64,000 nucleotides of DNA from Rhynchobatus australiae (Eukaryota). A model generated the notes under the pieces. The model saw only the letters and a program-made list of their open reading frames with translations, was not told where the DNA came from and did not search any database. How positions within the stretch are numbered: the stretch's first letter is position 1; each line of letters opens with the position of its first letter. This document shows, piece by piece, positions 1-64,000 of this stretch. The stretch lies in the NCBI GenBank assembly GCA_034780895.1, contig JAUZTB010000076.1, positions 19,897,717 through 19,961,716 of the forward strand, written 5' to 3'. The position numbers and the translations under genes were made by a program.

Positions 1-48
1 ACAGTGGAGCTAGCCACATATTCTGTCCGGACATTTGCACTTTATAAG
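1..48 (+). CDS. PTPRF: PTPRF coding exon (5'-truncated by window), PTP D1
   Basis: Translates TVELATYSVRTFALYK, then GT donor at 49; joins the next exon (NGSSEKRE) in phase 0. Confidence 0.9.
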
Positions 49-379
49 GTACAACTGTTTTGTATGTTCTCTGTGTGATTCTGTTTTTATATGTGTTCAA
101 AGTTAGAAATGATCAGCAAGAGGAACTTCCTCTAATCTACTTCTCATTGCACTTGATTTATGGATTAATGAGGATTTAAAGGAAACTTTGATCCTTATGG
201 CCTATTCAGCAGCTGAATAGAAATGCTTATTCTGTTTGCTTTCAAGTAATGCATATGAAGAAAGGTTACAGTCCCTGAACATAGGATAGGCTCAATATTT
301 TATAGCTTTATTGTCATATAGACATGCTTTTAGAGAGATTTGTTCACAATTCAACTTAAAAATCCTCTTTCCTCAACAG

Positions 380-534
380 AATGGTTCAAGTGAGAAGCGG
401 GAAGTGCGACAGTTCCAGTTCATGGCTTGGCCAGACCATGGTGTTCCAGAATACCCTACTCCAATATTGGCCTTCTTGAGGAGAGTTAAAGCGTGCAATC
501 CACCGGATGCTGGTCCTATGGTGGTTCACTGCAG
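380..534 (+). CDS. PTPRF: PTPRF exon, D1 WPD loop to HC
   Basis: cag|AAT...TGCAG|gt, 155 bp; [28 protein letters not shown]...PMVVHC. Confidence 0.96.
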
Positions 535-2250
535 GTCTGCAAATCTGAAATAGTTATAGAATTTTCTTATTCACAGGATGTTATAAAATGAGGTGAATAA
601 TATGGATGTTCAATGTTTGAGAACTTGCAATGTAACCATATAGGATTGGAGCCATTTGAGTTTCATGGTAACTTCTTTGGAATTTGGCATTTTCTGAGAA
701 AAATCAGACCTTCAGCCTTACAATTACAGCAGTCTTTTTTCTTTAGTTTTACTCCATGCTCTAATGATAGACATTGACAATGAGGGATATTAAGATCTAT
801 GAATGTAAACAGGAGCTCTCATTTACATTATATGCAGCCTGCAATCCCAGCCATCAGGCTTTGATAATTAAAGGCAGCACAATACAGGGAAGTGGATGAC
901 AGTAGAGGGAGAAAGTACTGAATGGTAATGGAAGTTTAAAAGGTGGTATGGGCTGAGAGAAAGTGGCTATATAGTGCTTTGCAATGGAGGCTTAACTGTG
1001 GTAGGACCACGGGATTGGTATTGGAGGATCAGTGTTCATCATGGTGATTAGATGTTTGTGTAAAAAGTTAGGAATTGGTCTGAATTGTTGTAGAGTGAAC
1101 TTGCAGTCTAGTTTCATCTTTTTAAAATTCAAATGTTACTTCACATTATTTTGAAATCAAAAACCTGGTAATAGCAAAATACGATCTTACATAAAAATAC
1201 ATCATAGTGCAGCATGAATTTTGTGATTACAACATCTAATTTTCTCATCATTCTGTCCACTTTTTCTCTCCAATGCAAGAAACATAATATTTTATATCCT
1301 TACAGCTTAAGTTGCAAACTTCTTTGTTCAGTACATTCTTAAATTGTCACCTGGGGGCTCATTGGTTTTCACTGGTTTTCTAGATTGGTGTGTTGGCTTA
1401 TTTAAATAAGAAGTACTGAACAGACTATTTTATTGAGAATCTGTTTGATCCATTTTTTGGGGTTCTTTTTTTACATCTCACAGCCTTGGCATTAAGAACC
1501 TTGGGATTTTATTTAACTTTTAATCTTTGATGGTATTGTGCACATTAAATCCGATCAAGTGATTAACACAGCTGTATAATACTGCACTTTTATTTTTAAA
1601 TTTATTGTACTAAGATCTTATGTTGCTGCAGTGGATTAATTAATCACTTGTTTCCGTGGTATTTTTTTTGGAATTGAGTTCAAATTAGGTGCTCACCAAG
1701 AGAGGGAGCAAAAACAAAGATCAAATTATCCAGGGCTGTGCTTTGTACCTGTTACTCCCAATTGCAAAGGGGAATCCTAGTACAAGGGTGCTTCTATTAT
1801 AATCACAAAGTAGTCCATAGCACGTGGAGAAAGTCTACAAAAAACTGAGAAGAGCTAGTTAGGTAAAATGGTTCCATGCTGTAAAAAAAACACTGTAAAA
1901 TACTGAAGAAGCACAAACTTTTCACTTCTTTCTTTGGTACTTTATTTCATTGCAAAATTGATGTTCTTATTGATGATAGAGAGGAGAATTATTAAAATGC
2001 CAATCATTTGTTTGCATAGATTCAAGCATATAGAATTCCCATCCTAAGGAGGTTTGAAAATAAATTCCAAGTTAATATTCCTGCTTACTAATGCATAGTT
2101 AGAATCACTTTGCTAAAATAAAGGAGATTGCTTACACGTTTTTGGAAAATGCACATCGCTAGCAAATCTGGCACCTATTATCCAGCCTGGTATCCCTTGC
2201 TAAGGCGATGGTAAAACTCCTTCTACTGGCCTTGTGTAATTTTTCCTACA

Positions 2251-2352
2251 GATAAGATTAAGATATCTTTATTAGTCACATGTACATTGAAGCACCTTTT
2301 GCATAGCGTGTTCTGGGGGCAGCCCACAAGTGTCACCACGCTTCCGGCGCCA
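2251..2352 (-). mobile_element. SINE 3' tail fragment (same family as 7881-7993 and 40700-40925)
   Basis: Shares TGTTCTGGGGGCAGCCC.CAAGTGTCACCAC.CTTCC.GCGCCA with the other copies. Confidence 0.65.
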
Positions 2353-2669
2353 ATATGCCTGACAAGTCCTATAGCTCTGCATTTCATGCCATTTGTGTTC
2401 TCACTCTCTAACGTCCCAAAACTTTAATTTTCCTTTGTTTAGTTTATTTTTCTTTAACTGCTCCTATTAATCCATTGACAGATATTGCCTGAACTGCTGA
2501 GAGTTTACAGCATTTTTTGTTTTATTTCACCTTTTTGAGCTGTCTTTCAAATAAGATTAGAAATATTCTGCCTTCATAGGAGTATTCAGCTCTGCATGGC
2601 GCACATGCTATTGAAAGTCTCATCCATGCCTTTGTAACTTCAAGACATGATTATTCCCAGCCAGCCTTA

Positions 2670-3235
2670 AAAACGCTCACTAAAACTAAAGTAATCCAAA
2701 ACTCTGCTGTTGTTATCCCATCCCTGTGTATTTGACCATTATTGGCTTCCAAACAAGCAATACTTCAATTAAATTGACATTCTATGTTTTTAAAATCACT
2801 GAACCTCTCCCTATTATTCTGTAATCTCCTTCAGCTTGACAACTCTCAGATGTCTGTATCCCTTTGATCATCCCCAAATTTAATTACTCCACCATTGCCA
2901 GCTGTGCGTGTCTTTGGCTAATAAGGCCTCCCCACCTCTCTGTCCCTCATTCCCTCTTCAAGACATTTCTTAAAACCACTCCTTTGGCCATGCCTATGAA
3001 TGTCTGCCCTGATGTCTTTGTGTGTGGCTCGGTATNNNNNNNNNNNNNNNNNNNNNNNNNNNNNNNNNNNNNNNNNNNNNNNNNNNNNNNNNNNNNNNNN
3101 NNNNNNNNNNNNNNNNNNNNNNNNNNNNNNNNNNNGGCTCGGTATCAAATTTTGTTTGGTAGCATTCCTGGGAGGTGCCTTGAGGCGCTTTGCTAAGTTA
3201 AAGGCTCCATTAGAAACAAGTCATAGTTGTTTGAG
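2670..3235 (+). mobile_element. L2-like LINE 3' end, degenerate
   Basis: Decayed HWLP/FKTxLKT-type C-terminus and tail GCCTTGAGGCGCTTTGCTAAGTTAAAGGC...GTTGTT. Confidence 0.55.
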
Positions 3236-3394
3236 TTAAAAAGAATACTACTACAGAGCCAAGGCTGACATCTTAAATACTCTTGTAGTCTTTGAAACTG
3301 TTTACAGAGGTTGGACTCCTTTCAAAGAATGAAAACAACTATTCTTCCTAAAGACAATTTAGTGTTTCATGTTGACTTTCCTTCTTTTTCATAG

Positions 3395-3680
3395 TGCTGG
3401 GGTGGGTCGAACTGGCTGCTTTGTCGTGATCGATGCCATGCTAGAACGAATTAAACATGAAAAGACAGTTGATATCTATGGTCATGTCACCTGCATGAGA
3501 GCACAGCGAAATTACATGGTGCAGACAGAAGATCAGTATATCTTCATTCACGAGGCCCTCCTCGAGGCAGCAACATGTGGAAATACAGAAGTTCCGGCAA
3601 GAAGTCTCTTTGCCCACATACAGAAATTGGGTCAGGTTCCACCAGCAGAGACGGTTACAGCCATGGAGCTAGAATTCAAG
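3395..3680 (+). CDS. PTPRF: PTPRF exon, D1 P-loop (SAGVGRTG), Q-loop and D1-D2 linker
   Basis: tag|T GCT GGG...TTCAAG|gttagt, 286 bp; completes [25 protein letters not shown]. Confidence 0.96.
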
Positions 3681-5320
3681 GTTAGTACTGCAGCCAGCAT
3701 ACAGCATTCGTACTTTGAAATTATAGTTAGTTCAGTCTGTGCACGCAACCATTGAAATTAGTCTTCGGGTATTTTTGAAAATATTAAATGCATGTTATTT
3801 TCTAATTTATATCCTTTTCTGTTAGATCTAATTGATATTTAGCTAAAAAGGCTTCATTCATTCTGAGATTATTTCCTTCCCTACTTTCTTTGCACATCTC
3901 TGTGATGGTATGGGAAGACCAAGAAAGTAACAAAGTGAGTTATTAAACAGGCACCATGCTGGAGTTGGTTCTGGATGTGTCATTCTGCTTGATATATAAA
4001 AAGAATTTCAAAAAGAAAATAATTCTAGCATCACAGAAATATCAGTACAAAAGCTAGCTACCTAATGCCACAATTTATACAGATTAAGTTGGAGCTATTA
4101 TTTATTTTTATCCATTTTCAAATAACATTTTATTTTCCTAACTCTCCTTGTATTGGATCATTTGATTCAGTTTACAGTTGTGATAATACTTTCCATTTTT
4201 AAAAATCTGCAAAAAGAATGTCCAGCCTCCACCTTTGTGCTTCTTTTACAACCTGAATTTATGTCCTTTAGTAATTCACAAACCACTTGAGATAATCCCT
4301 CAAAATTTCGCATTCCATTCACATTCAATCTTTTTAACATTTATAAAAGCTTTCCCCCCCCTTAATAGTTTATAATCCACTTACTTTGGTGTTGGTATTG
4401 GTTTATTATTGTCACCTGTACTGAAGTACAAGTCTTTTCCAATCTTGGCATTATCCTAGTGAATCTAAAATCCTTTTACCCTGGTATCAAGTAATTATTT
4501 GCATCTTGATTCCCAAAGTGTGAGTTTACCAAGCTGAATCTAAAGTTTCCAGGAATAAATAAGAATGGCAGCCTGGATACTTTTCAAATATAGGGAGAGC
4601 ATTTTCTACACATAAAGGTACAACTACATTCACTAGATAGCAGCTAACTTATCAGAAATAGGATAAAGACATCTTGTCACATGATATTATGTTATATTGT
4701 GAGAGTCCAATGTATGCAAAATACCGAAGTAGTATTGAAGGAATCATCAATTAGCCCAATAGACTTTAAACATATTATCTGCATTGTATTTTTGTATTTA
4801 GCCCTTTTAAAAATATGTTTTTACATGTAATCACGTATGAGTAACTCTTGAAGGAATGTGAATCAGCATAGTATGGAGAAGTAAGAGGTTGAATTTCAAT
4901 AGGATGNNNNNNNNNNNNNNNNNNNNNNNNNNNNNNNNNNNNNNNNNNNNNNNNNNNCATGCCACTATGGACTAATGGTGCTGAACTGATGGCTTGGATC
5001 AAAGTGGAGAGTCAGAGCAATGCTTCCTCAACAAATTATTTAGCAAAGAGCTGAATAGAAACTTACTTTTCTGCTGTTCTCCACCAGTAGTTTATTGAAA
5101 ATGTTGCACTCTCTAACTCTTCCTTCTGTATAACAGATGAAGTCGTGCAGTAGAAAATTCATTTGGATACTAATCAGTATAGTCTCAGTGAAATAGTAGT
5201 TTGTAATGTTTCAGTGGTCAGTGACCTTTGATATTATTGAAACATCGAAAACAATGCCTTAAGCCTTTGCAGAATTCCCCACCAAAGAGACCTCTGAAAA
5301 CTCAGCTACTGAGTTTATTC

Positions 5321-5957
5321 AACATACAATAGTGCAGCAGCAGGAACAGGTCCTTTGGTCCAACAAGTCTCTGCCATCCATGATGCCAATCTAACTAATT
5401 CAAACTGCCTGCACATAATCAGTATCCCTCTATTTTGTGCATGTTTATACGTCTGTCTAAATGCCTCTTAAACATTGCTTTTGTATCTGTTACTACAACC
5501 TCCCTGGCAGCACATTCCAGGCACTGCTGCTCTCCATGTAATAAAAGCTTGCCTCATAAATCTCCTTTAAACTTCCCCCTTCTCATCTTAAACCTATGCC
5601 CTCTAGTTCCACCCTGGGAAAAAGACTCTGACTATCTACTCCATCTACCCCTCTCATAATTTTATATACTAATATCAGGTCTCCCCTCAGGCTCTGACAC
5701 CCCAGAGAAACCAATCTAAGTTTGTCCAATCTCTCCCTATAGCTGATTTGCTCCCATTCAGGCAACCTCTTTTGTGCCCTCTCCAAAGCCTCCGCATCCT
5801 TCTTATAGTGTGGCAGCCAGAACTGCACACAGTACTCCAACTGTGGTCTAACCAAAGTTTTATACAACTGCAACATTTCTTGCCAGATTTTATATTCAGT
5901 GCCCTGATGGATAAAGGCAAGTATGCTGTACGCCTTTTTTACCACCCTATCCACTTG
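5321..5957 (-). mobile_element. CR1 LINE, ORF2 C-terminus plus 3'UTR
   Basis: ORF 5583-5954: KKAYSILAFI...LYKTLVRPQLEYCVQFWLPHYKKD...LRGDLI. Confidence 0.9.
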
Positions 5958-6725
5958 TATTGGTATTGATATATTATTGTCACTTGTACCAAGGTGCAGT
6001 GAAAAACTTGCCTTGCATACGGTTCGTACAGATCAATTCATTACACAGTGCATTGAGGTAGTACAGGGTTAAAACAATAACAGAATGCAGAGTAAAGTGT
6101 CACAGTTATAGGGAAGTGCATTGCAGGCAGACGATAAGGTGCAAGGTTATAACAAGGTAGATTGTGAGGTCAAGAGTCCATCTCATCGTCTAAGGGAACC
6201 ATTCAACAGTNNNNNNNNNNNNNNNNNNNNNNNNNNNNNNNNNNNNNNNNNNNNNNNNNNNNNNNNNNNNNNNNNNNNNNNNNNNNNNNNNNNNNNNNNN
6301 NNNNNNNNNNNNNNNNNNNCTTTGATTATGCTGGGTGCTTCACCAAGGCAGCGAGAGGTATAGAGAGATTCCATGGAGGGGAGGCTGGTTTCTGTGATAT
6401 GCTGGGCTGTGTCCACAACACTCAGTCGTTTCTTGCAGTCCTGGGCAGAGCAGTTGCCATACCAAGCCATGATGCATCCAGGTGGGATACTTTCTATGGT
6501 GCATAAATAAAAGTTGGTGAGTGTCAAAGAGGACATGTCAAATTTCTTCCGCCTCCTGAGGAAATAGAGACGCTGGTGAGTTTTCTTGGTCATGGCATCT
6601 ACGTGGTTGGACCAGGATAGGCTATTGGTGATGCTCACTCCAAGGAACTTGAAGCTCTCAACCCTCTCGACCTCAGCACCATTGATGTAGACAGGTGAAT
6701 GTACACTGTCCACTTTCCTGAAGTC
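5958..6725 (-). mobile_element. Rex1/Babar-type LINE 3' fragment
   Basis: INGAEVERVESFKFLGVSITNSLSWSNH...QRLYFLRR...LTNFY.CTIESI...WYGNC; short-repeat tail at ~5958; tail-only copy at ~4388-4430. Confidence 0.8.
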
Positions 6726-6729
6726 ATAG

Positions 6730-7300
6730 CTATTCATAGCTATCTTAAAACTTATGGAATAATATCACCATTCCAAAAGTGCTCCCCCACTGAAACTCCA
6801 AATACCTGGCCAAGCTCATCCCTGGTCGGGCTATCTACATAGTGTTTCAAGGAACCCTCCTGGATACACCTAATAAATTTTGAACCATTTAAGCCCCTGG
6901 CACTAAATCAAAGCATATATAAGGTTTAGGAAGCTTAAGTCCCAGTCAATATTGGGGAAGTGAAAATCATGCACCACAACAATCCTGTTGTTTTTATATC
7001 TATCCATGATCTGTCTACATCTCTGTTCTTCTATCTCCCACTGGCTATTGGGAGTTCTAGAGTACAACAATATCATAGTGAGTACACCTTTCTTATTCCT
7101 GAGCTCTGCCCACATGACCTCGTCGGATGAGCGTCAAGATGTCCAAGTGCAGTTGTGACATTCTCGCCAATGAATAATGCAACTCCTCCATCTCTGTTAT
7201 GTCTCTCTGTCACGTCTGAAATGTTTAAAGCCTGGATTGTTGAGCTGTCATTCCTGCCCCTCTCGCAATCAAGTTTCTGTAATGGCTACAGCATCATAGC
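6730..7300 (-). mobile_element. CR1 APE endonuclease-region fragment
   Basis: WAELRNKKG...RTPNSQ.EIEEQ.CRQI...DFHFPNIDWD. Confidence 0.8.
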
Positions 7301-7880
7301 TAAAGATGGAGATCAATAGATTTTTGGATATTAAGGAAATCAAGAATTCTGGGGTTAATATAGGAAAGTAGCACTGAAGCAGAAGATCAGTTATGATCGA
7401 ATTGAATGACAGAGCAGGCACAAGAGTCGAAGGGCCCCTACCCTGCTTTATTTTTCATCTTATTCAGTAAATTCTTTTATAATTATTTTCTGTGTTTTTA
7501 ACGTTGTTCAGATTTGAAATATGCCTGCTAATAAACTTGCAGAATGCTTGTGTAATTGACAAAATAATTGTGTGTTAGTACATTTTGATAAGAATAAAGA
7601 GGCCATATGCTGCTTCAGAATTAAGTGCCTAAATCAGGGAGAGGAACAAAGGAATCTGGAGGTAGAAATACACAATTCACTAAAATAGTTGCACAGGAAA
7701 ATAAGGCCATTTTAAAAAATACTGGAATTAATGTCTGGAGGAAAGAAATTGAAAAGCAGAGAAATGAAATTAAATTTACATGGAACCTCTGTCACATCAT
7801 ACTTTGAAGTGTGTAAGTTCTTAAATTATAAATTTACTATAAATATTATAAAAATACATCAATATTGTAAAAAGTCATAC

Positions 7881-7993
7881 TAAGATAAGATTTCTTTACT
7901 AGTCACATGTGCATCGAAACACACACTGAAATGCATATTTTGTATAGAGTGTTCTGGGCGCAGCCCGCAAGTGTCACCATGCTTCCAATGCCA
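7881..7993 (-). mobile_element. SINE 3' tail fragment
   Basis: Clear similarity to 2251-2352. Confidence 0.65.
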
Positions 7994-8889
7994 TACTGTT
8001 ATTTAAAAAACAGTATGATTCCAAAAATGAGAATTATTCCAACTGGAAAGATTTAATAGGCTGACACGCTTATCTTAAGGACAGAAGAGACTGAGGAGGA
8101 ATCTGAGAGAAATCTTCAAGATTTGGAAAGAGAGAAGCTGTTTCCACTTATAACTTACAGTAGCTCAAGGGATCATGAATAAATCCAATGGGGAATTCTT
8201 GGAAAACTTCATTATCCAGGATCGGTTAAGGTGAACAGCATAGATACGTTTATGGAGAAACTAGTTAAACAAATGAGGAAGAAAGGAGTAGATATAGAAA
8301 TAGATGGGAGAAAACCTTGTGGGCTTGATAAATTGAATATTCAGTTTCTGAATTATAAATGCTATGTATCATTACAATAGTCAAATATTTTTTTATTTTA
8401 AACTGCTTGGCAATCTTGATTAAGAATTGAAGAGATTAATTGAAAACAAACTCAAATATTAAAGACAATCATCTTTCCACAATGCCTTCATGATAACCAA
8501 ACACAACTCACTGGGTTTGCAGATGCTTTTGGGTGTGAGATCCAGTTTCAAGGCTGCTTTTGAATTCTCAGCTTTTTTTACAACTGCTGTTTAAGTTTAT
8601 AAATTGATATGAATGTCAGTGCCTCAGCTGAGCAATCAAGGTGCAATATATGAGTACAGACTGTTGTATGACTCCAGTCACTTGGATCCTGCTGTTGCTG
8701 TGTTGTTTCAAAAAGAAGCACTAGACCGGTGATACCTTTCATTGAAATAATTGCCTCATAAAATATGCTTGTGGAAAAAAACTTCAAAATTCTCTTACTT
8801 TATGAATCTCAAAAATCAGTAATGACTGTCATTCTCTGTCATTCTGATTAATTTTACTTTCTCATATTTAATATAATGAAAAGAAGAAA

Positions 8890-9178
8890 AGACCTCCATT
8901 TGTATGGGACCTTTCATGACTTGTGGACTTTGCTACCAGTGAAGTACACCTAAATTTTTGAAGTCATTAATGCAACGTAGGAAAGGTAGGCAGTCAATTT
9001 ACATAAAGCATCCTTGCACAAATAGCAATGTCATAATCACTGAACAAAATGTTAATTAGCAATGTTAGCTGAGGGATAAATATTGGTAGAGGTAACTCCC
9101 CTGCTGTTCTTTGGAAAGGTGCCATGAAATTTTTTTATGTCCCTCTGAAAGAGCAGATGGCACCACAGGTTTAACATC
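8890..9178 (-). mobile_element. Deu-domain SINE (SacSINE1/AmnSINE-like), degenerate
   Basis: TGTTAGCTGAGGGATAAATATTGG...AACTCCCCTGCT...GTGCCATG...GAGCAGATGG...GGTTTAACATC matches the recalled Deu core in reverse; related copies ~9800-10000(-), ~58385-58530(+), ~61510-61860(-). Confidence 0.6.
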
Positions 9179-9498
9179 NNNNNNNNNNNNNNNNNNNNNN
9201 NNNNNNNNNNNNNNNNNNNNNNNNNNNNNNNNNNNNNNNNNNNNNNNNNNNNNNNNNNNNNNNNNNNNNNNNNNNNNNNNNNNNNNNNNNNNNNNNNNNN
9301 NNNNNNNNNNNNNNNNNNNNNNNNNNNNNNNNNNNNNNNNNNNNNNNNNNNNNNNNNNNNNNNNNNNNNNNNNNNNNNNNNNNNNNNNNNNNNNNNNNNN
9401 NNNNNNNNNNNNNNNNNNNNNNNNNNNNNNNNNTCTGTAAATGTTATGCACACTCATCTCCAGGTAATAGATTAACCCATTTTATTGTTTATTTGCAG

Positions 9499-9677
9499 CG
9501 CCTGGCAAATTCCAAAGCACATACCTCAAGATTTATCAGTGCCAATCTCCCATGTAACAAGTTTAAAAACCGTCTTGTGAACATCATGCCATATGAATCC
9601 ACTCGAGTCTGCTTGCAACCAATCCGAGGAGTTGAGGGCTCTGATTACATTAATGCCAGCTTCATTGATGGATACAG
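9499..9677 (+). CDS. PTPRF: PTPRF exon, start of D2 (KNRL motif)
   Basis: cag|CGC...TACAG|gta, 179 bp; [33 protein letters not shown]...[11 protein letters not shown]. Confidence 0.96.
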
Positions 9678-12600
9678 GTACTACATCCCCTTGTAAAATT
9701 GTGACTAAACTAGTGGTTCATTGTTTTCTTTTGTCTTCAATCTTATAAGAAGAACAGAACTAGCAATAATACTGGGTCATTTTCCACCTTAGCAGATGTT
9801 GAAATGCTTTGCTGCGATGAAATACTTTGAAGTGCAGCTCCCATTGTACAATAAGGAATTACTGCAGCCAACCTCAAGCACAAATAGAAATAAAATAAAT
9901 GAATAAAAATCTGTTTCAGTGATTTTGCTAAAGGAATAATTTTTAATCAGAATGTTTGGGAAAACTTATTTACTCTTCTTTGGATCATGCCAAATGATTA
10001 CATCATAAGCACATAAGAAATTAAGCTGTAGACCATACAGACCCGAGGCTTACAACACGATTCAATAAAATCATAGCTTACTCTGTACCTCAAGATGGAA
10101 CAACAGATCATTATGCACAGAAGGAGACTATTCAGTCCATCATATCCATGACAGTTCACTGTGGAGCAGTCCTGTCAGTCCCTTCCTCACTCCTTCCCCA
10201 TGGGCATGTAAATTATTTTTCTACAAGCACCAGTTCCTTTTTGAAGCTGTTTCCTGTTCCATCACTTACCCACAGAAAGTTCCAGCTCACATATAACTTC
10301 AGTGTAAAAAAATATTCCACCCAAAACATTATACTGGTGCCCTTGAACCAGCTGCTATTGAAACAATTTCCTTCTGTTTGCACTATCTAAAATCATGTTG
10401 ATATAACGCATGTCCTCTCAGTCATTCCTGCTAGGAAACTAACCCCAGTTTCTCTAGTCTAACTTAGTAGCTGAAATCCCTCATTTTAGACTTTAGTGTT
10501 CTGAATAGGTAAGAACACTCTCTCTATTTCAAGGACATGAAAATGTTGATTGTGCCAGAATTATACCAATGTGTGATGTGACTGGGTTGGTAGCATTCTC
10601 ACCTCTTTGTCAGAAGGTTGAGGGTTCAAGTCCTGCCTCAGAGATAACACTTTTTATTTGAACATCAGGGCTCTACAGAGGTACAACTTAGGACATTACA
10701 TCGATTACCTTTACTTCAGTGTCAATNNNNNNNNNNNNNNNNNNNNNNNNNNNNNNNNNNNNNNNNNNNNNNNNNNNNNNNNNNNNNNNNNNNNNNNNNN
10801 NNNNNNNNNNNNNNNNNNNNNNNNNNTGTACATAGAAAGGAACAGAAGAAACCCAACTCTAATAATGTAGAAATATTGTACTATATATATTGTCAGATCA
10901 AGTTTTATATGCTAGTTTTACTTATGTAGTAATCCCAGTTCTATGGAGATCAATACTGTTGTACTGGGAATATTTACATATTTGCAAAACCACAGGAGTG
11001 TACAATGCAATAAATAAGGAGAAGCACTCATCCAAGTGTTATTCATGGGCAGACAGTTTGACAAAGAAAACATGACAACTGAGAATTCTATTCTAGGTGC
11101 CTCACTGCTGTTTACATTTTACCACCAGCTAGGATTCTGACACTGCAACAATGTGGTTCTTTCCCCCGATGCTTTAGACTAACCAATTACCTGGCCATCT
11201 GTAATGGACACATCACATTTTATAATCGAATATAAATGGTAGAGTTTTAGGTCCCAAATGCAAAGTTAGTTTGAAATAAATTTTAATTTCTGTTGTAAAC
11301 TAGTCCAATATCTGTCTTTGCTGCAACTTTAACAGATATCAGGTGTGTCACAAGTTTTTTAATTATTTCGATTATATAAAGACATGTTATGATAATTTGA
11401 AGTACCTACTTAATAAAGCAGATAATTATGGATGATTAACAAGGAGAAAATTTTTGCTAAAATGGAGGTTGGGCTGATGCCAGTGCTTTTAGTGGAGTTC
11501 TATCACCATCTGGTGGAATAATGCATGAAGTTCAACCATTTAAACTTTTTATCATCATGTCTTTTTCTGATCTTCCTGTATGTTTTTCACGGAAAATGTA
11601 TAAGTTCAATGATCTAGCACCTTGACTTCTAAAATACAAAATCACAAAAATCCATTTAAGAGCTCAGGTTTCGTTGAGGGTAAAATTTGGAAACAGATAT
11701 GAAATCATAAAATTGCATAAAGTCCTGTTGAATTTGTACTTAGAGTGTGGTGCACAGTGCGCCCCAGACAACTTCTAATATCCCCATTGTTTTTAATTTA
11801 CTTCAGTGGCTTCAAACTCAGTGCATTGGTCCAATTTACATTTGACATTAAATTCGAAAAGTGAGTTGATTGAGAGAAGGCAATTCAGGAGCTAGTGGCA
11901 GAANNNNNNNNNNNNGTTTAAAAAATGTAAGTGGATCGAATGATGTCTGATGAGCAAGGGCATACACATACATAGGTCAATGAAGTGACATTCAGTTTTC
12001 CAACCAAAGCAGAACAGCGATCAGTAAAACAAATTGAAGACTGAGCTGTGTGGCTGGAGTAATGGCATACACATCAAAGAAAGTCATGTTCAAATGCTTA
12101 CTGTGCTTTGGGCAGATAAGATCCTGAAAAATGTATTCAGTTTTGGCTACAAAGTGAAGAATTCAGGCTCTCAAGATAGATGTAGAATGAACTGATAAAT
12201 GGCCTGAAGGTTTATGAGAAATGACCCAACAGAGATGTATTAAATGGTAAACAGTATGGTTTGCTTAGATGTAGAAAATTACTTCAAAATAAGCAGAGAA
12301 GAAGAAGAATATGTTCATATTAATAAGAGACGCATTTAACCTGTTGTCAATTAAATGTCTTTAGCATGAGAATGATTACTACATTTCTGAGCAGTTTTAC
12401 ATTTTAGATTAATAGGGATATATTTTGAAAAATCATGCAATGTGTACAAAATGTTACGAGCATTTTAATCTAAAATTATATGAGCANNNNNNNNNNNNNN
12501 NNNNNNNNNNNNNNNNNNNNNNNNNNNNNNNNNNNNNNNNNNNNNNNNNNNNNNNNNNNNNNNNNNNNNNNNNNNNNNNNNNNNNNTATGAGCAAAACAT

Positions 12601-13132
12601 GCCAGTGTTTCTGAGCACTCTGCCCCAGGCACCCATTCAGTGCTTTCAGTGGAAAAGGAGGTACCCTTTCTGATCTTTATACCTTGAAATTGTAGGCTTG
12701 TTTCATTCTTACTGCTGCTAGGTTAATTTTTCTGCTGGATTTGTGTTAAACTTTTCCAGGAGATAGTGGGACAAATCTTGCATTCAGCAGCAACCAGTGT
12801 CAGCTTACCACTGACCTCAGTGAGATGGTTCAGATTTACCTCAAATAGACTCTCCAGCAGAAACTTGTGAAAACAACAGGGGAGATTTTCCATTGCAAGG
12901 CCCTGCATGAAAATAGAGCTTCCCATGCTGTAAGGATCATTGCATGGGTTGCTACAACAATGAATTAATAAAAGTCAGCAGTTAAGTCACACCCTGAGAC
13001 TTAGCTGGAACTACACTGTGGCAAAATTGGAATAATATGCTTGGAGTAGGAGCAAATTTCTTACTTTATTGTTCAGTGGGATGAAAATTATGTGTCATGT
13101 ATTTTTAACTGCTCTACTTCTTCAATAAACAG

Positions 13133-13259
13133 GCAGCAGAAGGCCTACATTGCCACACAGGGACCTCTGGCAGAGACCACAGAAGATTTCTGGCGTATGC
13201 TATGGGAGCACAATTCCACAATTGTAGTAATGCTCACAAAATTGCGAGAAATGGGTCGA
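13133..13259 (+). CDS. PTPRF: PTPRF exon, D2
   Basis: cag|GCAG...CGA|gtaagt, 127 bp; [42 protein letters not shown]. Confidence 0.96.
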
Positions 13260-13915
13260 GTAAGTAATGCGCATCGATTTTATACCCAACTGTACAAACA
13301 ACAAGGGAGATAGTTTGCTGTCCACTTGATAGTTAATAGCCAAGGGTACTAACATTTACAATCCCCCTGGATTGACAACCTGATTAAATTTCCTCCTCAT
13401 AACTTTTAAAAGTATAGTATCTGATGGAAGAAGTTTGAAACTTTAGAGGAATATTGAGAAACTGACACCAATTATTTATGGCCATACTAGTAGACTTTGT
13501 GCAGTTATTGTTTTTATTTGTAGCTATTCTCCAGATCAGTCGACTTTTGCACAGCATCAGTTCCAATTGTTCTACTAACTAGAATGCTATTGTGGCCTCA
13601 CTGCAATGTGAATGTGATGACTTTCTTAAAATAGTTTATTCCAAACAAAGAGACAAATTACTTGTGTCCTTTTTGCAAATACTTGCAAAGACAGGTTGTT
13701 TATCTCAGAAAGATATTGAAGTAGTATGATGCTTCACCGAATCTGACACACCACTGAGGTAACCAAAATATGAAATGTTAACTATGGCTTTGAGAGCAGT
13801 AAATGAGGTGTGGAATGCCACTTGCTTGAAAACAATTTGTTTAATGGTGATATACATAGAGAGCATCCTGTGCATTGTGCTAGGTGTTGCTGATCTGTTG
13901 TTTTGTTGTCACTAG

Positions 13916-14041
13916 GAAAAGTGCCACCAGTACTGGCCAGCAGAGCGTTCTGCCCGGTATCAATACTTTGTGGTAGATCCAATGGCAGAATATAGCATGC
14001 CACAGTACATCCTGCGGGAGTTCAAAGTAACAGATGCCAGG
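13916..14041 (+). CDS. PTPRF: PTPRF exon, D2
   Basis: tag|GAA...AGG|gtaagt, 126 bp; [42 protein letters not shown]. Confidence 0.96.
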
Positions 14042-16666
14042 GTAAGTATGAACTGTAGCCATATTAAAGTTCTTTTGTGCATATGCTTTAATAGTGAGGC
14101 TTATTCTACCAATTGCATTATGTATTATGTTAGTATAGATTATCATATACTGGTACTTTCTGAATTCACTGTAGCATAGTGTTGGTTGTGGTTTTATGCC
14201 TAACGTTCCTTAGAGTGAGTTTCTAATCTCAACCATAAAGTCACAATTTAACACCAAGTGGAGAACTAATTATTTTCGTATAGGAGAGAACAGGTAAGAA
14301 AATGAAAATCACTGTTTCTTTTCCCTTCTAACCAACGACAAAGCTGAATTGCCCCCTTGCTAAGGTGCAGTGTTTTGTACAGAGATAACAGATAAGGAAG
14401 CTGAACGTTTGTCTCCCAGTTTCAACACCATGGAAGAAGGTCATTTATGCTATTGGTCAATCAGTTGTGATAGGTTGTAAAAATAAGACAGAAATGTCTA
14501 CAGTCCATATGTCATTTATGAAAGTAAATCTTGTCAACATGTTTTTGAATTTTCTTAACTTTATTGCAGTGAAGTGCTGCCCGTAATAAATGCATTGACC
14601 TTCAAAATCTGTTTTTCCCCATTTTTACTGCAGTGCCTCTTTTTTTTGGATGCAATAAATGTGATTGCCTCCAAATTTGAGAGACATATCTTCAAAGTGT
14701 CCCACGGTTTTCTCACCAAAGTTAGGCTCAAAATGTATAGATGTCACATGGGCTACACATTGGAGAGCCTTGATAACCACTGTAGTAATATTATTCTTAA
14801 CCAGAGAGGCTGAAAACGTACTCAGTAGGTCAATCTGTGAGCAAAGCTTAAGTCTTTGTCATCTTTTCTGGTTTATTTTCTAATCTGGTACTTTGCTTTT
14901 TGTTGTATTAAGTTTACTTTATTCAACTGAGTGCACTGCATCCAAGGATAAAATATGCATTGCATGTATTGGGAAATCATATTTTTGCACAGACCTTCCT
15001 TTTGCAGTCAGCAATTTAAGTATGGTGATAATGTACTTTTTGAAACTTTAATTGTAGCTGTCAACATTTTACAGCATGCAGACCATTCGCAAATGATGAC
15101 TATAATTTTTTGCTAAAATAGTTTGACAGTATCATGTGACCATGGCAACTTGTATTTCTTTTTGAATGGCATCGGCATCAAAATTAGTGCTTCGTGCAGA
15201 TAATTGGTTGACATTTAGCACAGTGGTGAAGTATTAGTTCTTTAACTTGTTTTCTTGATATTTGGTGATTTAAAAATTAAAACCAAGTACATTTCTGAGT
15301 GTCCAGTATTTTATGGGCTCCATTTTTTTAATGTGATTTTCTTTTTTGTTTACTTAAAAAATAATTGAAAATAAATATATTTTGAATCAGAGATATAAAG
15401 ATATTTGACTAAATGCAAGTATTTATCTCAGTATGTCCTGTGGCCAAGAAATTCTGTTGTGCCTTGTAACATCTCCTTGTGCTACACAATATCAGTGTTC
15501 TAAAATCCAGTCAATAAACAAAATTGAGAATACCGTTCTCAAGAAATTTAGTTACTTTAAAAAGTTATTTTAAGAAATTGTAGTGCAGTCCTCTCAGTAG
15601 GACACCCTACATGTGCAGTTTGGAGGCCATAGGATATGTACAGTGTTGGCAGTCAGTGTGCAATACATAATTGACATCATACTTGCATTTTTCGTCTGTA
15701 ACTGCATGGATCGCAAACAATGCAGGGCCCTTGATACGACAGCCATGACTCGGCCACAGAGTCTGGCAGTGAGCACTGAAGAAGTGAAGGTTCCTCATTG
15801 CTGGCCCCACTGGAGGTTTTCAAAGGGAGCTCCAGATCCACAATCTTTACCCAGATGTCCAACTTCAGCAACCTAATGTCATTGATTGGGGCCATTTGAG
15901 GTGCCAAATGCTGCTCCTTGAGCAAACCTGCCCCAAAGGGGTTTCACCCCATTAGTTGATCTGTAGGGAACTGTTTTAAGGATTCTCACCTTGGCAGGAA
16001 ATCGTATTGGAAATTGAAGTGCACTGCTTTGGTGTGTGCACTTCAGTGCCCATGGTATGTGCGCAGACATTCTGGCAAGCCTGGGTTCACAATTCCAATG
16101 CAGGTGGCACACTGCAGGTTTTATATGTTGAAGAATTTTGAAGCCCTATATCTATGACACACCATGAACATCTATACATCTGGAAGGGGAACAATTTGCA
16201 GGGCTCTGGTAAAAGAGCAGGAAAGTAGCGCTGCATGTAGATATACCTATCAAAGAGCCAACATGTACATGAAGCATGGAACAGCCTCTTTCCCTGCAAT
16301 TTGATTCTGTAATCCAAGATCATAGCAACTGTTATGTGAACTTGCCTTGGGAGGCTTAAAATAGTTTTCTCTTTGAATAGCATTTGCAATCATATGGAAA
16401 TACAATGTGGTGGCAGGTTAATGTTTGCACTTACTTCATCTTCTTCACGTATGTTTTCTCTGTTTCACAGCACCCTGCAAAAAGGTGTTGAGTGTAAAGA
16501 TTGTAACTGAATCTACTGATTCATGGTATCTTAGTCTTCCTCTCCTTCTTGATCTATGAGAGGGGAAACCCATTAACTCATTGTATGTTAAACACAATTT
16601 CAATTCAAATGTGGCCTGGTTTCCATTTACATTATTTGTAAATATACACCATTGTTCTTAACGTAG

Positions 16667-16821
16667 GATGGACAGTCTCGAACAATTCGACAATTCCATT
16701 TCATTGACTGGCCTGAGCAAGGAGTGCCAAAAACAGGCGAAGGATTCATTGACTTTATTGGTCAAGTACACAAGACGAAAGAACAGTTTGGACAGGATGG
16801 ACCTATTACTGTGCACTGCAG
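16667..16821 (+). CDS. PTPRF: PTPRF exon, D2 WPE loop to HC
   Basis: tag|GAT...TGCAG|gtaaga, 155 bp; [51 protein letters not shown]. Same length and phase as the D1 counterpart at 380-534. Confidence 0.96.
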
Positions 16822-17295
16822 GTAAGAGTGAACAAGTTGGTGCTTTTTAGATAAATGATCAATTTAATTGCACAGGTGAGTAAGTTTACATATTCCCATT
16901 CCTGTTACATGCACTTTAAGTGGTATGCCCTGCAGTCACAGAAAATCTTGGAGAATAATTGTGACAGAACATATAGTCATAGAGTCACAGCAGGGAACTT
17001 GTCCATGCCAACCAAAATGCGCATCTAAGCTAGTCCCATTTACCTGTGTGGCCCATATCCTCAAAACCTTTTCTATCTCTGTACCTGTCCAAGTCATCTT
17101 TTAAATGTTGTCTTTGTCCAATTGTAAAGTGATTTGAATTTACTGTTTCCAATGCAAGTGTTGCTATTTTTCCCACTGAGGGCACATACCTCCCAAGTTA
17201 CTTATGCATGATATCATTTTACATTACAAAATTCAATAAAAGTCTGAAATATGCATCTTTGTAGAAGTCTGAAGTAAGTTTCTCCTCNNNNNNNN

Positions 17296-17431
17296 NGCTG
17301 GTGTGGGACGAACTGGAGTATTCATTACATTGAGCATTGTTCTGGAACGGATGAGATATGAGGGAGTTGTAGACATGTTTCAAACTGTGAAAACCTTACG
17401 AACACAGCGGCCCGCCATGGTTCAGACAGAG
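17296..17431 (+). CDS. PTPRF: PTPRF exon, D2 P-loop (acceptor and first base hidden in 9-N gap)
   Basis: [45 protein letters not shown]|gt; start inferred from phase. Confidence 0.93.
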
Positions 17432-17534
17432 GTGGAGTATTTAATCATTGCTATTAAAAGTACACAATGTAAATAAATACTTTAAAAATAACAGGTGCTT
17501 TAAATGTATCAACTTTGCTACCTTGCCATTTAAT

Positions 17535-18190
17535 CCAATGACATTACCATCACTGAATCCCCCACTATTGATATCCTGGGGTTTATCATTGACTAGAAAC
17601 TGAACTGGAATAGCCATGGACACAATGTGGCCACAAAAGCAGGTCAGAGGCTGAGACTCCTGTGGTGAGTACCTCGCCTCCTAACTCCCTAAAGCCCGTT
17701 CACCATATACAAGGCTCAAATCAGGAATGAGGTGGCTGAGTACAGCTTCAACAACGCTCATAAAGCTCGACACCATACAGGACGATAGCAATCCTCTTGA
17801 TAGGCACCCTATCCACAACCATTCACTCACTCCACTACTGATGGACAGCAGCAGCAGTTTGTATTATCTACAGGATTCACTGCAGCAGCTCACCAAGATT
17901 CCTAAGACAGCACCTTCCAAACCCATGACCTCTACTGCCTGGAAGGACAAGGGCAGCAAAAGCATGGGAACACTACCAGCTGGAAGTTGCCAAGCAAGCC
18001 ACACACCATCTTGAAAATATATTGCCTTTCCTTCGCCGTCGCAGAGTCAAGATCCAGCATTGTGGGTATACCCACCCTCAAGGACTACAGCGGTTCAAGA
18101 ACGCAGCTCACCACCACCTTCTCAAGGACAGTTAGGGATGAGAAATTAAATGCTGCCTCAGCCCACTTCCCCCGAATGAATAGAAACAAA
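17535..18190 (+). mobile_element. CR1/L2-clade LINE 3' fragment
   Basis: Decayed ESPTIDILG.IID.KLNW.SH...KAGQRL...TIYKAQIR; tail ...CCCACTTCCCCCGAATGAATA; a more decayed copy at ~37990-38450. Confidence 0.65.
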
Positions 18191-19094
18191 TTGTGAAGTT
18201 NNNNNNNNNNNNNNNNNNNNCTGAGGTCATCATTTTATTCAGGTTGTTAGACAATGGAAAATGTGATGTCATTGAGATCTTGAACTGTGTTAACTACACT
18301 TGCTAGACTTTTATTAGGATCATTGTCCTACCCATCAGATAAAGGGAATGGGACGTACACAGACCATATACAGGAAACAGACAAAACCATACCAGCAGCA
18401 TTCTGTATGAAATGGCCACCCATTTTCTGCTAGCATAAGACCAGTGTTATCCTTTTATTCATCATTGATGTTGAGCAGAGTTGATATTTAGGTTGTGTGG
18501 ATTATTGAATCATGTCCTTTCCTTGAAACTTATCCAGTATGAACATGCCGAACCTATTCTTCTATTGAGCAGCAAGCCACTGAAGCCTGCTGCTTGCCCA
18601 CCCATGAAGTCCCTCTTACCTTCAGCAGGTCCTCTACAGTGAATTCTAGGAAATCAGCTCCTGCCCAATGGCTAAAGCCCGGCTCCACTGTTGGACTCCA
18701 CGGAATCCAATGTCCAATTGCAATCAGGAGATTCACATTGACCAATTACACTGAAGTTCATGGCTTCCCCATTTGTCCATGTGTCCTAAATTTCTCATAG
18801 TTACAAAGGCCACATAACAACTGTCAAGCCCAGAACTGCCAGTATTTCTGTGGAAAGATCATTTGTTTCTTAAAGATAATTGTATTATCATATAAGGAAG
18901 GAATCCTCCCATATGCAATGAATTTTTCACATAGTGCCCTTTACAAATAACTATTTACTTGATAAAATTTGGAACAAACTTATTTCATTTTAATTCTAGT
19001 TGTGCCCCCAGAATGCAGAATTTGTCAATTCATTCAAAAGGGGTTGGTTGCTTGAAAAGGGAATATAGAAGGACAAGGGGAACAAACAGAGCCA

Positions 19095-20950
19095 TTTAGC
19101 ATGCTCGCCTTGGATCCCATGCGACTTAACCTTCTGAACCAGCCACTATGCGGGACCTTGTTAAGCGCTTTACTAAAATCCACATGGACAATGTCTGCCA
19201 TCCTGCCTTCATCAATCTTCTTGGTCACCTCTTCAAAAAAATTCAATCAAGTAGGTGAGGCAGGGTTTCCCCCACACACAGCCATGCTGACTATCCCCGA
19301 TCAATCCCTGCCCTTTCAAATGTATATAAATTACATCCCTTTGGATTTTCTCCAATAATTTCCCTACCACTAATGTAAGGATTATCAGCCTGTAGTTACC
19401 TGACTTATTCCTGCTGCCCTTATTAAATAAAGAAACAACATTAGCTACCTTCCTGTCTTCTGGCACCTCATCCATGGCTAACAAAGATGAAAATCTCTAT
19501 GGCCCCAACTATGTCCTCCCTTGCTTCCCATATCAAGCTAGGATAGATCTCATCTGGCCCTGGGGATATATCAAAACTTCTTTATCCCGTAGCATCAAAC
19601 ACCTCTTCCTTCTTAATACTGACCTGTTACAGATCATTTACATACCATCCCTGAACACTATCTTCCATGTCCTTTTCCTTTAAGTTTTCCATTATTATCA
19701 CTGTATCATGCTTGCATCTCTCTGCGGTTACCCCTGCAGATATGCTTCTCTCTCTCTTTCTACCACTACTTGGTAGCCTGTAGAAAATACCCAATAGAGA
19801 AGTGACAGCCTGATTGTTTCTTACTCTAACCAGGTGGATTCAGTCCTTGGTACGTTGAGGACATCCTCTCTCTCCAGCACCGTAATAAACCAGATAGCAC
19901 TCAATCCAGCACTCCACTCCATCTTGATCCAGCACTTTTCCCACAGCTGCACTTTTGCAGTGCTGCAGGACTGTTCAAACTGGATGCCTGACTGCTGTGG
20001 CCATCCTTTGAAGCAGAGAGGTCTGTGACCAGCATCTGGCTCACACTCCCCCATTGCTAAGGTGGGCTTTGCACTATTTTTAACTGTCTCTGATAATTAG
20101 AGACATAAAAATGGTTCAAATAAATCTAAATAATTAAAAATATATTAAAACTATAATAAATTTACTTAAAAATTACTTATAAGTCCTAGAAATAGAAAAC
20201 ATAAAGTGAAAATTCAAAAGACCCAAACTTATCTTTTCAAAGTCAGTGACCCATGCAGTCATCCTTGACATGAAGCTAAGAGGCCAGGTGTGAAATGCAC
20301 CTGCTCCATATGTTTTGTGATCTGCCCTTGGACTCTCTGCTGGGGGCAGCAGCAGACAGGGAGTTTGGATGCACCAGTGTCAGCCCTCTATTTTGTTTTT
20401 GACTTAAGTGTTGCAATACGCAAGCATGGAAGTAAAAGATGAGCTGACTCATCAAACCTGGCTGTGACTTTGTAGTAATTTAATTTAGTCTACTGCCATC
20501 TAATGCTGACGACTACTCCCAACCTCAGTGCACCTTATTCTTCTTTACGAATACTACCTGTTGGTGCCCCTTCCTGCCAAATTAGTTTGCATATCCCACA
20601 ATTGCACAGTGAACCACCTGCAAGAATGTTGCAACTTGTTGTCCCCCAAAACTGCTCCTGATGTCCCAATCCTGTACCATGCCTTCAGCAATGCATTAAT
20701 CTGTCTCATCCTCTTGTTTTTACTTTCTCTGACATGTGGCACTGGGAGTAATCCAGACATTTCTACATAGTCTTTATTAACTTGCTCACTAGCTCCTGAA
20801 ATTCTAATGTGTTGAACATTGACACATTCTCGCCCCATGTTATCACCATACCATCATGCCCAACTCTTCACTCCCCACCCTTACATAATGTTCTGCATCC
20901 TCTGCATGATCTCCCTTACCTGAGCACCAGGGAAAGTATTCGCCAAGCAG
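19095..20950 (-). mobile_element. Internally deleted CR1 (RT, endonuclease and ORF1 remnants)
   Basis: VPED.KVANVV.LF.KG...GNYR...VVGKLLE...SQHG...CLT.LIEFFEEVTKKIDEGR..D...DFSKA..KVPH; ORF1-like SGLLPVP...N.RMRQINALLKAW at 20554-20838. Confidence 0.8.
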
Positions 20951-21629
20951 AAAAACTCATATGTTCTTCTACCAAATCCACTATAACTAATTCGAGTACT
21001 GTTTCCTATCCTTTGTCCAATAATGTACTGAACTACATTCCTTCAAGATATTGTATTTCCCACTATTACAGGTTTGCAGGAATGTGCAACAGTCCCTATA
21101 GATGCCTGCACTTGCTGCCCTTTTGGATGATTCATGAACTGAGCACCCCATGCATCAAACAGAACCCACTTCCTTGTACACACCTTCAAATCACATTCAA
21201 ATTACACAAGCCTCCACTGAAGTAATTACCACTTATTGCTAACCACCTAATTCTCTAATGACTGTTACTGGCAGGCAGTTTGTTAATTTTTGACTGTAAA
21301 TGTAGAGATACTGCAAGATAAGGCTTAATGTTAAATGAGATCTACCCTCTCGGTGGTGATCAAATTCTCAACTTAATGCTCCAAGAGATCTGTGTGTTTT
21401 CAATTTCCTGCCATGGTCACAGTCCCTCACTCTGCTCCAGTTCATTAACTTGGAGCTGCTGAGGGAAGAGCAACAGTCAAAGAGAAAATGGAACCTCATA
21501 CCTTTAATGTGCATAAATAGTGAGAAATTGGATAGGCATGGAAGGAACAGAGGGATGGAGCATGAGGATTCTCACTGGGAAAAGGGAAAAGGAATGTTTT
21601 TGAGTTAAGAACTATGAACATCATTTGAA

Positions 21630-22090
21630 AGATTTTCCTCATATCCTCTCTAATCCAAGTATTTTACATTCATTCCCCTTAGATTTTGACCATTCTGCTA
21701 AGAGAAATAGGTCCCTGCTATTTGCCCTTGTCGGGATCCCTCATTAATTTTTACAACTCAATTGAGTCTTCACTCAGAAAACAACCCTAGCTTTTCCAAT
21801 ATTTCCTCATACTACAGTTTTCCAGTCCCAGCAATATCTTTGTTAATCTCCTCGCTACCCTCGCCAGTGCAATCACATCATTTCTGAAATGTGGTTACAG
21901 AACTGTACAGAGTACTCAAGCTGAGGGCTAACTAACACTGTACACAGCTTGAGTATAACCTTTTTTATATTATTTGCCTCACTTAACAAAGAGTAGTATT
22001 TGTTATACCTTGTGAACTACTTTGTTGACCCCTCCTGCTGTCTTTAAGGATCTGTAAACACATTCCAAGGTCCCCCTGTTCCTTGAGGCC
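21630..22090 (-). mobile_element. CR1 3' fragment, degenerate
   Basis: AGAACTGTACAGAGTACTCAAG (reverse of LEY.VQF) and flanking CR1 motifs. Confidence 0.65.
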
Positions 22091-22599
22091 TTTAAACATG
22101 CTCTCATTTATTGTACCTTTCCTTGCTTCATTTCTGGCATGGAATAGACATCTGATCAAGCAAACTGCTTTGCCGTGGATAGTGCTTTTGAGTGTTGTGA
22201 TTGCAACCATAGGTAAATATAGAGTAACCTATCCCATTCCTAATCGCTTGTCTTCTCCATGTAATGCTGTGCTTTATAAACGTTGGATCCCATGAATTTG
22301 TTGATTGTTTTGTAACAGCAGGTGTGAGAAATTGGGTGAATTGAAAAGCTACGTGCGCAGCTAAAGAAGAGAAACAGATGGTGTATATTGGGGAATTTGC
22401 AAGGGAAAAGCCAGAAGTGGCAGGAAAAGTCATTTTATGACTATTAATAGTTTATCATTTTTATAGAATCACGGCAATTGGAAGACATGAGGAAGCCGTT
22501 TGATTCCCAGTGCCTATGTCAGTGCTGGCATTTTTAATTCCACTCCCCAATAACCCCCTCCCCCCATTGCAAAATACTTCCTCATTTTTCTCCTCTTCA

Positions 22600-23585
22600 A
22601 ATTTTTTTGGATCAAGGAATATATAGAATCAGTTGTAGATGTGAGGGTAAATCAATGCTGTCAAGCTGACTTTGTTAAATGCCACACCTGGGGTCATCAA
22701 GAAAATTAGAGCAGATGTAATTAGGGTTAATTGAGGACTGAGAATAGACAGGAAGCAGAATGAACAGGTACTTTTCAGGTTGGGAGGCTGTAATGAATGG
22801 GATCGCTGGGGCTCCAGCTGTTCACAATGTGTCTCAATGATTTGGATGAATGGACCATATGTAATATATTGATACAAAATGAGGAGTCAGTGTTGGTTGT
22901 CAGGAAATGCAGAGAGATATTTAGGAGAGATAGATAGGCTTAGTGAATGAGTGAGGATGTGGCAGATGGAAATATAATGAAGTCATCCTTTTTGGATGGA
23001 GTGGTGTTGAAAGATGTTGTTATACACAAGGATGTGGGTGTCACTGATAACTGAAAGTTAATGTACAGGTACAGCCTTTATTTTGAGTGGATTTGAGTAC
23101 AAGAGTAAAGATATCTTACTGGAATTACACAGGGCCTTGGTGAAACCACACCTGGAAGAATGGGTTCAGAACAGGCTTCTCCACCAAACGAAGGAAATGC
23201 CTTTTGTACCAGATTGATTTCTAGAATGGTGGTTTATCTTATATGGAGAGCTCAAGCAGACTGGTTATATTCTCTGCTGAGCCTAGAAGACTAAGAGATA
23301 ATTTGTTGAAACAAGCAAATTCTTAAAGGACTTGACAGGGCTCAGGACTGAGTTGAGAAGAAATCTCTTCAACCAGAGGGCAGTAAATCTTTAGAGTTCT
23401 CTCTCCAGGAGAGCTGTGGCTGTGGACGTTCAAGACAAAGATCTATATGTTTAGGTTTATTGAGGACTATAGGGTTAGTGCAGGAAAGTGGTGCTGAGAT
23501 GAAAGATCACCCCTGATCCTATTGAAAGATGGAGCAGGCAAGAGGGGCCAAATGGCCTACTTCAGCTTGTATTCCCTTTGTTCTC
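22600..23585 (+). mobile_element. CR1 3' fragment with 3'UTR, degenerate
   Basis: W....QME, ALVKPHLE motifs; tail GGAGCAGGCAAGAGGGGCCAAATGGCCTACT. Confidence 0.7.
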
Positions 23586-24270
23586 TTGCATGTTAAAGAG
23601 CTGCAGTGATCACAGCAGCCATGTTGAGAAAATGGTTATACTATGTGCAGTTACTCGCAGCGTATACTGAAAAGTATAATTTTGGTAGGAGCAATAAAAG
23701 GCTGTTACTATATCTGTTACACATTTCCACAGAAATGAACATTGTTTGCTCAACTTGATTCCTTTTTTTGTGCCAAACATATTTACAATTAAATAGAAAA
23801 GCTGCCACAAAAAACTAGGTTTTTAAAATCAACATTAAACTTGACTTTGAGGGACATTTGACATCTGTAATACTCACTGGGTTTTTGATTTACTCTGTGC
23901 TTCAAAATGGTAGAACCTGGTCATTTTACAGTTTCCTTGGAAGCTTGGAGAGAGTTTTGGAGAGTAGTCATCAAATGGATATTTATCCAACAGGACGGTA
24001 CTGTTTCATTATTGAATTTTAGCTAATGTTATGACCAAAAGAAGTCCTTTATTACTAGGAATTATGGGAGATTTCTTTCGTATCTCTTTAGAGGTCTGTT
24101 TGACCATCATATTTTAAATCCATTGTATTTTGTTAAGGTAGATTTAGTAATATCCCATAATATGCACAGAATTCTGTTTAACTTTAATAAATATTTAATT
24201 CTTCTATTAAAATTTTATTGGCTGGCACATGGAGATATTGGACTGAACATTGCTCTGTATCTTTCCACAG

Positions 24271-24339
24271 GACCAGTACCAGTTATGTTACCGAGCAGCA
24301 CTGGAGTACCTTGGAAGCTTTGATCACTATGCAACGTAA
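24271..24339 (+). CDS. PTPRF: PTPRF last coding exon
   Basis: cag|GAC; [22 protein letters not shown], the LAR-family C-terminus; DMFQTVKTL and YQLCY fit PTPRF rather than PTPRD/PTPRS. Confidence 0.96.
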
Positions 24340-25665
24340 CTTCTAGCACCCAATCAGAACTTGTGACTTTCAGGACCCAGAAAATGATTTTTTGAGCCAT
24401 ATCATATCAAATCATTGTTCAGTTATCCTGTACAGTGAGTTGTCAAAGATGTAATGATATCAGCAACTCAGAAATTCTATCATGATTCGTGGACTGATCA
24501 GGAACTAAGTTGACTTGCGTTAATTCCAGATGAATGGGATAATAATTTACAAATTTCAAATCCTTTCTATTCTGCATGAGATTCCCTTTTTTGATTATAA
24601 TTTTAGCGCAAGTACAGTGGATCAATTTACTTTTGGGTTTTAACTGGGGTGCCATTTACAATTTTATAAACCTTTTTATTAAAATTGGTCATTTTTTTCT
24701 GGCGAAATTGAATCCCTTATGTTGTAAATGCCTTTTTATTTTGTAATCATTTAAGTTTTTATATTCTTTCTGCTGATTTAAAAGTACCTTATGTTTGCAA
24801 CAGAGCTGCCCATTTTAGTGCAGTTCTGTATTTAATCCTGGTGACTGGAATCTTAACCACTGTTCTGATTATAGCTGCTGATCTTCTACTAGGGATAGAC
24901 AAATCAACCAGAAGTTTAATCTCTTATATGAAAGTGTCTTCTCTTCAGATATCGTACAATACAAACTATTAATATTGAATAAAGCAGGAGCCTGGTGCTG
25001 TTAGATGAATTTAATAAAAAAAAACAAGGATACATTTTGGTTTTGTACAGTTTCTTAAAATGGCCGATTTGATCCTTTCCTTGTTTTAAAAAAAATAAAA
25101 AAGTTAGAAAAACACTCAATACCTAATATTCTGTTCAATCTGTTGGAGGTGGATTTAAACTGGATCTCAACCAATTTGATGTAAACACTGCAACGCACCT
25201 TGCTACAAACCTCCGATCACCTACCTAGAGAAGAGCTGGGGACAACGACCCTTATTCCTCACCAAGCAGATCAATCGGTCTCTGTTTCACATTGATTATT
25301 CTGTGGGAGTCAAGACGGCTTACAAATAGCTTGAACTTTCCGGTGAGCTATTATAGAGGGTTGATGTTCTGTGATGGTTTAATCTTCTGTAATCTATGGA
25401 GCTGATGCAGTTAGGGAGACTGCGTGTGGAAAAGGGAAAGGTGGTAGATGAATGCCAAATATAATCAATCAGTCAGAATGATATTGACCGTAACCTGATT
25501 TGAAGGGATTAAATTGTTTGAAACAAGTTCATTTTTACCTTGTGTATGCATAGTGCTGTAGGGGTTACTCTGTTGTATACACAGTCTGTTTTCTATTTGT
25601 TGATAAATGATATCATCATTGGAAGAGTCTTGATGTTAATAAAGTTCAGTAATCGGGTTTTATAC
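24340..25665 (+). other. PTPRF: Probable PTPRF 3'UTR
   Basis: AT-rich stretch after the stop with no recognisable TE, ending at AATAAA 25638-25643 followed by GT/T-rich sequence. Confidence 0.6.
25638..25643 (+). terminator. Polyadenylation signal AATAAA (probable distal PTPRF site)
   Basis: Canonical hexamer with downstream TGTGGTTT/T-rich element; further AATAAA near 24978, 25013 and 25094 are possible proximal sites. Confidence 0.55.
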
Positions 25666-27859
25666 AATGTGGTTTCATTGGGGATTTTTTACTTATTTTT
25701 CCACTCTTGAAAATGAGAATTAAATAATCATTAATCCAATATTTTGGTCTTTATGCAGAGTAAAATACAAATTTATCAAGAACAGTTAGAGTAGAACAAA
25801 AGGTCACTGCTAATGAAGACATGGTAAAGTAATATATAAAGAAAAACTTGGGGAGGCAAGTTGATTTCCAGGTGGATTATTATAATAACACAATTCATAC
25901 AGATTATTGACTTTATTAAAAGTAAAATTGTCATACCCCATCGTGTGGAGCTAAAATCCGTGTCATTCAAGTCATGTGCCAAGTTCTTGAGGGAAATCGT
26001 CTGTCAGCCACATTACCAATCAAAGATGCATGAACACCCCGACTCGCCCCCTCCCAACTTATTTCAGTTATCATCTCACAAAAGCTTGACTAATCACACC
26101 CACTTTTACATTTTACTTTCCACCTCTCTTTGGAATCCACAGGAGGAACATTTGGCTTTAGTTACAAGCAATACTTTGGTGCAAGAGTATTAACTGCTCA
26201 TTATACACACTTCCCAAAAATCACATGCATAAAGTCTATGGAAACGCAGGCAGGTGAGCAAAACTATCAACCAATGCTCTCACACCCATTCAGCACTGAT
26301 GACCAAAAATGAATTTCTCCCTGTTGTGTATTTCTGTGATACAGATCCAAGTTCTGACAGCACTCCCTGTGTCTTGCCCATGGTTCCATTTTTATATTTG
26401 CTTGCTCAAAGCAATGAGTAGCAATTAGCTTTTTGACAATAGCCCAGATTTACCTGATAAATCCTGACAGTTAACTGCAAGCCTATACTCGAATGCAGCA
26501 CTCCCAAAACTGCTGGCCAAGCTCCACTTACCAGTTTCACTGGCATTTACACAGTGGAATCTGCTTTTGGATCCCATAATAGATTATACCCAGGACAAGA
26601 TCCAAGAGCCCATTTACTTTAATATAAATTATACAGTTGCAGGAAAGAAAGGTAAGTTTTTTTTATTAATTACTTGTGTATAACTATTAATAAATTGTGT
26701 TTTGGTTGATTTTACTTTTTCAGAATGTTAATATTTTTTAAAAATCAATAATGTATTTTTTTAAAGTTTCTGGATGTTGGATATTCAGAAGTATTGATTA
26801 TCCATAATAATTTTGACATACAGCAAGTGGGGGGCATTGTTTCGTCATCTGTCAAAGTTTTCTGGAAGTGATTTATGAGCAAGGCTTGTTCTGGCCCACC
26901 AAGTCATCCAATTACTTAACTGGAACACTGCTGCTGCACAAGGTCCCTTTATTTCAGGACTGTCTTGACCAAGGATATTAGCCTTCCAGATTCAAAGCAA
27001 ATACATTCAAGTTGGCAGTAAATACAAGTGGTGAAAACAGGCAGTGGGTCACTCTCAAGAAAATCTAGGCCAGATCCTCTAATAACCAAGACCATGCTAT
27101 TCTTGCCCAACAGCATTCAAAGAGTCACAGATGGAGAATTGGGTGTTAATTTTCCTCCTTGTCCTCAGCCATAACTTGGGCAGTAAATCGTAACTCCTAA
27201 ATGATACAACCTAACAAAGCAAAGACTGAGAATGAAATCTGGAGCCTGCTGATCTGTTTCATTCAGTAGACACTGAAAAGCACCATAAAACATTAGACCA
27301 CAGAAATAAGCCTGCTTAAATGCATGTGATTATCAAGACAGTATGGCTTTAGTTACATTTATAATCTGTTATTATAATCTCCATATGACAGGTGTACAAC
27401 CTAGCTTGATTGATTCTAGGCAAGGTACTTGATAGTATTCTGTTAACTTTTTTTAGTGTGTCACTCGTGGATGGTTTGAAACCAATCTGCTTGGTGACCT
27501 GTCACTCCACAGGGATCTGCTGTAGCTTGTCCTCCAATTAATTGCTTTTCATGCTAATGCTCCTTGTTGAATTTGGACAGAAACTATAGCCTTTCAACAA
27601 GGAACAGGTTACAGTGAAGAATCACATAAACTTTCATATTTTGAAAGTATTTTTTGCTTATATTCATCCCATCCATGCTGTATTTTCCAGAGCTGTGTCC
27701 CAAGACTCGGCAATGTCACCCACCAGCTGAAAAACCCATTGAACGAATGTCAACATCAGGGCTGATCATGTTGAAACACAATTTATCAATAAATGAGATA
27801 TGATTGCTCTGCTAGTTTCCAGCAGAAAAATCATCAGGTTAACTGGGTCTGATATTACT

Positions 27860-28800
27860 CTAGTTCTCATCTTGTTGGGTACTTCACACGACATACTAGG
27901 ATAAGGTTACAGCAGTGCTTCTTGGGCAGTTGCTTGAAGGGACCACAAGATGCTGCCAACAGAGAATGACTTGCTTCCTCTACAGTTCTGTGAGTTGTGA
28001 GGTGCTTGATAAGACCAATGTGGTATCTGCAGACTCCACAGGAGGTGCCAATGTGATGTCTGAGAGGAGCTATCTAACCATGCTCCATGAGACCTTCAGC
28101 ATCGATATGTCTGCATTATCATTTCTGTGGCTGCCTTTGGGGCCAGAGTGATGGAAATAACAGCATGGTTTATTCCCATCATGGAACAGGTGATGCAGAC
28201 ATTGCATTCTCTTGGAGACACGAGACTGCAGATGCTGGAATCTGGAGCAACAATCGGCTGGAGAAACTCTGCAGGTCAAACTGCTCAATCTGCTGAGTTC
28301 CTCCAGCAGATTGATGCACTGCATTCTTTTGCTCAGGTGCCTTACGTAGGTCGGGACACTGATGCCATCAGATTTTGCCATCAGGTCTCTTTGACAAGAC
28401 CATGTTGCAAATATTTGCCAAGAAGATAATTCTGTTGGAATTAGTCTTCCCTACCTCCCCTCCCCCCACCCTNNNNNNNNNNNNNNNNNNNNNNNNNNNN
28501 NNNNNNNNNNNNNNNNNNNNNNTAAAGTCACCAAGGAGCATCAGATTGTCTTCCTCTGGGGATGGGTCAGGGATGTTTCCAGATGGGAGTAGAAGTTCTC
28601 CTTAACCTCATCTATAATTTTCAGTGTTGTGATGTATGCACTGATATCCATAGCATGCTGGTCCCATTTGGAGTCAGCCAGAGTGTCATAGGATGTTCAC
28701 TTATCCCACAGGGGAAGGCACTGAGACTCCAGACTCACTCATTCTTGATGTCTGAACCCGCTCCACAAAGGTGGAGTTCATCTTCCAATTGTTTCAAAAA
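27860..28800 (-). mobile_element. Probable RTE-type LINE remnant, interrupted by a short element
   Basis: Minus-strand TYVRHL...CL reminiscent of the RTE TY.RH...CLR motif; heavily decayed. Confidence 0.35.
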
Positions 28801-28859
28801 GCTGCCTCCTTTGAGCTGGCTAGCTGCCTGCCGTTGAGTGTCACTCAGGTCAGTGTCAG

Positions 28860-29990
28860 AGTTTGGAGACAGAAAAGTGGGAAAAAAATGATATGGAAAG
28901 GTAGAGCTACATCTGTGGAGAAACAAAAATGGATTGGGTACCTGAAATTGTTAGATTCAGTGTGAAGTACCAAGGAATTCAAATTACCCAGGGATTCAAA
29001 GTAGCCAGAGGAAAGATGAGGTGCTATTCCTCAAGTGAGGTTAGAGTGGGATGGAGTGGAGAATTAAAGTGTCAAGTGACTGGAAGCTTAGGGCACCTTT
29101 GCTGACTGAATGGAGGTGCTGTCCTAAGTCATAACTCAGTCTGCATTTCCCCAGTGTAGAGTTGACCATATCATGAGTAACAAGTACCATACACTGAACT
29201 AGAAAAAGTGCGAGTGAATTACTGCTTCACCTGGAAGGACTATTTAGGTCCCCGGCTGGTGGGAAGGGAAGAAGTAAAAGGGCAGGTGGTGCATTCCTCA
29301 TGCTTGAATGGGAAAGTGCCCTGAGAGGGGGAGTGGCTGGTGGAGATGTAGGTGTAGACTAGGCAGTCACAGGGGGAATGGTCACTTCTGAATGCCAGAA
29401 GTGAAAAGGAGGGCAAGGTATGACTGGTGGTGGAATCCAATTGGAGGTGGTGAAAATTATGGAAGATGATCTATCCGTTCAACATTGGAGGCTCGTGGGG
29501 TAAGAGGTAAGGACCAGGGAAACACTATCCTTGTTCCTGCTGGAAGAAGAGTGATTGATGAATAACTGCAGGAAATAAAGGAAACACTGTTAAGAACCTC
29601 TAAATAATGGCAAAGTTAAGGGAAAGGGAAGAAATCTAATGGCACTGGTGTGGAAAGTCCTATCACAAGAACAGGTATGATGGGGATGAAGAAATTGGAA
29701 AAATGGGATGGTGCTTACAGGAAATAGAGAGGGAGGAGGTGTCGTCAAGATAGTTCTGGGGGTGGGGGGCGTTCAATGGACTTGTATTGTTAATTAACCT
29801 GTCCACTCTGATGGAAACAGAGATGTCCACCTTAGTGGACAGGTTAATAACAAATATGCATTGATAGTGGACTGTGTGAAAATGTGAGCTGGGTGGAAGT
29901 TGGCAGTAGAAAGAAATGTGTTATTTCTATATGAGTGCAGAAAGCAGCATCAGTACAGTCATGAAACTGAGGGGGGCCTCAGTAGGACTG
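28860..29990 (-). mobile_element. Penelope-like element remnant (RT C-term/linker/GIY-YIG)
   Basis: AFRSDHS..D.LV.T...GTFP....CTTCPFTSSL....GPK matches the vertebrate PLE linker preceding GIY-YIG. Confidence 0.7.
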
Positions 29991-31699
29991 AAACAGGAAC
30001 CATGAATCCAATGATAGGCATTGCTGACACCCATGCAAGTTCTCATAGGTACACTGTTGACTTGGAGAAAGTGAGTGAAGTTGAAGGAGAGGATGTTCAA
30101 TGCAAGAACAAGTTCAATCACACAAAGGAGAATTTTCCAATGAAGGATTAAAGAATGATTATGCATGAGGCATAAACTGAGCCAACTTTGGAAATACACA
30201 CTATTCCCATTGCTTAATACAACCAAGTAGAATTACGTGTCAAGTAGAATATTTTGAGGTTAGATCAGTTTCCATTGTGATGACCCCAAATGTTTGATAA
30301 CATCGGTGGTTTGTCTGTAGATCCCATTTTATTTGATTGATGTATAAAGTTTATTACATTGGATTCTTTGGCTCAACATGAGCATCAACCACCAGAGAAG
30401 AAAATGAACAAGGTATTTGAATGCACACGCATAAAGCAAAAGGACAACAAACCACATTCTGGTGCAGTACTTGAGTACAGGAAGTCTAGGTTTTAAACCT
30501 TCTTTAGAAACCTTTGTGGAACTTGAACCATTTGTGAATGGGCCTAAGAAGACACAGCCATACTAGTGGAAAATGGTGGCAAAAGTGAATGCAGTGAATC
30601 CCACTTAGATTTTCATTCACTTAATAAATTTATGATCTAAACTGCACCCCATTTATTTTTAAACTCACCCTCACCTCCTTTCTTCTAACCTTACCACGCC
30701 CTTCCTCGGTTCCAAACAATCCCTCAGCAATGGTATTTCTACCTATGAGGTCTCACTATGGGCACTATGTTGATGCACAACTTTGACAGACAGCTCTTGT
30801 TGCTTTAACAGCCAAATACCAGAGAAACCTAAAACATCAGCTAATGGTACTTGGAACTATTTTCAACAAGTGAATGAATTGTTCATGTGCACGCTTCCAC
30901 AATTTTAATGTTTCAGATGATTGATCAATTGTTTAGAACAGGAAAACTTTCGAGAGTGCAAAATGGCAGATATATACTGCTCATGATATATACATGAGCA
31001 TCAAGGATCCACGATCCCTCTTCTCTTGTTTCTAACCAATCTCCTTTAATAATTCCACTTCCTTCTGAAGGGCTGTTCATTAACTTTTCACAAGAGGCTG
31101 AAGGAGTTTTCATCAGCTTTCTTGCTCGCACCCCAATGTGTTCTGAAGTTGAAGTATACTCACACTGCAACATTTTGTCTGTACACAGTGCCACTGAAGT
31201 AGTAAAACATTCCAGAACACTTACTAGGAGCCATTACAAATGAAATTTGATACCGAGAGACATGAGGAAATACTAGGGAAGATATTTAAAAGTTAAAAGA
31301 TGAGAGAGTAAGGCAGAGAGGTTTAGAGGGATTTTTGAGCTAAGGACCTTGTCAGCTGAAAACATAGCAACCAATGGAGGAATGATTAATGTCAGGGATA
31401 ATTATGAGGCCAAAACAGGAGAGCAGATGTCCCAAAGGCTCTAGAATTGGAAGAAAAAAATAGTATCAGGACAGGGCAAAACCATGAATAAATATGAGAA
31501 ACAAAGTAAGACTACAAGAGTTGAGGTATTTTTAAAGAGTCAATGTACAGTACTTAGTAAACTGTGGGGTGATGGAGAATGAGGCTTATTGCAGGTCAGA
31601 CACAGACACCACATTTCTGGATAACATTTTTCTAGAATATTACTAGGGAAGGCTTCAAAAATTGTTAGAATTGTCAAGACTCAAGATAATAAATGCAAG

Positions 31700-32005
31700 A
31701 ATGAAGTGGCACCATGAGAGAACTACTACCTCACAGATCCAGCACCTATGTTCAATACAAGCCTCTGGTGCTGTCTCTGTGGAGTTTATGCATTCTCCAT
31801 TACCACACGCGTTCCCCATATGACAAAGACAAGTGGGTTAGTAGGTTAATTGGACTTTGTAAATTACTCTCTGTAAGTGGTAGAATCTGGGAGGGGGTAG
31901 TGGTTATGGGAATGTAGGGAAAATAAAAATAGGATTAGTGCAAGTAGATGCTCATTGATTCATTCTGAAGGCTGAGGGGCCTGTTTCCATGCTGTATGAC
32001 TCCAT
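31700..32005 (+). mobile_element. HE1-like tRNA-derived V-SINE with CR1-type tail
   Basis: CCTCACAG..CCAG...GTTCAAT...CTGTGGAGTTT..CATTCTCC...GGTTAGTAGGTTAATTGG...GGGCCTGTTTCCATGCTGTATGACTC. Confidence 0.7.
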
Positions 32006-32319
32006 TGAAGGGTTTAGCAACAGACAAACTTAGGCAGAAGCAGAATCTGCATTGCCTCATGCTGTGAAAATAAGTAGTCTGATTGGTCATAGTCAAGTGT
32101 GACACTGGGATTGTGAACACTGCAATTCAGTTTCAGATGTTCAGGCCACCAAGTGCTTCTGATTCCTTACCCTTCAATCTTTTCTGATCCTCTGAGCCTT
32201 TCCTTTAATCCCTTTTCCTTCTTCCACCTCTCCCTTGAGATGGCACAAACTGGAGAAATGTGGAATCATGCAGCAGTTGAAATTTAACCCGTGGAAATAG
32301 AAACTGATTATTTTTGCCC

Positions 32320-32630
32320 ATGATGGAGCTGGCTGAGTCTACAACCCTCTGCAGCTTCTTTCAATCCTGCCCATTGGAGCCTTCATACCAGGCAGTAATG
32401 CAATTAGTCAGAATGCTCTCCACTGTACATCTGTAGAAAATTTGCAAGAGTCTTTGGTGACATACCAAATCTCCTCAAACTCCTAATGAAGTAGAGCCAC
32501 TGGTGTGCCTTCTTTGTGATTACGGTCAATTCCTTAATGTTGCTGACAGGGTTTTTCTGTTGCGACAGCACACAACCAGCTGATCTATCTCACTCCTGTA
32601 CGCCTCCTCATTGCCATCTGATATTCTGCC
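32320..32630 (-). mobile_element. Rex1/Babar-type LINE fragment
   Basis: Homologous to 6400-6600 (reverse of LYF.R.L..F...NFYRCTVESIL). Confidence 0.7.
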
Positions 32631-33479
32631 TGATCTGTACTGGGCTCCCACCTAACTGATAACCAACCTGACCCAAGACCTCCACCATGCTCTTCCAATG
32701 GGGCTCTGAACCCAGCCACAGACAACAATTTTGAGTGGGGTACTCAAAAAGACAGGTCATTGTTAAAGTGAAGCACAATATACATTAAAATTCCATTAAT
32801 CTAGCACATTCAAGACTATCAGATGTTATTAATAATGCAACACACTTTAATTCACTTGCTTAAGATATTTACACAGTAACATTCTGGTGAACCCAGTAAA
32901 TTTAAAGGCACACAGCAAACAAAACCAGGAAGATTTCAAGGAACGGTGGCCAACAAGAAGCGGTGAGTTTGAAGGAAGTGTGGGGACCGGGACCCCGATG
33001 AATGGAGGAATGGAGCAGGAATCAGGGATCAGTTAGTGGTTGGAGAGCATTGGAACCAGGCCCCAGGCGAGTGGTTGGGGCACATGGGAACAGAGGCGTT
33101 GGTGAATTGGGGAACACTGGAACCAGTGCTCCAGGCATGTGGCAGGGGAATGTGGGAACAGAGACCTCGGTGAATTGGGGCCAGGGGCCAGACAAGGGGA
33201 AATTGCAAACATTCGGTGGTGAGCCAAATATAGGACCATAGGGATTGTGAATGGTCAGATAGCAGAGCATTTGGATTTTACTTCAAAACAAATTGTTATT
33301 GTGGAAGGCACACTGGTGCCAAGGACGATGCAAATACAGAATGCTGCTCAGTGACGATATGGCGAGAGGCATTCAAATCAGCTGAAACAACTGAATGCAA
33401 ATGGCTTGATAATCTGGTCTCAACGATCAAATCTACAACGTGCCCTTCTGTGCTGCACAATGCACCTGGCAGCTGAGGG

Positions 33480-35450
33480 GAGTCTGGAGGCTCCGCCCTC
33501 CCGCGACGTCACCAGGCGGTGGATGTGCAGACTCGCACGCGACCAATGGAAGCCGCAGTCTGCGCGGCGATTGGACGGACCCGAAACCGCAGCGCTCCTG
33601 ATTGGTCCAGAACCCGGTCCGGGAGGTGTGGCTGTTGATTGGCCAAGTGCGAACAGGCCGCATTCCTATTGGTCAGTTGATGACGAGAAGACCAATTGTT
33701 TGAAAACAAAGTGATGTTCGCTATTCCTGTCACCGTTCATGGAGGGCGGTCTGTTTGATTGCTTTAGAACATCATAAAGCTCACGGAGTATTGGGTTTCC
33801 GAGTTCCAAACCGATTCGTCGTCCATTTATGTCGAACAGAGAAAAAGGAACGTAAAATGTAGTCAGATTTCATTACTATGGCTAATAATTGTTACTCGAA
33901 GATAGAGCAGCAACTGAATAGTTAACTAGAATCCAATCCATTTGCTCTGGAATATGCCCATTTAGCAGGAATTGCGCGACTATAAATAACGTTTCGTGCC
34001 GAGGAATGGCTATGATTGGCTGGCAGCCAGCGAGGAGGAGCTGATTGGTCAGATGCTGGTGGACGTGGTGCTAAGTGACGCGTGCTGTTGGTTGGTTTCC
34101 ATTAGGAGTCCTGGTGCTGATTGGCTAACGGAGCTGATTGGCGGACCGTGGAAGAAGGAGCGTTGATTGGCTGGTGGTCGGAAAGTCTGTGCTGATTGGC
34201 TGGTTGGTCGGCTGTGTGGTCTTGTTTGGGGAAAGGGATGGTGGAAAATTCAAGGGGGTTTTGGCAAAAAAAGACGCGAAAGCACTGGGCGCTCCGCAAC
34301 ACTCGGCATCCCCAGACGTAAGTTTGTTCGTTTCATACGTCAAGGAATTTTTTTGCTTGTACTTTAAACCTCAATTCGACTCGATCTTTTCCTTTTTAAA
34401 CCCAAAAAAAACAAATTTCCGGTTGTCGTAACTTGAGGCAACGTAACCTGCTTAACAATAGTATGACTGACAGGCAGATTGACCAATGGGATAGAGGCTC
34501 TGCCCCCCGACATCGGTGAGAGTGTCGGCTGGCCACCCAATCAGGGGCCGGCGCTGCGGATGGGAAGGGGGTGGGAGGATCGCGGCGGGCAGGTTTGCTT
34601 GACGCGAAGTGCCATCGCGGGGGACGGCGGAATCAAAAAAAAAGGAAGCGGGGGGCCGTTGGGCTGCCGCTGGGCGGACAGGGGCCGGGGGGAGAAACCG
34701 CCGGAGATGCCGGGGCCTCGGCTGTGATCCAACAAGGCCCGAGCGGTCGGAGCGGCGCGGTGCGAGGTGACAGCTCCTAACAATAGGGGGAGGGCCCGCG
34801 GACGGGCCTTGTCCTCACCCCCTCCCTCGGCGGGCCCCGTCCGCTCAGCTCCCCCCCCCCCCCCCCCCCCGGGGGGNNNNNNNNNNNNNNNNNNNNNNNN
34901 NNNNNNNNNNNNNNNNNNNNNNNNNNNNNNNNNNNNNNNNNNNNNNNNNNNNNNNNNNNNNNNNNNNNNNNNNNNNCCCCCCCCCCCCCCCCCCGTGCTG
35001 CGGCCACAGAGAGGTTCAAGGAGCAGCCCCCTCCGGGCGTCTTGGCGTGGCTGTCAGAGTCGCGGTGGGTTCCCTCCCCCCACCCCACACACACACGGGA
35101 CGAGGGGGGGGGGTGGGGAAGAAGAGGGCGTGTGATGAAAGTGAAAATGAAAGCAGTGAGGGGAGGACGCCCGTAGCAAACAAAGGGAGAGGCCGAGCCT
35201 ACCCCTGACCGAGCTGGCCGGCCGGCCGGGCGATGACCGCGGGTTACCTTCGGCCCTATGTTGACAGCCGCCGCCACTGTATCCGGTCCCGGACACGGTG
35301 GAGGGATCGGAACTCGCTCCCGGCGCTCTACGTTGCTGCAGAGAGCTTTTATTATTGTTTTTGCCTCCTGTCTGTGCGCAGGTTAATTCCCTACTCTGAC
35401 AGTTTCGCCCACAACCGCCCTACTGGCGGAGTAATAAATACATATTGGCT
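33480..35450. promoter_or_regulatory. CpG island / KDM4A promoter and probable non-coding first exon
   Basis: Sharp rise in GC and CpG versus the rest of the window, immediately upstream of the first coding exon; GC boxes, CRE-like GACGTCA at ~33505, many CCAAT boxes; candidate donor GAG|gtgaca at 34766/34767. Confidence 0.85.
33543..34541. promoter_or_regulatory. Array of >=14 CCAAT/ATTGG (NF-Y type) boxes
   Basis: CCAAT at 33543, 33692, 34483, 34537; ATTGG at 33570, 33601, 33638, 33668, 34015, 34044, 34120, 34137, 34166, 34195, most in full (C/T)GATTGG(C/T) context. Confidence 0.8.
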
Positions 35451-35864
35451 CTGGCCTCCACTCTCTGCTCATTCACTGTTATTTTTTTAATTTTACTTTT
35501 TGAAATGTGTGTTGTTAATGGCTGCCACCTTGAGTAATGCGTAATTTACTGGGATTTAACTAATCTTGTTTCTAACTTTGCAATGCTGCTGAAAATGTTG
35601 AACGTCGTACTTTGTTTGGCTGTGTATTTGGATATTAGAATTAAACTCGTAAACTGTGTATTTTGTAGGCACAGTATCTTAGTGCTATTCTCCACTGGGG
35701 GGGCGGGGTTGGGAACTAAAGTGGCAGTGGTGGAATGATAACAGCAGCTTGAATCTGTTTCACCGTACCTCTTATTGGTCATTAGGAATTTTATGTATAA
35801 TTGTGGCTCGCAAAATATCGACTTCTGCAAATGTTTTCATTTTAGGTGATTGAAGTTGGCGAAC

Positions 35865-36002
35865 ATGGCGTCCGAATCAGGAATGCCCAATCCCAGTTCT
35901 CGGATATTGACTTTTTATCCCACGATGGAAGAATTCAAAAACTTCAGCCGTTACATTGCATATATAGAAACACAAGGTGCCCATCGTGCTGGGCTTGCAA
36001 AG
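35865..36002 (+). CDS. KDM4A: KDM4A first coding exon (exon starts 35846), JmjN
   Basis: AACATGG Kozak, in-frame TGA at 35847; [46 protein letters not shown]|gtaacc, 138 bp. Confidence 0.95.
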
Positions 36003-37419
36003 GTAACCTGTGAAATGTGCATTATTATAGTTGTATCCTTTTTAAGGGAATAATATCCTACATTCCCTAGATTGGATCAAATTAGAGTAATTCTTTGACA
36101 CTGTGGGAACAGATTGGCATATTGCCTTGTGCAAGAAGCAATCAGAAATTCCTTTGCACGCAATTTGTCATTCCAGCAAATATTCTCTCATTTGCTGATG
36201 ACCAACAAAAACAAAATTTGCAGATGTAATATTCTAAACAGGTCTGAATGAAAATGTTTGTGTCCTAAAACTCCATTTCCATTTTTCCCAAAGCATCATC
36301 GATTTTTGCATTCAATCAACTCTGAGAGGTCACTATGATGAGAAAATGTTACTTTGTCAGCAACCCATACATCCATTTCATTGTAGAAATGTGCTGGAGT
36401 TCTCTAATGGGCTCCTATTGTACCATCATGGTTCAATGAATGATAGTATTAGGGGGGAAAAGGCACTCAAGAACTGGCTGGAAGGGAAGTGGGACCCATA
36501 CTGAGTTTACAGGATTTCAATGTGGAATGCTCCTTGCGTGTTTCACTAAAATTGCTCGTATCTGCCCTGGGATTGGGGTTTCAGTGCAACAGTGCAGTGT
36601 AGAAGCACTCTATTCAGGTGCTTGAATACATTCAGCAAGTAAAATTGAGTTTGGGCAAAAGAAGTTCTAAAGTACCATTTGGACATAATTCCCCTTGTAA
36701 ATGAAAGATTCACCAATAATATGCAAGGGTTATCAGACCTAACCACTGTGGATTATGAGTGCCGAAATCTGTGTATGCTCAGAAATACTGGTAGATTAAT
36801 GTATTATCAAAATCACATCCAAATATTTATTATTCTTTTTGAACAGTTAAGATGTTAAGTGTAAACTTCTTTTTCATTTTCAAGACCTACACCACACTGC
36901 ACAAAAGATGTAATAGCACTTAAGGCAGTGCAGAGAAGATTAGAGATTATCAGCGTAAGGTAATGAAGAGGTGTTGTTTTCCTTTGGACCAAAGGAGACT
37001 GAGGAGAAGTTTAATTGAGCTCTATAAAATTAAGTGCTGGACAGTGTAAATGGACATATCTCCATATCTCTCTCTCTATATATATTGATGCAAGGTGATG
37101 AAAGGGAAATTAAGGAAATAAAGTCTCTCTGACTGCTGGGAATCTGGAACTGTCAGAATGGTGGAAGCAGAATTCTCTTTGCACTTCAAAAGTGTGAGCA
37201 CCTGATCCATAACCTGAAGGATTATTAATAGAAAGCTCAGAAGTGGGATTAATGCAAAGTACATTCATGGCCTGCATGGATGTAACAGACTTGTACAATA
37301 TGTTTCTCTGTTAATGTCAGAAACAATGGGAGAGGCAACACAAAACTGCTAAATCTTGAAATTTGCTATTTTGTAGTGATGAACAAGCTAGGTCTTTGAT
37401 CTGGCAAGCCGTACAGTGA

Positions 37420-37565
37420 GCAACACACAAAAAGCTGTCCAGATGAAGGGTATCGACCTGAAACATCGACTGTCGATTTTCCCTTCATAGATGCTGCCTA
37501 ACCTGCTGAGTTCCTCTAACTTTTAGTGTGTTGCTCCAGATTCTAGCAACTGCAGTCTCCTGTGT
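37420..37565 (+). mobile_element. Short Penelope-associated repeat with hammerhead-like motif
   Basis: CAGATGAAGGGTATCGACCTGAAACATCGACTG...GATGCTGCCTAACCTGCTGAGTTCCTC...GTTGCTCCAGATTCTAGCAACTGCAGTCTC; related copies at ~2475, 28215, 41220, 46980, 48880, 55480-56910, 61320. Confidence 0.7.
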
Positions 37566-39615
37566 AAACCATTCAGTAAAATGGTTTTTAGAAGTGTTAC
37601 CATAATGCAATAACTGTTTACAAGCAAAACTACATAAGATTTTAGTTAATCTGCAAAAACTAAGTCAAATATTTCAACTTCCCGTATACTGATGCTCTTG
37701 GTCATTAAGAATACAGTCAAAATGACAACTATTACAATTACTCATTTAAAAAGACAAATTCATATTTCCTGCCATGAGATAAATATTTCATTGTGAGCTT
37801 TTGGTTGTTGCTGTGGGTGTTGAATATCGTAAATTTTCTCTTTCCATTCAGCAGGTGCTGTCATCTGCTGATTGATGAAAGATGACAAAATAATGGGATC
37901 AATCACTTAAATATTGTGGCTTGGTCAGTGGTTGGGTATTTTGTGGCAAATCTTTGGCTCATCTCCCATTAGCAGTTTCACCATCTGAAAGGTAAAAGTC
38001 ATTGTGATGGAGTATTTTCCTCTTCTACATGACTGTTTCTACAACAATACTCAAGTAGAGTATCCCAAGACAAAGCAGCTTGCTGGATTGATGTCTCATC
38101 CTCCACCCTAAAGATTCACTGCCTCTGCCAGTAGTGCAGCAAGGGTGTGGTGTATCTCATCTAAATGATGTTTCTTAGCCTTTGCCGTACAAAGCTGAGA
38201 TCTGTACCACCTCGAAGAATGAGGGCAGCAGTGTATGTGAAAGCCATGACCTGCAGATTCCTTCCAGACAGCAATTCAGTCTGACTTCTTTCTGCTGGAC
38301 AAAATTCTGAAACTTCCAACTCAACAGCACTGTGGTACCTTCACACAGAGTCCAAGAATTCAGGAAAAAGGCCTCTACTATCATCTTGAGGAGTTATGAA
38401 AGGGAAATCAGCGTTGGCCTTATGACATATCTTGTAAATGAATATAAAAATGTGATTTATGATTTATACATTATTCTGTGATCTTGCCTAAGTGGCCTTT
38501 GGAGCACCTGAAAGAAGTTAGTTAGCTTTTTAATGAAGGGAATGTTATACTTAAGCCATGAATTTGCAGAAGGCACTTGAACCAAGGAGTGCTGGATTCT
38601 CATCATAAACTAATGCTAATGATTCTTCACTTCCCCCACCACCTCCTTCCTACAGCTTGGGGATGCTGAGCCACCTGAAGTATCACTATGGTAACATTGG
38701 CAAATATAATAGAGACCACTAGTTTCATACAACTTAACCTGAACAGGCAACTTATTATAGTAGCAAGTTAAAGCTGTTTTTGCTAGGAAATTGTTCCCTT
38801 AAAGGGTATTGCTCAAACTTACCAGATGAGAGATGGGAAGAGTTCAGTAAACATTATTACAAGAAAAGTAGTATTTTGCTATTGACATCTGGCTTCCCTT
38901 GACAGAGTTCTTAACCTTTATGGCTTGCATGACAAATCTCAGAGGCCTCTGGCTAATGAAGCTTATGATGTTCAAATCCCACCTGCAACAATTAAACATG
39001 TCAGCTTCGAAGAAAGTTGAGAGCAATTGCGATATTAAAATTTGAAGGATCCAAATTAGTGCATTTTAGTCCTTGTAGCATTGTGAAGAGTGACTATTTA
39101 TGAGTTTAGAAGAATGCATAAAGAATATTGGGGAAAATTCAATTGAATTCATATTAACATTTATTGATAAAGATAATGTAAATGTGCCTGTGTTCAGACT
39201 GTTGGCAATTTAAAAGTTAACTATTTATTACACTACACTTTGACTTTACCAAAGTGAAGACATTAAAAAGATCAACTTTCTTATAGATGTACTTCAGTGA
39301 AATTGGGTTTGCAGTCCCATATTGACTTCTATTGTACAAATCATAGCTCTCTTGCTGAACTTTCAACAAGATGTACCTCCATTTATTTGGATATACACAG
39401 TAATGACCTTAAACATTTGGGTAAAGTTGGCGACTACGTCTTGTAGGTCTTCAGTAAAACCACAAGAAATTTGCTAGTATATTACGATGCCATTGACTCC
39501 TGGCCCACTTCTTAAAGAGATTGTTGCGTGAAACCTGGATGTACTTTAATGTTTCAAACACATTTGGAAGCTAAGAGTTATGAATTTACTTGACTAATTA
39601 TTCATATTCCAACAG

Positions 39616-39791
39616 GTTGTCCCTCCAAAAGAATGGAAGCCTTGTAAGAGTTATGATGACATTGACGATCTGGTGATACCAGCCCCTATTCAACAGGTGG
39701 TAACGGGCCAGTCAGGCCTCTTCACACAATACAATATTCAAAAGAAGCCAATCACTGTACGAGAATTTCGAAAAATAGCTAACAGCGACAA
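39616..39791 (+). CDS. KDM4A: KDM4A exon 3
   Basis: cag|GTT...AA|gtaaga, 176 bp; [58 protein letters not shown]. Confidence 0.95.
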
Positions 39792-40699
39792 GTAAGAGAA
39801 TCTCTCTGCATCATCTTTTAGTACAGTGAACTGTTTATAAAACTGGAAACCAGAAATATGATCCAAAAGGTTTACAGTGTTTTTGAAGTTTGTTTCAGTA
39901 TAAATCATATTTGTTCCCAGTATTTTTTTGCTGTTGATTAGTTGGNNNNNNNNNNNNNNNNNNNNNNNNNNNNNNNNNNNNNNNNNNNNNNNNNNNNNNN
40001 NNNNNNNNNNNNNNNNNNNNNNNNNNNNNNNNNNNNNNNNNNNNNNNNNNNNNNNNNNNNNNNNNNNNNNNNNNNNNNNNNNNNNNNNNNNNNNNNNNNN
40101 NNNNNNNNNNNNNNNNNNNNNNNNNNNNNNNNNNNNNNNNNNNNNNNNNNNNNNNNNNNNNNNNNNNNNNNNNNNNNNNNNNNNNNNNNNNNNNNNNNNN
40201 NNNNNNNNNNNNNNNNNNNNNNNNNNNNNNNNNNNNNNNNNNNNNNNNNNNNNNNNNNNNNNNNNNNNNNNNNNNNNNNNNNNNNNNNNNNNNNNNNNNN
40301 NNNNNNNNNNNNNNNNNNNNNNNNNNNNNNNNNNNNNNNNNNNNNNNNNNNNNNNNNNNNNNNNNNNNNNNNNNNNNNNNNNNNNNNNNNNNNNNNNNNN
40401 NNNNNNNNNNNNNNNNNNNNNNNNNNNNNNNNNNNNNNNNNNNNNNNNNNNNNNNNNNNNNNNNNNNNNNNNNNNNNNNNNNNNNNNNNNNNNNNNNNNN
40501 NNNNNNNNNNNNNNNNNNNNNNNNNNNNNNNNNNNNNNNNNNNNNNNNNNNNNNNNNNNNNNNNNNNNNNNNNNNNNNNNNNNNNNNNNNNNNNNNNNNN
40601 NNNNNNNNNNNNNNNNNNNNNNNNNNNNNNNNNNNNNNNNNNNNNNNNNNNNNNNNNNNNNNNNNNNNNNNNNNNNNNNNNNNNNNNNNNNNNNNNNNN

Positions 40700-40925
40700 A
40701 ATGTGCTGGGGGCAGCCTGCAAGTATCACCACTCTTCTGGCGCCAACCTAGCATGCCCACAGCTCCTAACCTGTATGTCTTGGTATTGGTCTTTGGAATG
40801 TGGGAGGAAACTGGAGCGCCCGGAGGAAACCCAGGCAGACACAGGGAGAACTTACAAACTCCTTACAGACAGCGGCGGGAATTGAACCCAGGTCACTGGC
40901 GCTGTAATAGCATTATGCTAACCGC
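40700..40925 (-). mobile_element. tRNA-derived V-SINE, relatively young
   Basis: V-core GGAGGAAACTGGAGCGCCCGGAGGAAACCCA.GCAG and B-box GGAATTGAACCC (reverse GGGTTCAATTCC). Confidence 0.8.
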
Positions 40926-41712
40926 TTGAAAACAGAATAGTTATGGAAGAGAAAATATGTGATCCCCAATTCATGGAGTTCCTGAATTTGCTACTATAAA
41001 CCTTGCGTGTTGAAGGCAAGGCAACTTCCTGCATCTGTCCCTTCCCACTGAATTCTTCCAGCATCTGCAGTCACTTATCACCAATTGAATTAAATCCTGA
41101 GTGTCAAAGCAGTGGATTTAACACTACCTGAATGCAGTGAAGATGCTTTCACAATCTGGGATAATTTGATCCATGATGTTGCTTTATCATTACATGGTCA
41201 AATTAACCCATGGAAAGAGGAGCAAAGTCAGTGTTTTGGGTCAAAGACCCTTTTGTTCCAGCATGAAGTATCATCTCTGTTACTATTTCCATGATGTTCC
41301 CTGACCAACTGTTTCCAGCATTTTCAGTGTTAATTTCAGACTCCCAGCCATGCATTTCTGATCTTCAAATTAACCTATTTTTTTGTGTCTGGTTCAGTGG
41401 CCCTAAATTGCTTCATTATCCTATCTGAAGCTTGCAATTGGCCAGTTGGGCTTTTTAGGATGTTGATTTTGTCTTTTTATAATGGGAGGGGGATTTTATA
41501 ATGATTTTTAATATCAGAATCAAAGTTCAAAATGTGAGAGCAGAAAGAATTTGTCTAGACCTACCAGCACAGCAAAGTTTTATAAACAAATATTAAGATT
41601 GTGCTGTTGCCATTCAGCAATCTAGCTGGCGAAGTATTACTTGGTTCATTAAAAAAAAGAATTGAATTTCTGGTTAGAATTGTTCCCCTAATACACATTT
41701 ACCTTTATTCAG

Positions 41713-41827
41713 ATACTGCACCCCTCGATATACAGACTTCGATGATCTGGAGCGCAAGTATTGGAAAAATCTCACATTCAACCCACCGATCTATGGTGCA
41801 GATGTCAATGGTACATTGTACGATGAG
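41713..41827 (+). CDS. KDM4A: KDM4A exon 4
   Basis: cag|A TAC...GAG|gtgagg, 115 bp; [38 protein letters not shown]. Confidence 0.95.
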
Positions 41828-42922
41828 GTGAGGAGTTGATGAATCAGATTTTTGATTACATTGTGGTTCCTGGGGCCTTTTGGTTTTTGCCTTGTTCAAA
41901 GTGTCATTTTGGGCTACATGCTGAGCATTACAATGTCTGTTAGGTACTTGGAGCTGATGAGAACATCCAGGGCCTGATGAAATGTACCCTCAGGCTGTTA
42001 AGAGAAGCAATGAAGGAAATAGCTGGGATTCTGACAATCAATAGGCTAAGAGTAATAGTTGAATGTTTCAGTGATTGGAGGCTGTTGGCTTGTGGTTCTG
42101 AAAGGCTCTTCATATTATATGCTGATTAATGCAATTTATTTTTAGGAACCATAATTAGAAAGTTTGAAGATGATACAAGAATTGGTTGTTTGAGAGAGAG
42201 AAAACTGCAGCATGTAGGGAGATGCCTATGTTCAGGTCATGTGGTCAGAAAAGTGACAAATGTATTTGTTATGAAATAACTAAGATGATGCTTTTGTTTT
42301 TGAATATTGGGCCAGATCAAGCTGGACCTGGCTGTCACCTTGTATTCAGCTGTTTTTTGGTATGCCCGCAATTGTAGGTGTATGGATTTTGTGGGCACAC
42401 AGTTTATACTGTCGAATGAGGTTTGCAGCAATTGTGGGCAAAAACTATAGCTCTCCCCAAGCTGCCCTGATGGCTTTCTGATTGCCTTTGCTGTCAGGAG
42501 TCTTTTCCAATTTTTCTAAATATCTTTGTTTAGAAATGACTGAAATTTAAATTTACTACATTAAAATGCATTCAACTTAAGTGAATCAACTTTGAAAGAA
42601 ACAAGGCAACAAACCACTTAGATTAGTGAAGGCTGGCAACCCCATTGTAATGAATGGATTTATTTGAAGTGTCAGTTGTTGCTGTGGTATAAATGAGGGG
42701 TAGGATACAAAATGCAGTTGTCCCCTTGGCTCAGTATATTAAGGAACACCTGAACAGAGTGCAGAGGTGTGTTTATCTGACCTCCAGTGTATTCCATACT
42801 TCTATGTTGTGGACTACAGGAGCACAATAATCTGCTCTTTGCAGGGTAGTCTTTAGAATTTTTTCAACCCATTCCTTTCTTTAATTTGAGGAGTGATGCA
42901 GGTTCAAATTGACAGTGCCAGT

Positions 42923-43140
42923 CCTACAATCCATCCCAATTGCTGAATGCTTTTTGTGACCTCATGGAAAGGGATTGAGATTTTAGGAAGTTAAATCAAA
43001 CTTTATCTGCATGTAAATTGGGAATGGGTAAATACTCCTCGCACTCTCTACCTTGTCCTGATTCAGCTCTCAATGCCCTGTTTTCTTCAAGAAGACTGCA
43101 AGTATTTTGAAGCCACGTATAAGCATTTTCAAATACAAGC
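42923..43140 (+). repeat. Direct repeat copy 1 (copy 2 at 44888-45090)
   Basis: CCTACAATCCATCC...GGAAAGGGATTG.GATTTT.GGAAGTTAAATCAAA...TTCAAGAAGAC...TATAAGCATT present in both. Confidence 0.85.
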
Positions 43141-43830
43141 TTTAGACACGTGTGCTGAACTTTTTAATCTTATTTCCTATGCTGGTTGAGACTTGAAGTA
43201 CTATATATGTTGTACTTCTGAGGTTTATTTTTCATAATCTCTGGTGAGAGCAATGGTTTTTTTCTCATTGTGGAAAAATGCCCTTCAAGGTAAGGGATAA
43301 AGGAAGTTGGCTTCTGGATTTTCAATTTGGTAATTGAGATGATATCAGATAATTTGGAGTGGTATTTTGTGTACGTCATTAGTCTGTGGTTTAGTTCTGG
43401 CTAATTAGTATGGTTAATTGACCAGTTGTTGGTCTCTCCCTCCTCGAATGTGAGTGTGTCAGGCCCAGGCCTCCTTATTGAGATCAGTACATGCTGATTA
43501 AAGAATTACAAATATAATGCAGACAAATAATGTTGTGGAGTTTGAGGATTATCATGAGTAAATGATTTTGACATAGTTACTGTGTAACAGTACTTCATGT
43601 TTTTCATGTTGCATCTAATTTTCCAATCCATGTTGTTAGGGTGGGGAATAGAAAAGGATGGTATAATCTTGTGTAGATCTGTCTAGGGAGTCCTGTATTC
43701 TCTCAGGATTCCTATGTTAGTGTGCACCTTTTAGTTTAATTTGTCTGCATTTGAAACAGTTATAACTAGTGTATTTTCCAAGTTGATTTTGTTAAACAAT
43801 ATTTTGCTTTTATGATTTCCTTTTGTTTAG

Positions 43831-43851
43831 GGTGTGAATGAATGGAATATT
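43831..43851 (+). CDS. KDM4A: KDM4A exon 5, visible 5' part only (remainder in gap 43852-44399)
   Basis: Polypyrimidine tract + tag|GGT GTG AAT GAA TGG AAT ATT = GVNEWNI, matching KDM4 xVDEWNI. Confidence 0.85.
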
Positions 43852-44399
43852 NNNNNNNNNNNNNNNNNNNNNNNNNNNNNNNNNNNNNNNNNNNNNNNNN
43901 NNNNNNNNNNNNNNNNNNNNNNNNNNNNNNNNNNNNNNNNNNNNNNNNNNNNNNNNNNNNNNNNNNNNNNNNNNNNNNNNNNNNNNNNNNNNNNNNNNNN
44001 NNNNNNNNNNNNNNNNNNNNNNNNNNNNNNNNNNNNNNNNNNNNNNNNNNNNNNNNNNNNNNNNNNNNNNNNNNNNNNNNNNNNNNNNNNNNNNNNNNNN
44101 NNNNNNNNNNNNNNNNNNNNNNNNNNNNNNNNNNNNNNNNNNNNNNNNNNNNNNNNNNNNNNNNNNNNNNNNNNNNNNNNNNNNNNNNNNNNNNNNNNNN
44201 NNNNNNNNNNNNNNNNNNNNNNNNNNNNNNNNNNNNNNNNNNNNNNNNNNNNNNNNNNNNNNNNNNNNNNNNNNNNNNNNNNNNNNNNNNNNNNNNNNNN
44301 NNNNNNNNNNNNNNNNNNNNNNNNNNNNNNNNNNNNNNNNNNNNNNNNNNNNNNNNNNNNNNNNNNNNNNNNNNNNNNNNNNNNNNNNNNNNNNNNNNN

Positions 44400-44452
44400 T
44401 GTATATATGTGTGTGTGTGTGTTTGTGTGTGTATATATATATATATATATAT
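44400..44452. repeat. Compound (GT)n(AT)n microsatellite at gap edge
   Basis: Directly visible. Confidence 0.95.
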
Positions 44453-44483
44453 AGCAAATCTAATAATTTCTTTATTCTTGTAG

Positions 44484-44533
44484 GTACACTGTTCCTCCAG
44501 AACATGGCAAGCGACTGGAACGCCTGGCTAAAG
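44484..44533 (+). CDS. KDM4A: KDM4A exon 6, JmjC
   Basis: tag|G TAC...AAA G|gtataa, 50 bp; YTVPPEHGKRLERLAK. Confidence 0.94.
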
Positions 44534-44887
44534 GTATAAATTGTTGACTTTATTTTTCATTCTCTAAATTTCTGCTTTGAACAAAAAAAACAACTAACTT
44601 GAGTCAAGGAGATCCAATTGTAAGTAGGTTGGTGCAAGATACAAATATTACAGGTTTTGTTAAATTTCTTTCAAAGGAATTATCTGCTTCCTTGCTGTAA
44701 CAGATAGCAGTAAGATAACATTCTTATTCTTATTACTTTGCCACGCTGAAATGATCACCAGCAGCTCCGTTGAATGGATTAGTGGTGGTGATTTGAATTG
44801 AGATCTAATGAAGCAGGTTGACTCTTAAGAAACCACTATTTTAATTATTACACTGGAATGGAATTGTCTCTTTCACTTGTCTTTTTA

Positions 44888-45090
44888 CCTACAATCCATC
44901 CATCCCAACTGCTTTTTATGACCTTGTGGAAAGGGATTGGGATTTTGGGAAGTTAAATCAAATTTTACCTACGTATAAAATGGAAATGAGTTTTTAAAAA
45001 AACTCCTTTACACTCCCTACTTTGTTCTCATCCTAATTCCCTTCAAGAAGACCATAAATCAACTAATATAAGCATTATCAAACACAACCC
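44888..45090 (+). repeat. Direct repeat copy 2
   Basis: Colinear with 42923-43140. Confidence 0.85.
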
Positions 45091-46860
45091 TGCCTTTTGG
45101 AGTTCTGATATTTCTGGGTGAGTATCTCTGGTGGCAAAAGTGATGGGGACAAAGTGGAGTGGTTGCAGTATGAGTCAGTACTTTTTTTACTCTTCTGAAG
45201 GTGGTGTTGTAGTTACAGTGCGCAGCCTATTTGTCAACTAATTAAGGCTTTAAGACTAAGGGAGTCCTGAGTGTCTTGTTCCTTTTTAAGGGAGTAGGCT
45301 TTGGAAAAATGCAAGTTGCATTTGCACAATATCTAATTGTCCTGGGAGTAGACACTGGGCAATTCTCAATAGAAAAAAGGCTATTGCTTAAAATATTGAA
45401 TGTGCAATTTTCCTGAAAGAGACCAATGAGAACTCATTCTCCAGTTTACTTTGAAGTATTTTGGAAAACAAAGCAATTCACTGATCAGTACAGACTCTCC
45501 ACTTCAGCTCCTAAATCTGAAAAAATATATTCTGCAAAGTGCATTTGATTGGCAGCCCCATTCAACAGCAGCATAGAAACTTAGTGTTTGAAATGCTCTT
45601 GTATTATAAATTACTGTTTAAAGCAATAAAAATTCTTAATTCTGATATTGTGTAATTTAAGACCTTATATACTGAATATGTTAAAAAAATAAAGAGAAAT
45701 ATCAGTAATTTGCAGGTATTTTGTTTCCATTCAGAACTACCTCATTTACATGCTCTCTTTGGTCATTCATGATTAGCTGTTTCCTTAAGTCAGATGTATT
45801 TTTTTTGATAGCAAAGATTCAGGTTTTGTACCTCCCATTTCTTGTCACAAACCAAGGTAGTAGGAAATATGATTGATAAGAATGTTACGTAATATGAAAG
45901 ACATCAAGATTTTAATGGTGTGAGACATTAATTTTACATGCTCATGAGTCATTTTTAAGTCTTGTGTAGCAGAACGCTTACATAATTACATGAAAGAAAT
46001 TAGCCAGCCGTAGTTAAGTGTGCATTTAAATCTTTGCACACTTTGAAATTGTTTGGATTCTCCATGAATTTCACTTTACTGTCCAATGCCATTGTGGAAA
46101 CATTGTCACTGCAAGGCCAGAGGATTTCAGAAAACTTGTTTGAGACTACCACCTTGAATAGAATGCATAATAAAGGAAACATGGCCAATATCATTCATGT
46201 CCCATGGATAGTTATGTTTTTAAAGGTGATGTGATGTATCTCAACCAAATAGATGGCCAAAGTATAGTTGCAACTTAAAAGTAAATACTTTTTACTTTTG
46301 CCAATGCAACATTGAATATCCAAGACTATCAAGATAGCACATGACATTAACATAATCAAACTTGCAATTTAAGTTTACTTTGTGTGTTATTATAAACACT
46401 ATTGGCTGGAGGGTTGAAATTGAGATTGCAAGTAATGGGTTTGGATTCATTTCTGTGCTTGCTGCCTTTTTCATTGCAGTGATTAGGGATTTAGCTATCA
46501 GAGCATGTTTATTGATACTTTTTAAATGTTAATTGGACACACTTGCAACATCTTTTTATTTAAATACAATTTATTCCTGAAGTAACCAGAAAATGAACAA
46601 TAACTATAAATACTATGTTAAACACAGTATTACTGCTTGAAGGTTTATTCTACCTCTTCCTGGGAACGATAGAATTACATTAGTGAAAACCAATGTCAGG
46701 AAATGCTTGTTTTGCATGACTAATCAGTTAATGCTTTCATTGCAGCTAGCCTAAGAAATACTGGAGAGATGAAGTCATTGAGCAAAATTTGCTTTGCTTG
46801 GTTATTGTATGATGGTTTGTAAAATGAATCATTGAAAAATTCCATTTTTGTTTTTAATAG

Positions 46861-46964
46861 GTTTTTTCCCAGGAAGTGCTCAAAGCTGTGAAGCTTTTCT
46901 ACGCCATAAGATGACTCTGATATCCCCTTCTATACTCAAGAAGTACGGAATTCCATTTGACAGG
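46861..46964 (+). CDS. KDM4A: KDM4A exon 7, JmjC
   Basis: tag|GT...AGG|gtacgt, 104 bp; [34 protein letters not shown]. Confidence 0.95.
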
Positions 46965-48121
46965 GTACGTACGTGAAATTGAAAATCAAAGAAACTGCAG
47001 ATGATAGAAATCTAAAACAAAGCCAGAGACATGCTGAGGAGCAAGAGATAGCTGTGGAAGTGAAAGCCCTGACCTGAAATGTTAACTCTGTTTCTCTTCG
47101 TGCAGATGCAGTCCAACCTGCAGAGTGTTTCAAGCACTTTGTTTTTGTTTTGCAGACATGATGTTGGGTAATTGTAAACTATGTTGCAACAATAAAAAAA
47201 CAATAAATTTGATTTTTTTGATTAGGAAATTAATTCTTTTGGTGCAGCAAAATCCTCAAAATACCCAACATACTTTTGTACACAAGGGCATTTGAGAAGT
47301 TGCAAAACTGAGTTTAGCCAACAGAATAGCAGAACTGAACAGATTCATTAGAATTGCTTTCATACATGTGATCATCTCATTCCAGAGATTGGTTAGTGAA
47401 ACAATTGCAGAATAATTGTTCCAAATATTTTATTTTTTTTAAAAAATTCTCGGCTGCCAACTATTGTACCAATTGCTGTATTAATAAAATATCTTTAAAT
47501 AAGTTGGTTATCTGTTTATGAACAAAAAATTCATGAAGGAACTTTGTTTGTATTTTTAAGCTTGCTATGTTGCTGATGCAGTTCCTTTGACTCATTAAAT
47601 CTCTTTTGCCTGAAGTGATGATTCCATTTTGTGCTTTATCCATCAGCAGAGTAATGAAATGTATGTGATCACTTGTTTCTAAGTAGAATATATCAGGATA
47701 TTTAACATTTCTACTTGTATTGACAACACCATTTGGCAGTGTCCAAATTTTATACTGTCTAGTTCTTGTGCATTCTTCAAGTTAGAAACAAGCTCTGGAC
47801 TATAAACTAAATTTAAGATCTGTTATTCTTTTGCTGGTATTGTTAATAGTAATTGTTCACTCTTATTACTATAGACAGGTGAAACTTCAATCATTTTGGT
47901 GCTTTTCAGTAGTGAGGGAGGGTGATGCTGGTGAAGAGGGAAGGAAAAACTATTGACGGAAAAACTGTTTGTTGCCAGCATTTTGTCCACTTTATCCAAT
48001 TGTTCTGTTTAATTATTTTGCTTTAGATTTTTTTCATAATTGGAATTCATCTGGTTACTGACAGTAATGAATTAATTTCAGGAAAATATTTTTGTTTCAA
48101 CTAGTCTTCATTAATTCACAG

Positions 48122-48259
48122 GTGACCCAGGAGGCAGGGGATTTCATGATCACCTTCCCCTATGGTTATCATGCAGGCTTTAATCATGGGTTTAACTGTG
48201 CTGAATCGACAAACTTTGCATCACTTCGATGGATAGAGTATGGGAAGCATGCTGTCCTG
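48122..48259 (+). CDS. KDM4A: KDM4A exon 8, JmjC with distal Fe-binding His
   Basis: cag|GTG...CTG|gtatgt, 138 bp; [46 protein letters not shown]. Confidence 0.96.
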
Positions 48260-49271
48260 GTATGTACTTGTTTTTTTTGTTTCTGGAGGCCAATAATAAA
48301 ATATAATATTTCTGTCAGAGCTTTTGCGTGGGTTAGATCTCAAAGACAAATTAAAATATCATAGTGCAACTGTTAACAAGGTTTGAGTAACTATTAAAGT
48401 GCCCAGTCTTCCACAATTTTTAATATCTTTGGAGTATGAAAGTGGTCATTTATCTGGAATAGAGAATCGCTAAGCATTTCCTTTGGAAAGAATATCTACT
48501 NNNNNNNNNNNNNNNNNNNNNNNNNNNNNNNNNNNNNNNNNNNNNNNNNNNNNNNNNNNNNNNNNNNNNNNNNNNNNNNNNNNNNNNNNNNNNNNNNNNN
48601 CTTTGGAAAGAATATCTACTGTAGTGTATGGAAAAACTAACTTTCACTGTTACTGCTCCTGGATAATCCCACTTTGAAATACAATAGTGAAGTTTAACTG
48701 CCAAATTGCCTATGTCTTTAAAACTACTTCAGTAGTTGTAACTATCAAGTTCTTAAACTTTGGCTTTTTATGATCTTTTTGTGAAGGCATAAGATCAAAT
48801 AGTGTGACCAGCTTATGTAGGTGTAAGTGTACTATTTATCTTATCTCTAAGAAAACAAGAGGTAAAAAAATCCATACGTCAACTGCTGTTGGAAATCTGA
48901 AATAAAAACAATAACTTGAAACACCTGAATCATGCAGCATCTCTGCAAAGAGAAATGGGTAATAGTTTAGAAACCCTTTGTGTAAACTCAGCAAGTATTT
49001 GGTGGAACAATATCAATGAGCCCTTGTACAGCTTGAAAAGGAAAACCAATTCATATTGGGTTCAATGACTAAAACTCCCTGGGAACAAAATGACAAAGTT
49101 TTATTTTCAATTCACTTAACTGCTGTGTCAAACCTTAAATTTTTAAAAATGAGCTTGTAATACAAAAGACTTCAGCTCTTAATTTTTCAATTTGAAGTAA
49201 AATTTAGATGGTGCTGGACAATTTTTGTAAGGAAAGATTTCTAATTGTCATTTTTTTTTTCCCTCCACCAG

Positions 49272-49543
49272 TGCTCATGCAGGAAGGATATGGTAAAAAT
49301 TTCGATGGATGTTTTTGTGCGCAAGTTTCAGCCTGAACGATACAAGTTGTGGAAATTGGGTAAAGATACAACTTTTGTTGACCACACACAAGCCACTCGA
49401 GAAGCAGTTGAATTTTATGAGGAATTAAAGACTGCATCCGTGAAGAGTTTGGAAGACCAGGATGCTGATGCAGCTGAAATAGAAATGAATAAAGCTGAGA
49501 AAAAAGTGTGCACTGCACAAAGAGACATTGCTGAAACCAAAAG
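49272..49543 (+). CDS. KDM4A: KDM4A exon 9
   Basis: cag|TGC...AG|gtaaaa, 272 bp; [32 protein letters not shown]... Confidence 0.93.
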
Positions 49544-50347
49544 GTAAAATTTCTTAAATATTGAACCAATTAAATCTATTATTCTGAGCAGCAATGTCAT
49601 TTACTGTCTCTTTAAATGCATTTAGTGCATTGGGAAGTAGCTGAAGAGAAAAATTAAATCGGAGTTCCCCTGAAGCATAGGCTAAATAAATTGTTATCCC
49701 CACAAATTTCAAAATATTTACCATATTGTGCCTATGGTGCTTCTAAGGAACTGGTAGGATTTAAGATCTCTCTACAGGAATAATACCTCATCTGGTGCAA
49801 TCTTGAAATTATTTCAACACTGCAATTTTAAACAACAGAAAAAATTGTGGGATGGTATGGCAAATGAGAAAAGACACTTTCAGATTGCTGAATACATGGA
49901 AATTTGTCCACATTTTATGTATTAATAATCTTATTTTCTTTTATATAGTAGCCATCCAGGAATAAGTCATCCATAGCAATAACTATATTCTTAAAATGCT
50001 CATTCAAGTTGTATTGTTTTTGAAGGATTGAGAGAATGTTGCCAAGTCTATTATTTAATTCTGCTTGCCATTATTAGTGCAGATTTGGTAATAACCATAA
50101 AATGTGATATCAGAATTTTTGGGCTTTGCTTCCTTCTGGGTAAAATCCCTGATTCAAACAGTTAGAAAATCCCTTTATTCATCTCAATGGAAAGAGCAGG
50201 TAACACACAAATGGGTCAAAAAGTATGGGAAGGGAAAAAAGTGAGGAAATGTTACTTAGTGGAGAGCTGCTTTTTGCTTTCATTCATGAGAGAGATTTTC
50301 AGAGTGGCTATTTTTTTTGCATAATAAGCACAATTTTTTGTTGCCAG

Positions 50348-50553
50348 CCCAATAAAACATCGAATAGGAACAAAGAGACACAAGGTTTGTCTGGAGTTGC
50401 CACAGGAGATGAACGAAAATGCTACAGTCCTCAAAGAGGGTGATGACATTAATCCTCTTCCACAAAGTGACTGTGAAGAGTCTAAAGGAAAGCTGCAAAA
50501 GGAAGAGGGGTGCTGTAAATTCAAAGCTGGTGATGCCAGTTCTAATGTTCCAG
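50348..50553 (+). CDS. KDM4A: KDM4A exon 10
   Basis: cag|C CCA...CCA G|gtaaga, 206 bp; PIKHRIGTKRHKVCLELPQE resembles the KDM4A-specific KHRIGTKRHRVCLEIPQE; phases consistent. Confidence 0.9.
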
Positions 50554-51604
50554 GTAAGATGTTCATAGTGTCCTTTCCTGTTGCTGTGTTGTTTTTTTAA
50601 GAAAAAATCAATTTTCATGTTTTCTCTCCTGAATTGCGGGGCAGGGATAGGATAATTGGNNNNNNNNNNTTCCCCCATGGTACAGGTATCAAAAACGAAG
50701 GCATAAGTTTAAGGTGAGAGAAAGGAATGTTAAAGGGAATTGAGAGAAAAGGTTTTTTTTAATGCAATGGTTGATCTCTGAAACTCTGCCAAAAGAGGTG
50801 TTGGAGTCAGATACAATAACTGTTTAAGGGACACTTCAGTAGAAGGGCAAAAAGGTCAGCATGAGCAGTGTGGGCTGAATGGCCTATTTCTGTCTTGTAC
50901 AACCATCTCTATAACTGACGCTCCAGTGCTGGGCGGAAGTGAGTTGGGAGTTAAAATGGGAAGAAATGAGTGAGTGCAAGACCCCAACTCTGTAGAAATG
51001 TATTGTTTGCTTTTTTTTAAGTGATTCTTAATCCTTTTAAATGGGAGCTTAATTTTAACTTTGTACGGGCTTTCGAACAGTGGCGGTTTTGACTCCCAAG
51101 TGGCTTTTTTAATGCTCTTTGTAGTTCAGATTCCCCATTTCCTTGGGAACAAATTTGACCTTTCCTCCTTATTGTTTGTTTATTTATTTCACCCTCCCCA
51201 AGTCTCAATGGTTTTCCTGCTCCCCATTTCTGCTCTGCTAAATTTTCTTACAAGCCCTTCGTTAGCAAGGTTAAAGTGTTCTTCCCACTAATGTTCCTTG
51301 ACAATTGGCCAAGAAGGTGTGGATTTGGCCTTGTACTGAGTAAAAAGTGGAAGAAAAGTCCATCCTCATCCTCCCTGTAAATATCGTGATTTGTGATTCA
51401 CTCCTTGTCCTGGCATGATCATACTTACTGATATAGTTATTTCTATTGATTTTTAACACATTTTGCCATTTTCAATTCCATTATCTTTAAAATCCATGGT
51501 TTGCTTTTTTTTGGTATCACATTTGTAGAACCTGTGCACTCCGTTATTTGTACATTTTCTGCACCTTTATCACGTTTTGACTAGTAATTTTATTCTCTTG
51601 ACAG

Positions 51605-51906
51605 AATCTGCCACAATCAGGGTTGAAAATGCTCCACAAGAAGAGAAGCTGAGACTGAAGCCAACTATGTCCACCTCAGCAGACACTGCTGTCACTGTAT
51701 TAAACTTCTCAGTGGCGACTCATTCCCAAAATACTTCCACTTCATCCGTGAAATCCTCGGACTCCAGCTCCTCCGATTCTGAGACTACAAGCACTCTGAG
51801 TTCAAGTCAAGAGAGTGCTGCTGAAGACTCTGATAATAGTCCAGATTGGGGTGAACCGGTTAAAACAAATGTTGGAACTAGCCTCAATGAACAGGACCTT
51901 GCGGAG
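51605..51906 (+). CDS. KDM4A: KDM4A exon 11, Ser-rich linker
   Basis: cag|AA...GAG|gtattc, 302 bp open frame with SSDSET and SLNEQDLAE; phase 1 in, phase 0 out. Confidence 0.85.
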
Positions 51907-53869
51907 GTATTCACTGATATAGTAATTTCATACCTCTTGAATGCACTTCACCTTTGCTCTAAATCTTGAGCAATTAACCTAGAATTGTGCACATCAAGCT
52001 GGCAGACTATTTTGTGAGCAAAGGTTTTTGGGGAAGCAAATTATTCAAGAATACATTTAGTAAATCAGAGAAGATGGGTTGAACTAATTGGTGTAAACAG
52101 TTATTCTGCGGATCTATTTAAAAAGTTAATCAATTTTAAATAGGTGTTCGTGTCTTTGTGAATGTTATTCTAGGTGACAGTGGATTCTTCAAATGTTTTG
52201 AGGTTATTACAACATAAATCCATTCAACCTTTTATTCCTCTTTCAAAGGGTTACCTCCTAATCCTTTCAGATATCATGAATATATTTATGACAAAAGTTA
52301 GAATTTAGACTGAAAATAGGGAGACTAGCAAAATGGGTGGTCTGTAGTTTTTCAGATTGGCAAAAAGTAGACAGTCATTTCCTACAGGGGTCAATTTGGG
52401 GACACTTGTGATATTTGCATAAACTAATTGCACAACTGAGTCCAGATAATAGAAGTGAGGTGGGATGTCTGCTGCAAGTGGCTTCAAAGCAGTACAGCAG
52501 CAGAATGGGAGGTAAAAATATCAACTAAAATAGTAAATTAGATCAGTGCCATTATTTAAAAAGCAATTCATTTATCTCTGAAGGGTTGTTTTAAAAATTA
52601 GTTTAGTTGATCTAGGATGTACAATGGCTGTGCAGTTCTCAATATTGTGTGCATGCTTCTGGTCTTGTATGAAAATTCATTTTCCGAGGCAGTGTGTGGA
52701 AAGCTTTAACTAGGAAGATACTAGAACTGGGAAGCAACCTTCTTTTGGGATGGATTATAACTGCATGAACTCCTTTTGGAAGAAAAATTGATATGGAAGC
52801 ATGATAAAGGGCTTCAAAATTTAGAGTATGAGAATAATTTGGAAAAGATGATTACATTATAGACATCAGAGATGCAAAAATACTCACTAATCCAATATGG
52901 AATTCAGGAGAAACCTTTTTCATGTTGATTTATTGGAGTGGAGCTATTAAGTAGTACTTGCTTGTTGCCTCAACATTTTAAGGGGCGCTAGGTAAGCACA
53001 TGAGGGAGAGATTGGATGACAAGATGAGGGACGAGGCTTCTGTGAAGTGCAAAATATCAGCTTGGATATGCTGCGCTGAATGCTTTTTGTGCTTTGTCCC
53101 TTTCTCTCTACCTTCTTAAATTTTGTGTAATAATTAGCACGATGTATTCCATGGTATTCTTTCTGAAAGATGCCAGTGCATCTCTATGTGAGCTGTCATA
53201 ATTCATTTACATTTGCAGAGTAAAATTTGAATACCAAGATTATTTGCAGATTGTGCCCCCATTCCCTTCTCCTTCCTCCCATTTTTATCCCCCTCATGGT
53301 TCCATCCACCCACCACCCGTACATCTTACCCACCAGATCCCCTCCCCTATCTGATTCTGGTTCCATCTGCCCTTCACCCCCCCCACTGATGGTTTCCATT
53401 ATCACCTTCCTTATTTATCAGATTTGGCACTTGGTAGCCTTTGTGTTCCTGCTTATCTGCCTCCTTGCTGTCTCCACCTTCACCCTCCCCCCTACCTGGC
53501 TCCTTCTGCCTTTTTTGTCTGCCTCTATTTATTATCAACCTGCCATTGTCTTTCAATTACACCCCTCCTCCTCCCCTACTGGGCTCAATCTGCCCCTCAC
53601 CTGTCCTTAGTCCATCTTTCACCTCTGGACCCTGACTCACCACTCCTCCTCCTCCCCATTTTTAGTCCAGCTCAACCTACTGTGTTCCTCCAGCAGAATA
53701 TTTGTTGCTTAGATTTAATTTGTTTCCCTGTTATCTTGCTCTGTCACATTAGTATAACCTTTGATTTTGCTTTTTAAAGGTATATCTATTGATAGGTCTC
53801 ATTGGCCTACTATTGATGCCACTGGTGGAATGTGTTTACTACTAGATTGTAAAGAGGAAGACACCTTCT

Positions 53870-54640
53870 CCAGAAGGACAGGAGCCATGGGATCCAGGGA
53901 AGCTTGGCTATGTGGATTAGGAATTGGCTTGACGGTAGAAAGCATAGGGTTGTGGTGGAGGGAGTGCCCTCGGATTGGAGGGCTGTGACTAGTGGGGTTC
54001 CGCAGGGAACAGTTCTGGGATCTCTACTTTTTGTTATATTTATAGATGACTTAGAGGAGGGGGTGGAAGACTGGGTTAGTAAGTTTGCGGATGACACTAA
54101 GATCGGCAGTGTTGTGGATAGTGTGGAGGGCTGTCGGAGCTTAGAGGGATATTGATAGGATGCAGAGTTGGGCGGAGAAGTGGCAGATGGAGTTTAATCT
54201 GGAGAAGTGCAAGGTGGTACACTTCGGAAGGACAGACTCCAGGGCAGAGTATGAGATAAATGGCAGGATACTTGGCAGTGTAGAGGAGCAGAGGGATCTG
54301 GGGGTACATGTTCACAGTTCAATGAAAGTTGCCATGCAGGTGGATAGGGCAGTTAAGAAGGCCTATGGGATGCCAGCTTTCATAAATCGTGGGATTGAGT
54401 TTAAGAGCTGCGAAGTGATGATGCTGCTGTACAAAACTCTGGTTAGACCACNNNNNNNNNNNNNNNNNNNNNNNNNNNNNNNNNNNNNNNNNNNNNNNNN
54501 NNNNNNNNNNNNNNNNNNNNNNNNNNNNNNNNNNNNNNNNNNNNNNNNNNNGGAGAGGGTTAGATGGTGTGAGGTGTGGTTTGATGGATGGCACAACACG
54601 GTGGGCCGAAGGGCCTGTATTGTTCTGCATTGTTCTATAA
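53870..54640 (+). mobile_element. CR1 RT C-terminal fragment with 3' tail, relatively young
   Basis: WIRNWL...[22 protein letters not shown]...[10 protein letters not shown]...WAEKWQMEFN.EKC...LYKTLVRP. Confidence 0.92.
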
Positions 54641-55121
54641 TCTGAAGTAACACTTTTTCAGTTGCTTGTCCAGATAAGATTAAGAAGGCTGCCAGACTTG
54701 TTGATTTGTGATGTGGCACATACTTATTCTTCACTCTCCTTATTCATTTGAGAGGCATAAATCTTGACTTGCCAATTATAGAAGTAAACATCTCGTGTTT
54801 CTCTGGGCAACCACATGTTGCAGGAAACCATGATTGCTGATGATAATGACTCTAAATTATTTACTTCTCTGCCCTAATATTTCCTATTTATTGTTTGGAG
54901 CAGTATTTGAGAAGTTGCACTGGGTTGTTGTGATTCATTATTAACTGTTACTGTATTAATATATTAGATTTAATTATTGAATTTGCCAACTGAAGAGTTA
55001 CAAAAAGGACATGTTGACAAAGATCAGGTTCTTTTAATACCTAAATGTTCTGGTTTTCCACCGGCTATTGCCCCATCTGAATTGAGGGGATGTTACAGTT
55101 CTATATTTCTTTATTTTATAG

Positions 55122-55245
55122 ATGGCAGAGCAATATATGAAAGAAATGAAATCCAAGAAGAAGGCAAAAAGTCGGCGTCAGCCTCTCAGTAAACCACCAC
55201 GGCACCATCCCCTATCTGTGGTAAAGGACTGTGTCAGTGACGAAG
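55122..55245 (+). CDS. KDM4A: KDM4A exon 12
   Basis: tag|ATG...GAA G|gtttgt, 124 bp; MAEQYMKEMKSKKKAKSRRQPLSKPPRHHPLSVVKDCVSDE. Confidence 0.9.
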
Positions 55246-55479
55246 GTTTGTAACCAGAGAAAGGTTTAACAGTCTCAATCAAATAGATTTACTGTGAAAG
55301 TCTGTGTCTTCAGGATATGAATTCTTATTAGACTAGTTCATACTCCGGGGTACAGTAACAGAAATTTCCTATTATATTTATTACCTCAAAACTTTTATCC
55401 TCCTTGTCATTGTTTGATCTTTTAATGTTGCCTTATGTTTGTAGCAAATCTAAACTGGAAATTTAGATTTCATGCAAAC

Positions 55480-56915
55480 ATAAATTTAGCATTACAGATT
55501 GATAACCTTTCATCAGAACTAGAAGTTGCAAAATAAGGAGACACAAGTGACTGCAGCTGCTGGAATCTGGAGCAACTAACAATATGTTGGCGTAACTCAG
55601 CGGGACGAGCAGCATCTGTGGGGGCAGGGATGGCAGAAGAAGGAATCGTCAATGCTTTGGGTCAAAGCCTTGCATCAGGACTGAGGGGAGATGGCCACTA
55701 TAAAGCAGAGAATGGAAGTGGCGAGACAAGATCACACTGGGCTCTTGTTAACAGTTCCTTTTCCTCTCCAGCTGCTTGATCTGCTGAGTTCCTCCAGCAG
55801 ATTGTTGCTGGAAAATAAGCATGTTTTAAATTGCTTCATGGAGGAAGGATGTAGTGAACAAAGAGAATATCTGTGATAGGTGGAGACTGAGAGTGTGATG
55901 TAAATAGTGGTGCAGGCTAAGAGACGGTGATCAAAGGTTGTTACTTGCAGATCTATTTGGATGAGGTACAAGTAGGGGACACAAGGAAAAGTGATGTTGG
56001 AACTGTAAATTATAAGGGACTGCAGTTGCCAGAAACCTGAAATCGAAACAGAATGGTGGGAATACCAGCAGGTTAGGCCAGCATCTGTGGAGAGAAATGG
56101 ATTTAATGTTGTAGGTTGACCTTTTGTCTGATTAGCCAGCTCTGATACAACAAACTGGAAAAATTGGTTACCTGAAATTACTGTATTTCCATGAGTTCTG
56201 AGTATCAGGAGATCAAATGACATTCATCAAGCTTCGTTGTAATGGTGTGAAATGCTAATGACGTATGTGAGTGGGATACAGAATTGAAGTGAGGGGCAAC
56301 TGGACGTTCTAGTTCATCCATGCAGACTGAAAGGAAGAGCATCCTTTTCCTATTTAAGGAACGATGTCTCACGTTGCAACAATGTAACATGGAATTTAGC
56401 ACTTTCAAATAACCTGCTTTGCTAGTTTGTAATAGAATTGGTCAGTTCTGTTGAAAGATCAACCTTAACATTAACTCAAATTTTCTCTCTTCAGAGATGC
56501 TGTGTGATCTGAGTATTTCTATAGTTTTTATTTCTGGCAACTGCAGTCTTTTGCACCTTGTAGTTCTGTTTTTTTTTCCCACCCCTTCCTTCTCATTCAT
56601 TTCATTCATCTACATCTCTCTGTTGCACTCAGATCATCTAAGGTTAACAGGCTGCTTTCACCCATCGTCATCATTTGCATCTGCCTTTCTTGCTCTCGTC
56701 CTCTTCAGAGATTTGCTTTGTTTTCTTCATCACCATACCCCCTTCCCACAACTTTAAAGCATGTTTGTTCTCTAACTTTGTGTAATTCAGATGAAAGGCA
56801 ACCAATCTGAAATGTGAACTTTGTTTCTCTCTATCTATATATGCTGCTTGACTTGCTGAACCTTTCCAGCTTTTATCATTTTCAGATTTCCAATATCTGC
56901 AGTTTTTATTTTGCT
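55480..56915. mobile_element. Cluster of Penelope-associated short repeats plus PLE GIY-YIG remnant (~56165-56400, minus)
   Basis: At least five CTGCAG(A)TGCTGGAA/GCATCTGTGG units in both orientations; 56165-56350 aligns by eye to 28930-29130. Confidence 0.7.
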
Positions 56916-57737
56916 TTGAGGATTAAATCAATGTTGTTAGTCAAATATGCATTTTATTGTAAATCTCAGAAGCTGGAAACTTTGGCTTGTTCTGCCAGTT
57001 TTAAATTTGTTATACATTTTAGAGTTTTGCACATGAAATGCTTCTCCATCTTATTTATTGTATGTCTTGGTTAAAGACTTAAGTACATATCAGTTCATTG
57101 CCATCTGAAACTGATAGGGCCATCTGAAACTGATAGCAATGTATGTAGTCTGAGTTATAAATAGTTGTAAAGAAAAAGAGTTGGAAGGATCTCAGAACAG
57201 GATAAAACATTGGCACAACATTGTGGGCCAAAGGGCCTGTACTGTGCTGTTATGTTCTGTGTTTCAAGCAGCAAATATAAAATAACAATTATATTTATTC
57301 ACAGTAATAACATTTATAATATGATCTAGTTTAATTTCACTACACATTAGGATNNNNNNNNNNNNNNNNNNNNNNNNNNNNNNNNNNNNNNNNNNNNNNN
57401 NNNNNNNNNNNNNNNNNNNNNNNNNNNNNNNNNNNNNNNNNNNNNNNNNNNNNNNNNNNNNNNNNNNNNNNNNNNNNNNNNNNNNNNNNNNNNNNNNNNN
57501 NNNNNNNNNNNNNNNNNNNNNNNNNNNNNNNNNNNNNNNNNNNNNNNNNNNNNNNNNNNNNNNNNNNNNNNNNNNNNNNNNNNNNNNNNNNNNNNNNNNN
57601 NNNNNNNNNNNNNNNNNNNNNNNNNNNNNNNNNNNNNNNNNNNNNNNNNNNNNNNNNNNNNNNNNNNNNNNNNNNNNNNNNNNNNNNNNNNNNNNNNNNN
57701 NNNNNNNNNNNNNNNNNNNNNNNNNNNNNNNNNNNNN

Positions 57738-57759
57738 TGCACTCTTCCAGTTAAACCAG
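57738..57759 (+). CDS. KDM4A: Probable 3' end of KDM4A exon 13 (rest in gap 57354-57737)
   Basis: t GCA CTC TTC CAG TTA AAC CAG|gttagg = (C)ALFQLNQ, aligning to KDM4A ...CMIFQTYHQ|; phase 0 as the next exon requires. Confidence 0.6.
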
Positions 57760-58529
57760 GTTAGGATATTTTTTCGTTTCCTCTCTAGTGTTTGATGTTA
57801 GATTATAGATTCCATTATCATAAAGTGTAACACTGGAAGGTAGAAGATTATAAATAGTATAATTGGAAAAATGAGTTCCTCAGATTCAAGTTTGCAGAAT
57901 GACAATGGGTTATACAAAGAGTAGCTGTTCTAAATTTGTGAAGATGTTCTTGTGTGTTTTCAAGTTTTCATTTGTATTTTGTAAATAGAGACCACTGTTG
58001 CAACACTATTTAACTTCTTTTGGGTGCCATTTGCATTGATTGAAGTTCTGTTTACAATAACATTGTGGAATACTCTGGCTGAAAATATCTGGAGCAATAA
58101 TCCATATGTTATTAATTTCTTGGTTTTTAAGATGTGGGGAGTTGCTGTATTAGCTCTTTTTCCACTGACAATTTGGTGTAAACAAAAAATGGCATCTGAC
58201 AGCCAATTACTTTTTCCATAAATAATAATCTCAGTCTTTGATGTAAATCAGATTGGCCATCCTTCATTTTCATGAAGTTTTTGATCTTTTGTATGTCTAT
58301 TAAATATTCTTAGCATTGACTATTACCATAAAGTATTGAATAATAGTTTCGTACCCATCTAGACTTGAATGATAGTAGAATTGAGCTGTCACTGAGTGCT
58401 GTTGTGTCAGAGGTAGCATCTTTTCGGATGATAGATTAGACTGCAGCTTTATTTATCCACAGTAGTTGATGTGAAAGATCCAAAAAACATTGAGGAAAAT
58501 AAAAGTTCCTGGTGTAGAAGATTTTTATA

Positions 58530-59325
58530 TAACAATGTGAATAAAGGTATGGTGGCAAAATTTGCTGATGACACAGATGGTTGGGAACCTAAGGAGATGT
58601 GGCAGATGGAATATAATGGGGAAGATGTGCAGTTATTGATTTTGGCAGGAAAAAAATGTAAAAACATACAATCTAAATAGTGAGTGATTGCAGACCTTTT
58701 GAGTTTTGAAGGGAAAGGACTGTACTAGTGCGTGATTTGCAGAAGGTTATGCAAATACAGCAAATTAGGAAAGCTAACAATGTTATTGTTTTTATAAGAA
58801 GAATTGAATACAATACTAAGAACATTATCCTTCAGTTATAGAGGGCATTGGTGAGAGTGCATCTGGAATACTGTGTTCCTACTGGTGTCCTTATTTGAGA
58901 AAGGATATTAATATGTTGGAGATAGAAAGCCTTCACTGAACAAGATTAATGGATGGATATCTTGAAGCAAGGTTGGACAGGCTTGGCATTTTGAATAGTA
59001 AGATCTTGGATATGGAGAGGATGTTTCCTCGTGTAGGAGAATCTAGAACCAAGGGTCAATTTTTTTAAGTCACCCATTTAAGACAGGTGTAAATTATTTG
59101 AGGATTATGACTCAAACTTTTTCTCAAAAGATGGTGGAAGCAACATCTTGAGTATTTTTAAGGCAGAAGTAGACACATTCTCAGTAAGCAAATGGATGAA
59201 AAATTATCATGGGTAGATGGGAATGTGGAGTTGTGGTTACAAGCAGATCAGCCATGATCTTAGTCTTATTAAATGCTAGAGCAGATTCAAGAAGCTATGG
59301 CCTCCTGCTCTATTCATATGGCCAC
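58530..59325 (+). mobile_element. CR1 3' fragment, degenerate
   Basis: VAKFADDT, WQMEYN, LYRALVR.HLEYCV motifs and CR1 tail. Confidence 0.75.
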
Positions 59326-60162
59326 ATGAAGTGTAGGGATTTCTTCTGTCAGATAGTCCTCACTAAAACACCACCAACAGAGATCTGTTTTTAACTGAAA
59401 CAGGTCCTTCTGCAGCTGACTAAATCTTTGAGTGCACAAGTTGATGCTGCAAGTTGATTTTTGGTAGATCTTCTAAAGCAGTTGTTCTCTACTTCATGAA
59501 CATTCTCATCTTCTGTTTAAAAAGTTTTTTTTGTGTTTTCTTGCGTTTTTCCTTGTTGTCAGTCCTATTCCAGAGAGCATTGCAATGAGACCTGGTAATA
59601 TGGAGAGTTATCAACATAATACTTTGAAAGGTCACTTGCATTGGAATGTTTCCATTTTAAGGAAACTTGTATGGAGGCTAATGAGTGAACCCCTGAATTG
59701 TGTTTTGTGAGCTCTTTAGACAATTTTGATTAGCTTTCCTTTCGTGAATTGATATAATATTTCTGGATTGTGACTTGGCACAATGATGTAGGCATCATTT
59801 ATGGTTTCAGAAAAAATATCATGTTTTCACACAAATCTCTGCTGCTTTAGCAGATATTACCATCTGATAACTTAGGCTGTTTTAACTGATGAATGCAATT
59901 AGATGAATATGTATTACCTTAAACTGCTGCATCACAAATTCTTAAGTTTGATCTTTTAACCTAAGCTGCAGTGCTTTTGTTTTGATTCCAAGAAATTCAG
60001 TGGTTTAATTTAACATTGCTAGATGTCTGCTTGTAAAACAGTGTTAGTTTGCCATTTTCTTATTCACCATGGGCAGCAAAAATATCCTTTGGACTCTGCT
60101 TAAATGTTCTGATGTGATTAACTCACTTTCTTCCCTTATCTCTTTCTATTTTATTTTAATAG

Positions 60163-60379
60163 GTAGACTGTCAGGGGGGTCATACTTTCAGAAACAAAAA
60201 CCAACAATTGGATGCAGGCAAACTCAGAAACAAAATGAAAAGTAAGCCTTTGGTTCCAGAGATGTGCTTCACATCTGGAAGTGACCATGTTGATCTCAGC
60301 CTTCCCACCTCTTATATCGAGGAAGATGGAACAAGCACCCTGGTTACGTGTGCAAAGTGCTGTGTTTGTGTTCATGATA
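60163..60379 (+). CDS. KDM4A: KDM4A exon 14, first PHD region (3' boundary anomalous)
   Basis: tag|GTA; ...KSKPLVPEMCFTS...YIEEDGTSTLVTCAKCCVCVHD; the expected phase-1 end is followed by AAGT rather than GT. Confidence 0.88.
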
Positions 60380-61899
60380 AAGTACCGCTAATAACTTTTT
60401 GACAGTGCATCAATTAAATATNNNNNNNNNNNNNNNNNNNNNNNNNNNNNNNNNNNNNNNNNNNNNNNNNNNNNNNNNNNNNNNNNNNNNNNNNNNNNNN
60501 NNNNNNNNNNNNNNNNNNNNNAAACAGAAGGAAGCTTTGCACAGGAGATGGGCAGTTATCTCTAAAGTATATGTTAATAAAATACATCTCAGTGACTATC
60601 AAATTTGTGTTTTTAGACTCATTGCTTTGCTGTGTATAGTTTATCTGCTAAGCATTGCCACAGGAAAATTTTTCCAAGTACTTCATCAGCTATAAAGTTT
60701 TTGAAGCACTACAAGTATGTGCAAGCTGCTATAGGTTGCTTTTGTATAGATCAGTTGATGACTGATTACTTGTTTGTAGATTAAATTTGAAATTTCTGCA
60801 TATTGAAGATTTTTATCATTACTCTTAATGAAAGCCTATAATTCTTTATAAAATTGAAACTTCCAGAACTGGTCCCAAAGGTTTTGGTTCCCACTGTGAA
60901 ACTGCAGTGACTTGCAATGGAAGCATCCTGGAGATGGGGAGTTTTTATTTTTGTTTCATGTTTACTGTTCAGATGTTGTGCCAACACAATCTAGCTGTAA
61001 GGAATTGGAAGATATTGAATCCTTTCCTACAGGTGACTTTGCATAATAATGAAAAAAATTCTTTAAGTTTTATGTATTGTATATTGGTGAAATGGGAGTG
61101 TGGGGACCATGAGCTTGAAGTGTTCATGCCATAAAGTTTTGATCAAGAGATTTTTTTATTTAGCCTTTGAAAAGGGAAACTGTGTGTGTGTCCTCCTTCA
61201 ACAAAACCTGTGGCAAAAAGTTTACTTGCCTAAAGCTGAAGGAGAATAACTTAAATCAATGAAATTATTTACAGGTTAGTTAAAATGCAGTGCACTTGAA
61301 ATGAAAGAAAAGCATATCCATGTAAAATATGTACAGGAAGTGCTTGTGTACTTGGGTCAAGCAACATCAGTGGTGAGAAAAGTATAGTTAACCATTTCAG
61401 GTTGAAGATCTTTTGTCAGAGCTGATGTAGAGTTCTGGTGACAGGTTATTAACTGTATTTCTTTGTCCACAGATGCTACTTGATCTAACATTTTCTGCTT
61501 TTATTTTTGAGCACTGTGATAAATTTCATGAACTCAGGATGTCCAAAATATTTTAAAGCCAATTAAATACTTGCATTTATTAATGTTGAAATGTAAGAAG
61601 CACATAAGTAATGGTGCAAAGGAAGGTCCCATGTTCAGTCTGGAAATAATTGTCCAGGTTCTCTTTTGATCTATTGGTTAGGGGGTAAGTTTTACTCCGA
61701 TTTCTTAGTGATCTGGTTATGTCTTGAAATGTGCAATGGGATATTTTGTATCCACCTAAAAGAGCACACAAGACCTAGAATTTGCATTACCTCTGAAAGT
61801 TGGCATTTCCATGTGGCTTAAGGTGTTTACTTTAGGCCTTGAGAGTGCCACCTACTGAGCTAGGGTTCATTCCCTGAAATTTCTCGATAAGAATGTGGT

Positions 61900-62720
61900 C
61901 ATGAAACCACACTAATGGAAAAATTGAACTGCACTAAATGTTACACTGAAGTACAAAACTTGAAGTATGATGAACACTGAAAGACGTACTGACAGATTTC
62001 AAAAGGACATGGGCTGGTGAAGTTTACTACAGGAAAGTGAAAACTGGTACGTTTTTGGCCGGAAGCAAGGAGAGGCAATATAATTCACAATTCTGAAGAG
62101 ACTGAGAAATATATGGCCACAAGAAGGAAGGATAGGTTTAGAAACTGGCTTCCTAGAAAGGCATAGACTAGAAAAGTAATGAAGTTACTTTGAAGCTTGA
62201 AAAGAAAGCATCTCTAAATTAGTCACAACTGGAATATTATCTCAATAATGATCAATCTACTTTTGGAAGAATGTGATAGTCTTGAAATGCCACAAATTCT
62301 GTCCCTACTGGAATGGTTCAGGAATGAAGGATGTGTTGGAGGTGAAAGTCTGCACAAACTGAGACTGTTCATCTTGGACAGAGAAGGTTAAAAGGAGACA
62401 GGGTAGAAATGCTCAAATAATGATAGTTCTGAACAGTAGATGCAGAGAAAATTCTGGAGTGGAGGGGTTGAAAAACAGCAGATACAATTTAAGTGACTGG
62501 CAAAAGAATCAAAGGACTTTAGTTTTTAATGGCTGATATCTACCATCCATTGCCCCATCGTGTGGTGACTGAAAAGGAAACTGGATTGACCCTTGAGTGA
62601 AAAGTAATATGCAAGGTTATGGAAAAAGTGCAGGGTAATACAGCTAGCTGCATTGCCCTTTCAGAAATTCAGCATGTACTCAAAAGATCAAATGGCTGCC
62701 ACCTCTACTGCTGTATTTGA
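61900..62720 (+). mobile_element. CR1 3' fragment, highly degenerate
   Basis: Residual DDT/QLEY motifs and CR1-like tail. Confidence 0.5.
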
Positions 62721-62919
62721 TTCAGATTTATTTTGTAGTAATTGGGTGCAAGCATATCTTTCCCCTTTCTGCTCTCATTATGTGAACACATTATGGACTT
62801 GAATAATTTTAATGGGTTTTGTATTTGATTAAATGTTTAACCTTTTTAAGTTTTGCTACATGAGTTGAAAAGCTGTTTCTGTCATAAACTTTTGAAACAA
62901 ATTATTTTTTGCTTTTAAG

Positions 62920-62996
62920 GTTGTTATGGAGTTGCTCCTGAAAAAGTAACTGATGATTGGATCTGTACAAGATGTTCTGCTAATGCTTTATCAGAA
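62920..62996 (+). CDS. KDM4A: KDM4A exon 15, PHD
   Basis: aag|GT TGT TAT...GAA|gtaagt, 77 bp; CYGVAPEKVTDDWICTRCSANALSE. Confidence 0.92.
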
Positions 62997-63099
62997 GTAA
63001 GTATCATTGTATGTATGGTTGATCAATGTGATCCCTTTTAAAAGGAAACCTGAAGATTCACCCTCATTGTATAATAGTTGTATTTTTTCAAAATGTACT

Positions 63100-63690
63100 A
63101 TATATAATTGATTTGGATGTAAGTGTAGGGAGGCCGATTTAATAAGCTTGTAGATGACTCAGATTGGTGGAGTTGTGGAGAGTGAGGAAGGTTCAACTGG
63201 ATATAGGCTAGTTTGAAATAAGAATAAATGGTAGATGCATTTAATCTAGACAAGCTTGAGAAGTTGTACTTTGGGAGGTCAAATGTAAGGAAAGCATACA
63301 TCAAATGGCAGGGCCCTTCAGAGCATTGATGTACAGAGGGATCTTTGGGTGCAAGCCCATAACTTTCAAGCAGTAGCAACGCAAGTAAATAGGGTGATAA
63401 AGAAGGTGCACGTCATACTTGCTTTCATTGGTCAGGGTATTGAGTATAAAAGTCAAGGCACATTGCAGCTGTAGAAAACTTTCAATGGGCCACATCTGGA
63501 GTATTGTGTACACTTCTGGTCACCACATTACAAGAAACGTGGAAGCTTTTGAGAGAGTGCGGAAGAGGTTCACCAGGATGTTGCCTGGGTTAGAGAATAT
63601 TAGCTACATGGAGGGGTTGGAAAAACCTGGATTGTTCTCTTTGGAGCATCAGAGGCTGAGGAGTGACCTGATAGAAGCTGTACAAAGGCA
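63100..63690 (+). mobile_element. CR1 ORF2 C-terminal fragment
   Basis: HLEYCV.FWSPH; VEAFERVRKRFTRMLPGLENISY.E.L..PGLFSLE..RLR.DLIE. Confidence 0.85.
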
Positions 63691-64000
63691 TGATGGTTCA
63701 TGCTGTAAACATGCAAATACAGCAAGCTATCCAGAAATTAATGATATACTAAAAGGTTTGTAATATGAAGCAAGGACCTTTTGGTTGAAATTGTCTGCAG
63801 AATTTTGTTTAAGTGTACTTTGCTTTGGTTTGGCAGTGTAGATTAACTACATTTGATTCCTGGGATGACAGAAAAGTCTTCCAAGGAGGGATTTGAACAA
63901 AATTAGCAAGAAATGAAGTGACCTCATTGACACAAGGTTCTGAAAGGGATTAATAGGGCCAATGCCAAAGTGGCTGTTTCTTCCAGTGAAGGGTCCAGAG

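Follow-up and report, generated by a model that had tools for sequence, protein, structure and literature searches.

The locus and its genes

The window, as we call the whole stretch of 64,000 nt that was analysed, carries exons of a receptor-type protein tyrosine phosphatase (3363-9696, plus strand) followed by those of a KDM4-type demethylase (35865-52000, plus strand), a gene order reminiscent of PTPRF-KDM4A synteny elsewhere among vertebrates. A GC-rich stretch upstream of the latter gene, at 34013-34199, holds four spaced CTGATTGG (reverse CCAAT) boxes and is likely its promoter. Inside the gene there is an 82-nt direct repeat (42948-43029 and 44910-44991), whose two units are 84% alike and 1,962 nt apart.

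The repeat copy at the centre of this study lies in sense orientation in an intron of the KDM4-type gene, between the JmjN exon and the following coding exon, as expected from its earlier description as intronic. Its motif string at 37437-37470 reads as it was first given, and the earlier note was right to recognise in it the minimal type I hammerhead known from Penelope-like elements (PLEs). The parts of this pLTR stump and the other family members of the window are listed in Table 1.

Besides U4A, the focal hammerhead has three lesions: CpG decay of the ACGT palindrome (G>A at 37465, as proposed before), CpG decay at 11.1 and a change in the loop. It has no intact partner and is predicted to be inactive. 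A target-site duplication of at least 5 nt was looked for at the focal copy and none was found. Both junctions of the stump are also present in contigs of a second organism, in which the flanks are ~3% diverged; the insertion is therefore older than the split between the two.

Table 1. Members of the repeat family and exons of the KDM4-type gene, by position in the window
Feature	Position	Strand	Remarks
JmjN exon, KDM4-type demethylase, upstream of the focal copy	35865-36000 (bounds approximate)	+	JmjN E 9.9e-13
Next coding exon, KDM4-type gene	near 39616-39790		
JmjC exon, KDM4-type gene	48071-48361		
Inverted 18-nt piece of the same element's 3' end, no tail	37419-37436	-	abuts 5' end of focal stump
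Focal pLTR stump, subfamily S1, A4 type	37437-37565	+	129 nt; profile E 1.4e-30; body end near 37535
Minimal type I hammerhead of focal copy	37437-37472	+	numbered by the min-HHR consensus (PMC4209133)
Focal stem I, 5' arm	37437-37439	+	
Focal C3-A9 box	37440-37446	+	C3 = 37440; U4A, inherited
Focal extra A after A9	37447	+	
Focal stem II, 4 bp	37448-37459	+	G.U at 10.1-11.1 through CpG decay
Focal GAAA box	37460-37463	+	
Focal stem III palindrome	broken at 37465	+	G>A, CpG decay
Focal predicted cut site	after 37467	+	
Focal stem I, 3' arm	37468-37472	+	
Focal 30-nt tail	37536-37565	+	
Body-only fragment	2472-2529	+	profile
Short head-to-head pair without hammerhead	28284-28216 and 28281-28314	- and +	profile
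Head-to-head pair	41252-41207 and 41258-41348	- and +	profile; minus-strand member keeps stem II, 5' box missing
S3 fragment without 5' box	47064-47155	+	profile
Decayed fragment	48880-48978	-	profile
Body-only fragment	53668-53713	+	profile
Hammerhead-like 38-nt stub, S3-like, no downstream body, weak	55483-55520	-	BLAST E 0.003; missed by profile
pLTR copy, subfamily S2, A9C core inherited, with tail	55540-55683	-	partner fragment 55747-55806 (+)
Decayed S3-type copy	56013-56130	-	profile; absent from earlier list
Decayed S3 copy	56443-56553	+	profile; absent from earlier list
Decayed copy, old subfamily S3	56786-56906	+	profile
Head-to-head pair, S3, both decayed	61424-61354 and 61417-61504	- and +	profile

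Family size and state of the copies

To count the family, a profile was built from 54 genomic copies, iterated four times and searched against the window and 79 stretches of 10 kb. The sample amounts to 656,766 called bases at round coordinates on large contigs and is not strictly random. In the window the profile gives 16 fragments, where about eight copies had been counted before. Six of the seven sites listed in the earlier note were recovered; the seventh, the stub at 55483-55520 (minus strand), is only a weak BLAST match (77.5% identity to 56783-56822 over 40 nt) and is probably real but weak. No intact core was found among the window copies, in agreement with the earlier statement that each of them is core-mutated, and an Rfam scan of the window returned four matches at E<=10, none of them a hammerhead.

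The whole sample contains 177 family fragments. The reversed sequence gave no profile match in any of the four rounds and the reversed patterns gave none for every genome-wide pattern, so that a chance origin of the matches can be excluded. Scaled from the 657-kb sample, the genome is estimated to hold ~500,000 fragments (430,000-580,000), which bears out the very high copy number suggested before, as well as ~250,000 copies that span the hammerhead (90 sampled) and ~8,000 (1,700-25,000) in which core and stems are intact (3 sampled). Core and stems were kept in only 3 of the 81 scorable sampled copies, all three belonging to subfamily S4.

Inverted arrangements are common in the family: 48 of the 177 fragments stand in head-to-head pairs, compared with one tail-to-tail pair, and an inverted partner lies upstream of 69/151 truncated copies but of only 9/131 UTR-bearing ones. 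The copies have two 3' ends, 30-35 nt apart, and the tail between them was seen in 139 of 252. Rarely does a fragment have a same-strand neighbour closer than 200 nt (8 among 177 fragments), which speaks against tandem retrozymes, though a few tandem pairs exist elsewhere in the genome. In just one case, the head-to-tail pair L311, the second unit begins precisely where the cut is predicted.

Subfamilies and inherited core variants

Mixture clustering of 141 fragments resolved four subfamilies, S1 to S4, with S1 split into a U4 and an A4 type (S1-T and S1-A). Divergence from the majority sequence is ~20% in S3, the old subfamily, 16% in S2, 14% in S1 and 10% in S4. The majority core is canonical (CUGANGA, GAAA and NUH) in S1-T, S3 and S4, carries U4A in S1-A and carries A9C in S2, which also lacks the fourth stem I pair. 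The proposal of one consensus that is an intact ribozyme thus stands in part: the S1-T, S3 and S4 masters fit the published consensus, but there are at least five subfamilies and two of them have a non-canonical core. S4, the youngest (L345-L359), has A or G at N7, a GUU triplet and a 3-bp stem I, and is the best candidate for a working ribozyme. Exact matches numbered 444 for S1-T and 598 for S4.

The earlier note had counted both the CAGAUGA core of the focal copy and the CUGAUGC core at 55648-55683 (minus strand) among the core mutations of decayed copies. Exact genome counts of one 31-nt motif gave 444 copies with U4, 145 with A4, 58 with C4 and 9 with G4, while the A6 transversions on the U4 background were found in 6 and 6 exact copies. 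The A4 copies also differ outside the ribozyme, TT at +34/+35 being present in 0/30 of them compared with 19/30 U4 copies. On a tree of 41 copies with UTR and without N, built with position 4 masked, the A4 label required 7 changes against a shuffled mean of 13.2, with none of 500 shuffles as low. The A4 copies are thus clustered, but their lineage also holds 10 U4 copies, which falls short of a single clade. For S2, position 9 is C in 24/24 sampled copies and in 62/68 exact matches. The estimated numbers per genome are ~30,000 copies with U4A (11 sampled) and ~70,000 with A9C (24 sampled). U4A and A9C are inherited subfamily states and not single-copy decay. A mutation hot spot at position 4 was considered and rejected because A4 is linked to sites outside the ribozyme. 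A6 changes are ~4 times as frequent in the A4 context (45 against 145) as in the U4 context (39 against 444).

The masters keep stems I and II, the extra base after A9 and the palindromic stem III. Across the copies, 635 of 805 stem cells are paired, compared with 20-43% when the partners are slid, although the structure was read from the same sequences, which favours the fit. Between subfamilies, C-G is replaced by U-A at 2.1-1.1 and G-C by G.U or A-U at 10.1-11.1, two events only, and the inner stem II pairs are invariant; the other differences between masters fall at positions where hammerheads tolerate change (N7, loop II and H17). The kept stems and palindrome point to selection on the hammerhead fold during transposition; the two paired changes fit this but are weak as covariation. 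Minimum-energy folds of monomers keep stems I and II and often pair the core, and two-strand folds are extended duplexes instead of the active dimer; both are uninformative on activity.

Once inserted, the core has decayed about as fast as the body downstream of it in four clusters out of five (S1, 9.2 vs 9.8%; S2, 10.9 vs 11.1%; S4, 5.8 vs 6.7%); in one S3 cluster it is a little better kept (12.5 vs 18.2%, p 0.024, one of five tests). This decay bears on the idea that copies in introns were domesticated as ribozymes and cut or regulate the pre-mRNA of their host gene, here the KDM4-type one. The sense orientation of the focal copy and its presence in a relative with ~3% divergence are compatible with such a role, as are the conserved intronic hammerheads described in amniotes (PMC6155905). 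However, the focal palindrome is broken, its closing pair is G.U and a partner is missing, no window copy and only three sampled copies are intact, and the core decays like adjacent DNA. Domestication is therefore largely refuted and in our view highly improbable.

Link to a coding Penelope-like element

Upstream, longer copies run into a pyrimidine-rich UTR of ~340 nt and then into a reading frame whose linker is C-X4-CxxC and whose end is GIY-YIG-like and bears cysteines. Conversely, in 11 of 30 loci fetched with the GIY-YIG protein, a hammerhead in matching orientation follows 66-350 nt downstream, with no inverted case; many of the remaining loci end or enter N soon after the frame. GIY-YIG-like sequence was found upstream of the A4 copies L062, L063 and L089 and of the C9 copy L247, and reverse transcriptase (RT) motifs lie further upstream, including YIDD in L123. 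The family had been proposed to be non-autonomous; copies with U4, A4 and C9 are each continuous with the PLE UTR and the GIY-YIG frame.

The nearest protein matches of the element's frame are those of rays and a shark. Among the longer homologs, Pfam recognised GIY-YIG in 4/5 and RVT_1 in 1/5, only one match being above the curated cut-off and most just under it, and the Atlas look-alikes of the element protein are GIY-YIG clusters at 0.97. Pfam gave no match for the window's own PLE fragments or for the L043 and L123 frames. A CX2-5CxxC linker and a CCHH motif in the C-terminal GIY-YIG, as defined by Craig et al. (2021; PMC8557442), are present in the L043 frame and in P0001, P0003 and P0004. 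In domain order and zinc motifs the element matches EN+ PLEs of Neptune/Nematis type, Nematis sharing these motifs. RT plus a GIY-YIG at the C terminus upstream of the pLTR, 5' truncation, an inverted partner and a tail of 30-40 nt are features of EN+ PLEs, and all are present here.

Among the loci examined there was no full-length element between two pLTRs, and the assembly has many gaps at these repeats. Nor was a 5' pLTR-ORF junction seen: past the tail, 0/278 copies run on into element sequence that they share. One pair on the same strand, 2.2 kb apart, was considered as a full-length element and rejected, its members being separated by N without an ORF. At L127, L234 and L039, solo stumps are followed downstream, within a few hundred bases, by PLE coding fragments, which gives the impression that new copies insert next to old ones.

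The pLTR contains several strong splice-acceptor-like sites (a pyrimidine run followed by CAG), the one at 37480-37492 of the window being at the same site in all subfamilies. Three homologs (P0003, P0006 and P0008) are annotated as host-gene isoforms with PLE sequence, and PLE copies may be exonised in host genes.

5' ends of the copies and search for a cleavage footprint

The 5' boundaries were determined at 70 loci retrieved with a downstream pattern that ignores the hammerhead; 63 were readable and seven were dropped for N. Twenty of the 63 ends fall within 13 nt, at -10 to +2 of C3 (p 1.5e-6 against a uniform spread). In a comparison drawn from 294 copies, a G at -5, one base ahead of the stem I arm, was present in 20/66 truncated copies but in only 2/101 of those continuing into the UTR (p 1.3e-7); S1-T, S1-A, S2 and S4 all include such cases. 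A genome-wide pattern, which overlaps the 294-copy set, returned 49 cases with a base other than C at -5, namely 27 G, 12 A and 10 T; the T cases carry UTR-context letters in 3/3 fetched. In some copies the G at -5 is explicable by microhomology to an inverted partner, as in L374.

When an RNA cap is reverse transcribed, it leaves an untemplated G behind at a sharp 5' end, as is familiar from L1 and cDNA work. For this reason the extra G is likely a copied cap and the templates would stem from capped RNA. The start of the stem I arm also fits the initiator consensus. A spliced upstream exon was considered as another source of the G, the end of the UTR being acceptor-like, and is less likely, since the copies have no sequence in common upstream of -6.

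At the predicted cut site (+26 to +28), 4 of the 63 ends were found. A pattern that enriches for starts near this site gave 161 matches, and 30 fetched loci contained no clear cut-site class: by eye, one or two begin at the cut site, stem II is missing from five, and the remainder show other deletions, duplications and upstream starts. Cleaved templates may thus form a minor class. The five loci without stem II (L305, L307, L308, L320 and L321) and further cases have lost it precisely between two GAA words, perhaps through a template jump across the hairpin.

Our results suggest, with a probability of about 80%, that the repeats are 5'-truncated and inverted pLTR ends of Neptune-type PLEs, in which the hammerhead likely stands at the start of the RNA and the templates are likely uncut. 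Because the repeats are ends of coding elements, a separate non-autonomous family is unnecessary. One could instead regard the 100-130-nt stumps as a self-propagating, SINE-like family with an internal promoter that is copied in trans by the PLE protein. About a third of the copies are indeed sharp at both ends (20/63), an internal promoter is described for D. virilis Penelope (PMC2377424), and non-autonomous PLE derivatives are known (bioRxiv 2026.07.22.740005). However, copies with the same subfamily letters also run on into UTR and ORF, the 5' ends form a ladder that reaches the ORF, and the extra G in four subfamilies is the mark of a mechanism and not of one master, which makes a SINE-like family improbable.

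Proposed mechanism and role of cleavage

Under the preferred reading of truncated PLE ends, the genomic junctions suggest an Inr-like transcription start at the A in the arm of stem I, so that the RNA would begin with the hammerhead. The RT of the element would prime at internal positions in the RNA, ~70 or 100 nt downstream from the cut. On reaching the capped 5' end it would leave a stump of 100-130 nt with a cap-derived G, on read-through RNA it would run up into UTR and ORF and stop at random, and a second priming event would give the inverted piece.

Since copies spanning the cut site stem from uncut RNA and two variant cores were amplified, cleavage in these elements is likely slow, conditional (on a dimer or protein) or dispensable, which would have let core variants amplify. 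Taken as a natural knockout, the U4A and A9C subfamilies would have a disabled core and would have been amplified from capped, uncut RNA, the ribozyme being a dispensable switch at the 5' end; we put this forward as a tentative possibility. If it is true, cutting would remove the cap, and the hammerhead would be no tool for making unit-length or circular templates.

U4A and A9C could also be working core variants that cut with the help of a dimer or of PLE protein, cutting being required at a step that leaves no DNA trace, for example mRNA decapping or trimming. Stem II, the GAAA box, palindrome and NUH triplet are all retained by the variant-core masters; residual activity is described for natural core variants, including U4C and U3-A8 (PMC3088659), and the anole hammerhead cuts only with protein (PMC11167929). 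On the other hand, neither U4 nor A9 differs in any of the 56 representatives in Figure S3 of Cervera and De la Pena, whose search descriptor demanded them, S2 has lost a stem I pair, and the excess of A6 changes on the A4 background may reflect relaxed constraint or age. We consider working variants rather unlikely. If the variants do cut, the hammerhead core would be widened, and searches by descriptor would miss tens of thousands of motifs per genome.

Comparison with known systems

As a family the repeats are ordinary, Penelope pLTRs with minimal hammerheads having been published for fishes. Hammerheads have been reviewed (PMC6155905; PMC6765202), and Cervera and De la Pena (2014; PMC4209133) describe the minimal form in Neptune, Poseidon and Xena elements of fishes, with thousands of solo motifs. 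With those pLTRs the ray family shares the type I layout, the extra base between A9 and 10.1, G10.1-C11.1, a short stem I and a palindromic 15.2-16.2 without loop III, as well as the prevalence of solo motifs from truncated PLEs and the inverted pairs. S1-T and S4 fit the >80% consensus of that study, whose Acropora Neptune example likewise has a 4-bp stem II. Its 56 representatives include no cartilaginous fish and neither U4A nor A9C, both of which its descriptor would exclude. Intact motifs number 4,000-9,000 in coelacanth and frog according to the same source, compared with ~8,000 here, next to the ~250,000 hammerhead-spanning copies. Literature searches on U4A or CUGAUGC hammerheads, whose coverage did not extend to Lunse, Weinberg and Breaker (2017), and on shark or elasmobranch Penelope hammerheads returned nothing on point.

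The non-LTR retrozymes (bioRxiv 10.64898/2026.07.22.740005), described from 31 vertebrates including one chondrichthyan, resemble the ray family in their type I hammerhead, their origin from PLE pLTRs and their non-coding nature. Whereas they form tandem arrays with at least two complete hammerheads, the ray copies are dispersed solos or head-to-head pairs.

Like the Neptune EN+ PLEs of Craig et al. (2021; PMC8557442), the ray element has an RT followed by a C-terminal GIY-YIG, the CX2-5CxxC linker and CCHH, together with 5' truncation, inverted partner and tail; the clade is assigned here by motifs that Nematis shares. The same authors call the role of the hammerhead for Penelope elements unclear, and the ray family provides a handle on it, as it offers matched natural masters (canonical, U4A, A9C and N7A), each amplified in vivo and ~40 nt long. 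From the extra-G footprint one can also predict at which base transcription starts.

The closest mechanistic parallel is PAc, a Poseidon element of Anolis carolinensis (Frangieh et al., 2024; PMC11167929), whose mechanism was shown in vitro, whereas ours is read from genomic junctions. Unlike the ray element, PAc belongs to a clade without the zinc-finger linker; its ORF begins in stem II. In PAc, and by our reading in the ray family, two RT starts define a tail of 30-40 nt; these internal starts lie ~85-92 nt downstream of the cut site in PAc and ~70 and 100 nt downstream here. For PAc, uncut RNA is the main substrate in vitro, hammerhead mutants still insert and cutting occurs only with protein. 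No reads were reported at the PAc cut site, and likewise the 5' ends of the ray family form no clear pile-up there.
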